Part shown: positions 1 through 64,000 of the stretch, in pieces
Layout: each line of letters begins with the position of its first letter
How positions within the stretch are numbered: position 1 is the stretch's first letter
Assembly (NCBI GenBank): GCA_964057225.1
Contig: OZ059896.1
Location: 16,182,001 to 16,246,000 of the forward strand
Source: Auanema rhodensis
Lineage: Eukaryota; Animalia; Nematoda
DNA length: 64,000 nucleotides
Direction of reading: 5' to 3'
Notes under the pieces: generated by a model
The model's database searches: none
What the model saw: the letters and a program-made list of their open reading frames with translations, nothing else
Told to the model about the DNA's origin: nothing
Program-made: the position numbers and the translations under genes

Positions 1-18
1 ATAATAACTAATTTATTT

Positions 19-542
19 TCAAAAATATTCCCCCCCCTTTCAATAACTTTCTTCCATCTCTTCTCTAAATTTCTTATTCCAATCCTGAAAAATAACTTAG
101 ATTTGGACTCGAAAAAAGTTTTAATAACTTCCTCTATAGGTTTGAAGCTTTTCCCTTTCAAATTATGTTCCATTGACCTGAACAGATTTTAATCTGTTCG
201 TGCAAGGTCTGGAGAATATGAGGGATACTTCAAAACTTCCCAATCCAGCTCCTGGAGTAAACCACTTCTTACATGTGCTGTATGCAGGAGAAAAATCTCC
301 ATAAACAGCTTTCATTTTTTGGTGGGCTTCATGAGCAGAAACACCACTTTCAAAATGAGAAAGAAGGACATGGCGCAGATGTGCTACATCCATAACGAAA
401 AATCAAAAAATTGAATGAAATATGGTGTGTCAATAAATACGTGTCCATCTTTTAAAAAAAATTTAAAATTTTGTAAAATTAGCATATAATTTTTTTCAAA
501 TTCTTGCGGGTGGCCACGTATTTATTGACATGCCATATTTCA
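19..542 (-). mobile_element. Internally deleted, non-autonomous mariner (Tc1/mariner) element; the 3' end runs off the window
   Basis: ATG at 393 gives MDVAHLRHVLLSHFESGVSAHEAHQKMKAVYGDFSPAYSTCKKWF, a mariner N-terminal HTH. It is joined directly, in another frame, to LQELDWEVLKYPSYSPDLARTD*NLFRSMEHNLKGKSF...FFESKSKLFFRIGIRNLEKRWKKVIE..GEYF (YSPDL motif and mariner C-terminus), with one stop and two homopolymer frameshifts. A TIR-like sequence bounded by TA ends at ~537. Confidence 0.9.
416..542. repeat. 35-bp imperfect inverted repeat (TIR-like pair) upstream of the transposase ATG
   Basis: 416-450 reads tgaaatatggtgtgtcaataaatacgtgtccatct. The reverse complement of 508-542 reads tgaaatatggcatgtcaataaatacgtggccaccc (30/35 identical). 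Confidence 0.9.
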
Positions 543-794
543 GATCCAGACTATCACTAAAGAAAGAAATCATCATATAAACAGATGTTACTACAAAAAC
601 AGTACAACCGTTTCAGAACTAACCAAAAGTGGAAATACACCTGCTTAATCATTTCAATAAAGGGTAACAGAAGCACATACAAAATTTATATTTAAATTAA
701 AAACATAATAATGATGTTTATTTAAATTATGATAATTATATAATAATATTGTATTTAATTTATTATATATTTCTTATAATAAAACTATGGAATT

Positions 795-2048
795 TTAAAA
801 GAATTTTAATTTATCTACAATTTTTGTCTTAATTATATGAAATGTAAATATTTTATAATCATTTATCATATATAATATAGTTATTGGATTTAATATAGGA
901 TATATAGCGTATGAACTACCCATATAACTTCCTAACCACATTGGAAAATCAAGACGTATAAAAGAAATTGTAAATATAAATACAAATGGATAGTGAAGAA
1001 AAAATAGAGGAATAGCACTCTAATAATAAATAAACTGGAAAGATTCTATTTTTTTCGTACCTGTGCCAGTAGTAAGTGAAAATATTTCCATTGAACTGAT
1101 TGAGAAAACAAACTCATGTTTTTTCTATTTTCACGCAATTTATGCATAATACATATAGATAGTATAACTATTGTAATAGCTTCACAAACTATTAAACCAT
1201 AGAAATATATTGTGAAGATAGTAAACCATATAGATGTTTTCATTAACTATTATATTCGAAAACTTATTTTTAATTTATATAATTTGCATAACTAACCTTA
1301 TAAGAAAAGGCCAAATAATAGATATTATTGATATCTGCATGAAATGTTTTGAAAACGATTTGCTCTAAATCTTTTGCATAATATTTTCTTGGATGAAAAA
1401 CCAGATAAAGCTCTATTAGCCATGGTGAAAGATGTACAAGTAACAGGAAACAACTGATGACTAAAACAGTCATTGGCTTAAGCCATTGTTGTAATTTAGG
1501 TCTAAACTCATAATCAACAGATAATATTATAAAATTCAATTAATTATGATAATTCATATTTACCTGCATATTATAATATAACGATATACATAACATAAAG
1601 CTAAGATAAAGTATACAATGCCAACTATAACTGTCATCAAGTTCAGACAAGCACCACATAATAGATAATGTGGTTGAACTAAGCTACTGCTAGCTACAAA
1701 TGCTATTGTTGAAGCATTAAAGACATAAGTCTGTAAAGATAATTCTTGTATCATCAACATCATACATCGTTGTGTTCTTACCGGCATAGCTGCACTAGCT
1801 AGAGCTGTAAGCATAAGATCAGTGACGACGAAAAGGTAGAGGAATATCTTATAAGAACTCAATGATTGTGCTTTACAATTATAAACAGCATAGGCAAGTA
1901 TGAGATTTAATAAAAATCCAAATGGAAATACAATAGCAATGTTAAAAACTTTAAGAATATATAGATGCCTAAAACAAATGTTAATTTCGATTCATTTTAT
2001 ATTCAAAGAAAAACTGAAAAAAAATTATATTTTAAAAACATACCACAT
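795..2048 (-). CDS. Serpentine chemoreceptor GPCR, Str-superfamily-like (multi-exon, apparently intact)
   Basis: Spliced product MWHLYILKVFNIAIVFPFGFLLNLILAYAV...LSSYKIFLYLFVVTDL...LCYVYRYIIICR...QWKYFHLLLAQ|SAIPLFFLHYP...AIYPILNPITILYMINDYK. It has about seven hydrophobic segments and the typical YRY, Q..IP and YP..(D/N)P...DY motifs. Introns are GT-AG; stop is at 795-797. The start codon is less certain. Confidence 0.8.
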
Positions 2049-2629
2049 CAAAAATAATATCAAAACTGATGAAATAAATTGAACAATTATTGAAATGACT
2101 TAAATAAACTACTAATTGAAAATGTTTTGAGCTTTAATGCGATATAATAGTTCAAGTGCAAGATATTTTCATTTGAAATAATTAAATATTACATGTTTAT
2201 ACTTACATAGTATAGTATACATACATTGAGTAGCACTATCTAAAGTTTTATGTATGAACTTGAAGAAAATCTTTAACATATAACATATTTCATATAATAT
2301 TATATATTCTAATAATACTATATATATTCATTTAGATTTTTGAATACTATAGATAATCAAAAATCTGGTCTTCTCAGTCTATTTGCTAGTACAATCATAC
2401 ATATTCACTTATTCACTTTTGGTATTTGTGTATTGAAAGTATACTTAAATTTTTTATTATAAACTAGCAGCCTCTATTGAGATGACGATATATTACATAG
2501 CAAAATAAAATTCTTATGTTAAATATAATAAATATTTGACGGAAATATACAATTTTTTGAAAGAAAATGGAATAATAATATTAATAATTAATACAAAATG
2601 AGATATTTTTCAACAGTTAGAAATTATAT

Positions 2630-4829
2630 TTAATCAGATTTCGGCTTCTTCTGCCCGCATTTTTTACAGATGCATCTAAGGAAACTACGTATAAGACAAT
2701 AGACAAGGAACAAAACAAAGCTAATTGTCAAAATGATTACAGAGATAACATCAAGAGAGAAATATGTAAAAGTTGAAAGATGTATTCCTACAGGCTCTAA
2801 GTTGTCTAAAGTTTTGTATTTAGCTACGAAGTTACTCCATTTAACAATTTGCTGGGCAGGATCAAGTGGATAGTTATCAACCATACCACTTAATTGCATT
2901 GCCTTTTCAGAGTAACTGAAACAAAATATGAATCGATTATTGAAATAATTATAAAATTACCTTTTATCCGTACAAATCTTGTTAACAGCATTATATACAG
3001 CTTCTTCTGACATTTCACTCTTGGAAATACTGACTGCAAGCCCAAGCTTTTCTGCGATTTTCGCGTTCTTAGGTTGATCACCGAAAAGAGGAATTGGAAT
3101 CAAGGGCTTGCCAGAAGAAATAGCTTCCTGAATGTTGTACAATTAGTTTTTTTAAATTAAAGAAATCATATATACCTGCATACTATTGTAACCACCATGA
3201 GTGATCAAAGCTCGAACTTTTGGATGTTGTAAAAGATCGCTTTGAGGAATCCATTTGAACAAATGAACGTTTGATGGTAAACGATCTGAATATAATTGTT
3301 TTTCCAATTTCTTTTAATTATCTAATACTAACCATTGATATCAGAACCAAGGTAACGAATAATAAACTGATAATCAGGGAAGCGACGGAATGCTCCAAGG
3401 AGAGCTGTCTTCCATGATTCTGGCATCTTATGAGCTGGAGCGATTGATCCAAAAGTCATGATGATTGTTCCTTTGCCCTTTTGAACAATTTCCTCGAATT
3501 CCTAGATAATGATGTATGAAAATAAAGAAAGAGATTAGGAATTACTATACCTTTGGTAAAGGAGAAGATTTCTTTTTTTCCATTCCAACACCTCCAATAT
3601 TTACAACTTTAGCTAATGTTGGAGAAGCTAAACCATATACATCGTGTGAATTAACGAAAACCTTAAATATAAATTTTACTTAACATATTGAAATCAAAAA
3701 AACTACCAAAGGACTCTTCTTAGCGATATCCATTAGATGAGGGAAATCTTGTCCGAATTCTTCGCGGAACATTTCAGTTTCAGGATTAGCAATTGTGCTG
3801 CAATGCATAGTAAATAAGAAGAATATGAAAGATTGAAAACAAATACGTTGGCCAAATAATCTGCATTAAGGTATGTCCAATAAAGCTTTTCATTCTTTCG
3901 GTAAAAGTAAGAACATCGTGAGCTTCCATAAGCATAGCTATAACATACATTGAATTAGTTGAATGTAGTAATAATAACTTACGAGAAACATAGCTAGGAA
4001 TGATTGGTACTCCAACCAAATTTGCTACGTAATCCATAATTTTTCCACTGAAATAATTTGATTGTGATGCTTATGAAGGATATGTTCAACCTGTTGACCC
4101 AAATCCAAGTTGGGATTTTGGTTTGATGAATAATTCCAAGACCACAAAGATCATACATATGAGGGAAAGCAATATCAAACTTTTCATCTTCTACCCACTT
4201 TATGATTTCCTTATTTTGAATAAGTACTAAAGAAAAATATTTTTTTTTATAATCATTGATGTTGTATAGTTTAATTACCTTTACAACCTTGAGTAATAAA
4301 GCCTAACTTCTTTTTCAAATCAGCTCGAGTTTTTGAATCAAAGAATGAAGCTTCCTAGAATTATATTACATTTTCCGTCTAAGATATGTGATTGCTTGGA
4401 AAACAAAAAAAAAATAATTCGTAAGAATTTGGTAAAAAAAGATCAAAAAGTACTTCGAATATATTTTGTCCTTGCATCTCTTCAAGTTGAGCTCTTGATA
4501 CACCAACATCAGCAACAACATGTTTGACTGAAAACCAATGATATATAGACAAAACTCAAAAATTATCTAACTTCTTAGGTTTGAAGGAAATTTCAAAGGG
4601 TTTGGATCTGCATCTTTAAATGGTGATACCATAAGTAATGTGACATTATGTCCAGCTTTAGCTAATGTTTCTGCTACACGAGTATTAAATAAAATCTAAA
4701 AGCACATGTTCTTCAATACGGAAGTGAAAATATGATTACCTGGCTTTTAGCCATTTCTGGCACAAAGAAAACTGCTTTGTAACCATAACTAACAGCAGAT
4801 AATCCAAGCAGGAAGAGTAAGATCTTCAT
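2630..4829 (-). CDS. UDP-glucuronosyltransferase (ugt family)
   Basis: Signal peptide [22 protein letters not shown] follows a TTTCAG acceptor. The UGT signature is [50 protein letters not shown]-terminal TM helix and KxKxx ER-retrieval tail (KKPKSD*) are present. Confidence 0.95.
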
Positions 4830-5749
4830 TCTGAAATATATACTTATTGAACTTATAGAATATGTTAATATAATAGAGTTTCAATACTACTTAAGTTTGT
4901 GTAAATTTAAGTGGCAGAACAAGAAATAAAGGTCGCTCTCGCAAGATCAGTAAATGTTGAATCAATACATATTAGAGATGGCAGAATATAATTGACGGTC
5001 AAGCAACAACTTACCGACTTGCATCTATTTTATATGGAAAAAGGAGTTACGAAATCAAAAAGATTAAACATCAGAGTGAAGAAATTATCAAACTTTTTCG
5101 ATGACATTGATAAAAGCGAAGTAAATACCGATAATCACAGTCTACGTCACTCGTAGATACGAATTATTAGGAAATACGCTCTTCTCAGATCAAGAACATT
5201 GCCTTCCAACGATCAAGTAGAGAAAAAGTCTAACTTCTGGTAAAACGGAAAAATTTTGAACCATGAAAGTAAATATTTATTTAGCAGGAAGAATGCACAG
5301 ACAGTCTCAAACAGGCAGGATTGAGTACACGTGATATGATATACGGAAATGTAAGTTTAACTATATACATTACTATTTAAAATATTTTGATAGTTACAAT
5401 ATAAATTGGAATTAAATATATGATTAGGATCAATAGCTGATCAAACAAAAAAGAAGGAGATAGAATCTTCTGAAGAAGTTAAGAAGATATTTTTAATTGG
5501 AGACAAAACACCGTTCTGTGTCACCGTTAATTAAAAAAGCTGTAACATAACAAACGTAGAGCTTTGTGGAATCTTAAACTAATAATACTGAGCAATGAGA
5601 ATTGCGTAAACTGAAACCGCGGGAAATGAAATAGAATATGATCAACATTTGATGTTGCATTAAAAAAACTCAAAAAGTGAGATATTTTCTAAGACTTCTT
5701 CGATGGTAAAACAGGAATGACTTCACATACTCGATGAACAGCTCATACA

Positions 5750-8700
5750 TTAAAGCACACTGATCCTGAAATTATAAGGTCATCAACAACAATAACAACA
5801 ATGCGTACCCTGTGCCGAGATCATCTCTTTCTTCTATATCACTATCCTCATCATCATCATCACCAAGCCCTTCACTTAGTGCAGCCTGAAGAGCCTCAAT
5901 TCGCTTTTGCGATAACTTTTGGTCCGATTGCAATAATTTTATCTGTTCCTCCAAACGTTCCGATTCATCACGCTGAAACAGTTAGATACTTCAAGAAAGA
6001 TACACTATTAGTTACTTGATTCTTTTGTTTGGCGGCAACATCCAATTCTCTCTTTTTCCATTCTTCAATGGATTCTTGTAGTAGAACAACTTCTTTCCTA
6101 TAATACATATCAGCATTAACTGGAACGAAAATTAAGAAAATGATGATACTTTGCTTTTCGCACGGCATCGGTCTCCTTATCACGAGCAGTAGTCAATTCT
6201 CTTGCCTGTTCTGTCAAAGATTCCACTTCATCGGTTAGTTTAATAACCATAGACTGAAATATTATGTCTTCATGTAACTTTTTTTCAAATCTCACCTCTA
6301 GTCGCAGCTTATGTGCAGACTCTAATTCTACCTTAGACTCTGTATCTTTAATTTTCTGCTCAGCTAAAACTAAACGATGCTTCTCAACCATATGCATTCT
6401 ATTGAATTCAATTTCAGATTCTAATTCATTCAGTCGATCTTCCAACTTTGCTTTAGCTTTCTCCAAATCAGCCACCTTGAAATTATAGTAACTTCAATAT
6501 TAGTTCAGTAAAACCCTTCAAACCTGTTCAACATAATCGTTTATGGTGATATGATCAATTTGATTCTGTTGAAGAGCTTGCTTGTACTTCTTAAGTACTG
6601 ATTGTAATTGCTCATCTTTTTCTTGAATAAGAGCAGCGCCACTATTACGATCTCTTAATAAAGCTGAGATTCTTTCATCTGCATGATTCTTTGCAACAAT
6701 AGTTTGATCAAGCTAAAAATATGACGCACTTCATTGAAAAAATTAAATCAGCTTACTAAAGCTCGAACTTCGTTCAGTTCGCTTTCAAGATTATGCCTGC
6801 TCTTTAAGGCACTCGTTCTTGCTGCCTCAGCATCTTCCAATTGCTCCCTATAATGTAAGCATTATCATATTCATTGATTTTGATTACTCAAACCTCAATT
6901 GTCGAATCAAAGCTTGAGATGGAGCTGATTCACGTTCATGAGCTAATAGAGCTTGTGTATCTGCCAATAAAGCAAGGGCTTTTCTTAATTCTCGTCGATA
7001 ATGCCCTCCAGATAACTCGAAACTAAAACCATTGAGATAAATCACAACAAATATAAAAGAAAATTACTTGTGAGTTGTGATATCATGTTTACGTACACGA
7101 GCTTCTAACAGGCGATTTTCAGCTTGAAGGGTTTGATGCTTATCTTGAGCGTCAGCCAGCTGATCTTCCATGCCTCTTAGCTGAAACCATAGATTGTAAT
7201 TTTTAAGATAAAAATACTGTTCATAAACAAGAACAAATATTGAAAAACTAACTCGTCGTTGATATTGAGCACGAAGTTCATCAATTTCTGCTTCCCTAGC
7301 AGCCGTTTCACGAGTGAGGTCAGCTTTCAACCGCTCGGCTCCCATTTCCAGCCTAGTTACTGACTGTTGAAGAATATTATTCTGACCAGCCAGATCATCC
7401 AGTTCTTCTTCCTTTAACAGAAACATTAATAGAATATGGACTTTTAAATTTTAAAACAGGGCCGTACCTGTGTACGGATCGTCTCCGACAAATCTCGTTT
7501 CTCCTTTTGAATGATGGCTAACTGATCATTGCTACTAATTGTTTCATCTCTTTCTTCGGCTTCACGACGTAGACGAGAAACAGTAGTTCTTAACTCTGTT
7601 AGTTCAGTTTTCAGATTCTTAAAATAGAATATTTTTTATATATGTATATATTACTTTTCAAATAGCTTTACGTTTATTTCGTTGGCACGTCGAGTGGAAT
7701 TCATCAAATGCTCTTCTTTTTCTTTTTCAACAGCTTCCTTTTCAGCTCGAATATCATTCAATTGTTTTTCTACCGTGTTGACACTTTGATCAAATCTGGA
7801 AACACGGCGTTTACTTCGTCAACATCTAAACTAATAAAAACATACTGTTCTTGTTTCTTCTCAAGAGTCTCATTTCTAGCACGAACTTTATTAAGCTCAG
7901 CTTCCACATCTTGTAACTGAGAAATCGCACGCTGTGCTTTCATACGAGCCTGCTCCTCACTTTCCCGTACTTTTACTAATTCACTCTTCTGCAAACAAAA
8001 ATAAATTATACGGCAAACGATATCAGGAAGTGAATAATGCAACCGTGCGTTGAGTTTCGAAAATATAAAATGATTATACTTCCAACCTTATATATATATG
8101 AATTTCAAAAACTTTTTTTAAAGTAAAATTCAAACTCACTCTTTCACGATCTTCAGCGGTATCCAACTGAGCACTTGAGGAAACACGGCTGATAACGTCA
8201 TCACCCATTCCTGAATCATTAAGTGAGCATAGTAAAATGTTCCAGACTCAAGAATCCAACCTCCATCTCGCCATTTTTCCAGTCGTCTCTCCAACTGAAT
8301 TCTTGCCTGACTTTCCCTTTCTAGTGCAGACGCCGTCTCTTGTGCCGATTGAGTTTCCCGAGCTAGTGTTTCTTCTAATTCCTCAACTTTTTCTTCAGCC
8401 ATATTCTTAGAAGATCTCATATCAGATAACTGTTTTTCTAGTTGCTTGATTCGTGTTTCCCATTCACTATGATCTTGATCAGTACTACAAATGTTTTTAA
8501 CTCATGGAAAATCCTGTTGTCTTAACAAACCGAGTAGCAGCAAGAAGAGGTACAACCTTTGTATACAATCTCCACCATGCCCATTCTCTTACCTTCATAT
8601 AAGCGAGACCATTTTTCTGAAATGAAGAATTCCGTTTAATCCATAAAACAAATGTCAACCTGAATACAACGGATCGCTGTATCGAGAGCACGGCGACGTT

Positions 8701-11700
8701 GGAGCCATTTCTGAGCCAAGTGACGACGGCATTCGCGTTGGAGAGCAGTTACAAACCCAGACAACGATAGTTCTCGGCGGTCTTCTAGTTCAGTGAGAAC
8801 ATCACTAGCTAATAGAACCTGACTCATTCCGAGTCGGTATCTGTGCTGATGAATATCCATTTTTTCTAGAATTCGAGCAACGGCTGTTCGATCGTCTAAA
8901 GCTTCATCTAATGAAGCTGCATTTTCTTCAACTAAACAGCCGAAACGACGTCGAAAATCGCGGAAGGGTACGCGTTCAGGGAAACCTAAAACGACATCAA
9001 TAGAATTATAAAAGACAAAGAAAAATACCTCTATTATTCGCACGAATCGAATCAATTAAGAGGACTGAACGCATCTGACTGCGCATGAAAGGCACATCAA
9101 CGATGTCGGAAGCTGTGCGCATGGCAGCAGTTGGCTGGATACAATGCACAAAGTGCGATCGAGGAGCTCGTCGCAGCGACGAGAAAACGTAATCCTAAAA
9201 TGAAAAGATATTTTCGATTTTAATGTTTCGTAACGAAAAACTATTATCCTACGATGCTTCTAGAAAATTATAGGGAATCCGATTATGATTTCAAGCACCC
9301 ATATATAGCAAATGAATGATAATAAAATTCCAAAAAATGACAGAAAGGCGTTAGCTTAGAAGATTCTTCGCGATGCAACACAATCTATATTCGTAGAAAT
9401 GGCTATCGGGATCATTTGACGCGGAAAATAACGAACAACTTATCATTTAAACTGGATAAAAGAATCGTAATTCACTAAACACTAGACAGCTTAAGTGCAT
9501 ATGCTAGACTAATACAAAGTCACTAAACCTAATTCATACAACTTCAAAGATAAGCCATATATACGTTTATCAAATCGTTGAATTTCACTGGTTGTCTGTT
9601 TTCAACTATTTGACCAATAAATAATTACGAGAAAACTTTTATAATTTTAAAAGAAAATAGTTAAAAGAGGAAATTGGAGTGCGTTTGAACTATTACATAA
9701 TAGATATTGGAGAAAAAGAAAGAGCTTGACGTGTACTCATGATTACATTCATTTTCTTGTCAAACACCTCTAAATTCCAAAAAAACTGTCTGGTTCCCGT
9801 CGTATTTCTGCCTGTAGGCTAGTTAACCTGATGCATCACACTAATACACAACGGTGAGCTGACAAACAAACAGAAAATGGAAAGAAATTAAAGACAGCGC
9901 AGAAAAGCAGATGAAAAAAAAAGAATTTCATTCAGATGTGAAGAAATAAAATTCGTAGTTGAAACAATAACTAAAATGTTACGTGGAAATGCTACGTGGA
10001 GATTTGAATGCAATTGCATTAAGTAAAAATTATTCTGTCTTTGACAGGAATGAAAAACGGTTGTTCATTCTAATAAAGTAAACTAAATAATCACTATTTC
10101 ATATTTAAGAAAAATAACAAACCTCTTTGACAATGTTGCCCGATGGGGCAAATTCAAAACTCATTAGAATATTTGTGAAATATGAAGCTAGGAGATTATG
10201 ACTTTTCAGGAATAATAAACTTGAAGATTTCAGATTCCTTATTTTAAATATAGCCTTAACTTGTGGGTGTGGTCGATTATGTTAACCTATTATATAGATT
10301 AATTAATGGGTCTTGATGAGTTTCAAAAGTTTTTCGATATGAATAGAACCGAAAAACTATAGCTCATTAAAGTTAATGTGATTATACCAAAATTATAGAA
10401 CTAGACATAAGTTATACTCGTTCGATTGGGTGTCCACTAGCAATCCGTAATGTATGTTAGAAGTGGAAGAATATAGTGAATATGAATGAAGGGACAGTAA
10501 TTAGCAAGAGGTTAACCCTAGCATCACTGAGATGCGTCAAAACCTTCGCAATCAAACAATAAACGTTTGTGCACGGAGATGATTTGCAGCCTGAACTCCC
10601 AGGAAAAAATTTTAAATACTGGACTTTTCGGAGAACAATAGTGTTTACCAAAGACATCGTAAAGAATTTTTGAAAAACTTCGAAAGAATATAGACTAGGT
10701 AATATAAAAACTCTTACGATCTGGGAGTTGATGTAAGATAAGAATCCAGAAGGTGCTCGTTTAGCAGCTAATTCCATTTGAGCAACTTGTGTCGCTCGTC
10801 TGAGCTTAGACATATCTGCATTTTGCTGTGGTATCGCGAACAAAAATCCGATGGGTTGACTAGAATGACAGTTGGTAGCAGAGAAAATGGAAGAGTATAC
10901 CTTTTACTAGAAGTCAAGAGAGGTCTTATAACACCAGTACTTTCACAAGGTTGAGCTTGCTTCACCCATCCTTCAATGTTATAGGTAACTGGATAAGTGC
11001 CCATAGCATGATTTAAAATTATCTGACGAGCTCTTAAACCCCTACGTATAAGCCTGTAACATAGATGATAGGCCATTATAACTTTAGCAAGCAAAAATAC
11101 TTAGACTCATCACCAAGATGCACGAATAATCTTTCCAATAAACTATCATCAGTAGCACCAGGGAACATAGATTCTTCTTCTAATATAGCCATTAAACCAC
11201 GCCGCTCTTCAGAACGCCTATCAATATCAGTGCAAGTAAGCTGAAAACCAATTTTTGTTTCAAAAATATGTGAAATTTGCATACTAATTGTTGTTTTTGG
11301 TCTAGAAGTCGGTTCATCTCATGAGGAGATTGCACAGGTTTATCAACTTGAACATCCACTTGTTCACGAGAATAGGTCTTAATTAAGAGGTCAAAGTTAT
11401 ACTCTTAGATCTGATAATTCACTTCTTGCGGTTCTGTAAAACTGGCATCATGGAACAACTCAGCTACACGTTCGTTAATGTAGTTGAAAACGAGATCATT
11501 CAATCCGAGGTTTGATCTAGCTCCATCGACCCATTCAGAATGAAATGTTGATCCTGGGTAATCAAGAATCTAAACGACAATATCAAATGAAGGAATTTCA
11601 AAGTTCAGCATACCGAAACCCAGGTACAAGTGGTATTAGAAGCCAGATTTTTGTTAATTTGTTCGACAATAACTATAAACAGTTCTTGGTAAAGAGACGA

Positions 11701-14700
11701 AGCGAAAGCTATCAGAGCTTCAGGCCCATCAGGTCCCCGCGAAGTGATTGATAATCGACTGAAAGGAAAGAGTAGGACAAACATACATCGGAAAATTATT
11801 ACTTTGTGACAGAGTTAAGGTTAACTTGACTGTTTGGTGACTTTCCGCGGAAAACAGCTTGACCAAGCTCCTCCACAGAAACACCGAGAAGATTAGCAGC
11901 AACTTGAGCATGTTTGACCCGTAGGAACATAGCTTTTTGAGCCGTTCCTGGCGTAGAACCAGCGGCATGAAGATGCAAAATTGCAGCCAAAATAGAACAA
12001 ATAGCATTTAAGCAGGTATCATCAAATCCTAATTCAATTAAAGCTCCTAATAAGTGATTCCAGGCCTAAAATAAAACTTTAAGATCATTTTTTTTTCAAC
12101 TAGGAGTACTTCTCGAGCTCTCTCTTTCTCAGCAGTTTTATTGAAAGGTTTTATCGTAGGATTATCGATAGTATGAAGTTGGAGACGATCACGAAGCTCT
12201 CCTTCAACACCTTCCCACATATAGTAAAAAACATGGAAAGAGGAGTCACCGTCAGGACGACGATGAATGCGATCAGATTCAAGAAGACAAGCTTGTACCC
12301 GTGCAGATCTAAAAAATTATCAGCTGATACAACACTTTATTTTGAGAACTCACTTTAAAGCAGCAACTTTATCGAAACCTAAGGAAAAGAGATGCACAAA
12401 TCGGGTAGAATCGGAATGTAGAGGAGTCGCGCAGTGACCAAAAGCTTCCAAAACTCCAAGAGCAAGTGCCAGCTTCTCATCTAAATGAAGAAATATAATA
12501 TAAAATTAAAGAATAATCAATACAAGTAAGAGCTTTAGTCCATCCAGCAACAGAAGAAAGATAATGGACAAGGTTACGTAATTGTGTAGACTTTCCACTA
12601 CCGGTAACTCCCGTAAGAATAATGCTTTGAGCAAGTCCTGTCATTTGCAAATTTCTTAAACAAATTAGATGAAAAAACTAAATATATGTTAACAATACCT
12701 GTAAACTTGTTGAGCAGTAGCATATATATGAGCTGGCATTTGGCCTCGACGACAACCTTTAAAGAGGTTCACAAGTCTATCTTGAGCAGCAGATTCAACA
12801 CCATCAATCGAACAAACACAAAGCAAAGATTGTGATCCAGCATTAGAGTAAAGCAAATTGCTTCCAATTCTGGAAAGCAATAATATCATTTTTAAAACAC
12901 CAACTAGCAAAATTATACCTTTGTCTCAAAAGATGAACTGCACTAGTTTCATTTATATATGGCAAATTTGCAACATCAGGTGCTCGATCTAAGCGTGTAG
13001 GATTCGCTCTATCGATGTCTGTAGAATCCACAATCATGCTCCGACCAGCTACCTGTACCCTAGCACGTCCATCTTCAAGCATTTCATCCAGTCGAGCAAG
13101 AGTATATCCTCCCTTATGTACAAGCCAGTATCGCTGTTCTTCAGGAATATCCTATAAACTTAAACATATAAAGCTTAAAATTTCCAGAACCAACCGATTT
13201 GACATTGGTGTCAATGTTACTCAACAGCAAAGCATCACCTCCATCACGAACACCACGACGGCGATCACAAAACTCTGCTAACTCAGGTACAGCTTTAACA
13301 ACAAGCTCTAAATTAGATACGAATATGGAAATATGACGGTTAGAAACGAAATACCTATAGATTGACTGGCTAACCGTACCAATTCATGAAGTTCATCACG
13401 AGAAAGAGAATCAACATGATGACCGTCAATTTCAACTAATTCGTCACCAGGTAGCAAGCCATTTCTGAACCAATATAACAATTTAAACACAAGAATTATA
13501 AACAAACTTAATATCATCTGGTCGTGGAGGACCTGCGTGAATTTCTGTAGGTTCAGCGAAAACTACAGTTCTCAGTTCACCTTTCACACCAACGGGGATT
13601 TGAACTCTACGAATAGTAAACCCAAAATCACCTGAATGAATGGATATTGTGGTTATTGAAATTTATTAGCAAATGCAACCTGCAATACTCTTTTGTAATC
13701 TAAGTCTCCTAATCTTTACTTGGACTGGAGCTAATGATGGCAGTAACAGATCTTGAATACCAAAATCTTTGGGACATCCAAATAGAGATGAAGACGTAGA
13801 GGTAGATGTTACATCTGAAATTTTTGTTCAAAAAGAATTAAACAGTTAGAAAACCTTGGCCACACTGCTCACATAACGATATGCAACGCATTTTAACTGA
13901 CAATATGTCAGAATGATATGATCAAAGCAAAAGAATAGCGATATAAATACGTTTTGAAAAAGCCCAATGGTTCATAAACCTAGACCAAAGCAAATACTTG
14001 GAGGGAGAGAAGGGGTGAAATTGAGTGTAGAGAGGAACGGAAGAAGAACAAATGTGAAGGGGGATCGAAACAGATTATATGCATATGAGTTGAATGTCAT
14101 CAGGTTTATATGAATAAGAATAGACAGATTTGATAAACGTAAGTAATATGTAAATCTATAGAAACAAATATCCACAATGTTCTCTCGACTTTACATTACT
14201 CTTTTTGTACATATGTTGAATTACAACATTTTATAATTTGCAAAATAGCTCAAATGTAAATTGATATTAGGGAATATATATATATATTTGTTTTGTTTTT
14301 GTATAAATAATATCTTGAGTTCAGAAAAAAAGAAAGCAACCGCTCTGTGGCAAATAAAATTCTTTAATAAATACTATGACTGGTGGGTAGTGAGCATTTT
14401 AAATTTATGTGCAATAACAACAAGGTTTTGATAAAATTACTAATGGAAACATACCGTTTGCATACGTGTGGAAGCTTCGATCATTAAAAGATGAAACAAC
14501 TGGTGATTGAACAGTTTCCGTACAATTCAAAGGATTAGATGTTAAAAGAGTTCTGGTAGTTGTGGTTGTTGTTGTCGTAGTATCAGACGAGGAATTGTAA
14601 GTAGTGTGAGATGAATCACTAGTGAGCACAGTTCGTTTTGGGGGAACGGGTGGCTTTTTTATAATAACAGGAGCTTCTTCTTTCTCTTTTTCCTTCTTTC

Positions 14701-14713
14701 TACTGAAGAACAT
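5750..14713 (-). CDS. Unconventional myosin XVIII (MYO18A-like): PDZ, SH3-like, motor-like head, IQ, long coiled coil
   Basis: PDZ domain [11 protein letters not shown]...VVFAEP...[29 protein letters not shown]. Head motifs [58 protein letters not shown] and YRLGMSQV. Neck [26 protein letters not shown], then heptad-rich tail exons; last exon ends ...GTGISVL* at 5750. A 2-codon upstream exon at 16680-16685 is possible (see findings). Confidence 0.92.
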
Positions 14714-17171
14714 CTGAAATTCTAAATATAAAAGTTGGAATAGTAATACTCATAAGGTAGAGAGCATGTGCCAATCCAAAGAAAGACGTTAATAGTTGGG
14801 TGGAGAACATTGATAAGCATCTTATCATAGATATTCTGGTTCGAAATGGAAGAAAATGTCAAAAATAATAAACAATTATAAACTATTTGTCTTAAAATAA
14901 AAGAATTACAAAGAACAATTAAACTAATAAAGAAAAAGTATCGGAATATACAAAATGTTTCAAACTTTTTAGCCTGTAATTCAAAATGATTTCAACTAAA
15001 ACTTTCAGTAAATTAAATAAAATGAAATAAAAAGATAGAAAAAAGCAGTAAGAGAATATTCGAAGTTCGAAACTGAAAAGAGAAAAAGCGCGCGAGAAGT
15101 GGTGGAGGGGAAAGAGAATAGGCTCAGTATGTACAAATAAGGAATTGTGAAAAAACCGAGAACAAACTGTTAGCAGTGTTAGATGAGTACTGGTTTTTGG
15201 TAAAGTTAGTTTTCTTGTTAAACAAACAAAGTAAAAGCAGAATAATGAGGATATTCTCAATAAGAAATGAAAGTAAATGATAAGGATACTTTGTCAATAA
15301 CTACTCCAAAAAAACAATAATATTAAGTGACCAAGTGTTAAGACATATTCTGTACATAACTAAGGCATAAGACATAAAAACGAACATACGATTTATTTCT
15401 TGGGAAGAAAGAACTTGAGAACATCAAGAATCAGCTGTCATATCTTAGATCTTATTCAATTGATTCATCTCGCATTAATCTGTCCACTCATCTTAACTAA
15501 AACTATCAGTTCATGTAAATATCTGACAGTAAAGGAATCGTCAAAAGTGGCATGATTATCATGATGACTGTGTTGGTTGGATGTGGTAGCATTGAGAAAA
15601 CATGCGAACATTGCGAGAGAACCAGAGAAAGAAAACAAGCGAAAGAATGACTGGAAAGTAACATCGAGATTAGAGCAGGCGGGATGAGTCAGACAGCAAG
15701 TTATGTACATATCATTTGATTAAAACAATTGAAAAAACTTTAAATTAGAGATCAGAGTTTGGTAAGATGAGAGAAAAAACATATTGTGAGGGAATTCGAT
15801 TGTAGAAAAACTTAATCTCTCCTTTACTTTACGAAATAAAATTTAAGAGATTAAGAGAAAAAATAAGGTGCAAGTAAACTAACAAACCAGGATCAACAGA
15901 CATTCACTCTTCACAACAACAGCAAGGATTCGTGTCAAACGAGAACATATAGATTCGTTTTTGACCTTGATAAAAATCAGAACGATTTCGGATGGATGTA
16001 TAGAATTTAAAAGACTAAGAGTTTTTCAAATAAAAACAAACATACAATTGTAGAAAAGAATTAAAAATAACTTCTGGCGACAACAGGATATGAGATTTAA
16101 CAAAAAATATACAGTCATATAAGTGCAAACGATAGTGTAACGAAACTCCTTTAGCGCATCCATCTTTATCTAGGACCACGGTGACCGTCAGAAAAGTCCT
16201 TTTGAGAGAGACGATAGGGCCGACCAGCGGACCAAATAAGAGTTGAATTAGAGAGGACCACAGCAAAATATAGAGAGGGCGATTATTGAAAAAGAAGAGA
16301 GATGAGAGGTGAGCAGCCTTGAACGAAACTGTCGTCAACCACGATCGGCCGGCGCGCACACACCGGCTGATTCGCCTCAATTGCTATATCGGGGCTACAT
16401 ACACAAAGAGAATCACAGAGACACGCAGACATTCCTCCACAGCATACGCACAATGAGGACAGAAGTTCGGAGAGAACAAGAAGAAGCATAACCAAACAAA
16501 GTAAATTGGTCGACATCGTCTTTAAGCTCAACAAAAAATTCCAGAGAAATTGGCAATAAGATTGGCTCAGAGAGTAAAATCGAGGTACTCTAAGAAATAA
16601 AATAAAATAATTGCCAAGAAGGCATTTCTATTGTAATAGGTGAGTCAATCTGGAAAGATTTAAAGTAGTAATTACATACCGGCATAACTGTTTTTTTTTA
16701 ATTTTTTGTTTTTACTTGAACTTTTTCTCTCTGAATAAAAGAAAATAATATAATAATATATTACTTTAAATTATACTAGAAATATTTCGAACAGACGAGG
16801 CAGAGGAAAACGTTAATTTTCAAAAATAGAATTTATAGAATATTAAAAATCAACCTGAAACTATCACAGCCTAACGTTATGAATGGGAAATAAATACAAA
16901 AAATAAATGGGATTACTATTGTGTAGGTTGTGAACAAAGATCTTAACACGTAGATTTAAATAATCTGTCAACGGGTAAATCTCACCAGTTTGTAAAAAGG
17001 AAAACTTAGAGTAAAACAAAGCTAAAACGTCTGTAGAAAATAGGCACCAAGTGAAAATATTTTGGCAAAATGTATGGGAATACCTATAACGAGAAACACC
17101 AGAAATTAAATCCAAAGGAAAACATTAAAATCTAATTTGATGAAACAATTGAACCAAGAAGGAATGAATTT

Positions 17172-18538
17172 TTACTCGTCATTTGTGTTATCACCAGAAT
17201 CAGGCTCTGGAATTGAACGAATTTGCCCAACAGCAGCTCCTTCAGCAATACGTCTGATGGGATTATCGGACTTTCGCCAGAGAGTAACTTCCTAAAATAT
17301 TGCAGTGATGCTAACTACAAATAAAAATATTCTCACCTGTTGCTTGAAATATCTACGGTCTTCTTCGTCAACCAATACAAGGTTTAACAGATACTTTACA
17401 GTAAACTTCTTAGCTACTTCTCGCATAGTCGGAGTTAAATCATAGCCACCGAGGAAAAGGCGGATTGGAATAGTTTCTCCTATAATTAAATCAAATGAAA
17501 CCAAACTGAAAACAATAATACCTCTCACAGGAGCACCATCCATAATTTCAAACTTAGCCACAGTCTCATTTTCTTTAAACGTATTGGGACCGGCGCCAAC
17601 TACTTCTGTCTTGATAATAGCAATTTCCATGTATTTAATTTTGATTCGAACTAGCAGAAAATAAATCTTTCCGACAATAACATCCTTTAAATGATACCTT
17701 CAAAATTTTTTGTTAAAATTAAAATTAAAGCTATCAACTTTACTTGTTTTTATTATATTCGAATTCAATGTGTAGGCAATCTTCTATTCCAACTTCCATT
17801 TTAATGTTATTATCAGAGTTTGGATAAGCACTTAAGGTGTGAACAATCAATTCCATTTCTTTTGTAATGTCAGTAATCCGTCTTACAATAGTCACACGTA
17901 GAAAATATCTTAAAGCAAACATTTCAGAAGAATGAAAAACTATTAAACAATAACCTCAACTTTACATTCGTTCCCATGTATGACTCATAAGGCTTCTCAA
18001 CATTATTAAAAGCGAATTGGAAAGATTTGTTGGACGTTAATTCTCCAGGTCTAGCAAGCTCATATGATAGGGATATGAAATCTTGCTGATTTCCTCGATC
18101 ATAATAAACTTCTGAAGCGAAAAAAAAAAAGCATGATGAATATAAATTAACAAGTATTCTTACCTATTTGCCCAATGAACTCAACACGAATACCGTGATG
18201 TTCCAACTTCTGGTTTGCCTTTTTCAGGGCTACGTTTACGGTTCCAGATACGGTTTCACCATCGTAAAATAGATAATGTGTTTCCATTTGACCATCGTCG
18301 CCGCGAATTTTCGCTACCTAAAGCAATAATTTTTATACCAAATATTAATGTTGTGTTTATTACTTTTCTGCTTTCTTCATTATCCAGCTTAATTGTTATG
18401 TCCGCAGACTGACCAAATGCAAAAAACATCGCCTAAACAATAACAAAAATCAGAAAAACTATAAATAAAATAATATTATAATTTAATCATCACGGAACAA
18501 ATAAATAATTAAAAGTTCACTGTAATAAAGCTCACCAT
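17172..18538 (-). CDS. vps-26: Retromer subunit VPS26
   Basis: ATG|gtgag first exon, then AMFFAFGQSADITIKL...YDGETVSG...LEHHGIRVEFIGQ...KPYESYMGTNVKLRYFLRVT...IKMEVGIEDCLHIEFEYNK...EIMDGAPVRGETIPIRLFL...YLLNLVLVDEEDRRYFKQQEVTLWRK. These are near-invariant VPS26 motifs. Confidence 0.97.
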
Positions 18539-20386
18539 AATGGAGATCTAAGTATTATACAGAAAGCAGTAAAACTCTTCTTCGAGCAGTTGAAATATAA
18601 TCAAATACACAATTCGCTTCTCTATTACGCACAGTTAGATAGAATAAAAGCCGATTCTCTTGCCCAATTCTATCACAAACTATATTCTACGCCATCGACA
18701 AATCAAAAAGACCTGAATAAATCTTGATACATTATAAAATACTTTAGAAAAAAGGAAATACATTAATAAATTTGTGAATAATCATACATTGAAAGCGCGT
18801 TCTAAAGGCTGAAAATTTTAAAGCAAATGCAACCGAAATATAAACAAAATGAAACCGAAATAAACAGAAAGCAAACGAGCGCATGCATTTTGGGGCGGGG
18901 TATCCGCGCAAATGCCTCATGAAATTGGAGGTGGGATTTAAAAATCGCTGCAAGAGAAGCTGTCTTTACATATAAAATCAATTCGTATTACTAAATTCAA
19001 GTAAGCTCCAGTGAGGTAGAAAAATGATAAACTGATATGTTGCATTTCCTCATGAATTATCATTTGAGCCTTATTTTTTCTTCGGGCTAAATTTGGTTTT
19101 AGGCGCTATCAATTTTTGGGGAGAACTAGTTTTGTTACGATGATCTCAGTTTAGTGCTGTTGGACTTTGCATTCTACTTAGTTCACGCATTGAAAGTACT
19201 TAATATTGGCCAATGATACTTTTCTAATTCTTAATCTCTTATGCAACAATTATTCTGCGGCGACTAAGATTTGTTTGTCAGCATGTCTGTTGTTACCTTT
19301 TCATTTAGGTTTTTTAGTATATTTGATCAACTTACAATGAAAATGCCTCATATTTACTTTGCTACTCTATGGGCCAGCGCATACTTAGTTTCTTCGATAT
19401 TTAGCCGAATTGATTAGTTCAAGCTGGAAGCTTCTCGTTTTTATTCTTTTGCTCACCCTCTTTTAACTCGACTCTTATGCTCGTCAATGTCAGTTTTCGT
19501 TTATCCTCTTCATTATTTATATGATAGATATATTATGAAATATTCATTTATTTTCCCAAGAGTTTATAGTATTATTTTAAAAAGTTTTATTCAATTTCTA
19601 TCGATATTTTTAAACATAGACTAATGTGACCGGAAGTACTTTCGCTGCGAAATGAGGGGTGGGTGGATGGTGTCATATTATGACGTTTCTTGTTGTTTTT
19701 CATTGTTTTTTATCCTTTTCTTTCTCTTATTCACTTTTCACATTTCTGTTTTCATTGATTAAGCATTTTTTTGTTGAGCAGGTAAAATTTTTAACATAAA
19801 GTTTGATAAGTTTTATCAGATTCCTCAGTGTGTTTTTTCAATTACATCGATCTCTACCAATTCATTAACCACAAATTTCTTTGTATTTTTTAATCACTTA
19901 TTATATTCAATTTAATATTGTCTTTTCATTCAATCATCAATATATCTGCACTAATTTTTAAAATGATGTAATAAGTGCGTGAAAGATCTAAAAGTATTTT
20001 CTGGTTTATTTTTACTGTTTTTATTAACTTTTCAGAATCTTTATTCATTGTTACATTGTTTCTACATAGACATTTTATAACTTCATTCGTATTTTTCTTT
20101 TACAACGCCTAACAGCTGTCTGTTATCTATTACTCTGGCTCGCTTATATTATGTCCTTAGAGTCTATTGAGGTCGAAAGTTCTTTAAAATCATTTTATCT
20201 CCTTTTTGGCGAAACGCCTTTGTACTAATCTCTCATCATTCATTCAGATGAAGATTTTCTTTTCTTATTGAATGCACACAACTTCTCATTTGCGATACAT
20301 CGTCTCCGCACTATTGATTCGCAATTGCCTTCTTTTTAACGACACTTAAGTAAGAAATTCCAGGAAGTTACTAGCCTCTTACAACC

Positions 20387-22707
20387 ATGGCTGCAACAGA
20401 ATCTCTTATGGAAGGAGGCCAAGCCTCTTATGAAAAGGTATGTTTAAAAGTTTTTTCTCCAACATATTTATATTTTTAGAATGGGGAAAAGGTCAATTTC
20501 GAACTTCAACCCAAAAATATCGGGCTCACCAAGGAGCAATTAGAAGCCTATAGGAATGATCCGTTCTGGAAACCTGTTAGGTATTCAATTTGACTTTAAA
20601 CTAAATCTTATCGTCCATGTTTAGGACGGTATTATTTGCCGTGTTCTGGCTATCATGGATCGCTATGTTTGTAGCAGCAATTGCCATCGTTGTACTATCT
20701 CCAAAATGTGCTGAAAAAGAACAACCAATTTGGTGGCAGACCAAGATGTCGTACCAGGTTTGTAGCTTCGTTATAATGATATTTATGTGATTATATAGAT
20801 TATTCCGGCTTTATCTTTAATCCTACTAATGCTTTCAGCTTTCGGTTCCCCTATTCCGTGATTCGGATGGAAATGGCGTTGGAGATTTCAATGGAGTTAC
20901 TGAAAAGCTTGAATTACTACGTAAAATTGGAGTTAATACGATCCATCCAAAGCCTGTGGTTGAACTTGAGGATGTGAGTTCAGTTTTCCAGTTTATATAG
21001 CAGTGTGCCATTTATAGAATGTTTTCTTTGATTCTTATGCTGTTATTGACCATAGCAAAGTTGATAAGCGATTCGGAAGTGAAGAAGACTTCAAGAAACT
21101 TGTCCAAGCCGTTCATGACAGAGGTTTGCTGTATAATTACCATGACTTTATCATTTGTTTGTTTTCAGATATGTATATTGTTATGGACTTACCAATTTCA
21201 TCTGTTTCTAACAAGAATGCTTGGTTCGTGAATGGTGATACTGATAAATTCATTATTGCTCGTCCCAATGAACTTAATTCTCCCAACTATTTTGATTGGC
21301 CAGGAAAGAATGGAACTAAGTAGAGTTGTCTCTGCAATTTGTTCTATTAGCTTTGTCTTCACAGGTATATGGGAGCGCCAGATGCCAGCCATCCTGCCCT
21401 TAATTGGGATTCTGAACCTCTCCGTGAAGCTATCGTTAACATTACTAAGAAATACCTTCTATTGGGTGTAGATGGGTTCCACTTCGACAAAATTGGGGAG
21501 TTGTCTGGTACTACTAAAGATAATGATGCGGTAATGATCTTCTTTTGGAATAATTTTTCATATATTTTGTTTTAGAGATTCAAAAAATCAATGGCTGTTT
21601 ACCGCATGTTAGCTCGTATTATTCGTGATGTTGCAGGTGAAAATGAAGATATTAAACAAAAAAATATGTACGGCAACCATTGTTAACTTCTCACCAACAA
21701 TTTTCTTATTTTCAGTGTCGTGTTCTCTTCTTTGACTGGTTTTGAAGATAGGATTGGAAATGTTGCTGAGTTTGATAATCCAAATATCATTGATACTTCG
21801 TTCACCAAGATATCTAATATAACCTGCAAAGCTGACATTGCTACTTGTGTACACACAAAATTGCAAAAATCTCTAGGGGATGTCACCAAATATTACTGGC
21901 AATTTGAAAATGCTGAAACCTCTCGTCTCGCCAGCAGGTTTGACAGTGAAACTGCTAATCTTCTGACAATGCTTGAGGTTAGATTCGTGTACATCTCAAC
22001 AACAAAAACATATATTGCAGTTGACTCTCCCCGGAGCCATCGCTCTCAATTATGGCCAGGAAATCGGCATGAAGGATGCTAAGACCGTACACCAAAATGG
22101 TATTATGAAATGGAATTCTGATGCCAACAGTGGTTTCTCTGAGACTGGAAAGCTCTCAGAAGGTTTTGAAATCGAAGAAACTAGCGACGATTACGATGTA
22201 AACTGTTTTTTGGAAATGTTGCTAATTTTTTTGGAATTTCTAGAAACAATATTCTATTGAAAGCTCTACACTCAAGATTGTTCAAAAGTTAGCCAAACTT
22301 CGTCAGAGAGATGAGGTTATGCGTCAAGGTGCAATTAATACCGTAAAAATTGATAATGTCGTCGGAATTGGACGATTTATGTCTAACAATGGAACTGTCA
22401 GTGGATCCGTATGTTTTGTCGATTTTCTTAAGTTTTATTTTGATAAATTGTAGGTTTACCTTGGCGTGTTTAATTTTGGAAATGAAACTGCAGACTTAAA
22501 GTTCAACAGTTTCGAGCAAATTTTGCCCGAAAAAGATTTCTCATCTGGAGAGGTTTGCAAAGCTGCCATACAATTTTTTCGTATTAGCGTACTTTTTAGA
22601 TTGTTGCTGTTACTGCTGGAGTTCAAGACTTGCGTTCTCGTCAGAAAGTTGAATATACTGGAGCATTCACATTGCCATCAAAGCAGGGTGCTCTTATTAA
22701 GTTCTAA
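20387..22707 (+). CDS. atgp-1: SLC3-family amino-acid transporter heavy chain (rBAT/4F2hc-like, GH13 fold); most like atgp-1
   Basis: MAATESLMEGG...IGLTKEQLEAYRNDPFWKPVRTVLFAVFWLSWIAMFVAAIAIVVLSPKC...WWQ (type II TM plus the light-chain Cys), FRDSDGNGVGDFNGVTEKL, GVDGFHFD and LPGAIALNYGQEIGM. The paralogue choice (atgp-1 vs atgp-2) is from memory. Confidence 0.88.
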
Positions 22708-24082
22708 TAACTTATATGAAGAATGAAAAAGATAGGCTCATATTATGAGAGCCACATGGCTGATATTGTTTCTTTTTCATAGAAAAACAATTTTTTTTTC
22801 TAAATAAATGTTTATGTTTTGAGTCCTTAGTAATTTTCGAATTTGTTCACTGATCATCATGTGGTGGCTTCGCCAATTCACATGAGATTTCATATAATAG
22901 GTAAAGAGTTAAAGAATAAAAAAGAGAAAAGCAAAAACAAAGAATGGGAATGTTATGATTATTGAAAATTCAATTGATAAGGCAACGAGAAAGTGGAGAA
23001 ACAGAACGAGCTTTTCATCTCATCAGACAACCCACAGAACCTCAAGTATACCACAATTCTTTCTAATATTCGTATCTTCAGCTGTTTCAATCGGCAGTTT
23101 CTGGAGTTTTTTAGAAGTCCAGCTTGTATGTAGGTGTCTGCTTCTCAATGTGTCAATTCGATTAAAATATTCTGAATCGTCAACTAGTAATCTTATAGAA
23201 ATAATCAAGATTATGTCCCACTGACTGCATAAGGCTATGGTTTCGTGAATTCTCTGTAACTCTTTCTAGTTTTACATTGTGCTTCTCTCTCTTCTTCTTT
23301 CTCTTGTTTCGTTTATAGTATTCTACCTTTCATTTTCAACTCCTGTATTTTTTCTTGGTTCAACCGTTTTTGCCTTTCTATCTGAAAGGTATCTCTCACA
23401 TCTGATAATCTTTGTACTATGTGTCTCAACTAACAACACCACAATAACAAACAATAACAACAATCTGATACTAAACTACATAGCACACCATAAATCCTTC
23501 AATTATGTGAAAAACAATCTTTTTTATTCTGAAACAATTTTTCTCATTTTGAGCAAACTGTTTGAACTGGTGATGATCCTCATGATTATGATTTCATCAT
23601 AATTGTGTTCTGATATCTTATGTTCAAACCTCCATTATCTCTGTGTATGTTTCAATTGTATTGTTACTTGTTGTAATTGGCACAGATTATCAATTGGAAC
23701 CGATTGGCTCATATATTCCTCTACTTTGCTCGACTCCACCTCTTTCGATTCGCGTTTGTGGCAAGAACAGTTCTGCCAGTCTTCTCGACTCAATCAGGAC
23801 GTCTCCCGCTCTTGTCTTCCCTTCTACCAGCTTCTGTTCTCACAACTGTTAGAATTTAATTCTAGAAATCAAGAGAACGAGTATGAGAGTGAGAAGTATG
23901 TGTAGAGAGATTAAGAGAGCTCTGAATGCAGTTTGCGAAGAATTCCCACCATAATCGCATGTTGTTACTATTTCTAATGTAAGAAAGATGGTAGGCAAGA
24001 GAAATATTTTCTCAAATTTTAACTCCCACTTCGCGATAACTATGGTTCCAAAGACGACTTCATATTATCGTTATTTCATATC

Positions 24083-24159
24083 CTTTCTTTCTCTCTCTCT
24101 CTCTCTCTTTTTCTCTTTCTCTTTTTCTTTCTCTCTCTCTTTTTCTCTTTCTCTCTCTC

Positions 24160-24213
<54 letters not shown>

Positions 24214-24234
24214 TCTCTCTCTCTCTCCCTCTCT
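24083..24234. repeat. Imperfect (CT)n / polypyrimidine microsatellite upstream of the SLC22 gene
   Basis: About 150 nt of CT dinucleotides and T runs. It explains the spurious SLSLSL and ERERER ORFs. Confidence 0.97.
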
Positions 24235-24799
24235 AGGTATCTCTCTTAGTGTGGTCCTATTTATTTCTAATTTCACATATAGTTGATTCCCTTCAAACAT
24301 CACAGTTTCTTTTTGTTATTATGTTATCCTACCATTTTCTGCTTTTCTTTTTTTTGTTGATAAACCGATATACATAGATACACGGTGATATAGTTTATTA
24401 TTTTTAAAATTTCAAATAGGTTTGGTTCAAACACAAACAGACAAAAAAAACCGACAGATATGGGTTATAAAACAATTTGTAAAAACTAGAATAAAGTATA
24501 TAATATAGTGACGATTGGATGAAATCCGTATGGGATGGGTATGGTCGACACACCAGGTACTGCGGCACCATCGTAGCCTCTCTATACTGCCTCCCTATGT
24601 CCGTTCTATTTATTTATGTTTTCCATTACTTAACAAGCGATTTCAATAGCTATTTATGATTTATAATAATATTAACACGTTTGTTGTACTTCTTAGTGTG
24701 TCGTATGGCATTCACTCATATATACATATATACTCATATCAACTCTTCTTACTTTTTCATTCTGTTTTTAGTTTCCTATTTTCCCTCTCTTTAGCTAGC

Positions 24800-27700
24800 A
24801 TGGTCTCCTCAAAGAATGGTGGCAATGGAGCAGCTTACAGATCCTCTGAGAAAGGTGAACATGTTATTAGCACAACTGAGGAGCTCTTGAAAAACATTGG
24901 AATGTAAGTTTCGTTCTCTCGCAACAGTTTCCTCATTTCGATAGTTTCAATATTTTTTCCGAAAAAATTGTTTTTTTTTGCCAATCAGCTACATTTTTCT
25001 TTCTATTTTCATACAACCATCAATCTAACCTTTCGATTTTGATTTTCTTCTAATGATCTAAAGAGACTGTGACTACAAATAATTTTGTAAACATGCTTTC
25101 TATGATATTAATAGAATATAAATCAAATGAATATAAAAATAAATTACCCAATACTGTATAAGCTTAATAATTTTTTAAGATATACTTTGATACTTGTTCA
25201 GGTGCAATCCCTATACACAGTTTATAACAATTTCGATGGCTTTCCTATGGCTTCTTGCAGCCATGTCTACTGTTTCTCCAGCATTTATGTCTCCAACGGA
25301 GGAATGTGTGAAAAACTGCACATTCATTACTGTGCAAGATGAGGCAAATAGCGATTTATGAAACTCAAAATTATCGTTTTTCTTCAGTTTAAACTAAAAA
25401 AAGCGGCCATTGATCCTGGAGAAATGACTTCCTCAGTTTATTTTGTAGGAAATCTCATATTTGGGCAAATTTTGTGTATTGCTGCTGATAGGTTCGTTTA
25501 CGACTGTGAAAACATAATGAACATCAGATATCATATGAATTACAACAAAATGACAAAACAAACACACAAACAATGCAAAAGAATTATTTTGAACCCCAAC
25601 TTATGTTCTGTTTTCCAATTGAAGCTATTGCGTCATCGATGGTTTTAGTACGTGCTTGAAATCAGCAAAGTTTCGTTTTTGATTATGAACATGGTATCAT
25701 GAAAAGACATTGAGCAATGAAAACGAGAAAAACTCTTCACAAATGAGATTTTTTTTTAAGAATTGGCCGCCGTCCTGTTCTAATCTTCAGCTTAATTGTG
25801 TCAGGATTATCTGGAAGTTTAGCTGCTCTTGCTCCGAACTTCTACTTGATGCTTATCGGTCGTATGTTTCAGGGTGCATTTTTCAGTGTAAGTTATGATC
25901 AATTAGTGAAAACAATATCAAATGACAACAAAAACGAGAGTTTTCAATTCCTTTATTACAGGCTATGACTATGGTAAATTGGGTTTTGTGCGGTGAGTCA
26001 ATCTCTTTCCAAGGTCATGGTGCTGCTTCAGTAGTTTTCGGATTTCTGTGGGTTGTCGGTAAAAGACTAACTTAGAGGAAATATACTTATGCTTTGTTCT
26101 ATTATATAGGATATTGCTTGGTAGCTCCACTTGCTTTAACTATGCCTGATTGGAGATATATTCAATTTATTAGTTCAGTTCCAAGTGTTTTGTTCGGAGT
26201 TATCATGTTCTTGTAAGTTTCAGACGAAAATTTTAATAATTATCAACTGTTTGGATTACTTATAGTACACTTCCCGAGAGTATTACATTCTTAATTGCTA
26301 AAGAACGTAAATCTGAAGCTCATCGTTGGATTGCCAAAGCATCAGTACTCACCCGTCGTGAATATGTCTATGACTTGGATAAAATGATTGGTAAATAATA
26401 TTTTTTTATTAGAAACTCTCTTATTCATATGCTTTTGTTGATCTTGAAAATCAACTACGAAAACTAGCCAAGGATTCCAAAAAAAGTGTATTGTAGAGAC
26501 AATTAGAGCCCTTATATATATAAAAAAAAAGAAAAGTACAATCTGAAAATTGTTTTTCTTGTAAACATATGTATACGTGTAGCCGAAGTTGTAGTTATTT
26601 TTTATTGTTTTAGCTCACGAGACATCAAACATAAATGGCTCAGAAGAAACATCTCTTGGACAATGCTTGAGAAACATCCTGAAGCGAGCAGATTTGAAAT
26701 TGTACATGCTAATCCAGAGCATTCTATGGTTTGTTTTATAATTTTGTATAAACGATTCTATGAATATCCTGCGATCCAACATCACATCGATAACTTTCCG
26801 ACTGTTTTGAATTACTGTATACGAGTCTATAGAAAACGAAAATTGGTCTAATCTGTTGAGTTTTGTAATTATATCATGAAATAGTCGTAATATGGATTGA
26901 GAAATATCAATAGATGATGCTGATACGTGAAGAAAATTCATTAAGCTGTCTTTTTAGTACATTTCATACACAAATAGAAAGTAGTGAAAAGATAGAAAAA
27001 TGACTATAAAATTTATAAATGTGTTAGATTGTATGAAAAGTATAATAGAAAACCAGATAACAAAGTTAGATTGAGAGTGAGAGTAAGATACTACTACATG
27101 ACTACATGACATTGAAAGCTACTACTGAAGTTGGTAATGCTCTCACAAAAGTGCGAAATATGAACTTCTTGAAAAGGACAAACCAACTTGAACTTATGAT
27201 AATGAAATATATAAAATGAATGATGAATATATAAATATAAAGATATATGAAAAAAAGAAAAAAATAATTATGATTTGTTTAGGATCTCAGACTTTATGCT
27301 TTATGCCAGCTTTTCGTTATCATCCACCAGCATTAGTAAAGATGCTAGTCCATATGTATTGTATATCTTCTCCGGAATTGTCGAACTTCCATGCTATTTC
27401 CTTATACCTTTTGCTCTGGAATAGTAAGTAAACAATTTTCAAATTGAAAAGACATCAGTCAAAAATATGAAAACAAGCATTTCATGTAATTTTCAATTTT
27501 TTCTGAAACAAATTTGTTTTTGTTTCAGCCTTGGGCGTAAGCCAACAGTTATTATCAGTCATATCATCACAGCTTGTTCGTTGACTGCTTGTGTTGTGTA
27601 TCCTGGAGGTATGACGTATCAGAGATCGTATTTCTCTTTTTTTTAACAAAAAAATGAAAATTTTCTTTATTCATTTCAACTGAAAATTGTTTTTTTCACT

Positions 27701-28346
27701 CGCATTTGCACAATTTATCATTTTGTTCTGTTTAGATGATCATCCAAATTTGTTTCTGATCATATGGCTAATAGGAAAATTCGGAACTGCCTCAGCTTTC
27801 ATGTGCTGCTTCGTGTATGGGGCTGAAATATTTCCAGTACAATACCGCAATATATGTCTTGGATTCTGCGCAAGTATCGCTAATTTGGGGGCAATGGTTG
27901 CAACACATATGAACATATTGGTAAGTGACATGAGAGTTCGAAAAGAAGTTTAATCTTTATCTGATGTTGAAATAAAAGTACGAGATGAGATAGGAAAGGC
28001 TGGTATGAAATCATTAATGATGTTCTAAACGAATATTAATCGAAAATAATAACAAAAAAAAAAGAATAAAGTAGAGAGAGATAGATTAACGACATGTAAT
28101 GATAATGATGCAAAAGAAGATTTACTGATTACATCGTCATTCATTTTACTAAAAATATCAAAACACACCTCATACATAACTTGATTATCCTTAATTTATT
28201 TGTATTTTCAGGACTCCATTTGGCCTGGTCTCACTTTTTCTTTCTATGCAGCATTATGCGTATTATGCGCATTTGTCACAATCTTTCTGCCCGAAACTAA
28301 AGGACATGGTACTGAAGAGGAGCCAATTCCTGATGAGCGTTTTTAA
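24800..28346 (+). CDS. SLC22-family organic ion transporter (MFS)
   Basis: Spliced product MVSSKNGG...FITVQDEFKL...SSVYFVGNLIFGQILCIAADRIGRRPVL...LLMLIGRMFQG...VLCGES...PDWRYIQF...LPESITFL...GIVELPCY...LGRKP...YGAEIFPVQYRN...LPETKG...DERF*. These match SLC22/sugar-porter motifs (DRxGRR, PES, ExFPxxxR, LPETKG). Confidence 0.92.
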
Positions 28347-28530
28347 ATCCCAAAAACAATTGTTTATATATATATATATATGCATAATTAACCAATAGTA
28401 ATATAAAATCTATAAATGCAATATTTAAAACCCAGTGAACATTCCTATATTCGCAGATCTCTTGATCTGTAAAAGGACCAATTATCAATAGTGGTCTCCT
28501 TATCCTTCTTACCTCCTACCACCTCTTATC

Positions 28531-28533
<3 letters not shown>

Positions 28534-28588
<55 letters not shown>
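28534..28588. repeat. (CT)n microsatellite downstream of the SLC22 stop
   Basis: Perfect TC dinucleotide run of ~55 nt. Confidence 0.97.
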
Positions 28589-28590
<2 letters not shown>

Positions 28591-29146
28591 TTTCTGCTTT
28601 TACTTTTATTTTTCAACTGAGTAGTAAAGGAAACGAAGAATATTATTTTTGTAAAATAGTGTCGGAATACATGTTTGAGCTTTTTTTTCGCTACAGCATT
28701 TGTTTTAAACTTTTTATTTTAGTTTTATATTTGGCATAGCTTGCTAATTATGGTGCATAGAATAGAAACGTGTGTTATCTTTTCTAAAAAAACTTAAATA
28801 AATTTTTATAGTTTTAATAAAATTAATTGAAATAATTTTAAATTCAATTTTATAATTAAATGTATTGTATTAGCTAATATACATACATATATATATAATA
28901 TAATACATTATACATTAAAAAAGAATATTCCATGAAAACAAGAAGAAAATGACAAGCAATAATTTTTTCTTTGTTAAATTGAATAAAAAAAAAGATTAAT
29001 TATATATAATAATAATAATAAAATTATTATTATTTTATCACACTTGAAATGTTTTTTGATTTGTGCCTTAACAAAGATGAGATTCTTTCTGTTCTTGTTA
29101 CCAAAATACTACTCTATTATACATATATTTATGATTTATTATTATC

Positions 29147-32100
29147 CTAATCAGTTAGTGGTCTTTGTTCTGGACCTTCTCGTTCCATTTCTTCTTCTAC
29201 AGCTTCTAATCTATAAATTTTAATTTTTTTTTATAAATAAATGATGTTCATTGATTTGTTAAAATCCTCTTATAACTTACCGATAGTACAGAGTTGCAGC
29301 AATAGCAAATACCAATACAACAACAGCAATGACGAGAACAACAATCAAAGCATTAATAAACTGAAAAAAAAATATATTTGTTATAATAATAATTATAATG
29401 TTTTTCAATAAAATAAATCAAAATCAGATTATGAATGTCCTTATACCATAACTAATATATAAGATACATCTATCTATGAATCTTTTTCATCTGTAGTTAT
29501 TCAATGACTATATTTCTATTTTGAAATCTTATATTTTATAATTGAACTGAAGTGCATATGTATTTTCATTTATATTCTATAACCTATATGTTATATAGTT
29601 TTCAATAATTAGATTATTTTTTTTCTTCTTTCAGTATAACAATACTGCGATTTACTGTACTTGTGCAAGCTGCAAGAATCTTCGACAATTCATTGACAAA
29701 AGTATGAAATGAGCGTTCATGTTGATGATGTCGTCATTAAAATTTCAACATGAAATAGGCAAACCAAAGAATTTAAAAACTAAAACTATGCAGAATAAAC
29801 AACATGTAATTTTTCTTTTTAAATAAATTAAATATATGCCTGGTAGCTTGTTTTATGAGGTAGGCATCATGATGTTCGATGTTTCTTTTCACAACTATCA
29901 ACAGTTTTTCAAAAGTTATTTAGAATAAGAAACATGCTCATCGAACAAAATAACAATCTGCAGGCGATGAGAATATAGAAATTATCTGTATTTTTCGTAT
30001 ATTTGTTCTTTGAAATATTTAAAATCTGTATAGCTTCTGACGATTACCTTATTTTCGTCTGATTCTTCTTTCGAATATTTCTTCCAATTACGAGTTGTTG
30101 TAGAAGGCATTGTTGGACGAGATGTTTTTCTAAAAATATATATATAATTAATAAAAAAAAACTAGTTATATATGAATATCCAAATATAATATAATTTATT
30201 ATTTTAAAATTTTATTATTTAATTACTTGAGTAAGTTTTATATTTATTCTACTATTAATTTAAAAAAAATCTAAGCTAATTGAGAATTAGGTGGGTTTGA
30301 AGACTTGTTAAAACCAAAGCTATTTTAAGAAATAATTAAAAATAATAATTATTTCATAATAACATTTTGCAAAAACTTTTCAATCTTGAATTAGTTTATT
30401 AAATCTATAAATTGAGTATCCGATTTTTTTGGTCATTTTTTCAAAAATTGCAATCATTAACAGAATGATAGCAAATTTTAAATTGATGGAGGGAAACGAT
30501 TTGTTTTACTGATGTAATCATTCATATCATATCATCGATTTGAAGAAATAAAAATAGAAGAACTTCAAATAACCTAATGATGGTTGTCGTAACAACGACT
30601 GATGTTGATGTGCGTTCTGATGTTGTTTCCGAATCATCGTCTTCTTCCATTTCCATCATATTCTCTTCATCAGATGATGTAAACGTTGTCGGAGTCATGA
30701 TCGTCATTTCATCTTCATGTTCCACTCGTTTGTCATTTAATTCCTCATTTTCATCATCAGTTTCTTGATGATTTTCTTTATTGATTTCAGCAAGAAGAAT
30801 TGTATCTCTATTGTCCAATGTTTGTAATGTGGAAACTAATGTTGGTTTTTTCTGAAACAACAATATTCTGAATGAATGACAAAACAAAATGTGAACAAAA
30901 AAAATTAAAATTCACTGAAAATTGCAAAAATCTTATGAACAAACCTGTGCATTTTTCACAAAATTCAACCATTCTTTTGTATCAACATTTTCTTCCATAC
31001 ATAATGAATCTTTTCCCGGCAAAGTATCAATAATTAGAACCTGGAAACATTTTTTCTTCTATCTTGTAAGAAAATGAAAAAATGATTTTTTTTTGAATTG
31101 GGATATTAACTAACCCTTCCAAATGATGATAAATGACAATTTAAATCTTCTATATCTTCAATCTGAAAAAGCTTGATCAAATAAATTTTCAAAAAATCAA
31201 TTTTAGTTTATAGATTATACAAATAAACTTGAAAAGATGAAATTGTAACGCTGACCTTCTGACGATTACGTGAATCACGCAACCAACGCTGCAAATTCGA
31301 TGGGCTCTCACAGTCACACTTGAATCTGAACATTGATCGTTAGGGATGAAAAGATAAAAAAAACATAATTTTTAGAGGAAGGTTAGTGTAAATATAACAA
31401 ATTTCTATGATATTTTCACCTGGTTAAATTTCCACTTAAACTTATCAATTTCAAATGATCTAATACAGCGATGTCGGATGGACGAAAATCTTTGAGTGGA
31501 TTATCAGCCATACGAAGTCGAGATAATTTCTCAAAGTTTGGAGGAATTGAAGTAATTTCATTAGATGATATGTCAAGATCAGCCAATGTTGGTATATGTA
31601 TTAAGGTTCTCTGTAAACGAATTTCATGAAAGAATAATTGAAATATGAGTTTCACATACAGCTTCTTCATCAGTTAATGCTGAATTTGTAATTGCTAAGG
31701 ATTTAAGATTTGTTTCATTGAAAATATTATATGGCCATTCTTTCCATTCGACGTTATTCAGACGAAGATCTGTCAAGGTTGATGGTAACGATTCCAAGCG
31801 ATCTAGCCTTACTCGATCACACATGATCGTATTCATTGAAGTCTGAACGAAAAATATTATCTTTCTTGACTGAAACTTGAATAATATTAATTACACGAAA
31901 ATATATTCTTGTTCTACTATAATCAGAACCTTCACGGTTTTTAAGAAAAATGATCAGATTTAACCGAGAACTGCTGCTATATTAGTTTGTCAGCATTAAG
32001 CCTTACACTAAATGGTTTTTTTTGTTCAACACAGGAAACTTTTTCTACAAATGGTCATACTCGAGAGGATGAAAGATACAGAGAATGATACTGTTTGCTT

Positions 32101-35100
32101 CAAGTTTTTTTAAAAAGTACTGGAACGGTTCCCTTAGTATATAAGGATGGGGTCAAGATTCTGAAAGCATGTCAACCATGGACGTCGACAACAAGATCAA
32201 GGTAAGCAGCTTAGCTCTCATCTTGATTCGACTCTTCTCCATTACAATATTTTTAACTATTTGATTATAGGCTTACCGCTTCATCGGCTATGCTGCCGTT
32301 ACCTTCTCCGCTGTTGCAGTACTTTCTGTCTGCATCTCTCTTCCAATGGTCTACAACTATGTAGCCCATATCCGCAGTCAAGTTCACTCCGAGCTCCGTG
32401 AGTGCAAATCTCACGTTAAGGTTTGTTATCTAATTTCTCGTTAATATCTCATTCTCTTATTATACTACAGGGAGTCTGGACATCTGTCTACTCAATGAAC
32501 GATGCCCCAGTTAACCGTACTGCTCGTAGCGCTTACAGAGGATACGGAGGATATGAAGGATACGGCTCTTATGACTCTGGAGTCAACTCCTACGAGGAGC
32601 AAGATCAATGCACAGGATGTTGCCTTCCAGGAGCTGATGGACCAGCAGGAGTCCCAGGACGCCCAGGAAAGCCAGGAAGACCAGGAGCCCCAGGAACCCC
32701 AGGAAACCCAGGACGCCCACTCCAGACTCCATGCGAACCAATCACCCCACCACCATGCCGTCCATGCCCAGCCGGACCACCAGGACCACCAGGACCACCA
32801 GGACCATCTGGAAACCCAGGACGTGACGGACACCCAGGAAACAAGGGACGTGATGGACACCCAGGAGAGCCAGGAAGCAACGGACATGCTGGACGCCCAG
32901 GAGCCCCAGGAAACCAAGGAGAAAACGGAGCTCCAGGAGTCCCAGGACACAATTCTCCACCACAACCAGGAACCCCTGGAAAGCCAGGAGCCCCAGGATC
33001 ACAAGGACCACAAGGACCAGCTGGAGCTCCAGGACAAGATGGACTTCCAGGAGCAAATGGAGAGAAGGGACCAGATGGACAGCCAGGAAAGCCAGGTCTC
33101 GACGGACAACCAGGAGAGCCAGGAACCCCAGGACAAGACGCCAGCTCTGGAGAAAAGGGTATCTGCCCCAAGTACTGTGCCATCGACGGAGGAATCTTCT
33201 TCGAGGACGGAACTCAACGCAAGTAGATCAACCTTTCCTTTATATGATTTGTCCAATAAAAAATTTGAAAATACAAATCTATATACATGCATTACACAAC
33301 AAGCTTTCTAGTATTTTTCTCAATTCCAAATGAATTATATTCTTACTCTTGGACTCTCAACATTAGCAGATCGATAACATGTACATCCTGTCGGACAAGT
33401 TGATCGGCATTTACACTTCTCATCCGGACAACATCTACAAGTACTAGGACAAAACTGAAAATATTTAAAATAGTAGAGAAAAATTCAATTGATCCAAATC
33501 TCTTCCAAAAATATTTATACTTCTTCAAAGATAATATTATAAAATTTAAAAAATAGAAAACTCACTTCTGCATATTTACACATTAATTGATTAGTTGAAT
33601 CCGCTATAGCTAGGGCAATTGTACGATTTGGTTCAATAATATGATTACAATTCAATTGATCCAAATCGGAAATTATTACAGAGGACTGAAATTTAATTTT
33701 AAAAATTAAGAAAACACATAAATCAACCCCATATATAACATTACATTCAATGCTCGATGCTAAGCTTGTTTCCACTTTTTTAAATTTGATCGTTGGCGCT
33801 TGAATATTTCTCTTTTCAGTTTTTTCTTTAAATTTCCATAATGGAATAAAAACTAAACACTAGTTATTTTCTTTATTTCTCTCCCTGTCTCTCGCCCTGT
33901 ACTCTAAAACCGTTCAATATGAAAAAGACATAACGGCCTAACTTGTGAAAGCATTACAATCGGATGTTCATATAGTGTGACCAAGACCTATTAGATAGCA
34001 CCATCAACGCCATCTTTTTCAGCTATGTATGAAATTTTTCAAATAAAGCAAAAAAAAGAAGATTTCATGGTAGAAACTGGCTAATTGCATCCGCCACAGT
34101 TCAGATTATGAGACTATTTGGTTTGGTTTCAGTCACTTACAGCTTCATTCAAATGTAAAAGCCATCGTATGTTGCAGTGACAATTTAGCTGATTATCAGC
34201 CAGAAAAATCCGAAGTTTTGTGGTTGATGCCCCAGATACAGTTGTTTCTTTGAGTTCATGTAGAAAATTATTTCTGAAATTGTAAAGAGGAAATCATTAG
34301 AATATCAAAAAATACATACTTAAGATCTAAAACACTTAATTTGCTAGCTTTTGTTATAGCCCCCTCTTGTATATAATTTATACGATTATGTGAAAGATCT
34401 ACGGAACGTAGTGAAACCGGAAGAACATTGACGGATCCTGTCGAGCTGATATGTTCTAGTTCATTTCCAGATAAATCTAATCGTCGCAAGTATCTAAAAT
34501 TGGAACTATTAATGTAGAAATTTTTTTAAAGTTTTATTTTTGAGTATAATCTATTTTCATCTAACTATTATATGTATATTTGATTTTTTTGAATTTAGCG
34601 CCAAATATGCAAACATTACTAGCGTATATGAGAGGCTATTGTCATTTTAATTTGGTTTGTGCACATGACCGGTTGGTTATTCATAATTTTGACAAATCTG
34701 AGACAGACACAGAAAGAGAGAAAGATAAAGAGATAGCTAGAGAGTATATGTTATCAACGTCATCATGATAATGGCATAGTTTATAAACAACAATTATTTT
34801 AACAGCTATTTCGGTCTTTATTTTTAAATGTTGTTGTTTTTCTAAATATATAACATTATCTTTTAGCATAGATAGTACATAATCTACAGTATATACTATA
34901 CACGTATGCTCGTTTCAATGTCTTTTTTATTTTTAAAATAATTTATATATATATATATATATGTAACTTGTACCTTGCACTGTTTGGAACATAATGTATA
35001 GTATTAATGGAATTATGACGCAATGACAAATCTGTCAATTCTTCCGGAAGTCTAAAATGAAGAGAAATCAAATAAGCTATTATAGAAAACATTTTCTAGC

Positions 35101-37199
35101 CAATTATACTATATTAGCTGGGCATATATTAGCTATATATATATATATATATATAGAAAAGTTTATTAAAACAATTTACCTTCTAAAATCGATGTTAGTA
35201 AGCTTATTATGGTCCATATTCAAAACTTTAAGCTTTGTAAGAGAAATAAATGTATTAGCCAAAAATGTAATGCTATTATTGCTCAAATCCAAGTGAATCA
35301 AGTTTCTATAAATTATAAAATGTAAATTTATAATTAACATTCATATAAATTGGTTTTATTATAATCTTACTTTAAAGAACGCAATGAGTACGGCTCTATT
35401 CGAAGTTTATTTCCTGTTAAATCCAACGTCATCAAGTTTGGAACATAGCCAAAAAAGTCTTTTGGAACGTCATCTAACTTTGAATTCTTCATTATCAAGC
35501 TGTAAAGCTTGTGCAATCCCTTAAAATACGTTCTTAATGTTCTATGTAGTATTCACATTCAACAATAGTTGAACTAATTGTGGGGGGAGGAGGAGGGGGC
35601 AAAAAGGGCAAAATATATCTTTCCGTTTTCAAATCTACTTCATCTGTAGTTTGTTCAAACAAAAAACAACATTTTCCTCTTTGGGTTAGAGTTCATTCTC
35701 CGCCAACAAAACTTGTAACTAACTGATAATAGAGCTGGTGGAAGATTTCGTAAAAGGCATCGGTCAATTTCTAGACGATCCAAATTTCGAAGACCCTATA
35801 TAAAATAAAGATTCTTTCAAAAAACTATTATTGAATACTTACATGAAATATTCCGGGGGGTGGAGTACTAAACTCTGTAATTGAATGTGGACATCGTATT
35901 GTTAGAGTTCGAACTCGATCAGGCCTACCAAGTGAGTTCAAGTTTGTACTATTCACCTGAAAGTAAATTCTGTTTCCAATTTTTCTGTTTTTATCCATAA
36001 GCATGATGACTATAACTAGAAAACAACTTGAAAAAGCATGTTGAGACTTCAAAGATTTGAAAACTTATTTTAAGCCTATTATATTCAAATAATTTCATTC
36101 ACTTCATACAACCAGGCAAAATCAAAACGACAATCGCCAGCCTCTCTTACTCTTTCCCTCTAAACGCCCAAAGAAATTCTCTAGAGAATGAAAGATTCTG
36201 ATTGCATTTATCAATCTGTCAAACAGATGTCTCTCTAAATATCCTAATATACTCAGATGAACTATTTACCATCTTGTGTTAAACTATTTGTCACTGCTTT
36301 GAACAAATTGTGTTGAAAAAAACATTTTTCTTACTCAATTTTTTTTGTATCGTTTTTTATATAATAAATACAGATAGATGTTGGTCCTCAGTGGAAGGCA
36401 AATGACCAAAAAAATCAAAAAAAGAAATGAAAAATTCGATTCGAAATTCGTTTGTTTTGTCTCGTTTTTTTCCACAAAATTTATCAAAAACGTTATCAAA
36501 TTTGTTATTTTTGGCACAACTGCTGACAAAGACAAGCGAAAGAGAGATAAATAGAAGGTTAGAGAGTAATAGAGAATATAAACTTTTTTGTTTTAAATTC
36601 TTGCCCCCCAAAAATTTGCTCGTAAGTTTTTCCGTGTTCGTTATCTTTGTTCGTATGTAGAAAAACTATAAACGTTAGTGAAATTTTCATAATGTACAGG
36701 CATTCCTAATCGGATTTTTCGATTATTTGATCGAAAAGAATTCCTTGTTCCTCCATAATTCCGAACATGAACTTTTAACTCAAACGGCCTTATAGGATTC
36801 CGGTCTATTTTCGCATGAATGCCACAAACAAATTGATAATTGCTATAATACTGCATGAGATGAAACATCTCAAAAGTAATGAACTACAAATAATCAAAGT
36901 ATTTGATTTGAAAATGCCAGCAGTTCGGTGTTCTATAGAAGTTTTGCATCGAGTTACCATAAAAAGTGGCTGTCGAATCAAGATGAGGGCATGTGAAATA
37001 GAGAGAATTAGCCTAGTTTTAATTGGAAGAACTCTGAAAAAAGTTGACTCACCTGTTCCCATTTACAAATCAGATGTAAAGAACGTTGTCTATCTTCTAA
37101 ATCTTCATAACATTGACATCTTGAAGGACATGTCGCAACATATGAAAATGATTTCGAAATTAATAGAATTGATAGCAAAATTAAAGTGATGATCTTCAT
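29147..37199 (-). CDS. Type I transmembrane extracellular LRR protein (LRRNT, LRRs, LRRCT, Cys cluster, second LRR block, LRRCT, acidic/Thr stalk, TM, short tail)
   Basis: Signal peptide and CPSRCQC LRRNT. LRRs include [22 protein letters not shown] and [11 protein letters not shown]. First LRRCT is [12 protein letters not shown], the cluster is [26 protein letters not shown], and the second LRRCT is [43 protein letters not shown]; tail [21 protein letters not shown]. Confidence 0.88.
32136..32145 (+). promoter_or_regulatory. TATA box of the collagen gene
   Basis: GTATATAAG lies ~30-40 nt upstream of the collagen ATGs (32169 and 32178), with no trans-splice acceptor in between. An AATAAA follows the gene at ~33256. 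Confidence 0.7.
32178..33226 (+). CDS. Nematode cuticle collagen (3 exons: 32178-32201, 32271-32420, 32471-33226), nested in an intron of the LRR gene
   Basis: [39 protein letters not shown] (Col_cuticle_N), RTAR protease site, CTGCCLPG, interrupted Gly-X-Y blocks, and C-terminal [22 protein letters not shown]. An in-frame upstream ATG at 32169 is an alternative start. Confidence 0.97.
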
Positions 37200-39817
37200 G
37201 GCTTTCTAGGCATTCTGAAAATAGATTTTCCAAATTTAGTCGTTTACTTATACAGGTTCTTCATTTTTAACTATTTTAAAAATGAAAGATATAATCAACA
37301 ATGATGAAAGGATGGGAGGGGTAGTGATTCAGAAGCAATCTGACGTCATGAAGCAATCATAACTATTGTAAAATATTCTTTTTTCAAATTTATATCAAAG
37401 AAACATAATTAAAAATCTCTAATTATGTATAAGAATATGTAAGAACAGAAACTTTTGTTATCAAGATAAAGAAAAATTGAAATAAGAACGGATATGTGAC
37501 TTCTTGGTGAGTTTAAGCTTACAAACAAACGGATTATGTCGGATTTGTGAAAAACGAGATATGGCACAGATTTAGTTTGGGGGTCATTGGCTGAGGCTTG
37601 ACAAATCAGGCATCGAAGGCGGTCCCTACGGGCAGGACACATAGCCAGTAACTACAAACATAGAAGGCAAAGTTAAAAGAAATTTCCATTCCTCCTCTCT
37701 CTCTCTCTATTTCCTTTCAAAATTGTACTCTCTTTCTCTCTCCTGCTCTTCATCTCTATAATGCCATCGAATGTTGTTTTATCGTCGCCGTTTTCTAGCT
37801 GTTTTGCTCTTCTTCATCTTCCATAAGATTCGTCTTACTTTTCTGCGATAAAGGCGAGCTGGAAGGCGCTTCAATGAGAAACTTAGAACCATTCCATATT
37901 AGACTGAGAGAGACATAGAGAAACATAGAATTTAAGAAAGCCTAGCGTTAGACAAAGGACATAACGATGGAATTAGATATATTCAGATGAACAGACTGAT
38001 AGAGGGTAGAAGAAGAATGAGTATGCTCAAAGTGTCACTACATCAAACATATTTTGATATGAAACAAAGTAAAAGCAAAGGTTATAAAAAGAATTTCAGG
38101 CCAAAAGATATGTATTTTACCAAATAGAATTAACAGATGTCATGACCGGAAATTCACCATTCAACCGGAAATGGAGTAAATATCATAGAATAGCGACCAA
38201 AAGATGAAGTTAATTCAACTTTTCATTCAATTAATTTAAAGTATCAGCCTCAGAATGTAATGAGCATGTCGGTTGTACAGTATATGAATATAGTGAAATG
38301 AATATTTGAAAACTCCCAATGTAATAATCTGTCGTGCGAATTCTGCTCCGAACTTTTAGAACGATTTTCTATAGTCACTTAGTGCTCTGTCCACCTATTA
38401 TTCCCATTATGGCCTTCTGATGTTTCTTACATGTGAATTGAAATGATTCTCACAATTTCCGGATACTTTTTCCTCTCCCCTCTTGCAACTTTTCCCCATC
38501 TTTCTTCCTCATCATTCAATTGGATGGTATTTTGATGATTTTAATTTCTCTCATTTTTAACTGAGAAAAAAAATTCCGTGTATACAATAAAAATAAAATA
38601 ATAAATATCAAGAATGTAACTAGATCTTGATAAGACAAAAATGTGGAGAAAAAACGAATCAATAGCAGCAGATGTTCATACTGTACATCAAAATTTTCAT
38701 TTCCACTGTCGTTTTCTGTTGACCCAGCTCCTTCGTTTCATTGTATATTTTCTCAGTTCTACCCTTTTTTAGCCTGGCTACCCCAACATACGGACACTTA
38801 TATCATTGAAGACGGAAAGCAATTTTTAACGCAAAATAAGAAGAACTACTAGCATGCGTGCATATACAACGATATTGAAGCAACTGTTTTAATCTTCAAA
38901 ATTGCACTTTTTTCTTCGCTACAAAACGAAAGTAATCGATTTTTTTGAAAAATCAAGGTTACATTTGTTTGCCATATCAGTTAACCCCCCACGTCCCGTA
39001 GCCTCTTTTCGTTTTCCTTGGCCTTGTTGTATTTTCATTGCGAACGTTCTATGTTCTTAAGTTCATGCTTAATGCTGGTCATCTGAGCCAATGGGTTCAA
39101 ACTTTTTTTATTAAAAAAAAACGAAAATAATAAGGAGAAAAACGAATTATTTTATCATGGATCATAACACTTCATTCCAAACATTTTAATTGATTACCTA
39201 TACCGAAAAAAAACTTACTCAAGTTGCGGTCTTCGAAAATTAATTGATAACATTGTCTCCTCGAAAATCTTGATGACAATACCGAAGAAAACTGTCTGAC
39301 TTGGTAAATAATATTGAAAAAAAGGGTGCTACATCATATAATCATTTCAAATAGGATTTTCTGTCATTCTGCTGCTTTCCTCCCTCCCTATTAATTAAGT
39401 TCTAGTAGCTTCGCTTATTTTATTTCAAAACCTAAAAAGCTACTATTTTTCTAAGCGGCTTCAAGTATTTCACGATCATATAATTAGCAGTAACGAAGCC
39501 TTAATCAATGATCTCTGAATTAAACGGTACACTATTCTTGACAATTTGTTTAATTTGTTCTAATCAGGTTCTTATCACTTTGAGAATAAAATAGTGGAGT
39601 AATAGTGAATCTGTTTAATTAAAACAACAATTTTTTAAATTGGCATATAATAAACACACAATTTACGCCAACTTGTCTGTTATTGGCGCAAAGGATGTTA
39701 TCCTTGTTTTCATTTTACGTAGCGTATAGCTTGCGATCAGTTGTTAGCTGGATTAGGCATATTTATGATATTTGAACAGATTCATACATAATTAAACACT
39801 TTTCTTTCAGATTTAAA

Positions 39818-40263
39818 ATGGATTCTTCACAAGCGCATAGGATAGCTCAACATCAAGGTAGACCAAGTCTACGATTAGACATGCTTATAGAGAAAAGGAA
39901 GCCCGGCGCTGTATGTTATTTTTTTTATAGTCTCTTAGTTTTATATATATATTTTTTTTTTATAGTGTTTGCCTGTTAGAACATTAAATTCGCGTGGTAG
40001 ATTAAGAACGGCGTCAGGTTAGCTAATTTACATAATGCTTTGTATTTATTTATTTTTTGTTTTCTGTTATCCTTTTTACCTCTTTAATTTTTCGTTGATC
40101 AATTGTTTTCAAAGTGCCTGTTTATATCTTTCAATCAAAGTTTATAGAATCGGCAGCTTCCAATGGTTCGCCATATTTGTATGACCAGGAAATAAAAATG
40201 ACTGGAAACACTTTAGTTCATATGCCCCCTCAACCTAGAGTAACAGGATCTGTTTCTAATACG
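39818..40263 (+). CDS. hlh-30: Candidate far-upstream alternative N-terminal exons of hlh-30 (39818-39910, 39966-40017, 40148-40263; 87 aa)
   Basis: TTTCAG acceptor, then AAAATG. Three exons have canonical donors (GTATGT, GTTAGC, GTTAGT), TATAG acceptors and mutually consistent phases (0, 1, 0) with no stop. The last donor is phase-compatible with the hlh-30 exon at 44390. Confidence 0.6.
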
Positions 40264-41614
40264 GTTAGTTATTTTTTATTCATGTTATTTTTTGGATTGT
40301 TTGTTTTCAATATTTTATGGAAGTTATGTGAATATCATTTACCAATGCGCTTCGGTTTCGCTGACATATTTATATAATCTTTAAATTATTTCTCTGGATT
40401 TCTGCTTGATTCCATTATGTTTGTGTGTCTATTTCGATCAGACAACGCGCAATTTGTTTAAATGTGTACCATATTAATTTTATTTTAAACATTGTTAATG
40501 CTCGCTAAATTCATTTGTTATAAATTGCTTTCCAAATGCCTCTCCCCTACCTTTAAAATATTGAATGAAAAAAATTTGCCCTTTATAATAAGTATCATTT
40601 TTTCCTTATTTGAACGTATCGAGCTCATTACAAATAGCGTTTGTTGTCGTATAACTTACACCTTATTGAGTTTTTTAATCTATTTTTTCTTATATTTAGT
40701 CTCTGATAGCCATATTCTATTACCCATTCTTTTCTTTCTAAAGGATTTATCAACTACTTCTTTGTTATCTACAATCTTTTCCTATCGGGTCATGATCTTT
40801 TGAAAATAGTTTACCATCGATGTAATGACCACGTTGTGCATATATTAGATATTAACTGTCTGCGAATTCTTTGTTTTGATATGATTGGTGCAATGTTCTG
40901 ATTATGATATACAGCATTTGCTTCTAAAAATAGTATATATGATCAACTTTATTAAACTAGAAATATCTATTTCTGTTCAATATTAATGCGAAGATTTTTC
41001 CTACGTAAGAATATCATATTAATAGATTATCATATTCAAATTAATTCTGCCATATCCAATTCCTATATGATATCTCATTCAATATTTCAAAAAGTTTCAG
41101 GAATGCATGCGAACTAGAATAGAAATAAGTTTCCTGATGAATTTATGTTCCTCGCAGTTTTCATTTCAAATGTAACTTTTTGAATCAGGCATTCGTGTCC
41201 TTGAGGAGAAAGGCGCAGAGTATGCGATTTCTCCCTTTCATAGCATTGTGCGGTAAAGAAACACACAAACAACTGATGAGTCTGAAGGGGTTGGTGGTGT
41301 TGGCGGGGGCTGGCGGCAACAGACAACTGCAGGCCGGAGGCAGTACGTTTTATACATAGACGCAGGCTTGCCATCTGAAAAGAGAGTGTATTGAAAAAGA
41401 TGAGATGAAAGACACCGTGGTGGGAGGTGGTTGAGCATCACGTCATCGAATTGGCCGCCAGCCAACACGTGGAGCAGGCCCCGCCCAGGACCGGCTCTAG
41501 TTCATTCTCGTGTCATTTCGCTGCCCAAGAGCTTGACCGACTCAAGCTATTCGCGATTTTTGAGACAACTTTTTTTTGCGTTTTTTGATGTTAGGCGCTT
41601 CTTCTAATACGCCC

Positions 41615-41671
41615 ATGTCCATGTGGGCAATGAATGGAAATTATAATAACTACAACTACAATGTTTCTGAT
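41615..41671 (+). CDS. hlh-30: Candidate alternative first exon of hlh-30 (MSMWAMNGNYNNYNYNVSD)
   Basis: ATG 20 nt after a T-rich ...GTTAG acceptor; 19 codons; perfect GTAAGT phase-0 donor; GC-rich promoter-like island just upstream. Confidence 0.55.
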
Positions 41672-42850
41672 GTAAGTTTTTTCTTCGTTTGGTTTATCTC
41701 ACTTGTTGGTTAATCGATTGGGTATTCACCGTTGAACATTTTTTTCTTTTCATTATGTCTTTTTCAAGCCATAATGGGCTTTGATTCTTTTCATTTTAAA
41801 AGCACAGGGTTTCAAACCCTGATGATTATTTTCGAAACCAATGAGATTGGAATAAATTAACGAATTTTCAGTTTCTTTAAACAAACAAAGTTTCTACATA
41901 TATGAACTTTTCTCACAAATTTTTCTTCAAATTACGAATAAAACGCTGCCTATATGTGGCGGGTTTCATTTTTATCTCAGAATTTTAACTAGTCAGCTCT
42001 CAAATTACGCCAATTTTCAAAAGCGGTTGACGTTAATGATATAAGAGCGCAATTTTTGCAATATAATTCGCTTTATGAGAGTTGCGATAAATTTTCGAAA
42101 AATTCTACATCTGCTTCCATCATTTAAACATTCAATATCAGGGTCCGTTGGTGCAAATGGCCAGCTGATCTCAATTTTTTTATTTTTCTATTCTTATTCT
42201 TTGGTGTATGCGTGTGTGTGGGGATAGCTTCGAACACCAGCATCTAGATTTCTCGTGGAAGCATGAGATAAACTTTCATCCTTACGATGGATATCAGATG
42301 AATTCGTCTAATTCTTTGCTGGAGTGAAATGATCATTCTCATGCGTGGTAGGCATGTGGAAAACTTTGCCAAGCAAGTATGCTAGTAATAAAGCTCTTGG
42401 TCTAGTTTCGTATTGCCTTAATTATTTCTGGCCATAGTTTCCGCTGATATTCTGAAAAAGCTGCCCTCTTTCCGTTTTCTGCCTTTTTCTCCTCATTTCC
42501 CAATCTCTCAATCTCCTTTCAGCCTTCTCCTGCCTCGAATCCGCATCATCTCATGTAATCGATATGTGTAGAGGATTATTTTTTGTCTGAGAAGAAAAGA
42601 GAGAAAACGAAGAGAAGATCGACGGCCGAGCGTTTACTGCGGGTAAAAGACAGTCTTTGGCTTTGCCATCTAATGTCCTTGGTAAGCGAGAGACACGATT
42701 GATAAGGTTGTGCGATAAGGATGATAGGGGACCGGGAGCGGCTGGCGACGCGCGGCCAATGCAATAGAAACATGGAGAAAAGAAGAGAATGAGAGAAAGC
42801 GCGCTCTCGCTGTTGCTGATGGTTGTGTACCGTGTGTCGTAGTCTCGACT

Positions 42851-42852
<2 letters not shown>

Positions 42853-42917
<65 letters not shown>

Positions 42918-42930
42918 TTCTCTCTCTCTC
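42853..42930. repeat. (CT)n microsatellite upstream of the main hlh-30 first exon
   Basis: TC dinucleotide run ~160-240 nt before the ATG at 43092. Confidence 0.97.
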
Positions 42931-43091
42931 TCCTTTTCTCTTTCTACCTCTCACTGATTTCGCTCCACTCCGTGTCGTCCCTTTTCTCTACTTGTGTCTT
43001 TTCATTCTTACCCCATCAAATCTTCTGCTTTGATTGCCCACCGTTGCGTACCCGCCTTGTCTTAACCTATCTGACTCAGCATTTATTTGAT

Positions 43092-46000
43092 ATGATTCGT
43101 GGATTGGCTACTCATTCGCCAATGAGTTCACAATACTATGACGATGAACCGTATGAATCTAACGCTGCTAGGTTCCGGAGCACATATAATGCGGTCTGTT
43201 TTTTAACATACTGTATAAGTCTTTCTTTTCAAATTCCCACACATAGCTTTAGAAGCTTTCTCTCCTTCTTATCTTCGCTTAACAGCCTAAAGCATTGATT
43301 TTCATGTGAGAGCTTCTAAATTATTCAGAACCTAGGGCTGATTTAGGCAACAGTTCGTCTATTTGTTAATCGATTTTGTCGCGCTCTATTCTGCCGTTTT
43401 CTGATTTTTAGGTTATAATCATTGCTATTTTGGACATGCATGAATTTCTTTCTTTTCGTCGCGGTTTCAATGATTTTGCCTTTTCGACATTACGTCATCA
43501 CCGAAAACGATGGCGATATTGTATCATCATTTCCATCGCTTGATATCAGGGATTGACCGAATAATATCAGGTCAATCATAGTTTCGATAATGGCTCCTAT
43601 TTCATCGTATCCAATCTAATCTTAAATTAGATAACATTGGAAGTAGCTGAAATGTCTGAAAGGACAAAAAAAGTACATTCGCCGTTTATTGATGGACGGA
43701 CACTGAGTGTGCCTATGCTGCTGACTTACCCCCAATTCCCATTCAGAACCAATGTACGAGAATAATCAGAGGGCACATTTCTTATTTCTTTTTTTGTCCA
43801 AATGTCGAAAAGTTTCGAAATTAGCGAACTGTTAATGTATCAATTGGTAATTTTGAATTGATACCCTTTTCGCTTATTTACATTCGCATGAAATTGATTT
43901 CTTTTTCTCGGTTTTTGATGCTCATCTAATAGTAGGCTGTCGTGTGATGATAGTACATGAATAGTCACAGCTAGATGAGGCATATTTTACAAATTTAAAA
44001 GAACTTGCGTTGTTACTAAGGAATGTATGTAATATTAAGGCGAAACGTTAAAAAAGCTGAAGAGGAAGAGGTTAAAAAATCATTTGATAGTTTTACAAGT
44101 TTTTTTTTACAACTCACTATCAAAAAGCGCTTCATAATTCTACTCGCGTCAGACATTAGGCTTGATGTTTGCACTAGCTTTACTCATATGCTTGAAGAAG
44201 CTTCTCTTGGCATTTTCTCTCTCCCTTCCCTTCTATCTTTCTCATACTTGCATTTGGTTTCCTCTACATCATACCTCTTCGCGATTATTTAATAATTCGA
44301 GAAAGCGAAAAACTTTCAATCAGGGAATGACTCGCAAAAACTAATCTATAGCCAAAGGCTTGAATTGTTTATACTCTATATGATTACAGATGGAAAGGAG
44401 AGAAACGGGAACTTTGATACCACAATCTCAACGACTCTCACAAAATCTACAATTTGGAAGTGCTCCTTCCCAAAGTGGATTTGCTGCTATGTCATCTCCT
44501 CGTAAAATGCAACATCCGTTTCAGGTTAGTTAGAAGTTTTTCATTTCTATGTGTCGTCATCAACTTTCTCATAGAGTTTGGTTTGCATAAATTATAATTT
44601 TCTTTGACATTATTAGCAGGCACAGCTGAGAAATTATTATATGAAATAAGTTTTACTAGGGTAATATGAGATAGGTTTTTCTTTCTCGGGAAAAAAAAAC
44701 GTTTATTTCGCGGGTGGCTCTTACTTTTAGCTCTCTGCAAATATTAACTGTATGAGAGGGACATTTTCACTTGCTTCCTCCCGGAGACGTTTAATACTAA
44801 CTGCTCTTCTATTTTCTTTTCCTGCTTATTCTTTCTTTCTGTGCTAGCAAGTAGTCCAAGAAAACGTGATGACAGCAAAAGCGATCCTTCTACCCACTAA
44901 GCATTCAACTCGGTCCAACTGTCAGCTGATGGACTAGCGATAAAATGAAACTTGTTTACCTGGCTTGTTGCCAGGAGATCCAAAAGAAGTTCAGTGTTGA
45001 TGATTCCGTGAGAAAAAACTGAAACATGTCTTATCGATTTTGAAACTCTTCTCTTGTTCTATTGACGTTATAACGTATATAATATATTAGAACATAGAAC
45101 AAAGACTATATGATTACATTCAGTTTCTCCCTCTTTGTTTAAAGATAGGAAAAGATACATATGGGATTTTCAATCAAGCAAGGCAAGTGTTTAGTAATTC
45201 AGTAATGAACATGAGAAAAAGGATCTTCCCAGCTTTTTTCTTGAAATAGTAGCCAACATAATTTTAGCGCAGATGGCTAGCGCATTATCGACTCAAATTA
45301 TCAAAAAAAATCCAATAAAAAATGTTTGTTCAAATATCTCTTCTATTATTTCATATTATTCCTGTTTTCTTTATTAATATATGGGAGAGAGAGAATAATG
45401 AATAACTGATAAGCATTAATAATATTAAGAGAAAGATTTTTTCGAAAGAAAACGCGGAGACAAAATCAAAGGCGACATAGATAATTGAAACTTTTCACGA
45501 GAAAAACGGCAGCTGCGTTTTTTCATCTCTGATATTTCCCTCAATGTGAGTCCTAACTTTTATGTGCTTCTTTATCATTATCGACTCGTGAGTTGGGAAG
45601 ACAAAAAAAGAGATGAAGATGTTTAATTGTTTTCTGTGTGGTTTTCATAGTAAATCGGGACATAGAAGTGAACTTTGTCTCGGCAATTAATCAAAGGCGG
45701 TTGTGCGGGACAGCTGTAGAGAAGCTGCTAGTTGTCTAACTGATCCCTCCAGTTTTATGAAACTTCTTGAGCAAACTAATATTGAGAGGGGTCGAAAAGT
45801 CGTCTGCGCTGTTGATTCACGGTTGTCTATTGTCTCCGGCATTTAAATTTTCCGGCAGACAGGCAGTATATCCATTTATCCATACTGTCGCTTTGTTGTC
45901 TTTTGCCTCTTAACCTTAATTATACTGGATTGGCCATAATTAGCTACATCAACCATGCCAGCTACTGTTTCAAAGCCTCTTTCAAATGCTTGTTTAATGG

Positions 46001-49000
46001 TGTTTCTGGTAATTAATCTACAGCATTGACTTTCTATCCGTTTCTTTTTCATATTTATTTTGCGTTCTCTTTATCCCTCTTTTCCGTGTGTGTATTTTTT
46101 CACAGATTTTTCTCATGAATTCCATGTTCGCACTCCATTTTGAGCATTGTTTTCTGTATCCCCATAAAATCGCTTTCAGCTTTTGCTCGAAATTGGAACA
46201 GAAAGCATCATTGAAGACTGAAATTGTTTGATCATGTTCATATTGTTTGTTGAGACCATATGGTATATCCGTTGATCATAACGGTGCTGAATATGTCTGT
46301 TCTCGTTGTTGTTGGTCAACGGAGTCAAAGGTCTTAAAAACAAGAGAGAACGAAATATAAATATGAGAGGTAGGAGATCAATGAAAGAGAGAGGACGAGA
46401 AACGAATGATAGACTACATATTAGTTATATCTTTACGCTTTTTGCTCTGTTCCTCCTTTCTCCTCATTTCTCTCTCCCCTGTTCTCCCATTTATTCTCTC
46501 GAATAATTCGTCTCAGCTCAATCTTTTTCTTGACATGTTTATCAAGCACGAAATGATTACCACCATCTGCATGTTCGTTATTCATCTGTTTTTTTGAAAA
46601 CAAATCCTTTCCTGCTTTCATGTACTCAAAGAACAACGTTATCTAAAAACGAAAACTGACAAGCTAACGCGCAACCATTATTCTATCGCTTCCCCCTATC
46701 TTATGTCTTTTTCCTTTTAGTTTTTTTTCTTTTTTTTTCTCCAAGCCACTTAATTCATCCTATCTGCCTACGCCTCTAACAAATCACCGACTCTTGTTTG
46801 TTGTTTATGCGTTCGTTGGCTCTTGTTTGCTATAAACACTTTGCTTTTCTCTTTCTTCTACTACTACTGCTGGTACTGCTCTGGTCTCCATCCTTTTCTA
46901 TTGAATCCGTTCCTCCGTCCACAACGAACAGAGTTATAACGCCATACTTAAACTAGTCTTTCTTTATTACATTGACTACATTCTCGGTTCGGTTCTTGCC
47001 TACAATTGTGCTAATTTCGTTTCTTCCTTTTCCCACAAGCATATATCTATCTATCTATCTTTCTATCTTTCTATCTCTATCTCATCCATTTTGCTAGTCG
47101 AAAATGAACAGTAGCTGATCCTGTCTCAACAAATCATATCTGAAAACGATTGCCAAAAAACAACAGCCGAGTCCAAAACTTTCTATGGGATTTGCAAAAG
47201 TATTGCCGATGCAGTGCAACGGTGGGCTGGGCTTCGGCTTGGGTCTGGCTGAGTCGGGTTGTTTTTGAGTTGCCTGTTTCAGTTGCTGCTCGTGGCGTTC
47301 TCCCTTCTCATCGATTCAGCTCCTCCAGTTATTGCGTGTTTCTCTTATTGCCGAATTTAGCGATAGCAATGTTTGTCTAAGAATAATTCGTTTCATTCGT
47401 TATGCTCTTACCATACCATCCAGCTGTTTTTGTTTGTCCCTGCTGTTTCGTTAAAGCTGTAGATAGGTTGTCTCGCCCTATTTCCTCTCAGTTCTTTACG
47501 CTCAGATGTTTGTTCATAGGACCTGTGTGGAAAGCACTGTTCACTAGTACAGCACAGCTTATTAACGCTTTCTGTCTTACTCTATTCTATTATAAATACA
47601 TTCATTTATCCCTTACATTCGAATGTAGGCACATTTCGTAGTTAATTTCAGTTTAGTTTTTGATCGTATATCCAGAGTGATCATTTCTAGCTCCTCTTCT
47701 AAGTTTTGTATATCTGAGCTTAGCAATCAACACTTCTTCAGTCTACCAAGTCGTTTAAAGCATCTAATACACTTGTTTCCATCATCATCACCATCATCAT
47801 CATGGAGGATTGAATTATGCATCTCTCGGCCAGTTCTATATGTGCCCTAATCGGGTCCACATGTTGTCTGTCCATCGTTTGCTTGTTTGATTCTAAAAAC
47901 ACTATTCTCACGGTGATTGCCAGCTTGTTTATATAATATAGCCTTACCAGAATAATCGTTGTCGTTCTATCGTTTCAGTAGAAATATTATTCTAGATAGA
48001 CTCGTTGTTTTTTTTAGAATTCCTTTCCTTATTTTTTCTTGCTCGGAAACTCTTCATTCAATATTATATTATTCGTTTTCTCAACGTGCTTTGAAATCCG
48101 CCTCGAACTTTTATGTATGTCAGCCAAACAGCAGATTGCACATGTTTTTCGCTATCGCTCTTTCCTCCCTTGTCAGCTTAAAAGCAAAAAAAATGTTTTC
48201 AGTTTTTCTTTTTTTTCTTCAGTCCTTTTCAATCTTTATACTATGGATCACTTCTTCAGCATGTCGTTATGGTTTCTGTTATTATTATTATTGAAAATTA
48301 GATGATGAGAACGAGTGTTATTATGGAAATGCAATGAGTTTACGCTTCGTCGCATCCCTCGCACTCTGTGTCTCGCGATCATCTGGGACTGTCCTCCCTC
48401 ACACCTTCGTCTTTCTTCTTGTTGCCTTCCCTTTCTCTACATCTCTTCCTTCCAATCTCAATCTCAATCCCTCTTCTCAACCCATCATTGTCTATGTTCT
48501 ACGCCGAAACATGTTGTCTCACTTTGTAAACGGTTGGGTATAAATATCCAATTTCAACGTACAAAAGATTGTTACAAATTCGTTTCTGTATTTATCGACT
48601 AAATTGTCATATCAACACTGTTCACAACACAGTACTTTGTTATGCTCAGCTCTGCTTAGCTGTGGAGTTTCAATCGAATGTTCTTTTCGTTCTTTAGCAG
48701 CGCTAACAGTTGAAGCTGCTACAAACATGGCTTATGTAAGTAAGTGGCCTGCAGCAATAATTCTGTCCTATTCAATCGACCACAACTACCACCACTACGG
48801 CCCCCTCTATGTCGTTCCTGCAAGCAAACAGTGAAAGTGTGTTTTCAATAGCTTATTCTAATATTCCATCGATCCAATTTGTTGCCGTACGACGACGACG
48901 CTGCTGACGGCAACGACGATGCTCTTGCCTGTGGGCTGACGGTCCCATATTCTCATTTGTTAGGATCATCTATTTCCGCTGAAATTTTCCTTCATATCCC

Positions 49001-52000
49001 GATGATTGTATAAATGTGTTTGTGTCTGATGAAAAGATACTCTGTTTCTCTTGTTCTCTCTGTTCATTATTGAACGTTCTGGCTTAATTTGTTGCCCCTT
49101 CATTGATGTTTAGGTCGGGCTGGTCGCAATCAGCTGTTGGTTAGAAGGGGGCCTGACTGACTAACCGCGGGTTGCTGTATGTTGTTTCTCTCTCTATCTC
49201 TCCCTCTCTTGTTTCTTCTCGCTCTCTTTCAGTCTTTTCCCTCGTTCTTCTCTTAGCTCTGATTCTCTCTCTGTCTATATCTATCGTTCACCTCTTTTTT
49301 CTCTCTTTCTTTCTTTTTCTCTCTATCTTTTCACTTCTCTGTTTCTGTGCGTGAATAGGCAAGTAAGCTGGGCAGGAGATGTGATGGGGTATGGCTGGCT
49401 TGGCCACAAGCGGGCGGGGCCCTGTCGATGTTCGTCGTGCCCTCCCATCGCACTCTCAAACAACATCCAGCTCTTCGCTGCCGACATATACCTCCCTTTT
49501 TGGTAATTTATGTATGTTCTCTCCGTGCAATTGGATAATTTACCAGGCGGTTCTTAGAACTAGTTCATTTGTACAAAATACATAAATTGGTAGTAACATC
49601 CTCAGTCATTATATACTGACGACGGCCCAGACCCATATTGGGCCACCACTTCCACTACCACCATCACAATCATCGCCATCACAACCATCACAACCATCAA
49701 CGCCAACCACCCAGTTATAGTAGTGTCATCTATGCTGGCTGTTGTGGCGTTGCTTTCGCTTTCTCAATCGTTTTATGTTCTACAATCTCTGTCTTTATAG
49801 CTTCTGGAAGCTAGACATGTTTCTTGGTTTTGTTATGATTTCTCAAGCGGATTTCCAAAGACGACGTCTTTGTAAGGCCAATGAATTTCTAATTTCTCGG
49901 TCCCAGATTGCCATTGTTCTGAACGAGCTGTTTTGCTTCATTTGCTTTAGCTGTCCTCAGTCCTACTCAAGCTCTTCAACTTTAAAGCGTTTTGTTTTCT
50001 AATATTACTCTCTCACTTTCTTCCCTCGTCTGGTTGATGAAGCCTAATCGATGTAGCTCCTCCTCTAGTCTTCCTGATTTTATACTTTAGTGGATTTTGC
50101 CGTATTCTTCTTTATCAACTGCAACTATTGCAGTTACCATCATCCATGATTCTTTTCAGCTTTTCTAATCTATTATGCACTAATATGGTAAACATGAATT
50201 TCAACTTGCCGGTTTTCTTGTACTTTCCATCCATTTTGACGCTTTTCACTGCTTGAAAGTTATTATATCCCTCCATTTCACCTTATGTAGATGACGATGA
50301 AGAAAGGCTGGGAAGAGCGATTGAAAAGTAAGCTAGCCGGGTCTATATAGTTTGTTGTTTGTTGCTTCAGCATCATTTCATTCGATCTATTGATTCATCG
50401 TCTACTTCTCGTTCTTCTTCTTTTTTGGCTTTTTATTCATCTGACGCTTCAATTTAACGCCTTCTATCCATATCTGTTATGCTCGTCGTTTAGTATATAT
50501 TTGCACTTCTCTCTTGGATGTTATAGAAGATGTATGTTTGTGCGAAGAGCAGAATGCTTTCTTACGCGGGTGCTCACCAGCACCCACCACGACTGAAACA
50601 GCCTTTTCTTTTCTCTCTGTCTAACTGTTCTGAGAACGATCTGGAGAGCAATACACAACAGTATAGATACAAGTTTGTGAGTAGACGTTTTGTCTAGACT
50701 CACAGCTATGAACTGCCGAACCTTTTACCATCCTTCCTCCTCTTTGCACAGAGTATCGACTATCAAAATATTTTCTTCTCCAATTTTCATCCCATCAGTC
50801 ACTGTTTTTCCCAAAAAGAATCAGGCTTCTCCTGGTTTGTTTTGTTGTGAAATTTGGCCTTTATTGACTCTACGAATGTGTGTATGTGTGACTACGTCTG
50901 TAGTTCATCATCTCACAGTCTCACTCTTATAGGTTATCGATTCGTGCGATTTTTGTGCTCATTTACCTGTCACTGATTCCACTTTAACTACCGTCTAGTC
51001 CGTCAATCGTCTGAGCATTTCAATTTCTCCTTTGCTTTTAGCATTGCATAAACACAACTCTTCCTGTCATTATGTTCTTCCTCAGGCAGTGAGAGAGCTT
51101 GCCTCATCTTCACCTTCCTGTCATTTTTGCAGCCGCTGTTTCTTCTGCTACATCAACAAGCCCTTTTGAGACTATAATCATCTTTCTGCTTTTCTTCGCC
51201 AGAATATTCATGTCTTTTACCTGATCCTATTACTATTTATACTCACGAATGAACGCCATACTGGTATCATCATCTCTGACTTGGTTACACTCCACTAGTT
51301 TCTTCGCTCTTCCTCTACCGGTTCCCAATCATCATTTCACGCCATAACGATCATCACAAAACATTTGTGGTACTGCTGGATGAGGCGGCCAGTTTGACTC
51401 CTTTTTTTAATTTCCTTTTATAGACTTAGCTCTTCTATTTTTCTTGTCAATCAAACTTATTTTTTCTATTGCTTCACCATATTGTTTAGGCATTTTGTTG
51501 CATTTTTCTTCTTCGAATATTCGTTGTCGTTATCTTCATCGTTACACACATCTTCTTTTTTCTTTTTTTCTCCTATATTTATGGTCATATCTTGCAGCAG
51601 TTGCTCTCTATTCGGTGCTTGTAAATATCTCTTCCTAATACGGGTTCGCTATAACACGACGATGACCGTTGATGTGGTGGCGCGGGAAACACCCACCCGC
51701 AGAATTCTTCCTTCTCGAAGACGATTGATATCAGCTCCTTCTGCTCGATATTCGCCCACTGAAGAGCGGAAAGTCAGTCGACGAGTAGTGAAGACACCGT
51801 CTCCTCCAATGGCCAAAACTCTAGTCGTGCGCAAAACGACCCCAAAACGAACTGTTGTAGTGGTCCAGGTAATAGACTATTCTACATTTACTTCTAGATT
51901 AGTCGTAATAAAATGTAGTTAATGGGGTAGTATTATAAAGGTTGCTAGATATTCGAAAGTTAATCGAAATATATAAATATAAAAGAAATATGTATCCATA

Positions 52001-55000
52001 GGTTGTTTGATGTATGTGAGTGAATTAAAGTACATTTTGCTATAAATAACATAGAAAGTTATAGAAAGAGAGTGAAGGAAAGAAAGAGAAAGAGAGACAG
52101 AAAGGTAGAGTTAGAAAGAGCTATGTCCGATCAACGTAATGCTCAAAGAAGTGAAAAACGATAGACGATCAGAGAGAGTGCGGAAACGAGAAATGAAAAC
52201 CTAAAGGGAAAGTTGAAGCTTAGTTTAGAGCTTGAAACTGCCCTTTTTTCTTTCTTTTTCATTCTCTCTTGCTCTATCTCTATCATACACCATCTCAGCT
52301 GTGCCTACATCCTACTTTGACTCTTATTCCTAAAGCAGAGTTTGTAGCGAAAAGAAGCTTAAACCGGAAATATTAAAAGAAGGGAAGTACATATGCTCTT
52401 TTCAGAACCAACGACAATCTCCTTCCATGGACAGCCCAGACTTACGGTTTGGTGATTCTCCACGAAGTGGCTCTTACAATCAAGAGGTTTGCATATTTGC
52501 CTTTTTTCTCTTAATTTTATGTTTTATTTCTATTACTTCTTTTGTTCAATATTTCCATGATTTATATGTATTTTTTCTAAGTCTCTCGTATGTTATATTA
52601 GTGTAATTATTGTGACCAGACCTTCCAAGAACATACTTTTGGCTTCCCGCCGAGAGACTATGTACTAGAGAATGGTAGGAATTGAGGGGAATTGATCTCA
52701 TCTTATTCACCTTTTTTCTATTCTCCTCTTCCATATATATATATATATTTATATATAATCATCAACTGGATTTATCTAATGTTCATTCAATCCGGGGGTA
52801 TAATGCATTCATGTAGCTAGTTAAAGAGAATATTTTTTTGTTATCTACCTGCTGGCTTTCGATATTATGTTATTCGGAAAGGGGCGAAAGAGAACTTTTC
52901 TGTTTTCTACATCGTTAAGATAACACAAATGGAAGTGGAAAGTTTGTTTTCTTTTGCAAAACTCCTCTTTACTAGCTCAATGCTACTTTCTTCAACTTGC
53001 CGCTCAATCGCCAAACTTACCCGACCAAAATATACAAACGAACGAAAACTAAACAATTGCAGCTTCGGCTTTGACACTACTTTGGACAAATTAGGGATCA
53101 GAGCGATTTGTGGGATAAATAGTCGTTCTTTTTGAGTTTTTTTTATCTGAAATCCTGCTCATGAATTTCTAGAAAAGAACATATTATGAGTGTTATGGTT
53201 TAGACCCAGAAATCTAACATGTTCATTGGAGACAAAGACTACAAGTCCAGTTGTACCATCTGACAGCATCCTAGCCTTCTAGGAAATGCAACGATGGAAA
53301 GAAAAATTGATGAAAAACCAGAGAGAGCGGCAGAGCGATATGGGGGAAAAAGAGAAAAGGAAAGAGACGAGGCTCGTTCTACGTCCGAACGATATTATCT
53401 TTCTCCTGCCAGTTATTGGGCTGTCTGTCTCTCTTTTCTGGATGCTCTCCTCGTCATTTCGCCTTCGTTTTGGGCCCCATCAGTCGTCGGCCATCCAAAG
53501 ATTCTTACCATTATGAAAGAAGAAAAGGGACTAGTTTCGACACTGCAACTCATTGGTATTGACGCATACTAGTAGGGTTGCCATGACAATGAAACCTATG
53601 GAACATTAACGACTTTGTTTTCCTTATCTCCCGCTACCTCTCTCACACACTCAGTCAATCTCTCTATCAATCAGCCAGCAGATATTCATAGTTATTAAAC
53701 AACACGAGTTGGCGAAAGCTAATTCTAGTTTGAATGTATTATAGAAAATCAACTTTTTTGTATATTTATTAATGACCTAAGCGATTTATATGTTATTTTG
53801 TGAATTTTCTGTGCCTTTCGTAGTTGACTTGTCTCTCACACATCTCGACCAATGATCAGATGCCCTTAGCATGTAGTTCGGTTGGAACTACTTATACGAA
53901 GATCGTGAGATGGAGAGCTGTTGAGGTCCCAACCCATAGAGCATCATGAGAAAGAGCATGAAGTTCTAAGAGAAGAAGAATGCCCGGATTGTAGAATTGC
54001 AATTTCTTTATCTTGATTAGATCGTTTCGTCTTATTAGAAGCTGTAACTACTATCCATCGATCATTGCCCTCAATGTCGCTGTTGAGCTTGATGTCTCAC
54101 ACTACTAGTAACAGGGTCATTATTTCTTGAGCTTTTTATCTTGTCTCTCTTTTTTTCTCGAATTTCAAACATTTTGCGGTAGCAAATCAGCAGCAAACGC
54201 TTGAAAACATATTATTGTGAATGAATATACACATACACACATATCCACACAAACGCATTGTTCCCACCATTTTGTTGTTCGTTGTAGTAGTCTTTTCAGT
54301 CAAAAAGAATAGTTTATTCGTTTTCTACATCTTTTAATCAAATGCAGCTCTATACAGTAGTGAGCAGGAGCATCAACTACATAATCATCACTTTTATCAA
54401 CATGCTATTTTTTCTATAACAAGCTTAACAAAGGATTTTTACTCTGTGAAAACCCCATTTTGCTTACTTTCGCATTTATGCTCCTCTGCCCTTTGGACTC
54501 TTTTCTGCACGAAAAGCTCACAAGCCCTAAGAAGGAAGCAAGCAAATACTAGAAAAATTGATCGAAGGCCAAGTATGAGTTGTTTACGAGCCCTTTGTTC
54601 AGACTCACCATCTCTTCTAAAGTCTTATACCCTAGTTTTTGCAATTTTGTGTTTGTATGTTTGTGGTTCTCGATTTATGGCTTTCTACATGAAGGCAGTA
54701 TGATTAAGAGGCGATTAAGTTGATGAAAAGTGATTTCTCCTTTTGTTGGCAAGCATATTCGTGCTTCCAATCTAATTCCTTGGTTTATATTTCTTTTTTT
54801 TCTTCATCGAGAATTTTTTGTTTTTTGTCGTTTCATCTTACTGATGTTTCTGCTTCGGTTTCTGTTCTGATAATCCTATCCTCTTATATATTGGTAAATG
54901 GGAAAGAGATTAACTGCTAAATTGCTTATATTTCATCATTTTCTTTCGTTATCTGTTTGTTTCATATCCTGTGCTTGTTTATGGAAGCATGGGGAACTTG

Positions 55001-58000
55001 GCTTTGTGCAACTCTCTCTCTCTCCGTCTCATATTGTCATTTCCTCTCATCTTCAAAATTTTTCTGCTATTGGCATTTCTCTAGCTTTCTGACTCTCATC
55101 TCGAAAAGCGGAACAGAGAGAATGGAAATAGAGAGAGAAAGAGATGACAGACCAATATTATTAAAACCTCAACGAGCAGTTTCTCATGTACAACTTACAT
55201 TTATATATCTCTATATATACATCTATAATTGCGTATTTATGTGTGCGTGTGCGTGTGTTTGTATATATGGTGCTGCGAATTCTACGATGATTTTACCTTT
55301 ACAATAGGAAGAACTAGTAACCTGATGAATATTTCAGATGCTTGATGATCTAATAATAGATGAAATTCTTTCGCTTGAAGACGAGCAGCGTCGCACGAGT
55401 GGCAAGACGCAGCCTGTGAGTTATTAGGCTTCCTTCTGCATGCTCTCTCTCAATCTTGTAATTGCGCACTAATACAGTATTGGTTTTATGAACTTAAGTC
55501 TATATGATTATCATCTGCTGGCATTCATTTTTCCATTCCTTTAATCACTATGACTGTGTCAATCAATGATTATCTGAATCCTTTCATTCCTATTGATTCA
55601 GCCTGTTGTAACAAGGTGAAAGTGGCTTTTGGATTAGATTGACAGCAGTATGATGATCACACTGTTGTGCTGTGTTTGTTGAGACTTAAAAAATTAATTT
55701 CATCAGGCTTCTTAAACGATAATCTTAATCAGTTCAACCGTTTTTCAATGCATGCTTTCCCACTCAAACAATAGAGGAGATTGAAGTCTGTAGTTTGTTT
55801 AAATTCTCAAAGTTGGTGACAGAAGTCTGCCGTTGTGTCTTCTTCCATCAAGACGAGCGAAATGTTTTTTCTCACAACTTAAGAGCATGCCTGGATTCTT
55901 CATGCAACTTAACTTCTTGATTCATGGTAGTCGTGAAGAATAGAAGTAGATTCGATTCGATTCTCTTCAAATTTCTATGTTTCTTGTTTTGAGACGTTCT
56001 TCCTTTTTCTACTTCGTCAAAGTATCAAAGGGGCAGTTGGTTCCGTAGAAACTGGAGACATTGTTAACTTTTTATCCAACCAGCCGTTTTTAGCTTATCG
56101 AATAGGAGTTTGATCTTTTATTGTGAATTAATCTCTGCATTTTGTTCAAGAAGCTTATTTCTTACAAAAGTACAGACGAAGACTATTAAACTCTTCCAAC
56201 ATTCACTTCCTCTCTCTCTCCCCCCCCCCTTCTCTCTTTCTCTCTATCTCTCTGGTGTGAGAAAGAACTAGCTCATATGCATACCCACGCTCTTTGAAAA
56301 ATTCTCAAGAAGATGAAGGATAGTTTTTGTACTTTGTGGTCCAATTATCTCGTCTTTTATGTCTTTCATATCGAATATTTCCACAATTATGCCGTAGTAA
56401 CTAGGAAAACCAACGACACTGCAATCGACAAATTTCATGAACGGTTGCCTAGTTAACTTGAGACATGACATTCTATTTATCTGTCATCAACAGTTAATTG
56501 CCGTTGATTGTTGTGGGAAGTTGTAAGTTTGGTGTGTACATCATTCGTTCGATGTTTTGCCTTGCTTTATTACTCCGGAAATTGAAAGTTTGGATGAAAG
56601 TAAACGGGACAAAATTCTACTCTATGCTCTAGTTGTGAGTGGTCAATCTAATAAGGTTTTACCACCTCATTCGTCTGTCCAATACCTCTAATTAGTAAGA
56701 GGACATTCACGTATTGAAAACATTTTATTCTGGTCTTCTTTTCTATTACCATCCCATATACATTCATATACTATTCTCTTCTTTCTCTTTCTCTCCCTCT
56801 CTCTGTTGTTCTCTGTTTAGGGGCACGAGAAGATCGTCCTCACGAATTCGTTCCGGAATATGTCCTTGTTCAAATGCCGTCATGACTATAACAACGAATG
56901 AATGTAGACAACTACTGAATGAGAAACGTTATCCCATTTTCCTTAATACATGTGTTGTATGTGTTTTGTGATGGCCATCTGAATATTACCTCTAATTCCA
57001 TGGACTGTATAATTCCCTTTCTGTAATTGGAAGGTAACATACAACATATTATGAGGGAATATTCAAGAATAACATAGAAAAGGGTGTGAACATAGTAAAT
57101 ACATTTTACAATGTTTGGCTGCACTTCTATGCAAAAAAAATTTCATGATAATACCGAAAGACAAACCTAAGTTGGAAACAATAGATTTCTACTTTCATGG
57201 CTTAGATGTTTACTTTATATCAAACGACTCTCTGCTAACCACTGTTTCTCTCTCAGACTCGCTTTGTTTTCTCTCTTTATCTACTATTCCATTCTTTTTG
57301 TTTCTTTCTTTCGTAATTTTATATTATTGGATCGATAAACAGGCAGAAGGGGAACAAGAAATGAATAGGTTGGGGGTCTTTTTTTTGCTAATACTCTTGT
57401 TACTTTGTTCTTTCTTTTTTTTTTAAATTTCTTCCTTCTTATCTATCCATTCAACTTATAAATGGTATGCTTATCACTTTAAGAAGCTTCAAACTCAAAT
57501 CGTTTTCTTATTTAACAACCGTTTCCTTATTAAAATGAGAAGGGTTTATAAGTTATTCCACTGTATTGAATAACAGGGATTTTGAAATATCTTGAAAAAT
57601 CGATCAATATGTAGAATAATTTGTTGTTTTAACGAAATTTGCAGTCTTTACGGGGTTGTGTGCATCACAATCATACAGCCCTGTCCCAGTTGACATATCC
57701 TCTCACCCTCTCATACCACTCTTCACTCTACCTGTATAACTCTTTTCCTCGTCCTCTTTATCTCTAACTTCATCACTCTCGAACACACATACAGTAGACA
57801 TTGAGGTTTAGAAACTCTAGTGATCGTTTCAATTGAAATGAAATAGAATGACAACTGCAAAGGGCAAAAGAGCGATGAACCCCATTACCCGGCTGTCTTA
57901 TGTTGGTCTGTCGTCGTCCTACGGACAGCAGCTGGTTGAAGATAGCGAAAAAATGGACGACAAGCGAAAACAAATGAAATATAAAGTTAAAAGGGACCTA

Positions 58001-60108
58001 CAAATGATCAGTTCAATAATCTGATTGAATTGTCAACTGAAAATATTGCCTGAGCGCAAAGCATAAACCTGTCCTCTTTGTGCAGCTTGAACATTCACTC
58101 GAACGATCGGTCTGGGTCCCATATCCAATCTCGTTTGCATTTCAACCGTTACATACATCCCATTCAAGCTTTTGTGCTTCTTATTTAACGAAATTTGTTG
58201 TCTGTCCTATTCTATGTTCATATATATTCTTGTAAACGGATGTACGTTTGTGCTCTGTGTTTGTTGGCGTGTGTTTGGGTGTGTGTGTGTGTTTGATATT
58301 CCGAATTTAATACTTTCCTTACGTATATTTATTTTGAAATCTTTTCAGATCTCTGTCAGTTACTCATGTGCCGATAATTTAACTCAGCTCGGAGGCTCGA
58401 ATGCTAGACCAATTCCTGGAGCTCAATCAGGTATGTTTTTCTCAACTTTCGAGCTCCATAGGCTCTTTGTGTCGTTTTCTTCATCATAGTAGCAAATGTT
58501 TTTCTTACTGCCCTCGGACTTTGAAGATATCGATTTGTTTTTATGTTTCGTATCAGCTATAAGCTTGACGTTACTTAAACAAACCCATACTCTGTTCGTG
58601 CTTATCACAGCTTTTTCATTTTGAAATATCATCATCTTTTACCTTCCAATTGTGTCTATGAAATCGAGACAAAATGAAAAACATCATAGAAAGTATTTAA
58701 TTCTCATTATTAAGGTGGCTCAGGTCATTCCGGTAGTCCAATAGCCATCGGAGGAGCTGCGGCTTTCCGACAAGTAGTTAGCAGTTCAGCTCCCACCTCT
58801 TCTATGGATATGGATCAAATGATGCTTGCTGCGCAAGATAGTGATAGCGACTATTATCGTGATCGTCGGAAGAAAGACATTCACAATATGAGTAAGTTTT
58901 CGGCTTTACAACTTGATAGTAAACTTGAATTGTTTCAGTTGAAAGACGACGTCGTTATAACATAAATGATCGTATCAAAGAATTGGGACTTATGCTGCCT
59001 AAAGGAAGCTCAGAGTACGTTATAATCAAGCAACTTTTATATATTTGGTTTTATGCTACAGAATGTTGCTCATATTATCCATTTTCAGAGAAATGAAATT
59101 GAATAAAGGAACTATTCTCAAAGCCTCATGTGATTATATTCGCCAGCTTCAACGTGAAAGAGAGAACATGGCCACATTCCAGCAACACACCATTTCTGTA
59201 GAGAATATGGCAAAACAATATGCTGATCGTGTACGAGTATGTCTATTGAAAGCCTGAGAACAAGTAATCAGTTCATTCACCTTTAGGAACTCGAGGATGT
59301 TTTGACACAACAAGGCATTCAAGTTCCACCGGCCCAACTTCCCCCATTACCTAAATTAGCTGAACGTCCTATTAAACAAGAACCTGATGACAGTTCTCCA
59401 AACCAAACACCATGTGGATCTTTGGTCAGTTTTGATTTTTCTTTTCGCGGAATGTTTAAGATTTAATTCTAAACTATCCTTTCCTGTGTTTAAACCTATG
59501 CTTGTGGCCGGCGTTCTGTCGGTAACATAGTCTGCCTAATATTTCCCTTTGTGTTTTTATCACAACATGACCCTCATTTCGTGTGCTTTTAGTCATCGTC
59601 CGGCTTTTTGGCTCAACTTTCCGATGGCACTGCCGCCATGCAAATTGCCAGCCCAGCCTGTCGTGGAGGACCAATGCCTGTATCAAAATCTCAAGCTGAT
59701 AACTTCTTCAACAACAGCAGCCCTTCGGAATATGGTTCGAATCTTGCTCTATTTATCAATCCACTCACTAACTCATAACCACAATTCTGCGAAAAAACCT
59801 AATTCGATGTTTAATACTCATTTCTTCCCTTTCAGCTTCGAACAATTGGCAACAATTTAATGAACTAATCATGGACGACATCGCTCCCCATCCAGTAAGT
59901 GTCTAATAGTTGGCATCATCGATTAATCTGTGACTGCGTTTAGAACAATCCACTTTTCTCTGGGGGTGATCCACTTATTTCACAAGCTGGAGCCCATCCA
60001 TCTCCACACCTTGGCAGCAGCCAGATGAGTCCCGATATTCAATGGGATCAAGCCGGCTTCTCACCTGACGGTCCCAATGGTATGCAACATCAACAGATGG
60101 ACTACTAA
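43092..60108 (+). CDS. hlh-30: MiT/TFE bHLH-ZIP transcription factor HLH-30 (TFEB/MITF orthologue)
   Basis: Exons 43092-43193 (MIRG...[15 protein letters not shown]), 44390-44524 (MERRETG...SSPRKMQ), 52406-52486, 55338-55415 (acidic [12 protein letters not shown]), 58349-58430 and 58715-58891 (VVSSSAPTS). Then b[34 protein letters not shown]...[26 protein letters not shown] motif, and ...QQMDY* at 60108. Confidence 0.96.
51662..51868 (+). CDS. hlh-30: Candidate internal alternative first exon of hlh-30 (69 aa, basic)
   Basis: GC-rich coding-like island [37 protein letters not shown]...KRTVVVVQ ending CAG|GTAATA in phase 0, compatible with the acceptor at 52406. Confidence 0.7.
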
Positions 60109-61300
60109 CTTTGTACAAAGCTTCTCTCGTCTCCCCCACCTCGCACTCTCTCTATGCCCCTCTTTCTCTCTATCCCTCTCTCTCATCTCTGATCATTCTC
60201 TTGTACTGTACATAAGATCCATGATTAATCACTCTTTATCATCATCTTCATTTTTTGTATATATATTTTATGTATCTTTGTCCATCTTCAAATCCCACAT
60301 ATGTTGGTGACGATGAGAATGCTAGAGCACTTTATGCTCCAAAAGCCTCTAGCTAAGGTTTTATGATGAGCAAGTTGTACATTATTTGATATTCTTTAGT
60401 GAATATTGTTATATATCTGCAATTCTCAACTGCTCTTTATCTCTCATTTTTAATTTTCTCTTCTTTTCTTTCTTTCTTTCTGTCTTCCCTCTCCCAAACA
60501 CATATGAGAATATATATATATATATTTAAAAATATAAATATATATACAAATGACCCTAAAACCGTCTCTTTCTCTTATAATTCTGAAAAAAAACACGTAG
60601 TATATCGGTAGTTATTCATTGATTGTTTATCACGAGTTTTTATCCTATATTCTCTCCAAGTCTGGCCTTCGTTCGGGTTTGCTGCAACCGACAGGAAAGT
60701 TTTTAATCCGTTTTCGACCCTCGTATTCTTCACATATTTCTAAGTTTTTGTTTTTTTTTACTCTGGAGTGTCCATAGTGTACAGCACCATGTTCTTGATT
60801 CCTAGGAGCCACATCGTTGTTGAGTAGGTACCTCTGTCACACGAGGAAGACTGCAGTTTGGCCTTAATAGGACTTCTGCCCTTCTAACCGGCGTTTCTCC
60901 TCCTATTTTGTCCCTTCCTGACGTCGACATTTTCGAAAAAACACTGTCAGGAATTGTACATAAAGTGTATATTATTCTATATAAGTATTGTAAATGCTAC
61001 TTCCTATTAAACCAGTACATGCCTTCTCTCCCGATTCCTGTATACGATTCTGCTAAGTCGGTTCCTCTTTGAGACAATCATATTTGTTTATTGTTTTTTT
61101 TCTCGCTGTTTCATTCTATATACAGAAATTTATTTCAATCCTCGCTGGTTTTGTGTGTTAGTGTCAGATGTATAGACGATTTCGAGCTGAACTCTGAAGA
61201 CGTTTTCTGTCTCACCTAACTCAAAAATGTACAAAAGTTGAATTCCTTATTAATTCATACAGCCAGCCAGGATTCATGTACATAAATAAAATTAAATAAT
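60109..61300 (+). other. Long 3'UTR of hlh-30
   Basis: No AATAAA seen between the stop and ~61284-61290, which is followed by T-rich sequence. The end point is inferred. Confidence 0.55.
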
Positions 61301-62911
61301 ATTCTTTGATTTCTTGTTTGTATTTAACATTATATTGACATATGGATGAATCATCTTTTAAACATTTCTAGTTAAAAAGCAACAATTATATATCAATGAA
61401 CTTTATGTTGTGATGAAAAACAGGAAGTTTTAAAGCTACCGCTTAAGCTTTCAGCAATGCTATTATGGAAAAAAACGGAAAACGAATTAAACAAGCGAAT
61501 GTTCGATGCCTAAGGTTCATTCTTTCACAATTCATAGCTCCAATGTCAAAGTCGGTTTCAACAAGACATAAGACAGAAGGAAAGGAGGGGAAGGGAGATT
61601 CAGAGTTCATAACGAACTGCTATCGCAAGGGGAGAATAAGATGTAAAAGTTTATTGTTTTTCCAATAAAAAACTTGCAGTTCTGGTGTTTTGAAGACAAA
61701 TTTATTTATTTCACCTCTGATAGACGAATAAAACCGCATTATAGGCTTATATTCTGTTAAACGTTTGATGACAACGAAAAAAAAGAAAAAAGTGAAAATG
61801 CTCTTCAAGTATTTATCTTAGCAAGTTGACGAATTAGTTCAATTACTTTAAGGCTTTCTTCGTGGTTACTAACAGGCTCATCCTACATCATCATAACAAC
61901 CAGTCTGAATGTGGTAAAGTTTCCGAAGAAGAAGAGTGGGGTTTGTGTTGTTGTTAATCTGAACGATAACGAAAAAGAGTTTCGTTTGATTACTTGAAAA
62001 TGGAGGCAAAATCAATCAGCACAGAGATACTTGTAGATAAGAAAAATGACTTTTCTATAAATAATCTTCAAATAAATATAAGTTTAATGAATCTATGACT
62101 CAATGATTGTAAAAGTTTGATGTTGAATTGTTAAGAATATGAGTGTTGAAGGTCAATTTATAAACTGAAAAAGCATTTGAACTCATTTTTTTAACTATAT
62201 GCATTTAATATCTTTTTAACTATGCGTATAACTAACGAGGAATAACATTCAAATCATTCATACATACGTACACTAGGTAGACACGAAAATACACGAATAA
62301 TTACCTACATTACAATGCTAAATCACAGTTGTTTTTATGTTTTTTCTTTTCTATTTTGTTAATTTCATTTATTGGAATCTTCATAGCCCCCTCCTTTACT
62401 TCTTCCTCTTCTTTTCATATTTCTGGCCCCAAACCTCTTACCCCTACACACACATGTACACTCTCTTACTCATTGAATTCAATTGATGTATCGTTGACAA
62501 GTTCTCACTGCAGCACAATCAGACCAGAAAACTGTTGTTTTTCATTGAGACACATTTGAAAATTGAGCAGAAAATGTTTGAAAAATGGGTCAAAATGATG
62601 AAAAAGATGACATAAAACGATAATGTTTCTATTTTTTAATAAAAAGATGAAGAAAACTATATCTTATATATATATTTGATGTAAAATAAACTATTTAATA
62701 TAATCTATTTCATATAATTTATTTAATTTAATATTATAAACAAAGAAATAGATTATTAAGTATTTTATATTATAATTAATAAGAAACACTTTATAACTCT
62801 TCAAGTTTTTAACCTATTAGTTAATTGATATTAATTATTTTTTTTTAAAAACATTTTAATTTTTTGAAGATTTTTTATCAAAATAATTCTATGTCGATTT
62901 TCAACGAGAAC

Positions 62912-62920
62912 GAGAGAGAG

Positions 62921-62960
<40 letters not shown>
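62912..62960. repeat. (GA)n microsatellite in AT-rich intergenic DNA
   Basis: GA dinucleotide run. Confidence 0.97.
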
Positions 62961-62964
<4 letters not shown>

Positions 62965-64000
62965 ATGTACGGGTGCTATTGAGAATACACATAACTATTA
63001 AAAACTAAAATAATCTAAATATACTATTATATTATTTAAAAATAGATAATTTACTGAAAATTGATAGTTTTTTAAAATAATTTTTCAATTTTCATTTATT
63101 TTCAATAACTTATAATTATATATATATATATAATATATATATATATATGTATTACTACATACACTATGTATATAAGTATATTATAAAGAGAAATTGTTGA
63201 TTATTAAATTCAAGAAGAAGGGATCAATCAAATAATTTGTTTTCTCAGAAACTAAGAACAATTTAAATTCTTTTTAGATTTAACTATGCTTTTTGGTGTT
63301 TTATAATTTATAAATTATTACCAAATAGTACGAAAATTTAAAAAAAAACATTTAATCAATTGTAGTATTGAAGAGATGTACTAGATTATGATTAACTAGA
63401 TAATAAAAACTCTTTATATAGAGTAATGACTTGAAGAAAAACAAATTTTTAATGAAACTTTTTTTTTATCGCAAATAATTAATTGAACATTTCTCTTTTT
63501 ATGAAAATTAAATAAAAAATATAATGGCAATAAAAAGGGATTTCTGAAGTTTGAAGAAGAATATACATACATGTACATATATTAAATAATAATAAATAAA
63601 TTTTAATGAAAAAAGTATAAAAATAATTGTTCGAATAGTTTTCATTTTTATGTTCAAAAAAGTTCGAATCACGCAATTTCTGAATCTACACTCCTGTATT
63701 CTTGTATCTATAACTTATAATCAAAATCTTAATCAAGCCAAGTTCAAGTTCGTTATCGTTTGAAACAAACTACAGAAAAAAATATTACGAGTATTCAAAA
63801 AGTCCATAGCATAGCATAAATTTTTTCGATTTTTTTTGTAGTTTCAAGGGGGGTTATCTGGGCTCTCTCAAGAGGTTTATAATAAAATATAAACATGTTT
63901 GAATAGTTTATTTTATTTTTTCTAATAATTACCAAATATTTTTATTTCAAATTAAAAAAAAATATGATTTAATTATTTTTATAAACTTAAGGTAACCATT

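What the first reader, a model, noticed from the sequence alone, without database searches (positions are those of the whole stretch)
39805..40269. Far-upstream hlh-30 exons carry a TFEB-like Rag-binding motif and an Akt-type site
Seen: three phase-consistent exons encode MDSSQAHRIAQHQGRPSLRLDMLIEKRKPGACLPVRTLNSRGRLRTASESAASNGSPYLYDQEIKM...VSNT, spliceable to 44390. Known: TFEB's N-terminal SRIGLRMQLMREQ (MITF exon 1B SRILLRQQLMREQ) binds Rag GTPases and is isoform-specific in MITF. Inference: GRPSLRLDMLIEK matches R-x-x-L-R-h-x-h-h-x-E, and RLRTAS fits RxRxxS. The other three candidate N-termini lack the motif, so promoter choice could switch lysosomal Rag/mTORC1 control on or off, as with MITF-A versus MITF-M. 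Caveats: the match is short, the important Gln is Asp here, and splicing to TTTCAG at 41100 would instead give a stand-alone ~111-aa protein.
Basis: partly seen in the sequence, partly recalled or inferred. Interest (0 to 1): 0.7.

Follow-up and report, generated by a model that had tools for sequence, protein, structure and literature searches.

The report
Rag-helix-like alternative N-terminus of nematode TFEB
Three small far-upstream exons of the TFEB/MITF-type gene hlh-30 (in an Auanema worm, not C. elegans) are truly spliced into the mRNA. They encode a diverged nematode version of the N-terminal region that in mammals docks TFEB on Rag GTPases; only one of four alternative N-termini has it, and the C. 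elegans gene seems to lack it.

Summary
Exons 39818-39910, 39966-40017 and 40148-40263 are in phase, have GT..AG borders and join to 44390 in spliced contigs of four runs (one study). No contig uses the acceptor at 41100. An in-frame TGA in a 5'UTR exon makes ATG 39818 the start.

The window is an Auanema species, not C. elegans. The sister species Auanema sp. JU1783 already has this isoform annotated, as an unnamed product.

Between the two species the exons differ by 28 synonymous and 12 non-synonymous changes. None of the non-synonymous changes falls in the three motif cores.

The same colinear motifs occur in Necator, two transcript-derived proteins and, in part, Mesorhabditis. Clade I nematodes keep a near-canonical MiT/TFE helix (SRTxLRLQLMREQ) followed by GNRLVHLPPQ.

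- Clade V versus clade I profiles: E 2e-9.
- Clade I versus non-nematode MiT/TFE: E 9e-5.
- Exon 1 compared directly with TFEB/MITF: not significant. Pfam and PDB searches were blank.

RxRxxSES is conserved in clade V. The C. elegans and C. sp. 36 loci have no such exons.

Homology and isoform specificity are likely; Rag binding and the kinase are untested.

The parts
39500..39526 (+). 3' end of a 5'UTR exon, which begins upstream of 39500. It is spliced to 39811 and holds an in-frame TGA at 39516-18.
   Evidence: Joint 39526>39811 in runs X3 and X4; sequence read.
39811..39910 (+). Exon A1. The CDS starts at ATG 39818 and runs 31 codons.
   Evidence: Colinear with residues 1-31 of P0139.
39860..39895 (+). 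Helix-1-like motif RPSLRLDMLIEK (residues 15-26), aligned to TFEB R4-Q15.
   Evidence: MAFFT alignments. R15 is invariant in all 12 nematode rows. 0 non-synonymous against 8 synonymous changes in codons 12-30 compared with Auanema sp. JU1783.
39966..40017 (+). Exon A2 (52 nt).
   Evidence: 6 synonymous and 0 non-synonymous changes.
39999..40016 (+). RLRTAS, a basophilic RxRxxS site. It continues as ...SESA across the A2/A3 junction.
   Evidence: RxRxxSES is conserved in P0139, Necator P0025, P0023, P0027 and Mesorhabditis P0096/P0107/P0108.
40148..40263 (+). Exon A3 (116 nt), ending in phase 0.
   Evidence: Joints 40017>40148 and 40263>44390 in all four runs.
40183..40233 (+). Second motif, DQEIKMTGNTLVHMPPQ. 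Nematode consensus is GNxLVHxPPQ.
   Evidence: Best hit in the window to an HMM built only from clade I/III sequences (iE 0.0026) and to the nematode N-terminal HMM (1.4e-10). H and P are invariant.
44390..44524 (+). Common second coding exon, which receives first exons A, B and C.
   Evidence: Three different joints into 44390. 97.8% identical to Auanema sp. JU1783.
41588..41671 (+). CDS of alternative first exon B (MLGASS...). No Rag-like motif.
   Evidence: Joint 41671>44390 in all four runs. Matches the N-terminus of P0033.
43092..43193 (+). CDS of alternative first exon C (MIRGL...YYDDEPY...). This is the type used by C. elegans isoforms b/c.
   Evidence: Joint 43193>44390 in X1 and X2. 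Homology to the N-termini of P0132 and P0002.
51662..51868 (+). CDS of alternative first exon D, holding ...RRRLISAP... (the C. elegans isoform a type). It joins 52406 and so bypasses 44390.
   Evidence: By homology only. Not covered by the reads call.
52406..52486 (+). Next common exon, following 44524.
   Evidence: The loose end of the contigs after 44524 maps to 52406.
58715..59236 (+). Exons holding the S201-type serine cluster and the bHLH-zipper.
   Evidence: PDB hits to TFE3, MITF and TFEB at E 3e-7 to 1e-4. tblastn of P0139.

Best explanation
The three exons are the coding start of one of at least four alternative-first-exon isoforms of the Auanema hlh-30 (TFEB/MITF-family) gene. Their 87 residues are the diverged rhabditid version of the ancestral MiT/TFE N-terminal regulatory region. 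They hold three conserved elements:
- a short helix-1-like element, RPxLRLDxxxEK, which keeps the RagC-contacting Arg/Leu/Arg of TFEB;
- a conserved basophilic phospho-site, RxRxxSES;
- a second conserved element, FDQEIxxxGNxLVHxPPQ.

Shown here: transcription and splicing, the start codon, purifying selection on the three cores, conservation in other nematodes, and isoform specificity.

Inferred: this N-terminus lets isoform A dock on active RagA/RagC at the lysosome for TORC1 phosphorylation. Isoforms B, C and D would escape that route, as MITF-M does relative to MITF-A. An AGC-type kinase acting on RxRxxS may modulate the docking.
For: Splicing and start codon: with sequence.

Same isoform annotated in a sister species: P0139.

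Selection: exons are 79-87% identical at nucleotide level against 44-64% for introns. There are 28 synonymous and 12 non-synonymous changes, with none of the non-synonymous ones in the three cores.

Conservation: Necator, P0023, P0027, Mesorhabditis, Parascaris, Trichuris, Trichinella and Romanomermis.

Profile comparisons: clade V versus clade I, probability 96%, E 2.2e-9 over 75 columns, with helix aligned to helix. Clade I versus non-nematode MiT/TFE, E 8.6e-5 over the Rag helix. The Trichuris N-terminus matches positions 1-18 of Pfam PF15951 (E 0.53).

TFEB contact residues R4, L7, R8 and L11 (PMC9931586) map to R15, L18, R19 and M22.

The motif occurs only once in the window, and isoforms B, C and D lack it.
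Against: Exon 1 has no significant similarity to TFEB/MITF on its own. Pfam and PDB are blank at E<=10. hhalign of clade V against non-nematode sequences gives E 0.89. A canonical-motif HMM ranks the exon-1 piece about 1000th of 3369. Permutation P in any register is 0.37.

TFEB S3 and Q10, needed for Rag binding (PMC3575543), are G and D here. R13 and Q15 are I and K.

The would-be helix is at most about 13 residues between Pro16 and Pro29/Gly30, against 40 in TFEB. The AF2 monomer model shows no secondary structure (pLDDT 60).

The equivalence of the second motif to TFEB helix 2 is positional only.

The RNA evidence is assembled contigs from a single study.
Confidence: 0.5

Rival explanations
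1. The N-terminus descends from the MiT/TFE N-terminal region but no longer binds Rag GTPases in rhabditids. The conserved RPxLRLD, RxRxxSES and GNxLVHxPPQ elements would serve another partner, for example a kinase/14-3-3 switch, a degron, or an export or import signal.
For: Residues shown by mutagenesis to be essential in TFEB (S3, Q10) are replaced. L11 varies within clade V as A, S or M (listing). The helix is truncated by Pro/Gly. A new conserved phospho-site has appeared that clade I lacks. Caenorhabditis seems to do without these exons although HLH-30 still responds to TORC1.
Against: The three residues that form the salt bridges and the first hydrophobic contact with RagC (R4, L7, R8) are the best conserved positions of helix 1 across all nematodes. 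Purifying selection on the core is strict.
Confidence: 0.3
2. Only the second motif and the phospho-site are a real, nematode-specific conserved module. The resemblance of exon 1 to the Rag helix is chance among Arg/Leu/Glu/Lys-rich sequence.
For: A blind search with canonical-motif HMMs does not find exon 1. Versus non-nematode sequences, P in any register is 0.37. Pfam and PDB are blank.
Against: Exon 1 is at the same N-terminal position and at the same distance upstream of motif 2 as the canonical helix of clade I. hhalign aligns helix to helix within a 75-column match. R15 is invariant.
Confidence: 0.15
3. The exons are transcriptional noise or a non-productive upstream start with no protein function.
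For: The RNA evidence is contigs from one study, and depth cannot be ranked.
Against: There are 28 synonymous against 12 non-synonymous changes, with none of the non-synonymous ones in the motif cores. Exons are far better conserved than introns. The same N-terminus occurs in distant nematodes and is annotated in a sister species.
Confidence: 0.03

Closest known systems
Human TFEB N-terminal docking region (residues 2-105; helix 1 clamped by RagC-GDP; PDB 7UX2/7UXC/7UXH)
   Same: It lies at the N-terminus of a MiT/TFE bHLH-zipper factor. R-x-x-L-R-h is in the register of R4, L7, R8 and M9, with E14 identical and L11 replaced by M. A second conserved element follows about 50 residues downstream.
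   Different: There is no significant direct sequence match. S3, Q10, R13 and Q15 are not kept. The helix can be at most about 13 residues rather than 40. The whole region is 87 rather than about 108 residues. It has an extra RxRxxSES site. Binding is untested.
MITF-A (exon 1B1b, binds Rags) versus MITF-M (does not)
   Same: Alternative first exons decide whether the Rag-helix-type N-terminus is present. Here isoform A has it and B, C and D do not.
   Different: The module is split over three small exons 4.1 kb upstream of the common exon. The tissue specificity of the promoters is unknown.
C. elegans HLH-30 (W02C12.3, isoforms a-j)
   Same: It is the orthologous gene. It shares first-exon types C (isoforms b/c, MIRQLNSPGG...FYDDEPY) and D (isoform a, ...RRRLVSAP...), the S201 region and the bHLH-zipper.
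   Different: No annotated C. elegans isoform has the A-type N-terminus. No A-type exon was found in the locus with 10 kb on each side.
Clade I nematode HLH-30/TFE3-like proteins (Trichuris, Trichinella, Romanomermis)
   Same: The same two-motif N-terminus in the same order. hhalign gives E 2.2e-9.
   Different: Clade I keeps the near-canonical helix (M-x-SRTxLRLQLMREQ) at the very N-terminus and lacks RxRxxSES.

Membership tests
MiT/TFE bHLH-zipper transcription factors (HLH-30 orthologue) | bHLH-zipper most similar to TFE3/MITF/TFEB | tested here: met
   The exon at 59090-59236 hits TFE3, MITF and TFEB chains at E 3e-7 to 1e-4 and Pfam HLH.
MiT/TFE bHLH-zipper transcription factors (HLH-30 orthologue) | Orthology to nematode HLH-30 | tested here: met
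   The window's exons are colinear with Auanema sp. JU1783 P0139. P0139 clusters with HLH-30 of Haemonchus, Necator and C. elegans.
MiT/TFE N-terminal region (Pfam PF15951 MITF_TFEB_C_3_N) | Match to the family profile at its gathering score | tested here: not met
   No hit at E<=10 for exons 1 or 3, or for the clade V N-termini. Trichuris reaches only E 0.53. Fish and mollusc controls score 8e-39 and 3e-20.
MiT/TFE N-terminal region (Pfam PF15951 MITF_TFEB_C_3_N) | Homology traceable through intermediate sequences | tested here: met
   Clade V versus clade I, E 2.2e-9. Clade I versus non-nematode MiT/TFE, E 8.6e-5. The direct comparison fails.
Rag-binding helix of TFEB/MITF-A/TFE3 | RagC contact residues Arg4, Leu7, Arg8, Leu11 | tested here: met
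   R15, L18 and R19 are identical and M22 is conservative, in the MAFFT register.
Rag-binding helix of TFEB/MITF-A/TFE3 | Ser3/Arg4 and Gln10/Leu11, required by mutagenesis | tested here: not met
   The equivalents are G14/R15 and D21/M22. Only Arg is kept, and Leu is replaced by Met.
Rag-binding helix of TFEB/MITF-A/TFE3 | Long N-terminal helix within a docking domain of about 105 residues | tested here: inconclusive
   The AF2 monomer model shows no secondary structure (pLDDT 60). Pro16 and Pro29/Gly30 bound a possible 13-residue helix.
Rag-binding helix of TFEB/MITF-A/TFE3 | Binding to active RagA/B-GTP with RagC/D-GDP | not testable with these tools
   No multimer prediction or assay was available.
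Rag-binding helix of TFEB/MITF-A/TFE3 | Isoform-specific presence through alternative first exons (MITF-like) | tested here: met
   Three first exons join 44390 and only A has the motif.
Basophilic AGC-kinase site (Akt/SGK/S6K type, RxRxxS/T) | Consensus present and conserved | tested here: met
   RLRTAS in the window. RxRxxSES in P0139, P0025, P0023, P0027 and Mesorhabditis. The chance of RxRxx[ST] in a single sequence is 16%.
Basophilic AGC-kinase site (Akt/SGK/S6K type, RxRxxS/T) | Phosphorylation by Akt | not testable with these tools
   Glu at +1 is not the hydrophobic residue preferred by Akt (own knowledge). The kinase is unknown.

The most novel reading that the evidence does not exclude
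Nematodes kept the ancestral Rag-docking N-terminus of MiT/TFE factors only on an alternative-promoter isoform of hlh-30. In Rhabditina it was remodelled to RPxLRLD plus an AGC-kinase site that gates docking. The Caenorhabditis lineage lost it altogether, so direct Rag recruitment of HLH-30 would be switchable by promoter choice in Auanema and strongylid parasites and absent in the C. elegans model.
Probability: 0.3. Interest if true: 0.7.

Novelty: new member of a known kind. Interest (0 to 1): 0.55.

Why it matters
HLH-30 is the standard worm model for TFEB. How TORC1 and Rag signalling reach it is usually inferred from mammals.

If the Rag-docking N-terminus exists in nematodes only on one promoter-specific isoform, and is missing from C. 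elegans, two things follow. First, conclusions about Rag-dependent control drawn from C. elegans HLH-30 would not transfer directly to other nematodes, parasites included. Second, Auanema or strongylids would offer a natural on/off system, like MITF-A versus MITF-M, for testing what Rag docking adds.

It also shows that Pfam-level annotation misses this domain in all nematodes.

Tried and rejected
- Pfam scan of each exon, including the MITF/TFEB N-terminal profile: no hit.
- phmmer of exon 1 against all PDB chains, including full-length TFEB: no hit at E<=10.
- hhalign of clade V N-termini directly against non-nematode MiT/TFE: nothing.
- HMMs of the canonical helix (clade I, non-nematode, or both) searched against all six-frame pieces of the window: exon 1 is not recovered, at rank about 1000.
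- Region-restricted word searches. P0139:1-87 came back blank because P0139 is only a cluster member and only representatives are indexed. P0025:36-135 found only Necator, P0023 and a mis-fused Ancylostoma model. Rarity in these searches therefore says little.
- AF2 monomer of the N-terminus with a 12-row alignment: disordered and uninformative.
- The assumption that the window is C. elegans: rejected. The S201-region peptide differs from the C. elegans peptide, and exon 44390-44524 is 97.8% identical to Auanema sp. JU1783.
- A 'HLPPQS' word in C. elegans intron 1: surrounded by stop codons, so chance.
- Literature searches for a described Rag-binding region or A-type isoform of HLH-30: none found in the papers held.
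Full report
**What is in the sequence**

Reading the window gives three small exons with GT..AG borders:
- E1: 39811-39910, with the ATG at 39818 (31 codons, phase 0).
- E2: 39966-40017 (52 nt).
- E3: 40148-40263 (116 nt), ending in phase 0.

The next in-phase acceptor with an ATG-initial exon is 44390-44524. Further downstream lie the other exons of a MiT/TFE-type gene. Its bHLH-zipper exon hits TFE3, MITF and TFEB chains of the PDB.

**Transcription and splicing**

Four public runs of one study hold about 36-40% of the sampled words of 39790-40290, which is the share expected for the exons alone. Their contigs were laid on 39500-45400.
- Joints 40017>40148 and 40263>44390 occur in all four runs.
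- The E1>E2 joint follows from the record coordinates; the tool skipped a short repeat there.
- A 5'UTR exon ending at 39526 joins 39811 in two runs.
- That UTR exon has an in-frame TGA at 39516-18, so ATG 39818 starts the reading frame.
- First exons ending at 41671 (all runs) and 43193 (two runs) join the same acceptor, 44390.
- No contig uses the TTTCAG at 41100.

The contigs are spliced and so derive from RNA. They come from a single study, and depth cannot be ranked.

**Whose gene it is**

The window is not C. elegans.
- Its S201-region peptide differs from the published C. elegans HLH-30a peptide.
- In the representative search the best hits were only 78-79% identical.
- Exon 44390-44524 is 97.8% identical to a protein of Auanema sp. 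JU1783.

That species has two annotated products. P0033 uses first exon B. P0139 (515 aa, an 'unnamed protein product') begins with the A-type N-terminus. All exons of P0139 map colinearly onto the window. The isoform is therefore already annotated in a sister species, but without any domain call.

**Selection**

I aligned the window to the JU1783 locus L003. The three exons are 79-87% identical at nucleotide level; the introns are 44-64%. There are 28 synonymous and 12 non-synonymous differences. None of the non-synonymous ones falls in the three cores:
- E1 codons 12-30.
- All of E2.
- E3 codons 12-33.

The exons are coding, and these cores are constrained.

**Relatives**

A word search with the Haemonchus orthologue gave 374 nematode and other MiT/TFE proteins. 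Local BLAST of the separate exon peptides against them, and inspection of the N-termini, showed the same three elements in the same order in several species:
- Necator P0025: RPNLRLDAMLEK, then RNRTTSES, then GNKLVHLPPQ, followed by the MERRE exon.
- Transcript-derived P0027: all three elements.
- Transcript-derived P0023: the RxRxxSES site and the second motif only, not the helix-1 element.
- Mesorhabditis paralogues: part of the set.

Clade I nematodes (Trichuris, Trichinella, Romanomermis and one transcript-derived protein) begin with a near-canonical MiT/TFE helix (M-x-SRTxLRLQLMREQ). About 60-80 residues later they carry GNRLVHLPPQ. In the nematode alignment A5, Arg15 (equivalent to TFEB Arg4), His72 and Pro75 are invariant.

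**How strong the homology is**

- Clade V N-termini (with the window's exons as separate rows) versus clade I: probability 96%, E 2.2e-9, 75 columns, helix on helix.
- Clade I versus non-nematode MiT/TFE: E 8.6e-5 over 21 columns, which are the Rag helix.
- The Trichuris N-terminus touches positions 1-18 of Pfam PF15951 at E 0.53.
- An HMM of the second motif built from clades I and III alone finds exon 3 as the best of 3369 six-frame pieces (iE 0.0026).

Exon 1 by itself is weak evidence:
- Pfam and PDB are blank.
- Clade V versus non-nematode profiles give nothing.
- A canonical-helix HMM does not recover it.

|---|---|---|
| Clade V versus clade I | 0.0004 | 0.01 |
| Clade V versus non-nematode sequences | 0.014 | 0.37 |

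. The link to TFEB therefore rests on the clade I bridge and on colinearity, not on the 13-residue match.

**Mapping to function**

In the TFEB-Rag structure, Arg4 and Arg8 form salt bridges with RagC Asp290. Leu7 and Leu11 pack on RagC, and Arg13 and Gln15 make further contacts (PMC9931586). Here these positions are R15, R19, L18, M22, I24 and K26. S3A/R4A and Q10A/L11A abolish Rag binding in TFEB (PMC3575543); here those positions are G, R, D and M. So the main electrostatic and first hydrophobic contacts are kept, and others are not. The possible helix is short, bounded by Pro16 and Pro29/Gly30. An AF2 monomer model is disordered, which neither supports nor refutes a segment that folds on binding.

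RLRTAS fits RxRxxS. In a single sequence that is a 16% chance event, but RxRxxSES is conserved throughout the clade V examples and absent in clade I. The kinase is unknown.

**Isoform specificity**

The window encodes four alternative N-termini:
- A: the finding.
- B: 41588-41671.
- C: 43092-43193, the type of C. elegans isoforms b/c.
- D: 51662-51868, the type of C. elegans isoform a, assigned by homology.

The helix-1 pattern and the second motif occur only in A.

**C. elegans**

None of the ten annotated C. elegans isoforms retrieved has the A-type motifs. I searched several loci by tblastn, regular expressions and the A5 HMM:
- the C. elegans locus with 10 kb on each side (L001);
- the C. 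sp. 36 locus (L004);
- with less reach, Diploscapter (L005) and C. auriculariae (L006).

None gave a hit, while both Auanema loci gave clear hits. Loss in Caenorhabditis is the likely reading. Extreme divergence, or an exon further upstream, is not excluded.

**Literature**

The papers held describe C. elegans hlh-30 alternative promoters (PMC3685541, PMC8354637) and TORC1/Rag genetics. I found no description of a Rag-binding region or of this N-terminus in HLH-30.

- Exons were used by reference one at a time, and the stored sister-species protein P0139 stood in for the joined form.
- The two region-restricted word searches were nearly blank because only cluster representatives are indexed. 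The apparent rarity of the A-type N-terminus in databases is therefore not evidence of absence.

**Verdict**

These are real, constrained coding exons of a promoter-specific isoform. They encode the diverged nematode counterpart of the MiT/TFE N-terminal Rag-docking region, together with a conserved basophilic phospho-site. Rag binding itself is a reasonable but untested inference, at about even odds.

Noticed in passing
window 51662-51868: Alternative first exon D encodes ...RRRLISAP... This combines RxRxxS with a 14-3-3 mode-I-like RxxSxP. It is conserved from C. elegans isoform a (RRRLVSAP) to strongylids, ascarids, Panagrellus and Bursaphelenchus N-termini, so a second, different regulatory N-terminus may exist.
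   Followed up: partly
L001 (C. elegans chrIV hlh-30 with 10 kb each side), L004 (C. sp. 36): No A-type exon (helix-1 or GNxLVHxPPQ) was detectable by HMM, tblastn or regular expression. This suggests loss of this N-terminus in Caenorhabditis.
   Followed up: partly
window 39731-39810: One contig (run X1) runs unspliced from 39731 into exon A1, while two runs splice from a UTR exon ending at 39526. This could be a second start site just upstream of the acceptor, or unspliced precursor. SL1 use at 39811 was not assessable from contigs.
   Followed up: no
window 42670-42954, 24076-24303, 28491-28600: Long (GA)n/(CT)n microsatellites read as RERE/SLSL 'ORFs'. One lies between first exons B and C of hlh-30.
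   Followed up: no
P0140 (Ancylostoma duodenale 'BED zinc finger', 575 aa): This protein contains a stretch 79% identical to part of the Necator A-type N-terminus. It is probably a gene-model fusion that hides the hlh-30 upstream exons in that annotation.
   Followed up: no
window 32423-33226 and about 29-34 kb; L003 584-3622: A cuticle collagen ORF and an LRR protein gene lie upstream of hlh-30. The LRR neighbour is syntenic in Auanema sp. JU1783.
   Followed up: no
P0096, P0107, P0108 (Mesorhabditis belari): Several divergent hlh-30 paralogues keep RPCLRLN and RNRTISES but have a degenerate second motif and altered basic regions. This points to a lineage-specific expansion of the gene.
   Followed up: no
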